A stretch of DNA of 63,365 bases from Haliotis rubra (taxonomy: Eukaryota): the NCBI RefSeq assembly GCF_003918875.1, contig NW_025766151.1, forward strand, positions 1-63,365, in the 5' to 3' direction. The notes beneath the pieces were generated by a model. The model saw only the letters and a program-made list of their open reading frames with translations. It ran no database searches and was not told where the DNA came from. A program made the translations under genes and the position numbers. The first letter of the stretch is position 1; each line of letters starts with the position of its first letter. Of the stretch, positions 1 through 63,365 are shown in pieces.

Positions 1-3000
1 CACGAGCGAACAGCTTTAAACCATGGCCCCACCGCCCACGGGGCTGTATGAGCAAGTATGATAACATACAAGATATACGCAAGCATAGATTGTCAGAGTT
101 CGACGTATGTTAACGTAGCAAAGGGATGCCCAGTATCGCCCAGTTAGATTCGCGCTTTCGACCCATGGGATTTCATTTACAACCATCAGTTCGTTGCAGG
201 CGAACGTTACTGAACTACCAACAGGGCTGTTGAAGACGTTACTAACAACGCATCATCTTTTTTGCTCCTTTCCTGTAACACTCTTCACCCTCAACATCTG
301 GCCCTTGCTTCAAGATAAATGGATAGGACCTCCAGGCCCCTCATCGTGGCGGTGCACCGGGTACTTCAAAAGAACTTTGTCCACATAGACTGACAAGGGC
401 GTATAAGGTTTTATTGCTGCTTCTTCATTTGCTATGGTAACTTTGCCCTTCTCCACGAGCCTCTGTGTGACTGTAAAATATTCAAACAAACGTAAGAGTA
501 CTCGTCGGAAATAGAAAACAAAATGAGGGTTTTCACATTTACATCTACAATTTATGTAGTTAATATGTGTAAGTAAAATATTCTGATAAACTAAGTTTGG
601 CCTAACTATAGTCCCAAAGTGGTAGGATATGGAAACGTCAAAAAAGGACTTTTACTGAGTAGAGATGTAGTGCAGAAGTATGAACATAAACGGTCCAAAT
701 CGACTTAGATGAAACAGACCATGGCTTTATGCAAATTAGAGTGCGATGATATTGTACTACAAAGCGATCAATTTTTATATGCCAATTTTTTGAGAAGTGA
801 GATTATGGCTTCATCGCCAAATGATAGGTGACGTGAAAACATAATAACTTTAAAACTGAAACTTGTCACTATTGAAACAAACAGGTAGGGAGGTTCGTCT
901 CAAAAATACAAAACAAGAACGGGTGTCGCAGACAGTGGTTGAAGAGGTCGGGCCGGGGATAGATATATCAGCTAAGTGATAAGATAGTCCTTTAGGGGAA
1001 TTAAACTGGGGAAGCAAAACGGTATGTCATAACAATTTACAAATCTTCTGGATTTGCTGCAAAGCCACCCTTATATGGATTGAGGACATTAAAATTTCAC
1101 GATGGCTGATTTTAAGCTTTCTATGGGTATCATGCTCTTTACGCAACTGGAACATGGAACTTTAAGAAAGAAAAGACACGTAAGATGGAAATCAATGGAT
1201 GAGACATATTCAACACACAAGAAAAAAAAGCATAAAATATCTTGGGAGATGACACTGTGCCTGTGGGAAGCTACATGCAAAACAATGCTGATCGAGTCGA
1301 CGGTCCGTCGTCATACCAGTCTGTCCTAATTGGCATCTATAGTGCTGATCTGTTGTTTTCAGCAGCTATTCGTAATCTTTGCCCCGATTTCGACGGTAAA
1401 CATGCTTTTCTGGATATTCCTATTGCGCTCATCCCACTGAATGCCCAGTTAGGCCGATATTGGGTTATTTCGTACTTCTTTATTTTAGCAATTATAGTAA
1501 CTTTTAGGGTTCTGTTTAACAGTCTAAAGCAGAGTTTTTTTCTATTTCCCGGACAATACTTTATTACCGAAATCTTAACGAGGGATATGCTGTGCTGGGT
1601 CACAGCATATTTACCACCAAATCCTACTCAATGATTAACCATAATACTATCAAGGAAGGTCTTTCTCGATAATCACAGAAAGTGTTTGAGACAAGCAGAA
1701 TTATCACCATGTGAATCCGACGACAAATAAACGGCAAAACACTTCGCTGCTTAAATTAATGGGCATTTGTAAATAAACATATTGGAAACCAAGATGGCAT
1801 TCTACATATCTAATTTCAGAGCTGCTTGAACGGTGACCACAGCCGCACCTACAATATTCTATACTACACATGCAACGTCGTCATATGAGCGAAATATTCT
1901 CAAACACCGACCCGTAAAACCAATTTCACCTCACCTCACCTTAATCTTAACAGGAAGGAGACATCACTCAGAATGATCTGGAAATGCACTTAAAATCGGC
2001 TGAATAGTTTGGCTTTGAGCGCTTGTCATGGCATATGGCATAAACAAAACGGACATTGAGTACCATCATATATATGTAGTAACGCCCTAGGGACGCAACT
2101 ATAAATTATAGACACGATACTTACAAAATACATGTACATGCATTGCTGACATTAAAATTATCAAACCAAGAACTTTATACATGCAGGAGTCTTTGAATGT
2201 AATGACAAGCATGTTGTTTCCTCATCGTCGTGTTGGAAGTTTTCTATATATCTCCTCCTCTCGTCTTTCATTTTCAAAATAGAACCTGTAATTTATCCAA
2301 ACTTCTACTGGACCGAAGTCACACCCTTGGACTTCAGTGACCTTCTTGTGTTCATTTCTGTCAGAATACTTCGGTTGGTGAACTGGAGTGATATTTTAAA
2401 ACGTTATTTACACTTCACTGGAATGACAAAAACACTCAACAAATCGTCTACATTGTTTGGTCACCATACAGTCTCCTTTTTGCCATTTAAGGCTGGGTTT
2501 TCAAAACGTAATTCTTACACTTCACAGGAATGGCAAATGCACTCAAACATTGTCAAAATTGATTGGTCACATACACTCTTCCTTTTGCCATTTTAGATTG
2601 GATTTTTAAACGGTTTTGTCACTTTACTGGAATGACGAAAGCAGTTAACAACAACAATACTTTTTAATGATAACTTGGATTTTACTCATTGAGGACCATT
2701 GAGATATGAAGTAAATGGAAACTATGTAAAGCACTAAAACTGCAAATTATGGATAAGACAATTACTTTAGTAACAATATACGGACCAAACACCGATGCGC
2801 CAGAATTTTACCATAGAAATCATCCTCAATTATCATGAGGTTACAATCCGACAGCGCTTCTCCATATGTGATTTGGAACTTTGTACAAATCCTAAAATGG
2901 ATTATTTCAACTATGAAAACGTTAATAATGCAAAAGCTAGAGAAACCTGGTTAGAATTTATGGAAGAAAATGATCTAATAGACCCATGGAGAGAACAAAA

Positions 3001-6000
3001 CCTAGATAGCAAGAGATACACATGGAGACAGAAAACTCCCGTCAAACAGGCAAGACTAGACTACTTTATCGTTTCCAAAAACCTCGAAAGTTTAATTCAC
3101 GATACCGGCATTGGGGCAGCATACAGGTCTGACCATTCAATAATTTGGATTTATCTAAAGATCAGTGAGATAGAAAGAGGCAAAAGCTACTGGAAATTCA
3201 ACTATTCTTTACTCTATGAAAAACATATGCAAAAACCAAAATACTGATAAATGAAATCAAAGAACAATACAAATCTTACGTAGACGAAACAGGGAAATAT
3301 GTCTTCAAAAGTAAACGATCAAGCTATTCTTTGAAACACTTTTGTTAATGATCAGAGGACACACAATAAATTATTCATCCTATAAAAACAAAGAAAATTT
3401 GAATATACGTAAACGCTTGAAAAACATAGATCAGCTTGAAATAAAAAGATTCATCACATGATACAGATTCCAAAACAAAGCTACAGGATGAATTAAAAGA
3501 AGATAATAGAGAATTAGAGACTATTAATAAAAAAAGAATCAGAAGGGATACAACTACGATCTAAAGCTAAATCGAAAGAAGAAGGAGAAAACAAAATATT
3601 TTTCTCTCTAGAAAATCGAAACTTTTAAACAAAGCAATATATAAACTTGAAAACAATCAAAGGAAACCCTAACCAAAAAAGAAGAACTTATAACTGAAAC
3701 TAAATCGTTTTACCATAACCTATACACGAAAACCATGCGAAAAAAGTGAACCTAACAGGAATTGCTTAAAACATAGACGTCCCAAAGCTATAAAAAAAAT
3801 ATCAACAAAGAAAATCTAGAAGGGACAATTAAGATATGAGGAAATATTAAACAGTTTTAAAAAAAATGAAAATGAAAGAAGTCCTGGCTCATCGGGTTTC
3901 ACTGTTGAATTCTTCAAAATTTGTTGGTCCAATATTCACGAGTATCTTATAAGATCATTACATTTAGCTTACGAGAAAGGAGAATTGTCTTTGACTCAAA
4001 AGCAAGGCATTATAACCTGTTTTCCCCAAAAAGGTAAATCCAAACATTTGCTTCAGAATTGGAGACCTATTTCATTGCTGAATGTAGCGTATAAAATCGG
4101 ATCATCAACCATTGCAAACAGACTAAAAACAGTCCTACCCTCTATAATAAATGAGGATCAAAAAGGGTTTATGTCAAAAAGATATATTGGTGAGTGTACT
4201 CACCTAATATATGACTATACTGAATATATGAATATACCACGAATTCTACTTCTTATTGACTTTGAAAAGGCATTCGATTCTGTTGACTGGCATTTCGTTC
4301 AAAAAGTTCTTCTATTCTTTAACTTTGGACCATCGATTAGAAGATGGATAAATACCTTCTTTAATAACATTCAATCATGTGCTGTTGTAAATGGTTTCCT
4401 TTCAAAATATTTCAATATCTGAAGAGGGATGCAGACACAGGAGATCCCATCTCCCTTATATTTTTATACTGTGCACAGAAATTTTTGGCAACAATGATTA
4501 GAAATAATAATAAAATAAAAGGAATACAAATTGGAGATACAGAATACCTAATTTCCCAATACGCTGATGATACTTCGCTGATACTAGATGGCACTGAAAA
4601 ATGTTTACAGGCGACATTAGAAATTCTTAGTAAATATGCCTCATTTTCAGGCTTATAAATAAATGTAAACAAAACACAGGTATTATGGATAGGCTCAGAA
4701 AAAAACTCTAAAAGAAAATTTTGCAGAAACTGGAATTTAGACTGGAAGACTGACTCGTTTACACTAAATAGGAATTGTATTTACCCACAACATCGCAGAA
4801 ATGGTTGAACGCAACTATAAAGATAAACTTAAGACTCTCAAAATATCAATGAATCAATGGCTAGCAAGAGATCTAACTCCCTTAGGTAGAAATACCATAT
4901 TGAAAAGTTTACTTTTACCGAACTTAATCATTTATTTGTAACTCTACCCAACCCAAACGATCAAATGATTAAGGAAATTGAGCAGCTCTGCTTTAAATTT
5001 ATATGGAAAAACAAACCAGACAAAGTCAGTCGAGAAACTATCACAAAGAATTATGAATACGGAGGAATACGAGCCCCAGAGATAAAAAGTCTTATTCAAT
5101 CACAAAAAATATCATGGATTAAAAGACTCACCAACTCAGATTCAAAAGTAAGGAAACTGCTACAAACGAAGACACATTGGGACCTCGACAGCTTTATACA
5201 AACATGCGAAACACACATACTTGAAACAGTAATAACACAAGAAACAAATCATTTTTGGAAAGACACTTTGAAATCATGGGGTAAATTCGTAACCAGAAAA
5301 GCAGAAAAAGCATGTGATATTTTATCCCAACCCTTACGGTTAAATGACAATATTAAAATAGATTGAAAACCAATCAATTATAAACATTTTTCAAGCAAAG
5401 GGATTACTTATATAAACGACATGTTTTGACGCCCAAGGTAACTTTTTAACGGTTGAACAATTAAAAAAAATCGTTTGGGTGCAAAACTAACTTCCTAGAG
5501 CGTCAAGGAATAGTGGAATCAATTAAATACTACTGCAAATCCATAAACATCCATATTGAAGAAAAAATCCAAGCCCCGGTCTTGCCATATCTTTTACGAA
5601 ATATAGTAGGAAACCCAAAAGGATGTAGAGATATCTATGACATACTCATAAATGGTAAATCTAGAAAACCTTTAACATATCGAAACAAGTGGCAAAAAGA
5701 ACTTAATGAGTCTATTGACGATAATATACGGGAAACGATAGAACAAACAACCTTTAAACCGTATAATAGTGTAAAACACTCGTGGTTCCAATACAGCATA
5801 CTGCATAGGTTTCTGCCAACAAATGATTTGCTAACAACAATGAAATATATTCCAACACATGCACATTTTGCAAATCCGACAAAGAATCAATTCTACATCT
5901 ATTTTGTGACTGGAAAGTCACAAAAGCTCTTTGGAAGAAAATAGAAGAAAGGATATTCGAAAAATCATGGTTAAATATTATCTTTTTAAAGAAAATATTA

Positions 6001-9000
6001 TTCTAGGATATTGTGAAAAAGAGAAACCATGCTCCGAATTTGTTAATAACAGTAGTGAAATATAATGTATACAAAATGAAACAAAGAGATAAAACACCAA
6101 ATTTGAACTACATTATAGAAGACGTAAAGACAACATATTATGCTGAACGTTTTAATGCCTATTCAAATTGCAAATACGACAGCTTCACAAAATTTTGGTC
6201 ACTATGTCACAACCTGTTCTGTTAACCTAGCGCTATATATAATGTACTGCTGTTATATTTTCAAGTACCTATTCATTTTGCCTGTAAATCGACTTTGTAT
6301 ATATTTGCGGATCGTGTTTATACCAACCCGTTATGTAATGAACTGTATGGCCTGGATGTATGGAGAATAAAAAATAAACAATTATATAAAAAAAAAAAAA
6401 ACACTCAACAAATTGTCCAAAGGGTTGGTCACATACAGTCTCTTCTTAACATTTATAACTTGCGACTTGTTTTGGTTCTAATGGTCGGAAAGCAAACAAA
6501 CATAGATGACCCTCATTGAATTGTTCTCACCTATATGCTGTGTGGTATTTTCTAGAGGTCTTGCCATTAAATTAGCGGAACTGGCTGGGTGATCGACGGA
6601 GAGTGACGATGCTGGCATTCTGTACCGGGGAGGTTGCGGTGGCGGTGGCGGGGAGGTTGCAGTGGCGTAGTGGACCATATCCAAAATGTGGCGGATTTGG
6701 ATAAGATTGAATCAAGCAGAGGTGGTTGTCCCTGATAGCGTGGAACAGGAACACGTGGGTACTGGTAATGAGGTTGCCAGTAGTAAAACTGGTTTGGATC
6801 CACAGCATAAAATGGCCGTTGTGGATGAGCAGGACCTGGAATGCGGATGATACACTGGATGGTTGTAAGGAACATCATTTGGGTGTCTTGGTGGTAAACC
6901 ATGTGAAGTCTGTTGACTTCCGGCTGTGCTGGAATAGTTCCTGTTCGATGACATGGATTCTTCAGAAGTACCTGCTCTCGTCCGCGTCTGCGGATTTTCC
7001 ACATTGTAGTTCATCGACTCAAAATGTGACGGTTCTTCTGGAATGTCCTGACGAAGCCGATCATTTTCTGTAGGAGATGAGGAACCATTGTTTGCACTCA
7101 GAGAATGCATCGTCCCCTGTAATTTATTTCATTATAATATTAATATCATATATTAAATTATTATACATTTTATTTGTACTGTTTTATTTGTAATTGTATT
7201 TGTAATGTTGTCAGCCACCTATGCAAACACAAGTAGCCCTTTGGTTGAAAGAAAATCTAAACAAATACATGGATTTCAGTTACATAAGCATTCAGATTAA
7301 GACCCTTTGAATGTCGTTCAGGTATACGGGTAGTGTTTGGATTGGTTTATTTTCTCAATATCAATAAACAGAAATACTGACTGAATAATAGGCTATGTTG
7401 CTGCATCTCAGTACAATATTTTGGCAATAGATAAAATATCAGGAAGGATAATAGCTTTACAAAACAGCTGCTGTCAGTATTGAAGGTATCGACAGAACTT
7501 CTGATGAAAACAATATTAACAAATATGAAAACAAGTAACTTCATTTCCTCAATGTTTCAAACCCGGCAAGAATGATTTATGTTTGAGTGGCATTCTAGAA
7601 AATGATGGTATAGAGATGACAAGACTTATGGATGATCAACTTCTTTCATTTCAGAATAGCGACGTTTCGGTATAGCTTCTTATACATGCTTGAAAACGGT
7701 CATATCTAAAGAGTGGTTCTATTTTTGCAGAACAAGCAATACATACTGCAACACATAGCCCTTTAAGTAATACCATAGCCAAAAACATGAAGCATGACAA
7801 CGTTTTGCTTCGATCCTGTTCTGGCAATTTCAGGAGACATTTTTACAGAGCCACTAACGCAGTGCTTACTGAGGCGAAATGACAGTGGCCATAGAAAGGT
7901 TTTCAATATAGCAGCCATCGTGGCCATTTGTAAATCAGATTCGAAATTTGTGAACACATTCAGGTGTCAACATTGACGGGAAAATTGTTTGAAGTATCAG
8001 CTTCATTGGTTTAGGGCTTTCTGAGATGATGTTTACTATGTTTTTAATCACGAATAGATTGTCTTCAACAAACGTTTACTACAAAAGATGGCCATCTCAC
8101 TGTTCAAATTATGCATAAATCAAAGATGGCTACATGCATGTTGAAATTCCAATTTTAATGACATAAACAGACATGAAACGCTTTATGGTAACATACATTC
8201 ATACAGAATTTCAGCTGTATCCATCTAGTAATGTCACTGTTGAATTCGAATATGTAAAAGGGTTAAAGACGGCGACTACAAAAGCTTACGTGGCACCAGA
8301 CAAGGTGAGTTTAACAGAGGACAAACCAGAGGGGCGGAAACTGGGCCATATATTGCCTACATGGATAGCACATCGTTCCGGTTGTAACATTCAATTTCGT
8401 TTGCTCATCCCACGCTCTCCTTGATGAAACTAGCCGTTATACAAATATAAATCGAGAAAAAAGAACTTGCAAACTATGTAACTTAAAATTAATTGAAGAG
8501 GAACACCACTTTTAATTTGTTGTCCATTATACTTGTATAGAAAAATATATTCCATCATATTATTATAATTATCCGAACACTACTACATTTCCACTATTGC
8601 TAACAAAATCAAATGTAAAAATGTTGATTTACTGTACCTTGACCTGTAATTTGATAAATGAATAAATAAATCAATAACTACTCTGGATATGATTTAATGT
8701 AAATATGTATATACTGTATGAATTGTTTATTATACTCAGAATATGATCTTAATGTAAATATGTATATACGCTATGAAATGTTTATTATACTCAGAATATG
8801 ATCTTAATGTAAATATGTATATACGCTATGAAATGTTTATTATACTCAGAATATGATCTTAATGTAAATATGTATATACGCTATGAATTGTTTATTATAC
8901 TCAGGATATGATTTAATGTAAATATGTATATACTCTATGAATTGTTTATATTGTATTAATATTGGATTGTACAATAGGCCCGTGGCTTGTGAGTACTGGA

Positions 9001-12000
9001 ATAGTTTGAGAAAGCGCTTCTGCTACATCCACATGTGAGGAACCTGAAGCCGTTTCAGAGACATGCAAATACCTATCAGAGAACTTGATAGGATTGAGTG
9101 AGTGAGTTTAGTTTTACGCCACACTCAGCAATATGGTGGCGGTCTGTTAATAATCCAGTCTGGACCTGACAATCCAGTGATCAACAGCATGGGGATAGGA
9201 GTGAGTAATCATGATATATTATTTCTCGTCTTCTCGTCTTATGGTCGTCTCAACATATGCTTTTCAGCAACCCTGTGTAATGTTTTAGATATGACATTTA
9301 AATGAAACCCAATCTTGTGTACATGTATATGCACATATTGTTGTTTTGAAATGAATGGAAATATAACCCAAAAATGGAATATTAGAAAAAAATGATACAT
9401 TATTTCACGCCGCTCTTAGCAATATTCCAGCGATCATGGCGGGGTAGACCAGAAATGGGCTTCACACATTGTATTTGGTTTGGTTTTTGTTTAACGCTGT
9501 CACACATTGCTCCCATGTGGGGAATAGAACCCGGGTCTTCGGCAAGACGTGCGAACGCTTTAACCACTAGGCTACTCCACCGCCCCTTTACATGCCTGAG
9601 GTTCCGGTGCGGGGTTCTTCCATTCTGGCGGCACATTTTGAGTTCCACAAGGTGATACAGTAAGCTGACATCCTCCGTAAGGAGGAAAACCCTTGTCCAG
9701 GATTGCAACTGCATCTGCAATGGTTAATGGATGAACATAACTACGTCTTTACATAGACTGATTTCATTTACCGTTGTGTTTTTTTTAATCATTATCTTGC
9801 TAATTGTCAGCACCTTTACTTAAACACTGTCGCCTTATGATAAAAAAATATACTTGCTTTTTGAATGGCTTGACTTCTAGTGAGCCACAAAACCTGTGTT
9901 TTGTATAAAAAACTCGATGTCTTCACAGCATAAAACCTGTGTTGTGTATAGAAAAATGTAAAAAAAACCTATGTTTTGTACAGGAAACTGAATGTCTTTA
10001 AGTACAAAACCTGTGTTTTGTAAGGAAACTATACAAAACAAGTGTTTTGAATAGGAAACTGAATGTGTTTACACTACAAAAACTATGTTTTGTAGAGGAA
10101 ACTGAATGTCTTCACAGCACAAAACCTGTGTTTTGAAAGGAAACTATACAAAACAGGTGTTTTGAATAGGAAACTGAATGTGTTTACACTACAAAAACTA
10201 TGTTTTGTATAGGAAACTGTATGTCTTTACAGCACAAAACCTGTGTTTTATGAATGGCTAAATGCCTTTAGAGTACAAAACCTGTGTTGTTTTTTGATAG
10301 GAAACTGTATCTTTTTTACACAACAAAACCTGTGTTTTGTATGGAAATCTGCATGTCTTAACAACACAAAACCTGTTGTGTATAGGAAACCGTATGTATT
10401 TTGAGCACTAAGCATATGCTTTATATTGGAGACTGTGTCTTTACGACACAAAAGTTATGTTTTGCATTGGAAACTGTATGTTTCACAGCACAAATTAAAC
10501 CCGTGTTTTGTATATGAAGCTGTATGTCTCTACAACGCAGAGCCGTTGTTTTGTACAGAAAATTGTATGTCTTTTCAGCACAAAACTTGTGTTCAATCTT
10601 TATTCATACTGAAGGCCACAGGCCCATAGTATACAAGAACATAGTACACAATATCATAGAAAAGAATAAAAATAGTCAAATCACAATATGTCATATCGCA
10701 TCAAAATGTACCACATCATATAACATCGCATTACACATACTTTGTCGTATCACATCATATCATAACACCCAATATTACATCATGTCATATCATACCACGT
10801 ATCACATCATATCATATATCATATCATATCGCACCACATCATACCATATCGTAACAAATAACAATATGAGTACATACATTCTATGAATTATTATGTTTAT
10901 TTCTTAGAGACAATGCTTGATAGATAAAGGTTGACAACTTACGGATAAGAACATTGTCACCAGTACTCATTAACAAAGAAAATTTCACCCTATCGGGATA
11001 TACAGAATAATATCTTTGGACATTTTTTTTTCTTAACTCACAATATAATGTGCAAATTAAGAGGAAGTGATATTCACCTTCTACACAATTAAGATCACAA
11101 AATGTACAAATTCTATTTTCCCTCTCTATTTTATGATATATCCCTGTTTCGATTGCCAAGTCATGTGAGGAACACCTAAACCGAGCAAAAGCCTTTCGAA
11201 ATTTCTTGATATTTAGTGAGAGCAGATAATTCTCTCTGTATATATGGGATTAAAGCATCCTATAATAGAAACATTTACTTGACAATGACAGTGCTCCTAC
11301 CCATTCTTGTGTACATATATCTTTGAGCCTTTGAGTAACATTATTCACAAACTTTGTATGAAAGTCAACATTTTGCCTTTGCCATACCTCCCCAAAACCT
11401 ATTGTATTTAACAATTCTCCAATGTTAGTCACCCAGTTAGTCTTCCCCGTTGTTATCGTACATTAACATCATATCATAAGTCTGTCTAGGGTATCTATCA
11501 GATGGCATATTTAACAGACGTATCCAATATTTTATTATTCTAGCTTTAGCAAAAATGTGTATGGGAAATCTTCCACAATCTCCACATACCATGGCATTAG
11601 GTGTATTTACTTTCACTCCTAAAAATTTCTTGCAAGTATATAAATGTATTTTCTCAATTACGTCAAAATTATTGAAACCCCATACCTCGGAACCATACAA
11701 TAGAATAGGAAGGATTTTTGTATCAAATATTTTGAAAAAAGAATGATAATCAACATCTACGAGTTTGTGAATACTTTTAAGAACCCCAATAAGTACCTTT
11801 TTGGCTAGTGTGGAACAATATTTAGCATGTGCTGAAAAGCCAAGACGATTAGTGAAGTAGACTCCAAGGTATTTATATGATTGTGTGACTTGGAGCGACT
11901 CTCTCTCCTTTATAATACCATTTTTCCGTTTTAGATTGTTTGCCCCCATTTTTGAATACGACTATTCTAGTTTTCTCAAAATTAACAGTTAATCCTGCCT

Positions 12001-13948
12001 CATTGCAATAATTGCAAACTTGTGTTCTGTATAGGAAACTGTATATCGTAACAATATGTGTCTTGTTTAGGAAACTGTGTTTTCACAACACAAAAATCTG
12101 TGTTCTGTATACACTATAGGAAACTGTATATCTTTACAATACAAAACCGGTGTTTTGTATAGAAAACTGTATGTCTTTACAACACAAAACCCGTTTTCTG
12201 TATACAGTATAGAAAACTGTATGTCTTTACAACACAAAACCTGTGTTCTGCATACAGTATAGAAAACTGTATGTCTTTACAACACAAAACCCGTGATCTG
12301 CGTACAGTATAGGAATCTGTATGTCTTTACAACACAAAACCTGTGTTCAGTATACAGTATAGGAATCTGTATGTCTTTACAACACAAAACCTGTGTTTTG
12401 TATAGGAATATGTATGTCTTTACAACACAAAACCTGCGTTCTGTATACAGTATATGAATCTGTATGTCTTTACAACACAAAACCTGTGTTCTGTATACAG
12501 TATAGGAATCTGTATGTCTTTACAACACAAAACCTGTTCTTTTATAGGAAACTGTATGTCTTTACAACACTAAACCTGTTTTGTATAGGAAACTGTATGT
12601 CTTTACAACACAAAACTTGTGTTCTGTATACAGTATAGGCATCTGTATGTTTTTACAACACAAAACCTGTGTTCTGTATACAGTATAGGAATCTGTATGT
12701 CTATACAACGCAAAACCTGTGTTCTGTACACAGTATAGGCATCTGTATGTTTTTACAACACAAAACCTGTGTTCTGTATACAGTATAGGAATCTGCATGT
12801 CTTAACAACACAAAACCTGTGTTTTGTATAGGAATATGTATGTCTTTACAACACAAAACCTGCGTTCTGTATACAGTATATGAATCTGTATGTCTTTACA
12901 ACACAAAACCTGTGTTCTGTATACAGTATATGAATCTGTATGTCTTTACAACACAAAACCTGTGTTCTGTATACAGTATAGGAATCTGTATGTCTTTACA
13001 ACACAAAACCTGTGTTCTGTATACAGTATAGGAATCTGTATGTCTTTACAACACTAAACCTGTGTTCTGTATACAGTATAGGAATCTGTATGTCTTTACA
13101 ACACAAAACCTGTGTTCTGTATACAGTATAGGAATCTGTATGTCTTTACAACACAAAACCTGTGTTCTGTATACAGTATAGGAATCTGTATGTCTTTACA
13201 ACACAAAACCTGTGTTCTGTATACAGTATAGGAATATGTATGTCTTTACAACACAAAACCTGCGTTCTGTATACAGTATATGAATCTGTATGTCTTTACA
13301 ACACAAAACCTGTGTTCTGTATACAGTATAGGAATCTGCATGGCTTTACAACACTACACCTGTGTTTTGTATAGGAAACTGCATGTTTTTACAACACAAA
13401 ACCTGTCTTTTGTATAGGAAACTGTATGTTTTTACAACACAAAACCTGTGTTCTGTATACAGTACAGGAATCTGTATGTCTTTACAACACAAAACCTGTG
13501 TTTTGTATAGGAAACTGTATGTTTTTACAACACAAAACCCGTGTTCTGTATACAGTATAGGAAAAGGTGTGTCTTTACACCACAAAACCCGTGTTCTGCA
13601 TAGAAAACTGAATGTCTTGATGGCACAAAACCTGTCTTGGGCAATTTGACAATATCCTCAGATCTTGGATATGTTTTCCAGTCCTGTTAGTCACCCTCTT
13701 CTATCTGCCTAGCCCGGGTAAGCCCTACTATACATATAACAAGTATGAGAATAAATCTGACCTTCCACACTGTGGCACAGTATAACCCACTCCGGTGTGT
13801 TCGTGACAGACAGCCTGTGTAGTTGGCAGATTTTTCTATTCTGTATCCCAGCTAAGTCGTCCAGAAGACGTTGTATATCCTGATGGGGGTTAGGAGTTTG
13901 AGGAAAGCCTTGTAAAAGAACACAACGTTGATGTATTGCGTCCTCCAT
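1..13948 (-). CDS. 5' part of a multi-exon gene with N-terminal RRM-like domains and a Pro-rich linker (PARP14/PARP10-like N-terminus); continues beyond the left edge
   Basis: Exons assembled by eye with compatible splice phases: 13762-13948 (MEDAIHQRCVLLQGFP...WVILCHSVE), 9596-9714 (DAVAILDKGFPPYGGCQLTVSPC...; completes an RRM-like fold), 6531-7116 (Pro/Tyr-rich, with frameshifts), ~2181-2382 (...YRFYFENERR..GGDI...LVITFKDS, with frameshifts) and <=470 (TQRLVEKGKVTIANEEAAIKPY...). The FYFENxRRxGGDI...VTF pattern is typical of PARP14-type RRM repeats. No catalytic domain is visible in the window. Confidence 0.55.
2400..2640. repeat. Degenerate ~115-bp tandem repeat, resumed at 6402-6470 after the L1
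   Basis: The unit 'acactcaacaaat..tc....ttggtcacatacagtctc..ttt.ccattta' recurs at ~2432, ~2540 and 6401. Confidence 0.6.
2660..6401 (+). mobile_element. 5'-truncated, degenerate L1/Tx1-clade LINE (endonuclease + reverse transcriptase) with poly(A) tail
   Basis: ORF fragments carry APE motifs (DPWREQN...YTW...QARLDYF...SDHS) and RT motifs (NWRPISLLN, DFEKAFDSV, QGDP-like, QYADD). A run of A at 6387-6401 closes the element. Many frameshifts. Confidence 0.92.
8686..8948. repeat. Minisatellite, ~55-bp unit, about 5 copies
   Basis: atatgatcttaatgtaaatatgtatatacgctatgaaatgtttattatactcaga repeats with period 55. Confidence 0.95.
9886..10594. repeat. Satellite array, left part (degenerate ~42-bp unit acacaaaacctgtgttttgtataggaaactgtatgtcttta)
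   Basis: Repeated unit, diverged; same family as 12016-13640. Confidence 0.9.
10595..12015 (-). mobile_element. 5'-truncated non-LTR retrotransposon (L2/CR1-group RT C-terminus) inserted in the satellite
   Basis: ORF fragments YKYLGV...PILLYGSEVWG...DCGRFP, and LAIETG...RICTFC...EYHFLLIC. AATAAA near the 3' end. 12-bp TSD AAACTTGTGTTC at 10583-10594 and 12016-12027. Confidence 0.9.
12016..13640. repeat. Satellite array, right part (50-bp unit with 42-bp variants)
   Basis: tgtatgtctttacaacacaaaacctgtgttctgtatacagtataggaatc repeats with period 50, near-perfect at 12900-13250. Confidence 0.97.
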
Positions 13949-13959
13949 ATTGTACACCT

Positions 13960-14310
13960 GTCTACTTTCTCTTTCCCTTTGCGATGTTTCCCTTCGTCAT
14001 ACACAGATATAGCCCATACAATTAGCATAACAATAGTGTAGATCTATATTGTGACACTCGCCATGAATTTATATACTGCGCGCATTCTTTTTAACTTCCC
14101 GACGTGCCCCTATGTATCACTGATAATGAATCCTGTTATCTTATGTGTTAAAAGTTTCCGAATACTGAAAGAAGTTTCATAAAATCACCAGTCTAGGCGT
14201 GGCATTAATTTGCTTTGTTGTAAGGGGCTTTTCGCTGAGGTGAAGCGGCTTTAGGAAACAGTGTTGCTTCCGGTTGTTTCCACACGTGTTGCAGGATACG
14301 GTTAGTTTGT
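13960..14310. promoter_or_regulatory. Putative bidirectional promoter and 5' non-coding exon of LYAR
   Basis: Lies between two divergent start exons. ETS-like CTTCCGG at ~14267, E-box CACGTG at 14283-14288, candidate donor G|GTTAGT at 14301. Confidence 0.45.
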
Positions 14311-14744
14311 TATTATGATAATCCAGATGCACATAATACTGACAACTATAAAGTCCGTGTATTCATGATATTCTTGAAATAATCACATACTGACATTAAT
14401 TCATGAATCCATACATCGGCAGAAGTAAAATAAGAATACCGAGAGTGTATGATAATAGGCTACTAAAGGCTCGTCTTCATTATGTTCATAGTTCTTTGAC
14501 ACAAGGTATAACTTCCGCCCGTATCCCCCCTAAATTTTAACAATGAGATACAATTAAAATACATGTTAAAACTCATCCTTATCAGATAAATATATATATT
14601 CAGGTGATATGATTTGACTAGAATGAAATTTAAGGTGGGATACAGACGGAAGTCTTTCCTTAAACATATTATTAATTCAGAGTATATCAGAAAAATCAAC
14701 ATTGTTTGTGATGTCCTTTCAGACAAATCCTGATTAGCTTGACC

Positions 14745-17700
14745 ATGGTGTTTTTCTCCTGTAACGTATGTAATGAAGCCCTTAAAAAGAACCAGGTTGA
14801 AAAACACTGCATGACAAAATGTCGAAACTGTCAGTCTGTATGTTGTATTGACTGTGGCCAAGACTTCTGGTGAGTTATTATTATTTTATTATTATTATAG
14901 GATATTTATATAGCGCACATATCCACGCACTAGTGCATGCTCAAGGCTCTGGTATTTTTTCCCTCGATCATTGGATGTCAATCTCAACGGCACATCGCAT
15001 TATCAATCTCAACTCCCTGGGGATCATACAACTCTTGCAGCCACTAGGTGCACCGAGTTATTGTGGCTTTCTCATCCTAACGAGTTCACTAATTGTCAAG
15101 GTAACCATGGCTTCATTTTCGTTTAATACATTACAAGACGCCACTTCACCCTATCATCATAATAATCATGTCAACATGATATGTTTTTTTATTTTATTTG
15201 TGTTCATAAACATTGCTAAAAATACATTTCCACTATGCCAACTATACACTTTACAAAAGCATGGATCGATTAAGCCTCATAAAAATGCTTAACTCCCCGA
15301 ACTGGCTAGTTGAACTTGTTGTTATGTAATTTAGACAACAAAAAGAGCTGTTTACGAAGAATGCCAGTAGCATGTTCACCTGATGTAGGGGCAAGAATTA
15401 GCCTAGAAATGTTGTGTTGTAAATAGTAAAGAAGTTGTAAAACCATACCATACGTTGTTGTGTTTTCCTGTTTGTTCAACTCATGTCATGGTTATAGGGG
15501 AAATGACTTCGAGAAGCACACAAAGTGTATCAGTGAAGACCAGAAGTACTCTGGGAAGGGATATGTGGCCAAAGTCAACAAAGGCGAGGCCAAGCAGGAT
15601 CGCTGGATAGAGGTTAGTGAAGACTGCATTGGGAGTGATCTCCCTGTCTTAAGGAAAATTGTTAATGTAACCGTAACATGATCGTGCATGGAGCTGTGAG
15701 ACTATTGGTTTGTGCATTGTGTAAATGTAAGTTTTCATTTTTAGGCCATGATGTTCTTGATGTGTATTCTTAAGGAACGATCGTAAAATTATTGTCCCCC
15801 TGAGAGGGTACGTAAATCCCAAAACTCTGAAAGTCAATTTAAACTTACCTGTATTTTTAAACGTAGTATTCTTGTTATTTTAATTTTGGCTAACATTTCT
15901 TATAATCGCCAACGGCTGAAGGGATGGTGTAAATCCAACTAGGGTCCATGCAGGTAGCAAAGGTACTATAAGTCCCCATGGTCCCTAGTAAGGTGATCTA
16001 CCTTCTGTTGTTGGCAATCTATAGCCTGTTTTTTATATTGTATTGTCCCTATAGTGCTATTAGTTTTAAACTTTCCACGCTAGTTTTAATTCTAATTGTG
16101 ATATTTTAGTTGTTTTACTGTCTTTCGTCGACAGGTTTTTAGAATTATACATATATTCCACTTCAAAATCAAATATGTTCTCGTCACGATATGGCTGAAA
16201 TATTGCCGATGTGAAGTTAAATAATAACTCACTCACTCTTAATGAACGATACAGAGTTAATGAACATGTTTAACTTTATACCCTCATCATATCCCACTCG
16301 TCACCATGATGAAGACGCTGTGAGGAATCTGGGTATCTCAGTATCCCAGATCAATGATAACCCCAGGGTAGAACTGGTTTTCAGCAACCAATTCTTGTCG
16401 TAAGAAAGCGGTGGGGTAGCCTCGAGGTTAAAGTGTTCGCTCATCACACCGAAGACACAGGTTCAATTCCCCGACTGCTTTAATGTGTGAAACCCATTTC
16501 TGATGACCCCCACCGTGTTAATGCTGCAATATTGCTAAAAGCGGCATAAAACTAAACTCACTCACTCGTAACAGGAACCTAACAGGTTCAGGTGGTCAGG
16601 CTCGCTGACTTCGTTGACAGTAATGACACATGTCATCATATCCCAGTTGCAAAGATTGATAATCATAATCAGTGGATTGTCTGGTCCAGACTCATTGTCA
16701 TATTGCAGTAGTAAAAGCTATATTGATTCTTAGCTTTATGATATTTTTTAGATTTATTAGTAATCATAGTAACTCACTTATAAATTTAAAGGATGATGTT
16801 ATTACGAAAGCTGTAACCATGGTAACTGATATTTTTTATGATGATATTACAGCAGGTCCAGTCAGCCATAGATAACCAGAGGGGAGGCAACCCCAGACTA
16901 CGAGGCACCCTGGAGAGCATCAAGAACTATCCTAACATTCCTCGAAAGAAGAACAAGTTTGAGGTCAGTAGGGCTGTCACTGAAAAGAAATTGTAATATT
17001 GAGAAAGAAGTATCCACAACGTGATATTTATACTGATTATTAAGGTTAATTATTATGTATTTTTATAGCTGTAATTTGAAATGTTTGCCTTCTCACAGCT
17101 CCATCTTAACCATGGTGATCTTTACATAAGTAAATGTCAATATTTATGTGTCAATGAACTATTGATTTTGTTTTGGTATTCATAAGTTTGTATGGATGTA
17201 GTATCGCCATCAATACTGTAATAATATCATCCTATAACATGACATGCTTAGGTTTTGAAGAGGCATATCAGTTTGGATTTAGTTTCGCTATTACAAGTTT
17301 AATGATGTGTAATTGTATATTCAATATTTCTTTTTGGGGGTTTCAGAATTTCCTGATGAACAGCCTACGGATCCGTGATCCAGGCTTAATCTCCCAGCTG
17401 TGGAATGTGCTTATGGAGCAGGCTGTCAAGGTGAAACATAAGCACCTTTGGTACTACAGTATGTCAAGATAAGACTACTGTCACAATATCACATATATGA
17501 CAATGGACCCGTGAAGGTCCGGGTTAGAATATTGATCTTCAGTAATTTATGTTTGTCGTAAGAGGCAACTAACAGGATCGGGTGGTCAGGCTCACTGACT
17601 TGGTTGACACATGTCATTGGTTCCCAATTCCCAGATCGATGCTCATGCTGTTGATCACTGGATTGTCTGGTCCAGACTTGATTATTTACAGACCGCCGCT

Positions 17701-19379
17701 GGAATATTGCTGAGTGCGGCGTAAAACTCAACTAACTCACTCACTCACCTTTGACAATGCTTGAGTCATGATATCATACATATCATAATGCTTGTCCTGA
17801 TATCACACATATAACAATGTTTGGGTCACAATATCTTACATATTACGATGCTTGAGTATTGATATACGTATCACAATGCTTAATTAATGTTATCATTGAT
17901 ATCATAATGCTTGAGGAACAGTATCATACATATCATAATATGCAAGTAACGATTCAATAAACAATACAATGTTTGTGCCATGATATACATATTGTAATGC
18001 TTGAGTCATGATATGATTGATATCTCAATGCTTGAGTCACATCATACATATCACAAAGCGTGAGTCATGATATCATGCACATTGTAAAGTTAAGTCATGA
18101 TACCGAACATATCTTGTTGCTTGGGTCTCGATACCATACATACAATGATGCTCGAGTCTCAATATTGTACATGTCGTGCATGTTAACCATGTAAACTGTT
18201 TGCCATCTTTTAGCATCTTCCATGTCCCTCAGCTTGCATGGCTAAGATGTGGTATTCACTCACTCACCCCTGAAGATCCGGGTTAGAATTGATCTTGAGT
18301 AACCCATACTTGTAAGAGGCGACTAGGTTGACACTTGTCATCGTATCCCAATTGCGTAGATCGATGTTTATGTTGATCCCTGGATTGTCTGGTCCAGACT
18401 TGATTATTTACAGACCGACACCATATAGCTGGAATATTGCTGAGTGTGGTGTAAAACTCACTCACTCACTAACTCTTGTTTCAGAACATGCAGCACGCTG
18501 CTCAGGACAAGCAAGATCACAATAAGGCAGCAGCAGAAGCTGAGAAAACACTGACACAACAAACATTCAAAACGGTGTCAGTGAAAATGGACACGCAGAG
18601 AAAGAGCAGAAACTGAGTAAGAGAGAAAGGAAGGAAGAAAGGAGGAAAAAGATGAATAAAAAGGAGAAAAAGGACAAGAGTGGAGCAGACGATGAAGATG
18701 AGGAACCAACAGAAGAGCAGTCGAAGTCAAAGAAGAAGAAAAAACGGAAACGTGAGGAAGAGCAGGTTGAAGTCAAGGGAAAGAAGAGGAAGAGGATGGA
18801 GGAAGATGAGGTGGAGGAAGAACCAGATGAGCCTGAAGAGGAGGAGGAGGAGCCTGTTAAGAAAAAAACTAAGTTTGACTGGGAAAGTGTGATCACTGAA
18901 GTGTTGACATCGAAAGGGGAAATTGCAATCAAGAAATTGAAGAAAAAGGTGGGTATCTGTTTTCGTTTGTTGTTTGAAATGTTCAATGCTGCTCTCAGTA
19001 ATATTCCAACTCGGCAGGATGTAGAATGATTGACATGTATGTGTTTACAGTCTTTCTTTTTGTACCCGAGGTGATATCAAAATATCCGCCCTCTGTGTAT
19101 GTCTACAATCTCTCTCTCTGTGCCCTCTGATATTCGAAAGTATCTATTCATGTCTCTGTGCCAACTGTGATATGTGATATTCGAGTATCTATTCATGTAG
19201 AATGATTAATGTGTATGTGTTTACAATCTTTCTGTCCCCAGGTCATCTCGGAGTATCTATCACAGATGGGACCACCAAAGTCCGAGGAAAAGCTTTGGGC
19301 TAAGTTTGAGAAGAAGGTTTCCAAAAACCCAAACTTCAAAGTAACCAAAGAACGGGTTAAACTTGTAGGAGAGACGTGA
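14745..19379 (+). CDS. LYAR: Cell growth-regulating nucleolar protein LYAR
   Basis: Exons 14745-14869, 15498-15612, 16853-16963, 17347-17430, 18485-18948 and 19242-19379, all GT-AG. N-terminus MVFFSCNVCNEALKKNQVEKHC...CIDCGQDFWGNDFEKHTKCISEDQKY (two LYAR-type C2HC zinc fingers), NIPRKKNKFENF, a Lys/Glu-rich region, and C-terminal KFDWESVI...IKKLKKKV...KVTKERVKL. One base is missing near the A-run at ~18545. Confidence 0.95.
14875..15100 (-). mobile_element. SINE or LINE remnant with an L2-type 3' tail and (TAA)n end
   Basis: Reverse complement ends ...ccttgagcatgc...gcgctatataaatatcctataataataa, similar to the tail at 36600-36715. Confidence 0.55.
17507..17748 (+). mobile_element. SINE family 2 (~250 bp; core cttgtcgtaagaggcgactaa resembles the Nin/Deu domain; (ACTC)n tail), representative copy
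   Basis: Other full or partial copies at about 9095-9190(-), 16360-16700, 18265-18470, 20506-20770, 21634-21835(-), 23530-23772(-), 35504-35615(-), 38570-38782, 43038-43210, 46950-47170(-), 48190-48448(-), 48636-48895(-), 53100-53320, 55788-56025 and 63210-63310. Confidence 0.88.
17750..18180. repeat. Degenerate ~30-bp tandem repeat in LYAR intron 4
   Basis: Recurrent atgcttgagtcatgatatcatacatatca. Confidence 0.8.
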
Positions 19380-22300
19380 TATAGGATTTGTGTTTTATGA
19401 TGGTATCAATATGTCTACACTGTTAATGAAAAATAACATCTTCAACAGATGTTTATGACTTGTCTAATAACTCAAAGCGAGAGTGTAGACTGTTTTACTG
19501 TGAAATTGAAATAATTTTACAAAGCATTAAGGAATTTATTCTTAACAATGATACCCAAACATAATGTTCAAAATAGTGTAATTTGAAGGTATGGAAATGA
19601 ATTCCATGCTGTTATTTTAAACAGCTATGTGGTAATATCAGTACAGCCAAAGTAGAGGAAGACCTTATCAACATAATCACTGGTCTACTTCTGAGAATGA
19701 TATGTGTTAAATATCAAGACTCAAAAGTTTAGAGTGTCCCAAATTGTAGATCCCACTTATCGTAAATACCCTATGTCATGTTTCACACAGCGATCATAAT
19801 GGTACGGCTATCATAACTCTCACTCTCACAGTTTAACATGGACTTATGACAGTCGTTGTGCAATGATGACTTCACGAAACTAGACCACAGACCTTCTTGG
19901 TCTCTTTCATCATTTACAGATCCAGAGGGTGGTTCAATGGATGCTCACTCCCAGAGAGGGATGGTGGGGTAGCGTAATGATTTAAAGAGTCCACTCGTCA
20001 CGCTGAAAATCCAGGTTCGATTCCACATACGGGTACAATGTGTGAAGCCCATTTCTGTAGTCCTTTACCATGATATTGCCATGATATTGCTAAAAGTGAT
20101 GTAAAAACATATTTACACGCTTCCAGAGAATTTCCATTGCAGATGAGTGTAGTTGAATTTATTGCTTAGTTTTTGCTCACTATGAATCTAAAGCTATGGT
20201 AGAGAGTGGATTCAGAATAGATGTGTGAGTATGATCTTAAGCCACTTGTGCAATATTTCAGCAATATCATGGTTGGGGATACTGGGAATGGGCTTCACAC
20301 ATTGTACATTTGTGGAGAACTGAACCAGGACTTGAGTGTGACAAGCCAACGCTTTAACCATGATAACCATTAGGCTAACCCACCTAAGATGTGTTCATAA
20401 AGTCTGAGGGGAAGTATTTCTTTCTGAAATGTACTTACAGTTGATGATAACATCCCTGATAGTCCAGCGTATCATAATTCCATTCCATTATGATTACTAC
20501 TCTGGAACTCGTGAAGATCTGGGTTAGAATATTGATCTTCAGTAACCCATGCTTGTTGAAAGAGGCAACTAACCGGATCAGGTGCTCAGGCTCACCGACT
20601 TGCTTGACACATGTCACGGTAGATTGATGTCTTTGTATACCAGTTGCGTAGATCGATGCTAACGCTATTGATCACTGGATTGTCTGGTCCAGACTCGATT
20701 ACTTACAGACCGCTGCCATATAGCTGGAATATGGCTGAGTGCGGCGTAAAACTAAACTCACTTATTCACGTTACTACTGTAGACTCATTCCATTTCATTT
20801 TAAATCCAATACAATTGGCAACACACTAATAATAGCCAATCATTAGAACTACACAAAATTGCTTACGGGCACTCCTTATAAGGGAAGTAACAATGTCGTG
20901 TCTCAAATACAACCTGGAATTTCCGGTAGCAGTAGGCATGTCCCTAGCCTTTATTCTTAAGAAAAGATTTTGTTTATCTGAAAGTTCATTCTGATTTGTA
21001 AGAAAGTCCTTGATTTAGAAATATATATTTGATGGACTTGCTTGAATGAGGCTGCTAGTACTACTTGGCTTGTTTTAATGTAGATCTGTGCCAAACTGAT
21101 TCAAACTCATGAGCAGCAGAAATTTTGTGCTTGATGAGAAATGATTGGGAAAGGTTGTAACATTACTTCCACAGCACACATTCAGTGGCGTAGGGATCCA
21201 GCTTAGAGCATGATGGAATGGTTGTATAATAATAGTCTGGTGGGTCAAAGATGGCACAATGAAAAAAGGTGGTTCAATCCACTTAAAGTAAGTAAACAAT
21301 ATTTTTGCATTTCATGAATTTTTTAGTGTATTATCTCAGTCATTTTACTGAGGCCATATGGCGGAGGGCTCAAAGGGAGGTAACTGTGTATCACTGTTCT
21401 ACTCCCATCATCCTTCACTGATTGTATGATGTATCTTTTCACTTATAGAATGGAAATGTTGTTACATCATTGTTGGAGAAGAATGGAAATAAAGTTATCT
21501 ACAAACATAAAGATTGTCCCATTGTTTGTAAATGTTCTCATTTAATAAGATATTACTTGAATAGATACCACGATGTATGCACGTCTGGAGAAAATGTGCT
21601 GAGCCCAAGTAGCCTTTGTCTGACAGGATTTAGGTGTTTGTTGTTGTATGCCGCACACCGCAATATACCAGCTATATGGCAGCAGTCTGTAAATATTCCA
21701 GTCTGGACCAGACAATCCAGTGATCAATAGCATGAGCATCAACCTACATAATTTGATATGATGATATGTGTCAACCAAGTCAGCGTGACTGACCACCTGA
21801 TCACGTTAAACACCTCTTACAACAAGCATGGATTGTGCTTCACATTACAAACAAATACAAATTGTCAGGTGAGCAACAGAGCTTGTTGGCTCTTTAATTT
21901 ATTTGGATGTAACGAAAATGCTACGCTACAGTAAAAATTCAAACAAAACCATCTCTGGAATATTGCAAGTGGAAAAGTTGGAATGACTTAAACAAAAAAA
22001 TATACACCATTGTATACATGCGTCGCTTCACACAAATGCTTTGGTACACTTAAACCAAACAGGGTGATGAAATGAATAGAAAAATAACCGTATTTGAATT
22101 ATGAAGAATTATTTGCACACAGCCCATACAAAGGTCATATAAAGTAAACATATCAAATTAACATAGAAATTAAATATTTTACTGAAACACTTTGAAAACA
22201 CACACAGGTCCACACAAAGACCAACTGGAAGCTCGTGTCTTTTTCTGACAACATAAATGAGGATTCAAACTCGGAATAACTTATTGCAATTTTATCTGCC

Positions 22301-23075
22301 CTCAGGCGTCCCTATCACAAAACACTTATTCTTTGTGTTAGTTCTCTGAAACTTATTTCCCAAATTCATCGCTGCGTTTTTACAGAGTGTCAGTCTATAC
22401 CAACCATACAATGATTGTCTTGATGGCTTCTCTGGATTTATCAACCCTGACAACTGATGTTGTCACTGGTTACAGTTCCTTGTATTTCTGTCCAATAGCC
22501 AAGTTCCACATAAAGCAGCCTGCGATCCAGCAGAACTTACCATTACCATTTTCAGTGGAACCATTACAACACTGTGAACCAAACTCCTCCGATTAAGTGA
22601 AATGTATGAAAAGAATTTTTTTTTTAAAAACACATTTTCTGAAACAGAAGAGATAATGAGTGAGTGAGTTAAAATTTAAAGTTGTATCGGCATAATTTTA
22701 GCCATGGAGAGAGGAACAAGACAATAACTTTGACAATGATACACACATAGTGATGAAGATGACAATGACTTCAGAACAGTCATTGCCAAACATGTAAACT
22801 CAAAAACAATAAACAAATAATAATCAACAAGTAATCAATTGTCTTAAAGTATAGTGGGAAGTTTTGCAAATCTTGATGAGTTGGGAAAATATAACATATT
22901 GAAAATTAATATTTTAATCAAAAACAATATCAAACATGGTAATAATGATTACTAATTATTTTAAATGTGTTCGACTCAAGTTACCCAAGTATTCCTAACT
23001 GATTCAATTTGAGGCTACATGTCTGAATCAGGTGATGATAGCCTTATGTAAATACAAATTCATCAGTATGCTGAC

Positions 23076-23468
23076 TAGGGATGCCATCGATAAATCGATG
23101 CTTTTTCTAAGACGATACAATTATCGATACATTCAAAACTGTATCGATATTTAGTTTTGAAAGTATCGGTTTAAATATGTTTATGTATTGTTTACAATTT
23201 GCAATTGTATCATTTTTTTTTATGTTATGAGAGTTATAAATGATTATTTTTCATGCACAAAGATGGGTTTTAGAACTTTTTAATCTCTGAGAATAAAAGA
23301 TCTTGATCTTTTCGCGGACAATTATAAAATATGAAATATTAATGTTCACAATGAACTAAATTTACACAAGAACGCCCGCAAAAATAGGTATCGTGATACG
23401 TATCGAATCTTGACATGGGTATCGTAACATGTATTGATTCATGAAACTTATGTATCATGACATCCCTA
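23076..23468. mobile_element. Non-autonomous hAT element (MITE)
   Basis: TIRs TAGGGATG...CATCCCTA, 8-bp TSD ATGCTGAC at 23068-23075 and 23469-23476, subterminal atcgat/gtatcg repeats. Confidence 0.9.
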
Positions 23469-24591
23469 ATGCTGACAACATCCAGGTTTTATGCGACGCA
23501 CAAACGTGTGTCTGGTACACACATGTATAGAGTGAGTGAGTATAGTTTTAGGCTGCACTCAGCAATATTCCAGCTTTATGGCGGTGGTCTGTAAATAATT
23601 GATCCTGGACCAGACAATCAAGTGATCAACAGCATGAGCATTGATTTGGGTAAGTGGGAACCGATGACATGTGTCAACCAAGCCAGCGAGCCTGACCATC
23701 CGATCCCGTTAGTCGCCTCGTACGACAAGCATGGATTGCTGAAGATCAATTCTAACCCGTACTTTCATGGGTGCATATGTATAGACTTCACACAGAAATA
23801 ACATTCACAGAGGGACACACAATATTATTCATTGTACCTACAACACATAGGCTTTGCTTAGTGTTGCTTCATGTAACCTGCACAAAACAGATCTTGATTC
23901 AATTAATCTACAATACAACAAATGTCACTTGATGTGCCCCAAAAACTGTCAGATCTAAGACTCTTCAGAATTTACTAAGCTACCCTGGGATGTCTAATAA
24001 TAATGATGATGATGATACTATAGGAAATAAATATGCGAACATAATGTGATAATATACCCAGTATTCATCATTAAAACGATCAGTGGGTGTTTGGCAGTGT
24101 AGTGATATCTGACATATCCACAATTCACAACTATGCATTTAAATTAATCACAATAGGTAATGTTCTTTAGCCAGAACTGTCACTCTAACATTTAATGTCT
24201 TCACACAGGTTTTTGGAAGGTCAAGCCATTGTACATTTACATGTAAGTAAGGAAATTCAGAACAACAGTCCGACAAATTCAAACCAAACAAGAAATTCAT
24301 GTCTGTTCACAATAAAGTCACCTTCAGGCCTTTCCAAGACCCAACAGTGACATTCAAGTGCTTCTGTCCTCAATCAACTCATAATAGAAAAGAATATTTT
24401 GCTGAACAGTTAATATGTTGTTTGTTTGTCTGTTGTTTAATGCAGATAATATTCTGGCTTTACGGCAGCGGTTGTAAATAATCGAGCACAGGTTGCTGAC
24501 AACCAATTCTAACCCAGATCTTCATAGGTCCAAAACACTTAATAAAATCATGAACATGCCATTGTTACAGAGGAAGCCACTCCACACAGCA

Positions 24592-25759
24592 TCATGATAC
24601 ACAACCTTCTCCATATGGACAAGTGTCCTGCTCGACCCATCCCTTGAGATCCGAGTACACCTGTGTGGGCTGCTCGACATCATGCAGACGTTCACAGAGG
24701 CCACACCAGTTCATGCGCGTCCACCCATTGGGGACTAACTTGTAATCCTTCTTCCAGGAAAAATAGGAATTATAGAGAGATTCATTCCTCGCAACTTTCA
24801 TAAGATACTCAGCCAGACTTCTGACATTTGGAAAGTCATCCACATTTATGTAGGACCCAGGGGGCACCATTGTTTTATAGTCAGCTCCGCCTCGCACAAC
24901 CGGGATCTGATCCCGAATTATTGGCCGCCAGAACTTTTCTGTTAAGTAATCCCGACAATACCCATTTTCAAATGACAAATAGAACTTGTAGTCATCAAAT
25001 ACTTCTCTGCAGCTTTTTTTACAATTCAGATTACCACATTTACCATATATGTCAATATCTATATACTGTTTGAGTTGTCGAACAACATTCATTCTTTTTG
25101 CTGCGATCATTACAGTTGCTGCTTACCCACAATGCCATTTTTGTTTTCTTCCTGTGATAATTTTCTTTCTTGAAATGCAAAATTTTGTCTTGAGGACTTA
25201 AAGGCACCCATCGCCCATATGGAGAAAAGATTGTTGCATCTTTACGATACCAACTGGTCCAGTTGAATACCCCATTGAACTTGCTCAGTGGAAGATAAAT
25301 ATAATTAGGTGGTTCAGTGTTATGCAGAATCCAGATCTGATCCGTAGTTCGTGACAAGGGTAGCGGACTGTCTGGATGGTCAGATAGATCTCGGACGTTG
25401 AACAGCACAGAATGGCTGGACGTGAGGAGGTGTCTGTTTGTGGTCACCTCACAGTTGGTCACTGGACAGTCCTGGAAGACATTGTGGTCAGCGTCCCACA
25501 CGAGACCTGTGAAGAAGGGTGTCCACAGAACAACCAGCTTCCGGCCATCACCGGTATGGCCAACAGGGGTCCCTGCATCTGGGAAGATGGTCACGAACCG
25601 AGGATCTTTGGAATTGTAGCTCCACTGTGACTGTGGAACACCTGACTGGTTGCATCGGAACCAGTTGTACAGTATAGTTGTCGACACTATCCCTACAACA
25701 ATGAACAACAGCAAACAGAACTTCCTCTGTCTTACTCGAAATGGCCATCTTGGAAACAT
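24592..25759 (-). CDS. Alpha-1,3-fucosyltransferase (GT10), type II membrane protein; one apparent frameshift
   Basis: N-terminal TM (FCLLLFIVVGIVSTTILY), CPVTNC, TEPP, FNWTSWYRKDA, WVSSNC, DIYGKCG, and the alpha-1,3-FucT motif YKFYLSFENGYCRDYLTEKFW. The two ORFs join if one T is removed from the T5 run at 25095-25099. The C-terminus may be spliced. Confidence 0.92.
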
Positions 25760-27001
25760 TTGGTCAGCATAGCAGACTTTTCAACACCTGAAACAACAAT
25801 TTTGATATATAGTTGATATGACCTTCCCTACAACACTCCAATATAAACCATAGAATTTTGTCATTGATATGGCTATCTAAAATGTCTTAAACATTGTTCA
25901 TCTCCTTGAAAGTAATTGAAAGATATTCTTTTCTTTACAAGACCCCATGAACCTAATATTTCAATGAGTGGAAATTAATAAAGGGAACCTTTACCATTCA
26001 GTTTTAGTTGCCTTGAAGTCTATCACAAAGAATTAGAAATCTCTGTGGCTAATTTCAATATTTGGACATTTTTGCATTGACGATTGGTTCTAAAACTACT
26101 TGTATATACATGTTACTTTTTTCTGGAAAAATCTGTATTTTGTAAATACTGACAGACAACGTGTTTCTATCTTGTGTTTTAATACGTTTTACCAGAGACC
26201 ATATAAATATGCATGGTCTCTGGTTTTACTTTTAGAGAACACCAGATTCTATCAAATATATTTGCCCCATCATCTCCTGCTCTGTTATCATTCTTCCCGT
26301 CCCCATGACAACGCGATAATCCAATAATCGCTAAGCAACAGAAAATATAAGCAACTAAAATTAAAACTAGTCCCAAATCTGCAAGATCTGGATCCCCTAG
26401 TCCTAGCGTACAGTGGCTTTCATTCGAAGACCAACATCAACGTATAAAAACAGATACAGGGAATACCTCTTCACTTTGGAAATATCCTCTCCTTTCCAAT
26501 CAACATATTCACTCGAGAACGATTACATTCATATGTAAATCGTTGTGTCTAAAGCCGCCAAATACGTGTGTCGCAAAATATCGGGCACCTTGTCGTCAAA
26601 CAATAACTGAACTCCTCACAGCGCTCTACTGGCTCAATGGATCAAAAGCGCATCCGCCGGTACAGTTTATTCAAACATGTCCTCAAATAAGAAGCTCGGT
26701 CGGTTTGAGCCTTTGTTGTGGAGTTTTAAAGAGGGGATGTAACTCTGCCCGAGTACGTTTATTGTCAAATAGATCAATATACCCAACAAAGAAGGATCGA
26801 GACAGGTGGGGATTCTCGATGAAGCGTGATGCTCTTAGCTGTCGGTATTTATTTTCCACTTTTTCCAAAGTCTCATGCGAAAGAAGTGTTTTAGGCAGAC
26901 TAAGCTTCCTAGCACATTGTTTTCTATGCATCAGTGTAATAATGTTTTAAACGTAAAATACAGTAACGTTATTTGACAGGGCTTGTAACGCTAAAAACTG
27001 C

Positions 27002-27093
27002 CATCAAGGTATGTACTGTCACTGACGGGGTCTTAGTACTATATCCTTTTATATAGTACTAAGACCCCGTCAGTGACAGTACATACCTTGATG
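27002..27093. repeat. Perfect inverted repeat: 43-bp arms, 6-nt loop
   Basis: catcaaggtatgtactgtcactgacggggtcttagtactatat / cctttt / exact reverse complement. Confidence 0.97.
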
Positions 27094-27500
27094 TCAGCAG
27101 TTACAGGCCCCTGTGGACCGGTGTTAAAATAGCATACATGTGTTGTCGCGTAGGGACCTAATAGGAACTAAATTGTTGTCAGTCTTGTTTCGCACTTAGA
27201 TATATGACGGCGGTCTGTAAATAATCAAGTCTATAAAATCCGCTGATTGATATTGTGAGAAACCAAGTCACTGACGGAGGTTGACTATCCTGTCTTCTCA
27301 TACGACCAGAATAGTTGGCTGGTGACTTATCTAACCCGGAATTTCTGCAGTAGTCTGTATCAGTTCGAATTCAGTTCTGTCGGACCCTTTCTGAGCAGCA
27401 GAAATCCTAAATTTAGCAAGTCTAGATCTTAATCTCCCAGCTCTCTGAGGATCCTTTTCAAGTTAAATGACGTTATTTGTTTCTACCAAAATTATATATA

Positions 27501-27917
27501 CTACCCATCAAATGTTTAGACTCACTGGTGTAAATGTAGTCACTTATTTTAGTCAACAGTTCTAAACTTGATTTTGCAAAATATTCCATTCAGTTGAAAG
27601 GTACTGTTTACACATTAACTAATGTATTGTGAAACAAATTCGTAACGTTGAAAAGATTATTGTCATGTGTTAATAAATGAAATAAATAAGTAGAAATTGG
27701 CGAATTCTTAACAAAACTTTACACCAAAACGCAGCTGTTCACATTAACGATATTTGCAGATGCCTTTTAGCAATTTGATGCATGATCCTCGTGCAATTCA
27801 TCTGCAAAAAATGAAGTTGGTTCCACCAAGTTAGTGGAGAAATTCATCTTCGATGTAACCATATATATACATAACATATAGTGAGTGCTTTAGGTGAGTC
27901 TAAACGTTTGATGGGTA
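27501..27917. mobile_element. Tc1/mariner-type MITE, copy A
   Basis: TIRs ctacccatcaaatgtttagactcac / gtgagtctaaacgtttgatgggta with TA flanks. A second copy lies at 35926-36594. Confidence 0.85.
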
Positions 27918-28614
27918 TATATAGTATATTTCAGGAGACTAAGCGTTAGTCTATACCCGTGGATATATTAAGGGTTACACCACCATATTACCCAATCTTT
28001 GGGGGACATAAACTGACGTACTGAAAAAAGAACACACCTGGTGCTTTGGCATTATTTTTTAAAAAAAACACAAAAAACAACAAATATTTTGAAAAGTGTT
28101 CTGATTGTAACTTGCATGTATTTTGTGTCAAAGTACCACAGATTACCCAGCTACGACGTTCTCAGTACGTCATGTTCCTCGCCCGAGGTTGGCAATTCAA
28201 TAAATGTTGACTGGTTAATGGCGTGCCCCGAAATGGTCGATAGACCCAGATGCCGACAGCCCAAAGTCCTGTCATCACCGTGTTTAAGCTCATGGGGTGA
28301 CCCAACGCTGTTGATGCTGATGACGTCGCTGTGAGCATCCGTGCACAGATTGAAAATGCGAGATGGAGACTCGGTCTTCCAGTTCTGGGACTGTCAGATG
28401 TCTGGCCAATCTGGGTGACACGCGTGTCATTAGTTCGATGATGGCCTTCCCCGTACAGCCGAACGTTCTGGCTCGTTCTCCGGTGCTGATAATCTTGGCA
28501 TTTTGATTTGTGCCATTGACAGATATATCACTAACAGTCCCGACTGTGGTTTACACTGCTGGTTCATGTCATGCACGTACGAGTCAACAAAATCACGATT
28601 TTCATGATGGGGCA

Positions 28615-29671
28615 GGGGCGGTGGGGTAGCCTAGTGGGTAAAGCGTTCGCTCGTCAAGCCGAAGACCCGGGTTCGATTCCCCACATGGGTACAACGTGTG
28701 AATCTCATATATTGATGATAAACATTCAAATCCCACTCTAGCGATTTTACTTGCAGTGTTAACAATTTTGTCTATTTTAGATTTGAGGTGAACTGAGAGA
28801 GACCCGTACCAACAATGGAATGAAAATGTTAAAAAATTCTGAATAAATGCTACATAAAATGATGACATCACAGATGGGTTAACATTAAAAGATCTCAGTT
28901 TACGCATGAGATGAAGACGTTGTTGACACTTTTTGTATAGGGCTTCAGTGTTAGAGTTCAATGTTCAGCTTAGAGTCAATGAAGGTTCCAAGATACTTAT
29001 ACTCCGACACTGTCTCAACACATTCACCGTTGATTATCACTGGGAGCATTTCTGTGGGTTACTCCGAAAGTCAATTATCAGTTCCTTTATTTTTGTGACA
29101 TTAAAGAGTAAGTGGTTTTCTGCACACCAAGTCGTAAATGATTAATGTCCTCTTTATACAGTTCTTCAGAATCAGTGTCGTTCAGTTTGCCGACAATTGC
29201 TGCATCATCTGCGAACTTTACAGTTGAACAGGTTGAATTGGAGCTTGCACAATCATTAGTGTAGAGGGTGAAAAGAACAGGAGATATTACACAGCCTTGT
29301 GGTGCACCAGTGTTGGTGGTCCATTTATTCGATACAGCCCCGTTAACTTCACGTACTGCTGTCTGTCCACAAGAAAATTTTCGATCCACTTGATGAGGTA
29401 TGAGTTACCGCCCATGTCTAACAGTTTCTGTATCATGATATGTGGCTGGATAGTGTTGAACGCAGATGAAAAGTCAACGAAGAGGATCCTGATGTATGAT
29501 TTAGGTGTCTCTAGATGTTTATAGACATTATTAAGGAGTGACAGTGTGGCATCAACAACTCCTCTCCTTGACCAGTAGGCGAACTGAAGAGGGTCCAGTA
29601 TGTCGGCAACCTCCTGACGGAGATATATACTGGAATATTGCTAAAAGCGGCGTAAAACTCAACTCACTCAC
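28615..29671 (+). mobile_element. tRNA-derived SINE (family 1) split by an antisense LINE RT fragment
   Basis: SINE 5' half at 28615-28701 and SINE 3' tail at ~29622-29671. Confidence 0.8.
28703..29622 (-). mobile_element. Rex1/Babar-like non-LTR reverse transcriptase fragment
   Basis: LDPLQFAY...RGVD...RILFVDFSSAFNTIQPH, TGAPQGCVISPVLFTLYTNDC, KFADD, QQRLHLMRKLRSF; frameshifted. Confidence 0.9.
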
Positions 29672-30267
29672 TGAAAAGGGCATTTATGGTGTTTTGGCAG
29701 CATGTGCACAATGTTTTGAATATGTTAGTCACAATCAGTAAACTTTACTTTTGGGAAATGATTCCAAAAGGTGTATTTCAAGTGCACATCCATGTTGAAT
29801 TGAGTCTTTATCGCCAACCTGTATCTGTTTCAAATCCTGTTTCACGTGTGGATTGCAACACTTCAACTCACTCAACTAATCTATGGACCTAGTGACTACT
29901 CTCTCAATGACAACATTGCAAATAAATATTAATTCCTTGCGTAACTGGGTATATTGTTTCACTATGACAAGCAGTTATTATATGTAATTGTACAGTGCGA
30001 TAGTACCGTCACACGTCGCCATGCCTGCTTCTCACTCATGAATTTCTTAGGAAAGCTAAAAATATCAAATGTTGTTCCCTCAAGCCACATGTTCAAGTTT
30101 CGGCCACCTTAAACAGTCTCTAAACTCGTCACAACCACCAACCCATCTTACATTATCAAAAGGCTCAGCTGACACGAGCACCGCAAGGCTAAACACGATT
30201 TCAGACGGTCACACATGAGAGTAATTACAAGACACACAAATACAGGACAGGTGAGCACAGTTCCTCT

Positions 30268-32289
30268 TTAAAACATTTTATTACCGGTATGGACCAGAAA
30301 TTTAAGTTTCTGCCAAAACAAATTGTCCCCCGTTCTCAAATACTCCTTCCTGTTTAACGCATTCTTTGCAGCCTCAGATCTTACATTATCAACGTCGATG
30401 TTGTCGTAAACAACCATGATAATGTTGGACTCGTGGTCTTTGTGTTTATGCTGTGCCTGGTCATATTCAAACGATGTCCAGTTCAGGGGGTTGAAGTAAG
30501 TATCGGACACTATGGATATAAACCTCTTGCTTTTGTCAATATTATCCAGAATTTCTTCTGCCTGCGAGACCCCCACATCAAAATCCCGTAAGGGACAGCA
30601 AATTCGAAATCCTTCATCATTATTTTCCAAATTTTCCAAAAGGACATTTTTCACCCAGAGTACAATGTCCATATTGTCGTTATCAAACGACAAGTAACCA
30701 TGGTAATCAAATTCTGCCTCTTGATCGTCGTATCTATGAACGGGTTGGACTTTTCTTCCTCTTATTAAATACATTACGAATGGGAGCTTTTTTCTACCCC
30801 AAACTCGACATGCTACAGCAGCGAGTATTACCATGGTAACAGTAATGCTAACGCCTACTGTTACGGGAACCACTAAATCACTGACACAGTCAATGTTGTC
30901 CTGCATGGCGGATAACGTCACAGGCAACCCATCCTTGTAGCATACCGAGCGCTGATTGGCTGGATCATCACTCCTGACGTCTATCCAATCAGAAACCCAC
31001 GTCAAATCACAAGAACAGTGGAGTTTGTTTCCCTCCAAATGAACATTACTGAATCGCACAACTTGTATTTCTTTCGGCAGCGTCGTCAACTGGTTGGAAG
31101 CAAGATTAAGCATAGCAATATTCCCCATGTGTTGTGCTGCACCCCCTTCTATAACGTGCAGTCTGTTATTGGACAAATCAAGGTATGTTACAGATGACAG
31201 GTATGATCTAAATTCAAGTTTTGAAATACGATTCCAACTGAAGTTTAAAAATAATGGCCCCGAGGGCATCTGGTCTGGAAATGAGACGAGAGATGAACAG
31301 ACGACACGTGTATATTTGTACGCTGGGACTTTCTGACATTGGCAAGACGTGGGACAACCTCCAAGAACAGGACAGACCAACTCAGTCACGGGCACATCGA
31401 GGGCATTCTGACCACGAAGTCTCTGAGGCGTGACACAGTTGAAGGACAGCTGTTCACGCACTGTCTTTGGTAACATGAATGTATCTGATTGAAGGAGATG
31501 TCTGAATTCATACATCAGACAGTCACACCGCCAGGGATTGTTCTGAAGAAGAAACCCCATTGCTGCACATTTCATAGTGAGTACTGTGTCTGGATCGTCA
31601 TCAAAGTGGTAGACATCTTTCAGAGAATCTATGATCCACACTGAGAAGTTATTGAAGGTGAGATCAACGAGTTTATTCACACCTAGTTTTGATGTCTTAA
31701 GTATGTCCACAATAGTGAGATTTGGGGTGTTTCTGAAGCTGCTTATGTGGTTATGACTGAAGTTAAACGTCGAGATTCGATTATTCTTTGTAAAAGGCCA
31801 AGGTTCAAAGTACGTCAGTCTGTTATACGACAAATCCACTCCTTCGACACAGCTAACATTGCCGTCAAAAGCATATGGGGATATCCGATGAATACAATTA
31901 TGGGATAAATACAGAAACTTTGCGACAATCCCCTTGATCTCTAGGCCACTGATCTCGGTGAGGTTGTTGTGGGAGAGACGAAGATGGTGTATTGTGATAT
32001 TCAATCTTTCAAAAAATCTATTTTTAATTTCTGCGATTCCATTGTACGACAAATCAAAGATATTAACTTGTGTGTTATTCAAGGATAGGAAGTGTTCTGG
32101 TTTGTCAAGAGAACCATTGAGGACGCTGATCAGCGACGAGTTGCAGTAAACATCTTTTGTGTGGCAGGTACAGTTGGTCGGGCAGCTCGAGCTGATATTA
32201 CTGAAGGTGGAGAAATTACAGCCAAACATAATAGGAAATGTCAACGAGGAAATACATACGACAATGTGGATGATTCTAGAATATCCCAT
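30268..32289 (-). CDS. Toll-like receptor (short multi-cysteine-cluster type), 673 aa, single coding exon
   Basis: Signal peptide; LRRNT CPTNCTC; LRRs (LSYNGI, LSHNNL, LSYNRL); LRRCT NPWRCDC; second LRRNT CPTSCQC; more LRRs; LRRCT NKLHCSC; TM VVPVTVGVSITVTMVILAAVAC; TIR with box 1 YHGYLSF, BB-loop PLRDFDVG and box 3 FWQKL. Confidence 0.96.
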   Translation of the reverse strand: MGYSRIIHIVVCISSLTFPIMFGCNFSTFSNISSSCPTNCTCHTKDVYCNSSLISVLNGSLDKPEHFLSLNNTQVNIFDLSYNGIAEIKNRFFERLNITIHHLRLSHNNLTEISGLEIKGIVAKFLYLSHNCIHRISPYAFDGNVSCVEGVDLSYNRLTYFEPWPFTKNNRISTFNFSHNHISSFRNTPNLTIVDILKTSKLGVNKLVDLTFNNFSVWIIDSLKDVYHFDDDPDTVLTMKCAAMGFLLQNNPWRCDCLMYEFRHLLQSDTFMLPKTVREQLSFNCVTPQRLRGQNALDVPVTELVCPVLGGCPTSCQCQKVPAYKYTRVVCSSLVSFPDQMPSGPLFLNFSWNRISKLEFRSYLSSVTYLDLSNNRLHVIEGGAAQHMGNIAMLNLASNQLTTLPKEIQVVRFSNVHLEGNKLHCSCDLTWVSDWIDVRSDDPANQRSVCYKDGLPVTLSAMQDNIDCVSDLVVPVTVGVSITVTMVILAAVACRVWGRKKLPFVMYLIRGRKVQPVHRYDDQEAEFDYHGYLSFDNDNMDIVLWVKNVLLENLENNDEGFRICCPLRDFDVGVSQAEEILDNIDKSKRFISIVSDTYFNPLNWTSFEYDQAQHKHKDHESNIIMVVYDNIDVDNVRSEAAKNALNRKEYLRTGDNLFWQKLKFLVHTGNKMF

Positions 32290-33437
32290 AGTTGTTCGGG
32301 ATTGGGACGGATTTACTCTTCCTTCTGAACGTGTAATGCCATTAGAGGTTTAAATTCCTGTACCTAAGTTGACGTCAAGGTCAAGGTCAGGTTAAAGGTG
32401 ACTGCTTAAGGCCATTCCGATGACACCGCCACCATCCTGTATGACTGTCTCCATGAACGAAGAATTTGAATAGCTTCCATGGGTGGTCCGCTTCTTTTCA
32501 CACTGCTAAATATCAGGCAAGTTCCTTCTCCTGCTGCAAAATACCAAAACTGTATTAAACAACGCTGTCGACTATGTCGCACTATGTGGAAATAATCGTT
32601 AAATTGCACTAATGCAAGTGACCATGGACCATTCCCACAAATGAAAATATAAGCCTATGATAAAATATGGAGTTACGATAGGTCGTAATGCTACACACGC
32701 TTTGTGGTTGGGGAAGGTTTGTAAAATGCCTTGTTCTTGTTTGTAAGTACTGTGTCCAAAGTACTCTTATTGGGGCTTAGGGTGGCCGAGTTTTCAAAGT
32801 TGTGGCCCTTGGCCAGAAGTTTGTAATTGTTCTTTCGAATCTCACATTGGCCCCGGCTGTTTTGTCTAGATATGTCAACACCCAAACCGTACGTGCTGGG
32901 TGTTGTAAGATATGGCTGGGACGGGTCCAAATTTTCTACCCGGTATCCCACCCCCTATTACCCTACTCTACCCGGATACCCGTTACGTTGATTCCTGACA
33001 TCAAATTTGCAAGAATTAGCTCGGAGGCTAAAATTTCGAGTTTTTCAATATCTTAACCATCTATTATATTCATAAGAAGTCAAATTCAATACCAGCCTTA
33101 TAATCACGAAAGAAACATATTACATTGTTTAATCTATTAGTCACATGATCATAACGGGTCCGGGTATTGAGACGGGCACCCGGGTCCAATTCATTACACA
33201 CCCGTCCCGGGTATCAAGAGTTTGGGAATTCCTCAAAGTACCCTGTGAACAGCTGAAATATTGTCCAAACCCACTACAAACCCACCTCTCTCTCTCAACA
33301 TGTAAATTTTCTTTCTTTAGAATTACAAGTTTTGGCATTATGACACGGTCCTAGAACTTTGTAAAAATATTGTGTTAGTCTTGAAAGTGTAACTATTTGC
33401 AAACATTGTAACTCTTGGTGATTGTTTTACTTGTATG

Positions 33438-33763
33438 CAGTGTAAGAAATATATAGTTTCCAAATTTTGCTGGCCAGTCGGGCTAGCTATGCCTGAAAGT
33501 TACTAGCCCACAAAATAATTCACTAGCCCGAAATTTGAATGTAGAAATGTTACAGAAAGGTAAAATACCATCATTTATCAGACCATAATCTTGCATGATT
33601 TAAAAGTGTATTATAACTTAGCAACTCGGAGAGAGTGATGTATTTACAAAATGAACCCATGAAAATTCATTAGCCAGTCGGGCCAGTGACTGTGGAGATT
33701 TACTGGCCCGACTGGATTTTTACTAGCCACGGGCTAGTAAGCCAGTGGCTATTTCGCACACTG
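33438..33763. mobile_element. Non-autonomous hAT element (MITE) upstream of the TLR
   Basis: TIRs CAGTGTAAGAAATA / TATTTCGCACACTG, 8-bp TSD CTTGTATG at 33430-33437 and 33764-33771, internal ctagccc/gggctag repeats. Confidence 0.9.
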
Positions 33764-34146
33764 CTTGTATGTAACTGTCTTTCCCCATCTACGTCAATAA
33801 ACTTTGGTCGTGCTCGAACAATCGCCGTGTTAAAACATTCAGGTATTATACCTATGAAATGAGTTCGTTTAGTCATATGTCTGTGTTCTCTCTATTGTGA
33901 TTGTCAAAAACAAGCAAGCAGTGAAAAGTACAAAGCGTAATTCCTTTACGTGGGGTTTCTTGGATTATATCTTGTTTTATAAGTCTGCAATATTTCAGCT
34001 GAACGACGTACGAAGGCCTGTCAACAATCTGTTCTGGACCAGGCACACGATGTCGATCTACGCAACTGGGATATGATTACTTATATCAACCAAGTAGGCC
34101 CAGCCAATCACTCGATCCCGTAGTTGCCTCTTACCGCGAGCAGTTG

Positions 34147-34148
<2 letters not shown>

Positions 34149-34182
<34 letters not shown>

Positions 34183-34215
34183 CGTGCGTGCGTGTAAGTG
34201 CGTGCGCGCGCGCGT
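34149..34215. repeat. (TG)n/(TGCG)n microsatellite
   Basis: Direct read. Confidence 0.95.
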
Positions 34216-35925
34216 GTAATGTGTATGTGCATGTGTATATATTCCATTTTACAAATCAAAGTCTCTTTCTTTAAAAGTGTAAGTGACATTACCTGTGTCA
34301 CTGCAAACTAGGTCTATAGATTTACTGTTTGAGTATTTGTCCTGTCCATGTAACCAAGTGTCCTAGTGATCGGATAATCTACTGATAACGTCGCCACTAC
34401 AGTACTGCAATGATCAATACCCCAAACACAGCCTTGCTGGGTCACGTCAATATCTGATAGCAGTCAAAGATTTGAAATATTTATTCAATTACAGTTAATT
34501 GCAATATACCATACATGTAGTTTACAACAATGGGGAAAACAGATATAGTTGCAAAAGCATTGGCGTTTTAGGTTCGCTTCCCGATTATGGTCGGATTGCT
34601 ACTTGAAATGTAATACATATTCATAAAAAAATGATACCAACAGGAACAAGAAGCCCAAACCAGCATGCATTTGTGTTTCCAAACTGGTTTAAGGTTTTAT
34701 ATGATTTGATATAAAGTGTTGTACTTCAAAAATGAAATTGAAATGAAAAATCCTTGAAATGTCCTTATAAAGGATAAAGGAGTTGTTTGCCATAAACGAT
34801 GTTATATGTTCAGGATATAATATAGGTTTAATATATCTCATTTTTGTATTTTAGTTTCAAACAGATCCATGATTCAGCATGGTAAAATATTGACTACAAG
34901 GTGCGTTGCTCTTACCAGACTGACCCTTTGTTTTTTGAAACAACGTAATTTCAACATAGACAACTCCCGTTTAACTGTGAAGGAGTCCCATGCAGTAAGA
35001 TGGAAGATCTCGAAACGGTATAAGATCTAGATGCTATATTTAGTGCTATAGCATTTCAGTATGATCTTGGTGATAGTTAAAAAGAAATGGCTCAGGCCCT
35101 GTGAGATAGACTACTCTTACTTTAAATAATCGTTTATACCAGTGGTTAAGACTCTATCTTGTTGTTAAGTGGGAGAGAAGGTTAAATTTTCAGAATGAGG
35201 GCTTTATATGAGTGAATTCTTTTTCAGTTCCATACTACAAAACGATTTCTAGCCTCACGCAAACCAAAGATTACTCACGTCCCATCTAAATACGTCTCTT
35301 CTCGTCGACGGCAGCACGTATAATGTCGAGTACATGCAGTAACACTGAACACGGCGTGCAAACATTACTCGCATGGGACGGAGAGGTGCGCTACCCGGAA
35401 GTAAGTTAACCGGCAACAAAACACTTATCAAATCTGCCTAGTAAGTAGGTCATGTGACAGTGTGCAACGTATGGATAAAAAATGAGATATGAATATTTGG
35501 ATAAGAGTGAGTGAGTGAGTTTAGTTTTACACCGCACTCAGCATTATTCCAGCTATATGACGGCGGTCTGTGAATAGTCGAGTCTGGACCAGACAATCCA
35601 GTGATCAACAGCATACGTGAAAGGATCGATTTCAAGATACTGTGCCTGGCCTATCAATCTTTTCACAACACAGGACCTTCATATCTTCAGGATATTTTAT
35701 CCCATATGCTCCAGTAAGAACTCTACGCTCTTCTCAACTTGTCCTGCTAACTGTTCCAAGTTGAAATCATTTGGTGATAGATCTTTGCCGTTTGCTGCTG
35801 CATGTCTGTGGAATTCCCTTCCTATTGACTTGAAGTCATCGCCAACCCTCACGTCTTTCAAAGCACGCCCAAAGACCCACTTTTTCAATGAAATTTCTGC
35901 CAGCATCTCCATCCCTGTATATATA

Positions 35926-36496
35926 CTTCCCATCAAAAGTTTAGACTCACTGGTGTAAATATAGCCACTTACTTCAGGCAACTGTTCTGAACTACATTTT
36001 GCAAAATATTTCATACTGTTTAAAGGTACTGTTTACACGTGACCTGATGTATTGTAAATCAAATTCGTAACGTTGAAAATATTATTGTCATGAGTTAATA
36101 GATGAAAAAAATAAGTAAAAATTGGCGAATTCTTAACAAAACTTTACACCAAAACGCAGCTGTTCACATGCACGATATTTGCAGATGCTTTTTAGCAATT
36201 TGATGCATGATCCTCGTGCAATTCATCTGCATAAGGTTTGCAGTTGGTTCCACAGGCCCTCGTGTCTTTACGAAGATTAAAGATTAAAAAGGTGTTTTTT
36301 TAGATGACCCCCGACTCGACATGCTACACAGTACATGTACAATACATTATGACATAATGTATTGTACTGTGAAGCATTTCGAGTCGGGGATCATCTCAAA
36401 TGTTTTATGTTTCTTAACATCTTTAATCCTCGCAAAGACACGAAGGCCTGTGGTTGGTACCCCAAAGTTAGTGGAGAAATCAATCTTCGATGGTAA

Positions 36497-36549
<53 letters not shown>

Positions 36550-36594
36550 ACATATAGTGAGTGTTTTAAGTGAGTCTAAACTATTGATGGGAAG
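35926..36594. mobile_element. Tc1/mariner-type MITE, copy B, with a nested element and (AT)n
   Basis: TIRs cttcccatcaaaagtttagactcac / gtgagtctaaactattgatgggaag with TA flanks; colinear with 27501-27917. Confidence 0.88.
36251..36452. mobile_element. Small MITE nested in MITE copy B
   Basis: ~34-bp TIRs CACAGGCC...GGCCTGTG; 8-bp TSD GTTGGTTC/GTTGGTAC; absent from copy A. Confidence 0.85.
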
Positions 36595-37477
36595 TATAGT
36601 TTTAGTATGCTCAGGAAGCGCTTTGAGCATGGCCATGTGTTGTGGAATTAGCGCTATATAAATACCCTACTACTACTACTACTACTACTACGACTACTAC
36701 TACTACTACTACTACAACAAAATATTTCGATATTTGTACAGTATAATCCTATTATCAGATGACATTTATAAACCCTTTCTTCTCTACCGCCATGGGTGTT
36801 TTATAGTTTTAGAAATACAAGTGTCGAAGCCTATGGCATGTTGAAGTATGACATGTTGAAGGGAGCTGTCATGATAAATTATCAGTTCTTGACTTGGTGG
36901 CCAGGGCTCCCCTAATTTACTCGTTCCGTCACGTGACGAAGAGTATTCTCTTGTCAGTCCTGTCACGTGACTTCAAACACATATTTTGTAAGTCTCCTCC
37001 TTGGAAAAGTGTTTTTAAACCGTGAATATACTAACAAAACCATGGTTGTTTTCTACTTTCACGCAAAACAACTGTTATTTTTTTAAATAAGGTAACTGTA
37101 TAAACAAATCTTTTTTTCTGATTTGCTCCAAGTTTTTCCCCCTTATTCAGCTTCGGAGACTGACATCATATCTCTTCCAATATGAAATAGGAGCGAAACA
37201 TATATATCAAGTTATAGTAAATATAACTAAAATGTCCTGAATAAAATTACTTAATATTCAATAAATATAAGGCATGTTATATTTGGGATTACATTTCGTC
37301 AGTCAAATACACATTCAAGAACGTTTCTTTTGGGTTGAGTGCCATGCGGGATTCGAACCCACACTCTCAAAGCGAAGCACCTCATCGACACAAAGTCAGG
37401 CGGTTGATTAAAGAGTTTTCATACAATACGTGAAGTCCAACCTGTGAGTACTCTCTGCTGGTGTACTGATGACAACC

Positions 37478-37640
37478 GGGGCGGTGGGGTAGCCTAGTTG
37501 TTAAGGCGTTCGCTCGTCACGCCGAAAACCCGGGTTCGATTCCCCACATGGGCACAATGTGTTAAGTCCATTTCTGGTGTCCTCCGCCGTGATATAGCTG
37601 GAATATTGCTAAAAGCGGCGTAAAACTAAACTCACTCACC
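37478..37640 (+). mobile_element. tRNA-derived SINE family 1 (~165 bp), representative copy
   Basis: A box tagcctagt(g)gttaa, B box ggttcgattcc, tail gctggaatattgctaaaagcggcgtaaaactaaactcac. Other copies at about 9401-9587(-), 16408-16568, 19958-20110, 20226-20385(-), 41857-42003(-), 43485-43646, 47260-47385(-), 50361-50683, 51962-52110(-), 62548-62710 and 62740-62880. Confidence 0.9.
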
Positions 37641-37919
37641 GATGACAACCATAACCGGGATCACGGTTGTCAATGCGTTGGATATTTAAAAATATTTTAC
37701 ACACACACACACACACACGCACGCACGCGCACACAGACACACGCACGCGCACACACAGAGATAATATTGCTCGAAAAACAGAAATCCACAAATTTGCTTT
37801 AATTCACATTGTGAAACGCAATTCAACCGAGACAAAGTTAAAACATGTAACACATCTCAATAGATGAGATATGTACATTGTCAACTTTGGATCATGTTAT
37901 GCACAGTATGAACATTCAG

Positions 37920-38480
37920 CTACATAATTTACAGTGTCACTATGCAATCAAATAATTTACAGTGTCAGTGTCATCAAATAATTTAGTGTCAATTCAAATA
38001 ATTTACAGTGTCACTATGCAATCAAATAATTTACAGTGTGTCAACTAATTGCAACTGTGAATAATTTGACACACTGTGTCACTATGCAATTGAATAATTT
38101 ACAGTGTCACTATGCAATCAAATAATTTACAGTGTCACTATGCAATCAAATAATTTACAGTGTCACTATGCAATCATATAATTTACAGTGTCACTGCAAT
38201 CAAATAATTTACAGTGTCACTATGCAATCAAATAATTTACAGTGTCACTATGCAATCAAATAATTTACAGTGTCACTATGCAAGTTTACAGTGTCACTTT
38301 GCAATCAATGTCACAGTGTCACTATGCAATCAAATAATTTTACAGTGTCACTATGCAATCAAATAATTTACAGCGTCACTATGCAATCAAATAATTTACA
38401 GTGTCACTATGCAATCGAATAATTTACAGTGTCAACATGAGATCAAATATCATACAGTTTATCATGCAATCAAATAATAT
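37920..38480. repeat. Minisatellite, 28-bp unit
   Basis: tgtcactatgcaatcaaataatttacag, approximately 18 copies. Confidence 0.95.
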
Positions 38481-39179
38481 AGAGGGTCAAATTCCAGCAC
38501 ATAATGTCAACATGCGAATATATATTATATAGGAATCATTTCACCACACGTGAAGGGCGACACATGGCACCCTCAGCAACACGTACAACTAATAGGAATG
38601 GTTGGTTGGTCAGGTTCGCTGATTTGGTTGACACATGCCATTGTATCCCATCCCAATTGCGTAGATCGATGCCCATGATGTCATCACTAGATTGTCTGGT
38701 ACAGACTCGATTATTTACAAACTGTTACATATAGCTGGACTATTGCCGAGTGCGGTGTAAAACTAAATTCACTCACTCACTCATCCTCCTCCCACTGGAT
38801 TATGTGGCCAGGTTGTCACGGATATAGTCTGGATAATCTGACAAGTCTCCTGGTTAGTTACAGAGGCACTGTCCAGCTGATGCAAGTCATAGTATGGGAT
38901 CATTCAAGTGAAGTGTGAAATACTTTCTTCATACACATACACTGTGTTTCCCGAACCAAATCTTTACTATAGACCCTTTGATCTTGATATAGGTCATTAA
39001 ACAAGAAAGATCCCATTACATGTAGTACATACATGTTTGGTGCATCACACGAACACCTTGCTGTCACTGGGGATTCGGATCCAACAGATTGATTAAGGCG
39101 AATACGAAAAGGAATTGTGGGGATGACACAATGGACAAACAGTCAAATCAATATTTTCATTTGCGTATGGGTCTTCAGA

Positions 39180-42100
39180 TCATTTAAATTCATTCAAATT
39201 TTGGGAGGAATTTTTAAAATATCCAAATATTCCTGCCATGTAGGTAAAGATGGACCAAGCTCCCCGTTTCCTGACTGTGACTGCGTCGGTCTCTTTGTTG
39301 TGTGGGGAAGTATTCGAGCCTTCACACGGACTCCGGAAGTCCTGGATCAGCCAATCCATGGCGTCCTTAAGGCCCTGCCTGGAGACAACACTGCAGCCTA
39401 TAATGTTGGCCCCTGGAAGCATACATGTAAGTTCATTCACTTCGAAACGATCTCATTCAAAGCAGATTTTAATTCTCGCTACCGCTAAGCTAAGATCTTG
39501 GGACATTACAGACGACGTCAGAACCGTTCACTAGCTTTGAAAACACATCAATTGACTAACAAGAAGTCGATACAAGTTAACCGAGACATGTAATGATAGG
39601 CTAAAACTGTATGCCAGTTTTACCCACATGTTCTCAAAATTCTCTTCCTTTCAAAATGTTTATCCGAAGTAGTGAGAGATGAAAGTTTTGACCAGACTCA
39701 TGATGAACTGTCCTCTGATTTTTTGTCACTGGAGGCGAGAATTAAGATCTTATTTCAATAAGATTGTCAAGTACCTTCCTGAGGCACAACAATCAGTAAC
39801 TAGGGCATATATAATTGTTGGAAACAAAGTAAAGTCCAAGGCCCTAATTCTTCCTAGTAGAAACATGAACATTTTACAAGAATGTCTTGGTATTGCTTCT
39901 CTAATACGTTATAAACTGTAACAGCTATTCTGTTATAATATACTACCGACAAAAAATAAGGGGACAGATGAAATGATAGTGAATGTGAAATTGCTCTGAA
40001 TGTCCACTAAATCAAATGTGGGCGTAAAGTTCAATATCTGGTGTATCAACCATGTTGGATAACACATTCACGACACCTTGATGGCATACTGTTGATTAAT
40101 TTCCCGGATGGCTGCCCATGGTATTGCCCGCCATTCCTCCTGAAGAGCTGCATCAAGCTGGACCAGGTTGACGCGTGCGGGGTCCCTGGCGTACACCCTT
40201 CGACCGAGAATGTCCCATAGATGGTCAATTGGGGACAGGTCTGGGGACTGAGAGGACCAGTCCAATGTCTGTATGCCCTCTCGTCGGAGGATAAGCTGTG
40301 ACAATTTGGGCCCGATGTGGTCTGGCATTATCATCTTGGAATTCAGAATTCCTGCCGATGATCCTAGCCAGTGGAGTCACGACAGGACGCAAAATTTCGT
40401 CAACGTATCGCTGACCAGTAAAGGATCCATTAACGATGACCAGATCTGATCTCCTGTCATGTGTAACCCCGACCCACACCATGACACTATCACCCCCATA
40501 TCGATCATGATCAATAATTGCCGCTCTGGCATACCGCTCACCGCTACGGCGCCAACAACGTTTTCTGCCATCTGTGAATCTGAGGCAAAACCTTGACTCA
40601 TCTGAGAACATGGTGTAACGCCGATGGCGCAAAGCCCGTCCCTGATGCTGCCTAGCCCATGCCTATCTTTGGCGCCCTGAAAGGCCGCCTTGCTTTCAGA
40701 CGTGCTTGATTGAGCCGGTTTGTAACGGTTGAGTGTGACATTTGTCGCCCAGTGAGTGTACGGAATTCCCTATTGATGGCAGGTGCTGATTTGAACCTAT
40801 TGCGTAGGGCCATTAATGTAATGAGACGATCCTGTCGTGGTGTCGTTGATTTTGGTCTGCCACGCCCAGGTCTCATTGCCCACAGGCGAGAAATTACACT
40901 TTTTGATTTACCCAACATTCGGGCAACTTGACACAATGATGTCACCCCTTCTATCATCCCCACAATTCTCCATTTTGTTTGTTCATTGAGATGCTGCCTC
41001 GGAGGCATTTTTCAGCATGTGTTCAACTCTCTTGCATTAGTGATTGTGAGTTCTCCAATACGTTGACAGAGGTTGACTTGTGTGTGCACGTGCATCACGT
41101 GTTGGTAATGCTTCATGTGGAATTTCATTGTCATTGGATGTTGCGTTTGGGTGCAACGCTACGGTAACGCACCCTTTCACCTCTACGTTTGCTACATTCA
41201 GTTTCTTAGTTCCCTTATTTTTTGTCGATAGTATATATTATGACCGCGTAACCGCAGAGGAACACCATTATTTATGACCTTGAACAATATATTTCTGGAC
41301 TTTAAAACGAATGTAAACAATTGAATCATTAACTGTTGGTATTTTAATCAGATGGTTCCGCACATTAAAGACTGATGAGATAGAGCTTGAATAAACAAGT
41401 AGCAATTTGAGCTTTATCTCAACCTTCATCTCATTTCGACATATATAGGCGATAATTCCTTCCTGAAACTTACGGTGTGTCTTGAGTATGTTCTGGAAGT
41501 CCAGTGCCTCGGCAACCTCTGTTACTGTCATGGCGTCCCGTCGATCCTGTTTGTTGGCAAGGACGAGGAAAGGAATGTCCTTGTGGTCTTCATAATTTGC
41601 GGTAAGCCTCAGCTCCTCCTGAGCCTCCTGTATGCGTGCCCGGTCGTCGCTGTCCACCATGAACAGGACGACATCTGGGTGTGTGTAGTAGAACCGGCGT
41701 CTATACTGGAACTGGGGAAAACAACAGGTCAAAAGTGTGAACCAACGTGGCAATGCTCGACAATCCAGTGATCAATGTCATGAGCATCAATCTATGCAAT
41801 TGGGATGTGTCAACCAAGTCGGCGAGTCTGACCACCTGTTAGGTGACTATTACGCGTGAGTTTAGTTTTACGCCGCCTTTAGCAATATTCCAGCAGTATC
41901 ACGACGGGGGGACATCCGAAATGGGCATAACACATTGTACATTGTAGGGAATCGAACCGTGGTCTTCGGGGTAACGCTTACACCACAAGGCTACCCCACC
42001 GCCCGTCACGCCTGTCACGTAGCAGGGTAACACTGTGGGTGAGGGAATTACTTGGGTGTAGGCCGTTATTAATATTATTTTATCCATGTGTTAACGTGGC

Positions 42101-44076
42101 GTGTGCCCAAGGCGATAAAGACCTAAGACATTACACCACGCCAGTTACAACAAAAATGTGATTTTTGTCAACAAATATGCATACATGCACGCACCCACCA
42201 ACACGCACTGCCCGCTTTCAAAGTTTGCATGTTACGTTATTAACATCGTCAACTGAGATGCATGTCATAGAACTTAGTTTAATCCTTATCGACTTTACAT
42301 GCGCTTGACCATTGGCAATAATTAGTTAGAAAGTCACACGATCCTTGTTGTATAAGAAAACCGATAGATTGAAATAAATCATAAATTGTGAATATGTGAT
42401 ATTATAACATCCAAAGTTTAATTCTGATCTACCAAAATTTGGTATACACCCTTTGGTATAACTGACCACACGACGTCTTTGCTCAAAGTCAATCAGGGTC
42501 ACGTTGATGTTCTTGTAGAGTAGTGTCCATTTGGATTCACCTAAAACATAGTACGAAAACACTATTAGCTGATGCACAAAAAGAAAGTACACGCCTGATT
42601 CTATGGGATTATTATCCCAAAACAACGGCGCTGGTCGTAAATATGCTGAAAAGGTGTAGTGACTGGCTTACAAGCACACTTGCGTTACATCACTTCTAAA
42701 TACCCCTCATGGGCAAGTTACGCAGATATATAAGTTATCATGCTAAATACATTTTATCGTAAGAACCTACTCACAGAGGGTATGTCGTGTTGGCTGAAGG
42801 CCTTCTGACGTTATTCGGTGTAACAGTGACGTTTTTCCTGCATTATCAAGCCCTGGAAAATATAAGGACATATTATTGGATAGGACATGTTCACCTTACC
42901 ATCTAAAAGGCATACATATTTATGCATACTGGCTTCTTTCACGGGGTCTGGTGTCAGGTTTTTGCCTAAATATAAGTGGTTGAAACGAAGACAACAATAA
43001 CTCTTTATAAACGTTTGGTTCTTTTAATAATTTCAGGCTGTGAAGATCAAGGTGAGAATTGGTTTTCACTAACCCAGGCTTGTCATAAGTGGCAACTAAC
43101 GGGATCACCTGTTTAGGCTAAATGATTAGATTGATGCATGGATGCTCATGGTGTCAAATACTGGATTGTCTGGTCCAGCCACAGGAATAGCAGGGATATT
43201 TCTGATTGAAACAGTGGCAACAACAACAATAACAACAACTATCAGTTCGGTGATTTTGTTTTAATATGAAAGGTCATTTCAATAGTTATGAATAATGAGG
43301 ATTTATTGACACTGCCTGGTCAAAAGGACTGGCCTAATAAGGTTAATCGTACATGATTTAATGTCACTGTTTCGAAACGTCACACCCTGCTACCAAAAAG
43401 CAACAGACGTACCATGCTTATGCATGTATACATGGAATGTTGTTTGTTGAAGAATTTTAAGACATACATTTCTAAAAAACAAGGAGCGGTGGGGAAGCCT
43501 AGTGGTTAACGTGTTCGCTCGTCACGCAGAAGACCCGGGTTCGATTCCCCACATGGGTACAATGTGTGAAGCCCATTACTGGTGTCCCCCGTTGTGATAT
43601 TGCTGGAATATTGCTAAAAGCGGCGTAAGTCTAAACTCACTCACTGAGACACAGCAATAATGATTCCACTGAAGCGGCAACTCACTCACTCACTCCAAAA
43701 ACAAAACAAAAAATGATCCTTTGCGCAGGTTTCTTCAACAGCTCATTATAAATGTCAGTTTTAAAAAATGCGTGAAACTGTGAACATGCCAAAAATATAC
43801 CAGCCTACATTTGTCCCCTTGTAAAAAGGAACGCTTATATGGTATCAGTAAATCAGCACATTCTGTAAAATACATAGACTCTAACTACGTGAGTTTTCTG
43901 AGCCATAATTAGGAGGTAAATGTGTGACGTGTTTAGTCCACGTGCTTCTTTTGGTCATGCAGTCTTTTACTATGACTCGATGACTACCTTTAACGTAAAA
44001 GTACTATGTACATACCATGCATGAGAACTTTCACTTCCTTCCTTAGCCATGGCAGCATACTAATATATTGTCCCAT
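39180..44076 (-). CDS. ARF-like small GTPase, copy A: intact ~227-aa ORF with divergent switch regions and a C-terminal extension
   Basis: Exons 44016-44076, 42775-42852, 42467-42540, 41474-41711 and 39180-39412, all GT-AG and in frame. Reads MGQYIS..., GLDNAGKT, VLFMVDSDDRARIQEA, LVLANKQD, GCSVVSRQGLKDAMDWL. Confidence 0.9.
39943..41231 (-). mobile_element. Tc1-family DNA transposon (defective transposase) in intron 4 of ARF-like copy A
   Basis: TIRs ctaccgacaaaaaataagg / ccttattttttgtcgatag and TA TSD. HTH and GRPK motifs, MFSDES, QDDNARPH, SPDLSPIDHLW; frameshifts. Confidence 0.95.
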
Positions 44077-44478
44077 TTTGTTTATCGATTGTTGCCTGTG
44101 TCAGCTCTAAGCTCAGTACACCGTATACGTTCTTATATTCTGCCCGTCCTCTTCAGTACTACTTGAAATACAGCCGAGACGACTGGTGTGTATAAGTATA
44201 TATACATCGAGCCCACACCGTGGATTTCTAACTCTGTCAATAACACGTTGGCCGGGCGTACGTTACGGTAATTCCCGTGGACTGTTACTGATATCGGATA
44301 TTGATGTGGACACGGTCAAAGTACGCTATCTAAGGCAAACGTGATGCATTATCCACTATAACCTTACAGGCTGATATCGTGCAGTGAACACTCCGGAATA
44401 TGGTTTTACCGATACACAAAGTTTTATGATCGAATGATCGTCAGGAACGACTGTTATACCGCACTAATCTCTGTCTTT

Positions 44479-44640
44479 GTTTACCTATCAAATCGACGGC
44501 AGTCGGAAGTACATAACGGTCAATAGTCCAGGCGGCTTGGATCACTGAGCAAGAGCAGCATTCCCAGAGAACCAGGCTAAAATCCGTACAACTTAATAAT
44601 ACAAGCGCAGGTAAAACATCCACGGATATTTGCGTGACGC
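44479..44640 (-). promoter_or_regulatory. Conserved 5' non-coding exon/promoter of ARF-like copy A
   Basis: Donor AG|GTAAAC at 44484/44485 plus a CGGAAGT ETS-like motif; homologous to 49733-49830 and 55320-55425. Confidence 0.65.
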
Positions 44641-44840
44641 TTAGGATTAATAGGATTTATGAAGAATGTCCGTAAATGTTTTAATCTTTCAGTTTATAAT
44701 CATGTAGTTCATTTAGCTGTGTAAATGTCCTATTATCAATATATTTTTAGGAAGAATTTAGCAGCAGATAGATAGGTCTTCGTATTTTCACTGACACCGC
44801 AATTCATAGTCGCTATAAGAGTTAAAATGTCATATATACA

Positions 44841-45326
44841 CAGTCGTGCAAAAGGTATTCTGCACTTGACGTAATTTCCATAGACTTACAGGTTAATTTA
44901 GTGTAGCATAAATAATTTTCATGAATTTAATTTTTGTAAGATCCAAGTAATATTTTTGCAAATTTTTGAGGAATCATCTTACCTACAATCACATAATTTA
45001 TGTTTAATTTTCCGTTGCCAATTTATCGAATGGCAACAATTTAATTAACATATGTACAGTGCCGTGAACTCCTTTAACATGGCGGCCCATGGGAGTGTGC
45101 ATTGTGGAACCATACGTAAGTTGATAAATGTGATGTCATTAGTTAAATAGTGGTCGGAAAATTAAACTGAAATTATGTGCGCAGAGCAGAGATGATTTGA
45201 AATTTGCCTGTCAGTATTTTACAAAGATCCATCCCAAACTCACATCATGAAAATTATTCATGCTACACTAAATTAACCTGTAAGTGTATGGAAATTACGT
45301 CAAGTGCCGTATACTTTTTGCACGAC
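44841..45326. mobile_element. MITE with long (~90-bp) terminal inverted repeats
   Basis: gtcgtgcaaaa...gcacttgacgtaatttccata.acttacaggttaatttagtgtagcat and its reverse complement at ~45245-45326; TA-rich flanks. Confidence 0.85.
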
Positions 45327-46668
45327 ATACGCTTCAGCATCTCATGTAGTGCACGTTTAAAGCCAAATGCATAGATTATGCTATAAACAAACGCGTAGTG
45401 CAAAGCTTCTTCAGCAGTGATGCTTTTGTGTCAATGAGCATTTAAATACTCGCTTTAATCAAAGTTGGATAAAGTATATTTCATGTTCTACTGTTTTTTG
45501 CAATAACAGGATATGCTAAGTCAGCACTGCGCCGGAGTGTGAGTACCACATCCGTTTCAAATCTGAAAACTTTTCACCTTCGTTACAATCACAATCCGTG
45601 CAGTGATAACTTTTGCAAAGAACCGTGCAGTAGTCGGGACTGGTTGCGTTTCTAGTCAAAGGAGGTAATCGTGTCTATATGAGAGATCCACTGGTTTGTC
45701 CGTCCTAGAACTCTTAGCTCATCGCTAAACTTTTTTAAGGGTAGGTTGCCACATCTGTCGTGGGCTGACAGTGTACAACCGTGGGCTTGAGCTAATCACA
45801 TACACCAAACCAAAGTTATGCGTCTTGTCTCAAAGGGATTCTGTTTTGCAAACGGTAAATATATTACGAGAAATGTCAAAGGTTCAGTTTAAGTATATCA
45901 AAGTTCATGTGAGAGGAATGCTCTGGGACTCGAACTCGAAATGGGCCAGAATAACAGCCTTTATCCCTACATCCCTCAGTATCGCAGGCAAAAAATCTTC
46001 AATAGAACTTTGTGAGTTTCAGGACAACAAATACCAATTGCGTTTTAATGGCTTACAATATAGTTACGAATGTTCTTAACATTATGCGCGTAAGACGGAA
46101 TACAGCTTCGTCTTGGAAATGAACAGCGTTCGGTAGATATCTTTGGGTGTCGCATCAGTAATGGACGAAGATGAGTCACTTGTTTGGTACTTGCCATTGT
46201 TTACACTATTTTCACTTGCAACATAAACTAATGAATTCATCTGTTAATCATTCAAATCGTGTATAAGATTCAGATAATGTAATGACTGAAATTCCACATT
46301 CTACAATTAACAAAACGGCAAAATATTTCAGATATTTTAGAAAGTAGCCATCTATTTTATTACGATAGCAATTACATACATTTTGAAGTTCCCAGGGGAC
46401 TGAAAACGCCCGGATTAAAAGAAACGAAGTCAAGGTACATTTTGATGTGTGTTGTCTTCTAATCCCCTCACATAATTACCCTATTGTCAAGGAAGACTTC
46501 AATGCACTATCAGTTGTCAAAATGAAGAATTGCTAACCAGGAACCTATAACTAATGGTTTCGAACCAACGAAAATGGACTCATTCATTCAAGCCCTCTGT
46601 GCCCAGAACTGAAATTGGTCTCGAAGGTCTGCACAGACTACTGTGCTCATTATCCTACAAGTCTTTGT

Positions 46669-49609
<2,941 letters not shown>

Positions 49610-49732
49610 GTTAATGGGCACTGTTCAGAGAATTACACGGAAACAAAGTTATGTTGTCAGCTGTCACTGAGCGAATGACACAATCATCGTCAATAACGAC
49701 TGTTACATATACCGCCCCCATCTCGTATGTTT

Positions 49733-49830
49733 GTTTACCTGGCAAATCCACGATGGCCGGAAGTACGTCACGGTGTACAACAGGGAGAATCATGCAAGCG
49801 CACGTAAAATATCCCTGGCAATGCGCTTGA
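49733..49830 (-). promoter_or_regulatory. Conserved 5' non-coding exon/promoter of ARF-like copy B
   Basis: Donor at 49738/49739, CCGGAAGT at ~49757, acceptor at 49621-49622 just upstream of the ATG. Confidence 0.65.
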
Positions 49831-50360
49831 AATACTTTAAGTCAAGCAGAATGCTCATATTACCAGTATGTTTGGACGATATCATAACGACTGAGTTTTA
49901 TTTATTCAACTTTTCGTCTTCGTAAATGGATATATATTTCAGGTATCGTTCTTCCCATACAGCTGGGTCTGTCTATAAATATAGGGGAATACAGTATTTG
50001 CGGTCGGATGAAATGTTGGCATATTATGTTTCCAAACCTGAAACAGCTGTGAGCTTCCTCGAGCTTACCAACAACGCAAAATTGTTTGTTGAGCGAAGGT
50101 GTCGTGAAAAGAAAATTCAATGTTCGCTTTCATACATTACATCTCACATACAACTAAATACCATATAATAAATTATTAATGAATTATATGGTCTCTGATA
50201 CAACAAATTGGCAGATTGTATAATCTGTTGTATCTTCACCTGGTTCTGGCATGTCTAAGGGACGTAGAACCTCATCGAGCGACCTGGCTACGTACGTATC
50301 TGTGAGAGAATTGGGTTTACAGCTGCTCTGAACAGTATGTGGTTGTGACATCACATATCA

Positions 50361-50683
50361 GGGGCGGTGGTGTAGCTCAGTGGTTAAAGCGTTCTCTCGT
50401 CACGCCGAAGATCCAGGTTCAATTCCCCACATGGATACTGACTGACTGAGTTTAGTTTTACGCCGCAGCAAATGTCCAACCATCACGGCGGGGACATCAG
50501 AAATGGGCTTAACACATTGTGCCCATGTGGGGAATCGAACCGGATCCTCGGCGTGACGAGCCAACGCTTTAACCACTAGGCTACCCCACCGCCCCCACAT
50601 GGATACAATTAGTGAAGCCCATTTCTGGTGTCCCCCGCCGTGATATTGCTGAAATATTGCTAAAAGCGGCGTAAAACCATATT
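50361..50683. mobile_element. SINE family 1 copy (-) nested in a SINE family 1 copy (+)
   Basis: The host is split at CACATGGATAC, which is duplicated at ~50428 and ~50596. Confidence 0.85.
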
Positions 50684-53600
50684 CAGCTTTAGTGACGCAC
50701 GCTGGGCTCTTTCCCGTTTATCCATGACAAATAGGAGTGATGCATTTGAACCAAACCTGAGTTGATCCTGACACAACAAAGGGACGGAACTGCATTGCGA
50801 TCCATTATATCCATGTGATGCACGTAATTGTTCCGATTCTCCCTAAGGTATTGGTTGGCACGCGGGATTTAATATTTTTCGCTGAGTTGGAAATATAGCA
50901 GTCATGTGTAGCGGCATTAGTTAACTTCTTTGCTAGATGCACCTAACTGTACATGGCTGAAACTTGCGTTCCATCTTTGTAAAAACTGCTGGTTGCTGGT
51001 CCGAACTCCACATTCACAAGGCCTTTAAGGGACATTATCCACTTTGGTGACCAAGAACTGCTTTCAGGCAACGATATTTAATCCAATGAATTTGTGAAAC
51101 AAATGATTCCTTTTATGTGTAATTTACACAGTGATGCAATATGTCGGTACATCGGTCAATATACCGTTTCATATAACAAGAACAATTTTAAAATGCGCAT
51201 ATAATCAAATACAACCATAAATGATGATTGCAGTGTACGTGATGAAAAAAACAGATACGTCATGAACTAAACAAGAATATCTTGTTAAGCTCCCATGCAA
51301 GCTTAAATCTGTCTAGACTCACTTAAGTATGGAAATCATTTCTGAGGCAAAACAGTTTTCTATTCTTTATTAACCAGTGGACACTTCTTGGGGTGAATCT
51401 CATATAGTAATCTGGAGGATGAACAGCTCATGCTAAAATCGAATGACAAGTGCCATGTTATACTCAGTCAGTAATATACATATACATTGTGGTCGGTGCT
51501 GCATTGGTTCCGTTCAGTTGAGACGAGCTCAGTTCTGGGTTCCCAGCAGTCGTATTTGGAAATAAACCACGACCTGTTATCACAGTAAGCTATTGTGCCC
51601 ATTATCATACAAGCTGGAGTTCAACCCAGCTTCGGTATGAACGCTTTCAGGGACTCCAGTGGTCCTTTCATGTAGGTGGACAGAGACCAGGGAGACTTTT
51701 CTGTCTTCTTCCCCGAAGACCCATCTGTTTCCGGGTCACTAGGGTTAGCATCCGGGCGTTTCAGTGACCTCCCGTGGACAAGTGCCTGTGACATCCAGTG
51801 CAGGGCGTCATAAAGACCCTCACCAGAGATAGCACTGCACGCCATGACTGTCGCTTCTGAAATAAGACATTTGAATGAGTTTCTCTCATTATAGCTAAAC
51901 AATGACGTCATACTGTAGCTCACCTGGATATGTAGTCAACAGATAATGTTCATATTGTCAAAGTGAGTGAGTGAGTGAGTATGGTGTGATGTCGCCTTAG
52001 CAATATTCCAGCCCATATGATGATGGGGAACACAAGAAATAAGCTTCACGCATTGTACTCATGTGGGGAATCGAACCCGGGTCTTAACCACTAGGCTACC
52101 CAACGCCCCTCAAAGTGTCAAAGGCGAACTGTGCATATACATTAAACCAATACATGGAATAATACATGTCTTAATGTATTTTCTCCAAATTCAGTCTATA
52201 GATATTTTAGAATTCATTCTCTTTCACAAATACTTATTAATTCCTTGTCTGTCATATTTTTTAAACAAGATATACTGTAAGAAAGAGGACTCACAAAGCT
52301 CATCCAAATACGAAATTATACACTATGAACAAAAACTGATCATTGCATTTAGCATTTCATGGCGGTATCTGAGTTCAAACATGTATAAGAAGTTTCACTT
52401 AACGCATTCTTTATGGTGCATCTAATGATATACCAATTATATATTCCTCATCTTACTATGTGTTTTCTCAGTATCCTCGGGAAATCCCACTGCTCGGGGC
52501 AAAACCCTGGTACTGTCACTGCACCCGAGATAGTCCTGCTTTGTTGGCGAGGACGAGGAAGACAGCGTCCCTGGAGGTCCCCTGCCCCTCAACCAAGCGT
52601 CCCAGCTCATCTTTGGATTCCCTCAATACGTTCCCCTTCGTCGTCGCTGTCAACCAATGTAAAGAGTACGGCGTCGGTGTTTGGGCAGTAGTGGCGATAC
52701 AGAGGGACGCTAAATTCGACAAAAAGACATTTCATCATTGAATTCCATGTTTGGTCAGGATTGTTTATAAAGGTTGAAATGGAGTGACGACGATGACATA
52801 AGCATATTTGGTCGCTATTAGGATATCGTGCAAACATATAACAACCACTCTTTGTAAGGCATTAGGTAACAAACCTGTGTGGGTACATTACGTGTTTCAC
52901 TGATTTCTGCACATTGCAACCTTTGGGAATCGAACCGGTCTTCGTAGCGAGATGATCAACCGCCTTAAGCACCGGCATACTCCCACCGCCCCCTGAGTAT
53001 CATGAATATGGGTGAGCTATAAATGCATACTTCCAAAACACGCGTATCGTGTGATCTGTGCATTATTTATTTCAATCGATTGCACCAAACCACACCCTCA
53101 GACACTTGGTTAGAATCGGTCTTCACCAACTCATGCTTACTGTAATGGACAACAAACGGGATCGCGGCAAGGGTCACTCGACCCATTACATATGTCATGT
53201 CATTACGAAGATTGATGTTCATGATATCAGTCACTGGGGATTGTCTGGTCCAGACTCGATTATTTACATACCGCTGTCATATAGCTGGAATACTGCGGAG
53301 TGCGGTGTTAAATAAACAAACACGACAAAGGAGTATCCCAAACTTACGATTTTACCCCTTCCACCTACATCCCAGGCTGTTATGTTGACGTTCTTGTATC
53401 TAACTGTCTCCACATTGAAACCTGAAGTTACAAAACAAAATCTGTATTCAATCTTTTTGGAGGGACAAACCCAAAACTCTTTCGATGAGCTATGTATTGC
53501 AGTGAATGAGGATAGGAAGTTTACAGTTACGGGTTGCCAGTGTAAAGGGTGACCTGAAGATGGCAAATCGCCCTGTTTCCATCATACATGGAACAACAAA

Positions 53601-53719
53601 TCATCTGACTGTTACAGCAGGCCCTGCATGGCTGATCTATCCTTCATAGGAATATTTCCGAATATGTGTAAAGTTTCATTAAAGGATACCTGTTTGTTTT
53701 AGTGATATTATACAAATAT

Positions 53720-53846
53720 ACTGAACAACATTAGAAACGCACCACCCATATAATACGAAATATCCCCGTCAGACTGAAATGTACCATGATATCTGAGCAA
53801 TCGGCGCAGTACCTTATGTGGTGCGTTTCTATTGTTGTTCAGTATA
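53720..53846. repeat. Imperfect inverted repeat (MITE remnant)
   Basis: tactgaacaacattagaaacgcaccac ... gtggtgcgtttctattgttgttcagta. Confidence 0.7.
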
Positions 53847-53887
53847 ACAAACAATTAATACAGACATATTCATACCTGATGGGATAA

Positions 53888-54268
53888 TGAGGTGTGGTGA
53901 GGTGAAATTGGGCTTAACGTCGTGCTGAGAATATTCTCGCTCATAGGACGACGTGCATGTGTATGTGTGCGTGCGGGTTGCTTTGTACCTAGCCCAGACT
54001 TACGCTGGTTTTATTAGTGTTAGCTCCAATTGAGATACATATGCCGCAGTGAACCATATTGAATTCTACCAAATATTCAGACACATATCATTATACTGAC
54101 CTGAGCTGACAGTCCTTTATTGTTGTACCCATTAATGCCGAGCACCAGGTAGGGACCAACAAGTACCATATTTTAACGTCCTTTGGTATGACGCGGTCGG
54201 GGATCGAACCCGCAACCTTCGTTTCTCCGGCAGACGCTCTGGAATCAATTACACCACGGAGGCGGTCA
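53888..54268 (-). mobile_element. tRNA-derived SINE family 3 (Meta/MESC-like core, (CACCT)n tail)
   Basis: Reverse-complement B box gggttcgatccc and core ccgcgtcataccaaag. Related pieces at ~1860-1941 and ~60640-60890. Confidence 0.7.
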
Positions 54269-55319
54269 ATGGGATAATGGAACCCAAAAAGATGATGAAT
54301 TATTAAATATATATCATTGAAAATTTAAAATATTTCGAGCATTTCTTAACTGTGGCCCTTTAATGGATCCATTCAAAACATTTATGCATTTGGTAAACTC
54401 CCCGGAAGACAATAATTTCTTCTACCAATTGTTGGAATGGCAAATAACCCTCCGAGTTTTAGCATGTACAATAGTGGTTTTCCCGGCAGCATCGAGCCCT
54501 GAAAGAAAAATTGTAAAGCGTATCATCCTTAATTTGATAAAACACACCCTACAAATATTTTTTAAAAAATCACTGAAAACAGATCGTGTATAAGTTTTTT
54601 GAATTCCAAAGTGCAAACAAATATAAAGCAGGAAAGAGAATGATGATTTTAAGAGGGGTCGTTTTTCTGGGAGGCTAAGTTTTACATATGACATGCAAAG
54701 GGTGGGGTGTCACTCACTTTTGCTACACAAAATTTAGTAGTACCTGCCAAGCACGAAACTGTACTTCATGTTTGTTGATCAGTGTAAGGATACTAAATTC
54801 GCTTGCGCGTGACGCAGCAGAGGTTGGGTCGCAACCCAGTGTGGGAATTTGGAGGGATATATCGTCCGGGTAGTCGTGGGCAAAACAAAAGCAACAACAT
54901 ATGTATTGGTCTGACCGAGGATTCGTGACTAATGTACCTCTTTGACATTTACTAATTGGAACTATAGAAGCAAACGTAAATAAAAACAAACTTACGAGAA
55001 AGTAAAACAAAATGACTATACCTACCATGCATGAGTGATCCTGGAATTTTCTCTTCTTCTTAAACCATCCAAGTTTTGGCGAAATACCGCCCCATGCTGA
55101 GCCAGGTTAAAACACACAGGAAATACTATTTAGCTCTTTCACAAATCTCAGTAACTCGTTGTTTTGAGAATTACTTGACTTGAGGTGTATGTATTGACAC
55201 ACACCTGGGTATGTGCAACGTTCTTCTTTATCAGCTGCCGTCGTTTTTTGAAGAATGCGTAAACAGCATAATCGCTTTCGTTGTTAATATCCAGCGCTTC
55301 ACTACTACCACGTGGTTTT

Positions 55320-55425
55320 GTTTACCTGTCAAATCCACGGCGGTCGGAAATCTGTTGCGCCGTATAATCCGGATATGTGAATTACAGGAAGATACATAAA
55401 ATATACACGCTCTAGAAACGTCCAA
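55320..55425 (-). promoter_or_regulatory. Conserved 5' non-coding exon/promoter of ARF-like copy C
   Basis: gtttacctgtcaaatccacggcggtcggaaat, homologous to the blocks upstream of copies A and B. Confidence 0.6.
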
Positions 55426-57039
55426 ACTGGCAAGGTTCTGAAAGGTCTAACTTGAATGAAGATGTCTGCCAACGTGACAGTCGAATGTAAACGGTCAAAT
55501 TCAATAACAGAACCAAACCTTAGCTGTCCGGACCCAGGAGAGATACTAATCCAGTGCAGTGTGGGATAAGCTCGCTTTCAATTCCTATGTAAGTACTGAT
55601 TATCCAGGAAAGGTTAACTAACCTATAAACGAGTTTGAGACGTACGCCACGCACACACAACGTCGCGACAAGTAGGCTGTTAGAACTAAAGACGCCGAGA
55701 AAGCACAAATGTTCATTTTCAAATACATATATGTTTTGCACTATGATACAAAAAATATCCATGGTCCAAATTTCTGTATCTTCTCCCACCGTGAAGATCA
55801 GGGTTATAGAATTTATCTTCAGTAACCCATGTTTGTCGTAAGAGGCGACCAACGGGATCGGGTGGTCAAGCTCGCTGGACTTGGTTGACACATGTCATCA
55901 TATAGCTAGCTGGTGTGTAGATCGGATGTTCATGCTCTTGGTCATCAATGGATTGTCTGGTCCAGACTCGATTATTTGCTGGTATCTGCCATATAGCTGG
56001 AACATTGCAGAGTGCAGCATAAAAATCCACACCTACCTATCTGTATCTTCTCTGCACTGTTTTACAAAGAAACACGTGGAACAAATGGTATTATGGTCCG
56101 TTGTTTTTATTTTGTACAATATAGATCTATTACGGTAAAATATTTAACATTCGAAAAGTATTTTTGTTAGGACATAAAATGTGTACACATGTATTTCATA
56201 GAAAATTCTTCAATACAACATAACATTTGCATTTCAGGAAGTTAATAGAGCGAAAGAAACCACATAAATAAAGCATTGCTATCATACATAACATTTTATA
56301 TTTTGTCATTCTTTTCAAAGGTCCAAATTGTTGCTATTAGGTAAAATGTATATTTGGTAAGGATTCAACAAGAACGACATATGGAAAAATATAATACTTG
56401 GTATATATAACATGGTGCAAATATAATAACTTGGTTTATATAACACATGGTACAACATAATATTTGGTGTATATAACATATGATAAATATAATACTTGGC
56501 ATAAATCAAACTATTTTTTATCATCAAGAGGCAAAACTGATAATCTCAAGCAACATTTCAAGAGAAGTCTCTGATGTAACCAGGTAAATTCTATATTTGG
56601 TAACGATTCCAACGCTCACTGATCTCGTTATATGTTCTAAACCAGACCTAAACAAGGTTGAAAACGAGTGCCACGAGAACTACATATCCTATATATGATA
56701 CTCTGGTTCTACCTAAAGGGACCCTCCACCCATTATATTTATATCACACTTAGGCCAAAACAGATAAACCCAAGTGGCATTTTAAGTGGTGTCCTACCCC
56801 ATCTGTTTGAGTAGGTAGAATCTATCGCAGGCAGCACTTGGTGTACATCGTCATCATGAAAGTGCTACATGCCAGTTTGTATATAAAACGTCTTGGGAAA
56901 CAATTAATCAATTAATCTTCATTTCATACATACATGCTTCACAAGAGGTAAAATTCATCTCTCTAAATAGAGGGATCATCAAGACTGTTCAAGAGGGTCA
57001 AGTTCTCATATAATACATCAAGTTCCTTAAAAAGTTCAC

Positions 57040-57770
57040 ATAATGCAGAGATATCTACATCTAGAGCAAATTATACTTTAGGTCCCTTTACAACCACTCT
57101 AGATTTCCAACTTCAGAAGTCCCATTTCACACAGAAGAGGTCCAATTCTCATATAGTTCACATACTGGTGAAATATTCTACCGTTCAGGAGTAGATTATA
57201 TTTTGTGTCCCTTTACAACCACTCAGATAATCAACATGGTGGTAGTTCCATTATTAGTAGAAAGAGGTCCAGTTCCCTGCTATAGTCTTCACATGGTAAA
57301 ACATTCACAATCTAGAAGAGAGATAGTATTTTGTCCTTTCACAATCACTCTAGATTTCCAACAACATGAAATTCCATTACACAGAAAGAGGTCCAGTTCC
57401 TCATATAGTTCAATATAATGGTGGAAAAAAAGATCACATCTAGAAGAGATAGTATTTTGTGTCCTTTCGTACAATCACTGACTTCCAAATAATGGTAGTT
57501 CCACATGAAAGAGGTCCAGTTCCTCATAGTCTGCCATAATGGTGAAACATTCAGCATCTAGGAAGATAGTATTTTGTGTCCTTTCACAATCACCTAGGAT
57601 TTCCACAGATGGTGTCTCATTACACAGAAAAGACGGGGTCCAGTTCCCTCATATAGTTCACATAAATGCGAAATATCTACATCTAGAAGAGAAAAGCATT
57701 TTGTGTCCTTCACAATCACTCTAGATTTCAACATGCTAGGTTCCATTACACAGAAAGAGGTCCCAGCTTT
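57040..57770. repeat. Degenerate ~115-120-bp tandem repeat
   Basis: Recurrent catctagaagagatagtattttgtgtcctttcacaatcactctagatttcca...ttacacagaaagaggtccagttcc. Confidence 0.85.
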
Positions 57771-60700
57771 CAGCTCATCAGGCTGGATCACAGAATGTTG
57801 TCAAAAATCTTTTAGATTGTGTACATTATCACCATTCGTTGTGATCTTTAGTCGGGCTTTGTTTGAGAGTGATTTTCCCAGATCTACTGGTGCCTCCCCT
57901 GCCTGACCTGAACGCATACACCCTGGACGGCATCACGAGCCCACTCCTTCACCTCCGTCCCCCTTCCCTCCTGAGCGTTCTTTCTCCCCGGCCTTCTGGC
58001 CTCCTTCCTGCCCTTCTTCCCGCCCTCCTGCCTCTTCTTTAAAGGTCCTCGTAACAACTTCGCCTGTTGACGATCCCAGTGCCGACCTGTTTCTGTGACT
58101 TTGGCACCAGGAACTTTCCTTGACGACACGTGGAATCCATCGTCAGCCGCACTACGTGGTCTGGGTTAATGATGATCTGGCTCTCCCGAACTGTGTACAC
58201 CATGACCCCAACCTCCTCCTCCTCACTCTGGTGCACTGACTTCCCGATTGGTAGCCGAAGGGGCGTCAGCCTGAGAGAAGTGGGGTCGCCATCACTGGTA
58301 ATGCAGGGAGCGCATATACCTTCTTCTTCTTTATTCCAGTTTCTGAGACAATTTCCCGCTGTGGTCGACTGCCAAGAAAATAGTAGTCTTATCCCTGACC
58401 GTCGCTTTCTTTGTGGACTCGAACAGTTTTAAACCGAGAGAATTCAACTACTGAAACCATATTCCCACCGTTTGCGTCAATCCACGCGGCTATTGATACA
58501 CCCCATTCTCAGTGTTCAGTGGAAGATAACAGTCGTCGTATCATTGCGACATAGTGACATGGAACGCCAAACAAAGTATCCAATTGTGCCCAGCGCCACA
58601 TCAGTTGACTGCGCCATGGATGTCGTTCCATGCGAATGACTTTAGGTAATTTACGGGCGGCCGAAGTCTGTGAATGCCAAAATGGCAATGGCTGGCCAAT
58701 CACGACGTCGCCTCCTGAACGGATATGTAATTGCATGAGTCGCTTTTAAAAAGGTATACATGAATATATTACACCTACTTTTAAGACAAATGGTTAGTAT
58801 TCAATTAAAAATCAAGAATTCCAAAACATACACATCCAGTGCTTCATATATTACAGCCAGGAAATGGTGGCGTGCCTTTAACAATGCTAACAACGGGTAA
58901 TAATCATAGGTAAACTGAACAATCTGCAAATTGTGTTAGAATCCCACCCCACTTCAAACGCCACAGTACGTAAAAGATGTAGAGTACAAGCAATTCTAAT
59001 TATTACTGAAACAAATTATACATTTTACATATCTAACTACTCCATCTATTTATAAGTAAGTTTGAACTTCAATAGGGATATAAGGAAAGTTATCCCGTTT
59101 TATTAATTTACATTTCTATTGAAACTTATCAAACTTATTGAAGTTCATGTACCGTTAGGATATAGTTATACGCCCAATACTGATATGGTGTTCGTTTTGT
59201 CAAATGTAACAATGGCCAGAAAACAGAAATTCTTTATCAAGTCGTATTGGCTTCAGTTATTTTAATAGTTACCGAGATCCTATATGGTTCTTTTCGGGAT
59301 TGTCAGCTCATTAATGATATAGAGTGAATACTCTGATCACTGCTAACACTACGATACTAGACTTAAAATGACTGAAAATAGTGATCTCATGGCATTCAGT
59401 TGGATATCCGGTATCCAGTTGATATCCGACCAATATGTCATTGCATCACCTGTGAGTATGAATCTGTTGATGTCAATACGATATATTATAATATAGCAAT
59501 GACATACATACGTAATGTACGTACGTACGAGACATTTGTAAAATTGACTGCCTGAGAGTGTAGGAGATAGGGGCTTGTAACGCATAAAATCTTCCGAGTT
59601 GTCCCTTTAGCGTTATGTCCCTTAGGTAATGAATGCTAGAACTCCTCCCAGCGTAATCTCTTTGGTTACACACTCTGCACTGTGTAGGAGCTGTACCAGT
59701 TAATGTGTGTGCGTGCGTGAGTTACCAGCAAAGTTCTCTTTAATGTTAAGGAAATACTTATACACAGTTACTCAGTTATTTGAATCACTGACCCATTCTT
59801 CAGAGACTTTCCTACTCCTGCAAGCAGCAAGTGGGGCTTTTCCAATTCCCCACAAACTCCAAGGCATAAGAAACTAAATTCAGTAAAATTAGGCGATTTC
59901 TTTCAGAAAAACTCATTGCAGAAAAAAAATAAACACAGAAACAATTTGAAAATTTCAAATAATATACTCCAAAGAACCCAAGAATACTGACGACATTGTT
60001 GTACATTAAAATGAAAGAATCTTTAACTGTAAGTAAGGCCTCCTGACCCAGTGGACTAAAGAATGTTACAACTCCAAGAGAATGCAGAAAATAATAGTTT
60101 ATTACAATTAAATTGTTTTCATGTTGTAAAATGTCCTGGTACAAAATATAATATAAAACAATATCAATAAATGTTTAATCAATATCCAAAAATATTTTTA
60201 ACCATAAATAGAAATGTCATCACAGCAAGGCACGGAGCAATGAACATAATTGTATCATTATCACTCCAGTGTATTACATGTAGACCTGTGCATTGGAGTG
60301 GTGGGGAGAAAGGTCACTACTCCTCACAAGGGAACAAGTAGAACATAATAGTTTTTAAGTGCATGGTGTCTTGATATTTGCAAAGAAACTCTGCACTTAC
60401 AATCACAAGTCACAATAATACACATGGTGCTATCATACACCTGTGCATTGATTTATAATGGAAACGGAGTCTTGCAAGCCGCCTGGTACATATTGTAGTA
60501 AGTTATACATGGTGGTTACCAGCACCAGTGAGCACACCGACCACCCATTGTCAATATCGATGTAAACGTGACTTCGCGAAAACACATGTATATATATAGC
60601 AGTACAAAACAACAAAAGATCACCGTAAGTGTAGTGTTAGAGCCCCTACCTCGAAGTGCCTGGTCTGATCCCAGACCGCCATACCAAAAAGACGCTAAAT

Positions 60701-61369
60701 ATGGTAATTTGTTATCCCTGCCTGGCCGCATTAATGGGTACAAGGACTGGTTGGTCTGAGTCATAATGTGGTCTGAGTGGGGTGTCATGCTTCACCATGT
60801 ATGGTATCTCAGTATTAAAACGGTGTTCAGCTTCACCCTGGCTAGTACAAGCCGCATACACACACACAGCACGACGTCATTAAGGAGCTTAAAATATTCT
60901 CAAGCACTCCACATTAAAAAAAATTCCACCACCACAAAACAATTAAGTCTCCATCAGGTAAACCCATTACTGATAAGTATCAGGCACTATCAAGCATGTC
61001 TCCTCCCTATCCAGTCCTATCAGTCTTGGGTTGAAAGACCAGCATGGGCCAACGGACCCAAGTTGTTGCTGCTGCAATTTCAGAGGAACCCATGCTTGCC
61101 GGTGGTCAGGCTAGCCTATCTGGTGGACACACTTCATATATCCCATTCAAGCGTAGAGAACGTATGCCCATGCTGTTGATCAGTGATTTTCTGGTCTGGC
61201 CACTCCATTTCCTCCAGACCGGGTGCTATAAAGTTGAATATTGCCAGAGTGGTTTTCAAATAACAAAACAAACTAAAAAATCCCGGAGCACAGACCATCA
61301 GGATGATCATAGTCATATCACAGAATGCTCTCCTTACAAGTCACCACAACTTGTCAGCACACCCTTTTG

Positions 61370-63092
61370 AAAGTGGTAACCGTCCCTTTACATAAGATGA
61401 GACCGCCCAGGTTTCAAGTCATTGTCTGAGCCTTCCTTTTGCATGAAGCCTCGACCACGCTTTCCTCTGTTTCCTCAGTTTGTAGGCGAAGACCAGGGTT
61501 GGAACCAGTACCTAGACTTTGGTACAAATTTCACTTAGCCAATCCAATGTTCTTGCTTCAACTTGACCTTCAGGGTCACTGCTGAACATCCAAATATGTT
61601 CATTCCTGGTAGACAAAAAATTGGAAATGATGTTAGCATGAATACAAAGGTCATTATTGATTACCACGAATTATCCTTAGCTCTCAGACATAAGCTGTCT
61701 TGTAAAAGCATGTATTTTCTAATAATTATCCTGTTTGCATGACATCTGCATATACTGCTTGTATGACAACTGTCAGTATCGGACCCATGACGTAAACTGA
61801 TACTGCATGGATGACTACTGACAATAATGCATGACATCTGCATATACTGCTTGTATGACAACTGTCAGTTTCGGACCCATGACGTAAACTGATACTGCAT
61901 GGATGACTACTGACAATAACGCATGACATCTGCATATACTGCTTGTATGACAACTGTGAGAATCAGACCCATGACTTAAGCTTCTACTGCTTGTATGACA
62001 ACTGACAAATGAGAGCCCTTGACATCAGCTCAAGTTTCTTGAATGACAACTGACAGACCAAGACCTAAGGTGGTAAATGAAGCTCTGGTACATTCAATCC
62101 CATTCAATCCCATGACATAATTCACACTACTTACATTAAAGCCAACAGGGACCAATGAGTTTTGACTAAAACTAACACAAAAAATACTCACTTCTCATAG
62201 AATATCCATAATGACATAAATTCTCATAGTTCATCTTTCATGTGATTTCCTCCTCCACTCATGCTTGGGACTCCATAGGTCCTGCTTGTTGGCCAGAAGC
62301 AGAAAAGACAGTTTCCCTCAGCTCATCCTCCATCAACGCTTTCTTCACCTCATCAGCTATCTCGTCAAACTCTTTCCCGATCAGTGCTGTCTATGACCAA
62401 ACATCACAGCTGATGTCATATGGTAGTAGTAAATGAACGAAAGGACGGCAGGGAAATAGAAAATGTTTTGTTTGTTTTGTTGTTGGGCGCTTTTGCACTC
62501 AACCATTTTCCTACGCAATATGATGTCAGTTTACCTTAAATAACCTGGCGAATGGGGTAGCCTTGTGGTTAAAGCGTTGGCTGGAATCAAAAGCCAAAGG
62601 CCGTGTTCGATTCCCACATAGGTACATTATGTGAAGCCCATTTCTATTATTACGGCCATGATATTGCTGGAATATTATTGCCAAAAAGTGGCATAAGCCA
62701 AACTTACTAACCGACTGTGGTGCGTATGAGGGATGGGATGTGTGTGGTAGTGTGTAACTTTGGTGGTTATGGCAATTGATTCCCCACATGGGTACAGTGT
62801 GTGAAGCACAGTTCTGCAATTGTTCCATGTCGTGATATTGCTGGAATATTGCCCAAGGTGGTATAAAGCCATACTCACCTACCCAATAATGGTTGGGATG
62901 ACCCAATCTTCATTTACTTGACTTGACTCTTTGATGAGTCAAAACCTTTAAAAGTATTTAAATTGTAAATGGCTGTGTAAAACACCAAACCGTCAAGTCG
63001 GCTTGTTAAACTACTCACCTGTTTATCCCTCTCCAGAGCATCCCATGCAAAAATACTGATATTTTTATGTGTAAATCGCTCAACATTGAAGC
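61370..63092 (-). pseudogene. ARF-like small GTPase, copy D (exons 3-5; 5' exons beyond the right edge; many indels)
   Basis: Exon 63019-63092 (GFNVERFTHKNISIFAWDALERDKQ; 74 nt like its paralogs), ~62192-62447 (YYYHMTSAV..VIDSTDRE..LANKQDL, frameshifted) and last exon from 61605 (MNIFGCSAVT...LDWLSE). The 3' end is uncertain. Confidence 0.75.
61736..62050. repeat. Tandem repeat, 92-bp unit (dimer of ~46-bp subunits), in the last intron of ARF-like copy D
   Basis: tgcatgacatctgcatatactgcttgtatgacaactgtcag... recurs at 61736, 61828 and 61920. Confidence 0.9.
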
Positions 63093-63365
63093 CTGGAAGC
63101 ATAAAACACGGTGTATGAATTTTCATGGTAACATCGCTAGTTCTTAAGATAATAAGGAAATACACCATCATTACTCATCATAATGATACCAAGGCACAAC
63201 CTACAGCCAGGACCCGTGAATTCCGGCAGAATGGGTCGAAGAGGCTTAATTATGGATCGGTGGTCAGCTTCATTGACCTGGTTGACATGTCATCGGTTCC
63301 CAATTAAGAAAGACTGATTGATTGTTCAATTGACGATAATGAAGATTGACCAATTGAATACTGAT

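What the first reader, a model, noticed from the sequence alone, without database searches (positions are those of the whole stretch)
39180..63092. Tandem array of at least four divergent ARF-like GTPases, all with Arg in place of the catalytic Gln71
Seen: four minus-strand paralogs share exon structure (exon 3 is 74 nt in A, C and D, and 73 nt in B). Their G3 regions read IDFEQRRRV (A), WDVGGRSAV (B), WDVGGRGKI (C) and WDALERDKQ (D), so Arg always sits at the Q71 position of ARF1 WDVGGQDKI. Established: ARF1 Gln71 is needed for GAP-stimulated hydrolysis, and Q71L locks ARF in the GTP state. Inference: this is a lineage-expanded, rapidly diversifying ARF subfamily that is hydrolysis-deficient or uses a different mechanism. 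Birth-and-death duplication beside a TLR is compatible with host-pathogen conflict, for example as decoys for ARF-dependent toxins or effectors.
Basis: partly seen in the sequence, partly recalled or inferred. Interest (0 to 1): 0.82.

Follow-up and report, generated by a model that had tools for sequence, protein, structure and literature searches.

The report
Abalone Arl20 GTPase gene cluster
The four tandem ARF-like genes are the abalone copies of Arl20, an old invertebrate-wide ARF-family GTPase that normally has arginine where ARF1 has its catalytic glutamine, so the arginine is inherited and not a local invention.

Summary
Four ARF-like genes (D-C-B-A) lie in tandem on the minus strand, share one five-exon structure, and all have Arg at the ARF1 Gln71 position.

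The Arg is not lineage-specific. The copies belong to Arl20, a holozoan ARF paralog named by Vargova et al. 2021 (PMC8358228). Its published sequences, from Capsaspora to amphioxus, read WD[VI]G[GSL]R and carry a C-terminal extension. Of the 15 I read, 14 have Arg. The window genes share Arl20's gene structure with a hemichordate and a sponge: three introns absent from a scallop ARF1 plus one shared with it. They also group with Arg-type proteins in trees.

The four paralogs are old. The order C-B-A recurs in Haliotis asinina and D-C-B in H. rufescens. All tested pairs are under purifying selection (dN/dS 0.22-0.37).

Copies B, C and D look broken as assembled. Short-read contigs contradict all four of B's listed indels, and applying them restores a 227-aa ORF, so these are assembly errors. 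C and D are unresolved. A C-type mRNA is spliced in a sister species.

Copy A is intact and conserved but has lost the DxxG glycine, so it is a likely pseudo-GTPase. No evidence supports host-pathogen conflict. Arl20's biochemistry is untested.

The parts
39180..44076 (-). Copy A (Arl20 A-type). It is an intact 225-aa ORF in 5 exons: 44076-44016, 42852-42775, 42540-42467, 41705-41474 and 39412-39180. The P-loop reads GLDNAGKT and NKQD is kept. G3 is degenerate (IDFEQR), so the DxxG glycine and Trp66 are lost. Tc1/mariner remnants lie in intron 4 (40068-41008).
   Evidence: Spliced model with canonical AG/GT sites. An intact 222-aa orthologue exists in H. asinina (L013 17458-20140, G3 = MDFGQR). 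dN/dS is 0.37, with pN 0.122 against pS 0.283, Fisher p = 9e-6. Exon 4 matches Pfam Arf at 62.9 bits, and the transposase HTH is also seen.
46669..49609 (-). Copy B (Arl20 B-type). Exons are 49609-49540, 49029-48952, 48141-48069, 47661-47427 and about 46901-46669. G3 is WDVGGR. It is frameshifted as assembled but intact once the read-supported indels are applied.
   Evidence: Short-read contigs add a base after 48111 and after 46865, and drop 1 base at 46784 and 2 at 46755. With these four edits the gene reads as a 227-aa ORF ending ...KALLPKLG. It is 85% identical to H. asinina P0005. dN/dS is 0.22.
51621..55095 (-). Copy C (Arl20 C-type). Exons are 55095-55026, 54498-54426, 53421-53348, 52709-52457 and 51856-51621. 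G3 is WDVGGRGKI. Exons 3 and 5 are clean. Exons 1, 2 and 4 carry many indels as assembled.
   Evidence: DNA alignment to H. asinina and H. rufescens C-type exons. Short-read support drops over exon 4, with X1 depth 25 and X3 depth 0 in 52460-52659. RNA-like contigs of a sister species cover exon 5 plus the 3'UTR (51283-51856) and join an exon-4 sequence directly to exon 5 (X24 records 18 and 23).
61344..63092 (-). Copy D (Arl20 D-type), 3' part only. Exon 3 is 63092-63019 (WDALERDKQ), exon 4 is about 62400-62214 and exon 5 is about 61600-61344. Exons 4 and 5 contain stops and frameshifts as assembled. Exons 1-2 lie beyond the contig end.
   Evidence: tblastn with ARF1 and with the H. rufescens D-type exons. 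An annotated 269-aa D-type gene lies upstream of the C-type gene in H. rufescens; only its exons 4-5 are in the fetched locus (L014).
30268..32289 (-). Neighbouring single-exon Toll-like receptor (673 aa, LRR + TM + TIR). It is context only and not part of the family.
   Evidence: Pfam LRR_8 (6e-20) and TIR (1e-12).

Best explanation
The stretch is the abalone Arl20 locus. It holds four tandem, anciently diverged paralogs (order D-C-B-A on the minus strand) of Arl20. Arl20 is an ARF-family small GTPase that arose from an Arf1-like gene before animals and was lost in vertebrates.

Shown here: family membership, gene structure, conserved gene order among Haliotis species, purifying selection, and that Arg at the Gln71 position plus a roughly 45-residue C-terminal extension are family-wide traits.

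Inferred mechanism for B, C and probably D:
- They are N-myristoylated (MGQ... start), membrane-cycling GTP-binding proteins with intact G1, G2, G4 and G5 motifs.
- They lack the glutamine that positions the hydrolytic water. They are therefore probably slow, or insensitive to canonical ArfGAPs, and long-lived in the GTP state. Alternatively they need a different catalytic partner.
- The extension is a flexible polar linker ending in a short hydrophobic/aromatic helix (PWSLSTYMKG.LESLKAFLPKLG). It may act as a second membrane or partner contact.

Copy A keeps the P-loop, NKQD and the tail motif but has lost the DxxG glycine and Trp66. It is most likely a nucleotide-binding protein that no longer switches, that is a pseudo-GTPase retained by selection.

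The apparent breaks in B are assembly indel errors. Those in C and D may be too.

The confidence of 0.85 is for the identification as the Arl20 cluster. The inferred hydrolysis mechanism alone would rate about 0.4.
For: Family:
- The closest proteins are 227-228-aa Haliotis proteins with WDVGGR and the same tail.
- Arg-type proteins with a C-terminal extension occur in hemichordates, sponges and metagenomes.
- Published Arl20 sequences have the same G3 and tail.

Introns: LMx|GLDAAGK (phase 1), PTI|GF (phase 1), GGRxKI|RPLY (phase 0) and one phase-1 intron before the G5 region are identical in Haliotis and Ptychodera. Oscarella has three of the four. A scallop ARF1 shares only PTI|GF. This matches the paper's description of three unique introns plus one shared with Arf1/4.

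Trees:
- All 24 Arg-type rows fall on one side of a branch, with SH-aLRT 93. Support is 76 on the G domain alone with column 71 removed.
- The Haliotis copies form one clade with support 98-99.

Age and selection.

Assembly errors in B.

Transcription of the C-type gene in a sister species.

Tail: it is disordered with short helices in AF2, and a hydrophobic tail recurs across phyla.
Against: - No published Arl20 sequence was placed in my trees, because they had no reference id and I did not type them. The link rests on reading them and on proxies from the same phyla.
- I could not read the paper's intron figure (supplementary fig. 11), so identity of the three 'unique' positions with mine is inferred.
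- Support for the Arg-type clade is modest on the G domain alone (76).
- No biochemistry exists for any Arl20, so the hydrolysis-deficiency step is analogy only. From memory, the LRRK2 Roc domain has Arg at this position and still hydrolyses GTP.
- Expression of A and B in this species was not shown. The two RNA-like runs showed no cover of B's exon 5.
- C and D may truly be pseudogenes in this species.
Confidence: 0.85

Rival explanations
1. The array is mostly decaying pseudogenes. Only A is intact. B, C and D carry real frameshifts and stops and evolve neutrally in this species.
For: As assembled, the copies are broken in these ways:
- B has a stop after a 73-nt exon 3.
- C has a stop in exon 1 and indels in exons 2 and 4.
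- D has stops in exons 4 and 5.
Against: - All four listed frame-breaking indels in B are contradicted by short-read contigs, and the corrected ORF ends at the conserved LPKLG.
- A GT10 gene in the same contig is also split at an A5 run.
- Short-read support collapses exactly over C's noisy exon 4.
- B- and C-type orthologues are intact in two or three other Haliotis species, a 269-aa D-type gene is annotated in H. rufescens, and dN/dS for B and C is about 0.2.
- A C-type mRNA is spliced in a sister species.
Confidence: 0.12
2. One reading: a lineage-specific, fast-evolving, hydrolysis-dead ARF subfamily shaped by host-pathogen conflict, for example as decoys for ARF-dependent toxins or effectors, linked to the neighbouring TLR.
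For: - Abalone has at least 4 copies, against 2 in Lottia.
- dN/dS of 0.2-0.4 is, from memory, much higher than for Arf1.
- Copy A sits on a very long branch.
- A TLR lies 7 kb away.
Against: - The Arg predates animals.
- The paralogs are old, with 1:1 orthologues and conserved order.
- All pairwise tests show purifying selection, not positive selection.
- No immune-expression data were examined.
- One adjacent TLR was not tested for significance; from memory, mollusc genomes carry many TLRs.
Confidence: 0.07
3. This is a mechanistic rival. Arg71 is not a loss of function. It works as a built-in arginine finger or charge-stabilising residue, which gives Arl20 GAP-independent intrinsic hydrolysis and makes it a self-timed switch.
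For: - Arg is strictly conserved across roughly a billion years, which argues for a positive role.
- From memory, GTPases with a non-Gln residue here can still hydrolyse: Sar1 has His, Rap has Thr, and LRRK2 Roc has Arg1398.
- The TRIM23 ARF domain has Lys here.
Against: - From memory, Ras Q61R is strongly GTPase-impaired.
- No structure or kinetics exist for Arl20.
- AF2 cannot place the side chain relative to the nucleotide.
Confidence: 0.25

Closest known systems
Arl20 (Vargova et al. 2021, Genome Biol Evol 13:evab157, PMC8358228)
   Same: - Arf1-derived G domain with Arg at the Gln71 position.
- MG start.
- C-terminal extension with a hydrophobic tail.
- Four-intron gene structure, three introns unique and one shared with Arf1/4.
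- Found in invertebrates and unicellular holozoans and absent from vertebrates.
- Two genes already reported in the gastropod Lottia.
   Different: - Abalone has at least four tandem paralogs.
- The A-type has lost the DxxG glycine (DFEQR / DFGQR). None of the 15 published Arl20 sequences I read shows exactly this, although several have S or L at the preceding glycine.
- The paper's main text does not comment on the Arg.
Arf1 / Arf4 (canonical ARFs)
   Same: About 53-57% identity. The G1, G2, G4 and G5 motifs are the same. Both have N-terminal myristoylation glycine and share the PTI|GF intron.
   Different: Canonical ARFs have Gln71, about 181 aa, no C-terminal extension, and different remaining introns (QNTQ|GLIF and ANKQ|DLPN in scallop ARF1).
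TRIM23 (ARD1) ARF domain
   Same: It is an Arf1-derived domain with a basic residue (Lys, WDVGGKHK) in place of Gln71.
   Different: TRIM23 has RING, B-box and coiled-coil domains in front, has Lys rather than Arg, and lacks a myristoylated start. The window genes start at MGQY directly before the G domain.
Ras Q61R / Arf1 Q71L (GTP-locked mutants; own knowledge)
   Same: The water-positioning glutamine of switch II is replaced.
   Different: Those are pathological or engineered single mutants. In Arl20 the Arg is the conserved wild-type state, with co-adapted surroundings (RPLY in place of RPLW, and the tail).
Arl19 (the same paper)
   Same: It is the other invertebrate-only Arf-like paralog. 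It is also expanded in this genome, as an array on contig C2298.
   Different: Arl19 keeps Gln (WDVGGQ), has the VSPCKG insert, and has no long tail.

Membership tests
Arl20 | Forms a clade with Arl20 sequences, separate from Arf1, Arf4 and Arf6 | tested here: met
   The 24 Arg-type rows, including window A and B, fall on one side of a branch from 24 Gln-type ARFs. SH-aLRT is 93, or 76 with the tail and column 71 removed. Caveat: the published sequences themselves were not in the tree. Proxies from the same phyla were used (Ptychodera and Glandiceps for Saccoglossus, Oscarella lobularis for O. carmela). No Arf6, Arl1, Arl5 or Arl19 rows were included.
Arl20 | Three family-specific intron positions plus one shared with Arf1/Arf4 | tested here: met
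   Four introns lie at identical positions and phases in the window copies, H. asinina, H. rufescens and Ptychodera. Oscarella has three of them. Scallop ARF1 shares only PTI|GF. The paper's figure was illegible, so identity with its three positions is inferred.
Arl20 | Arg at the Arf1 Gln71 position (a shared trait, not a stated definition) | tested here: met
   All 4 window copies have it. Of the 15 published Arl20 sequences I read, 14 have it.
Arl20 | C-terminal extension beyond the G domain ending in a hydrophobic/aromatic segment | tested here: met
   A, B and C have 45-50 residues after DWL, ending in WS..TYMxG...F/L. Comparable tails occur in most of the published and retrieved sequences I read, from hemichordates, sponges, amphioxus, Lottia, Capitella and Capsaspora; three of the four choanoflagellate sequences lack one.
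Arl20 | Taxonomic range: holozoans other than vertebrates | tested here: met
   The named Arg-type hits among the two top-120 lists are only molluscs, hemichordates and sponges (plus unnamed metagenome and transcriptome sequences); no vertebrate is among them. This agrees with supplementary table 3.
Canonical ARF (Arf1/4/6) | Catalytic Gln71 in WDVGGQ, and a protein of about 180 aa with no tail | tested here: not met
   The copies have Arg in place of Gln and are 225-228 aa with a tail.
TRIM23 | RING, B-box and coiled-coil domains N-terminal to the ARF domain, with Lys at position 71 | tested here: not met
   Exon 1 encodes MGQY... about 20 residues before the P-loop. The residue is Arg, not Lys. 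Upstream sequence showed no further coding exon.
Functional GTPase switch (copy A only) | DxxG motif with the invariant glycine in switch II | tested here: not met
   Copy A reads IDFEQR in the window and MDFGQR in H. asinina. The glycine aligned to Arf1 G70 is Gln.

The most novel reading that the evidence does not exclude
Arl20 as a whole is a naturally 'Q71-less' ARF whose conserved Arg defines a different hydrolysis or regulation mechanism. In abalone it has in addition produced a selected pseudo-GTPase paralog (A-type: DxxG glycine lost, P-loop and NKQD kept, dN/dS 0.37) that works with its switching sisters from the same locus, for example as a regulator or scaffold.
Probability: 0.3. 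Interest if true: 0.55.

Novelty: new member of a known kind. Interest (0 to 1): 0.33.

Why it matters
Arl20 is a named ARF-family paralog with no functional study. It is absent from vertebrates, flies and worms, so it has been ignored.

- **Arg as a family hallmark.** The replacement of the catalytic glutamine by arginine holds across the family from filastereans to amphioxus. That gives a concrete biochemical question: is the protein GTP-locked, self-catalysing, or served by a new GAP?
- **Material for tests.** The abalone cluster offers four diverged paralogs, including a probable pseudo-GTPase under selection.
- **Assembly warning.** This contig carries frequent indel errors that mimic pseudogenes. 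This matters for any gene-decay claim made from this assembly.

Tried and rejected
- **Pseudogene-array reading.** This was my first guess at 60%. I dropped it for B after the reads. It stays open for C and D.
- **Other copies in this genome.** Searches with exon 4 and with the tail found none outside contig C1261.
- **Word search with the tail alone.** It found only Haliotis proteins, so it says nothing about wider conservation of the tail.
- **Profile word search.** Mis-fused double-ARF gene models dominated the top of the list. It was still useful for picking out Arg-type proteins.
- **AF2 model of the C-type protein.** The tail has pLDDT below 50 and no docking is predicted, so it gives no mechanistic insight.
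- **Literature.** 'Arl20' occurs only in the defining paper. 'Q71R' with Arf gave nothing relevant.
- **RNA evidence.** No listed run is on record as RNA. Two RNA-like runs of a sister species support C-type transcription but show nothing on B's exon 5.
- **Big representative search.** I did not run it.
- **Published Arl20 sequences in a tree.** I did not type them in, because they had no reference id.
- **Careful IQ-TREE run.** It did not finish in time, so the quick trees are reported.
Full report
**What is there**

The window is a whole 63,365-bp contig (C1261) of a 1.378-Gb, 2,855-contig genome. The best protein hits are 72-82% identical Haliotis proteins, so it is an abalone genome. The assembly size and contig number match my memory of the H. 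rubra assembly, but I did not verify this.

Four ARF-like genes lie head to tail on the minus strand:
- A, 44076-39180
- B, 49609-46669
- C, 55095-51621
- D, 63092-61344, whose 5' end runs off the contig

Each gene has five coding exons:
- an MGQY... start exon
- a 78-nt P-loop exon
- a 74-nt G2/G3 exon
- a roughly 235-nt exon
- a roughly 230-nt last exon, which carries the G5 region and a 45-50-residue extension

Aligned to an ARF1 of the same genome (L001), Arg occupies the Gln71 column in all four copies.

**What family it is**

A word search with B's exon 4 returned intact 227-228-aa proteins from H. asinina, H. rufescens and H. cracherodii. These have WDVGGR and the tail ...KSPWSLSTYMKG.LESLKAFLPKLG.

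The same search and a profile search also returned Arg-type ARFs with C-terminal extensions from hemichordates (Ptychodera, Glandiceps), sponges (Oscarella, Dysidea, Ephydatia, Corticium) and metagenomes. In total, 26 of the 220 retrieved proteins have Arg at this position, 21 of which were long enough to use in the trees.

Vargova et al. 2021 (PMC8358228) defined Arl20 as an Arf1-derived group in unicellular holozoans and invertebrates, recognised by three unique introns plus one shared with Arf1/4, and lost in vertebrates. Lottia has two Arl20 genes.

I read 15 Arl20 sequences in the paper's supplement:
- Fourteen have Arg at this position: Capsaspora WDIGGRGG; Monosiga and Salpingoeca WDVGLRSA and FDVGGR; Amphimedon WDVGGRDK and WDVGSRSK; Lottia WDVGGRDK and WDIGSRDK; Capitella; Saccoglossus; and Branchiostoma a and b.
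- Only the Ciona sequence has Gly.
- Most carry a tail ending in a hydrophobic/aromatic stretch.

The paper's main text does not mention the Arg. No other paper in the library mentions Arl20.

**Membership tests**

*Introns.* Exact spliced mapping gave the same four intron positions and phases in H. asinina B and C, H. rufescens C and Ptychodera. The exon sizes 78 and 74 nt are identical among them. Oscarella has three of the four positions. A scallop ARF1 shares only the PTI|GF intron. The window copies have the same boundaries.

*Trees.* In a tree of 50 rows, all Arg-type proteins fall on one side of a branch from Arf1/Arf4-type proteins, with SH-aLRT 93. Support is 76 when only the G domain is used and column 71 is removed. 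The Haliotis copies form one clade with support 98-99, and A sits on a very long branch.

*Caveats.* I did not place the published sequences themselves in the tree, because they had no reference id. I also could not read the paper's intron figure.

**Age and selection**

H. asinina has C-B-A in the same order and orientation (L013). H. rufescens has D-C-B (L014).

A's orthologue in H. asinina is an intact 222-aa ORF with canonical splice sites and G3 = MDFGQR.

| Pair | dN/dS | Fisher p (pN vs pS) |
|---|---|---|
| A (window vs H. asinina) | 0.37 | 9e-6 |
| B (read-corrected window vs H. asinina) | 0.22 | 7e-11 |
| C (H. asinina vs H. rufescens) | 0.23 | 1e-12 |

Orthologue dS is about 0.36. 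Paralog dS is 0.9 for B against C and above 2 for A against B or C.

The four genes are therefore old, retained paralogs and not products of recent birth and death. Their evolution is constrained, though from memory less so than that of Arf1.

**Are B, C and D broken?**

As assembled, they are. I laid contigs on 46660-52659 from a DNA run of the same organism (X1), a sister species (X3) and two RNA-like runs.

For B, the reads differ from the assembly at four sites:
- They add a base in the A-run at 48111, so exon 3 becomes 74 nt.
- They add a base at 46865.
- They remove one base at 46784.
- They remove two bases at 46755.

With these four edits B reads as a 227-aa ORF that ends at the conserved ...KALLPKLG and is 85% identical to H. 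asinina P0005. The exon-5 acceptor then has to be taken 4 nt downstream (GGAG|CC), unless the run of G's there holds one more error of the same kind, which the listed read differences could not show.

Three further points suggest poor local assembly quality:
- A GT10 fucosyltransferase on the same contig is split at an A5 run.
- Over C's noisy exon 4, short-read support drops to 25 in X1 and 0 in X3.
- C's exons 3 and 5 are clean.

I conclude that B's breaks are assembly errors. C and D are unresolved, and I lean towards errors there too.

**Transcription**

The RNA-like runs (sister species) cover C's exon 5 and 3'UTR but not the neighbouring intergenic or intron DNA. One 675-nt contig joins an exon-4 sequence directly to C's exon 5, which indicates a spliced C-type mRNA. 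Nothing was seen on B's exon 5. Copy A could not be tested.

**How it probably works**

B and C keep GLDAAGKT, the switch-I Thr, DVGG, NKQD and a CA[ST]-like G5 motif, so GTP binding is expected.

The water-positioning Gln is replaced by Arg. By analogy with Arf1 Q71L and Ras Q61R (my knowledge), this predicts slow hydrolysis that canonical GAPs cannot stimulate. Strict conservation of Arg, rather than any non-Gln residue, leaves room for a catalytic or regulatory role for the Arg itself. The TRIM23 ARF domain has Lys at this position.

In the AF2 model the tail is a low-confidence linker with two short helices at 210-221. Hydrophobic tails recur across phyla. A second membrane or partner contact is my inference.

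Copy A keeps GLDNAGKT, NKQD and the tail motif but has Gln where the DxxG glycine should be, in both species. It is likely a selected pseudo-GTPase.

**Verdict**

The central inference is not: the Arg is not a lineage-specific, conflict-driven novelty. These are abalone members of a known but unstudied family in which Arg is the norm. The modest expansion and the A-type variant are the only new points.

Noticed in passing
G000:C2298 (for example 82394-83012, 149622-150262, 204110-204721, 415077-415693); loci L005-L009: There is a large tandem array of Arl19-like genes, with at least 15 exon-level Arf hits on one 838-kb contig. They read VSPCKGVNFTVWDVGGQ and [17 protein letters not shown]. This expansion is much bigger than the Arl20 one. 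An earlier first-reader note describes an ARF + TRIM-NHL cassette in this genome.
   Followed up: partly
window 24592-25759 (-): A GT10 alpha-1,3-fucosyltransferase is split into two overlapping ORFs (N-terminal and C-terminal Pfam domains) at an A5 run. This is probably an assembly indel error like those shown in copy B.
   Followed up: partly
window 46660-52659: The contig differs from short-read contigs of the same organism by many small indels: 12 are listed and 38 more are not shown, within 6 kb. Frameshift-based pseudogene calls on this assembly are unsafe.
   Followed up: yes
window 40068-41008 (-): Tc1/mariner-type transposase remnants (HTH_Tnp_Tc3_2) lie inside intron 4 of copy A.
   Followed up: partly
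window 47060-47460, 48260-48900, 50260-50860, 51860-52260: Very high-copy short interspersed repeats lie in the introns and spacers of the cluster. Summed contig depth there is 10^6 to 10^7. They are also abundant in the RNA-like runs.
   Followed up: no
G000:C2234:1810639-1811106 (L004): This is an intronless ARF-like ORF with Lys at the Gln71 position (WDVGGKDNMRPLWKSY). It looks Arl4-like and its C-terminus appears truncated or altered.
   Followed up: no
window 2795-5944 (+) and 11437-11949 (-): These ORFs look like non-LTR retrotransposon (reverse transcriptase / endonuclease-like) fragments. They were not analysed.
   Followed up: no
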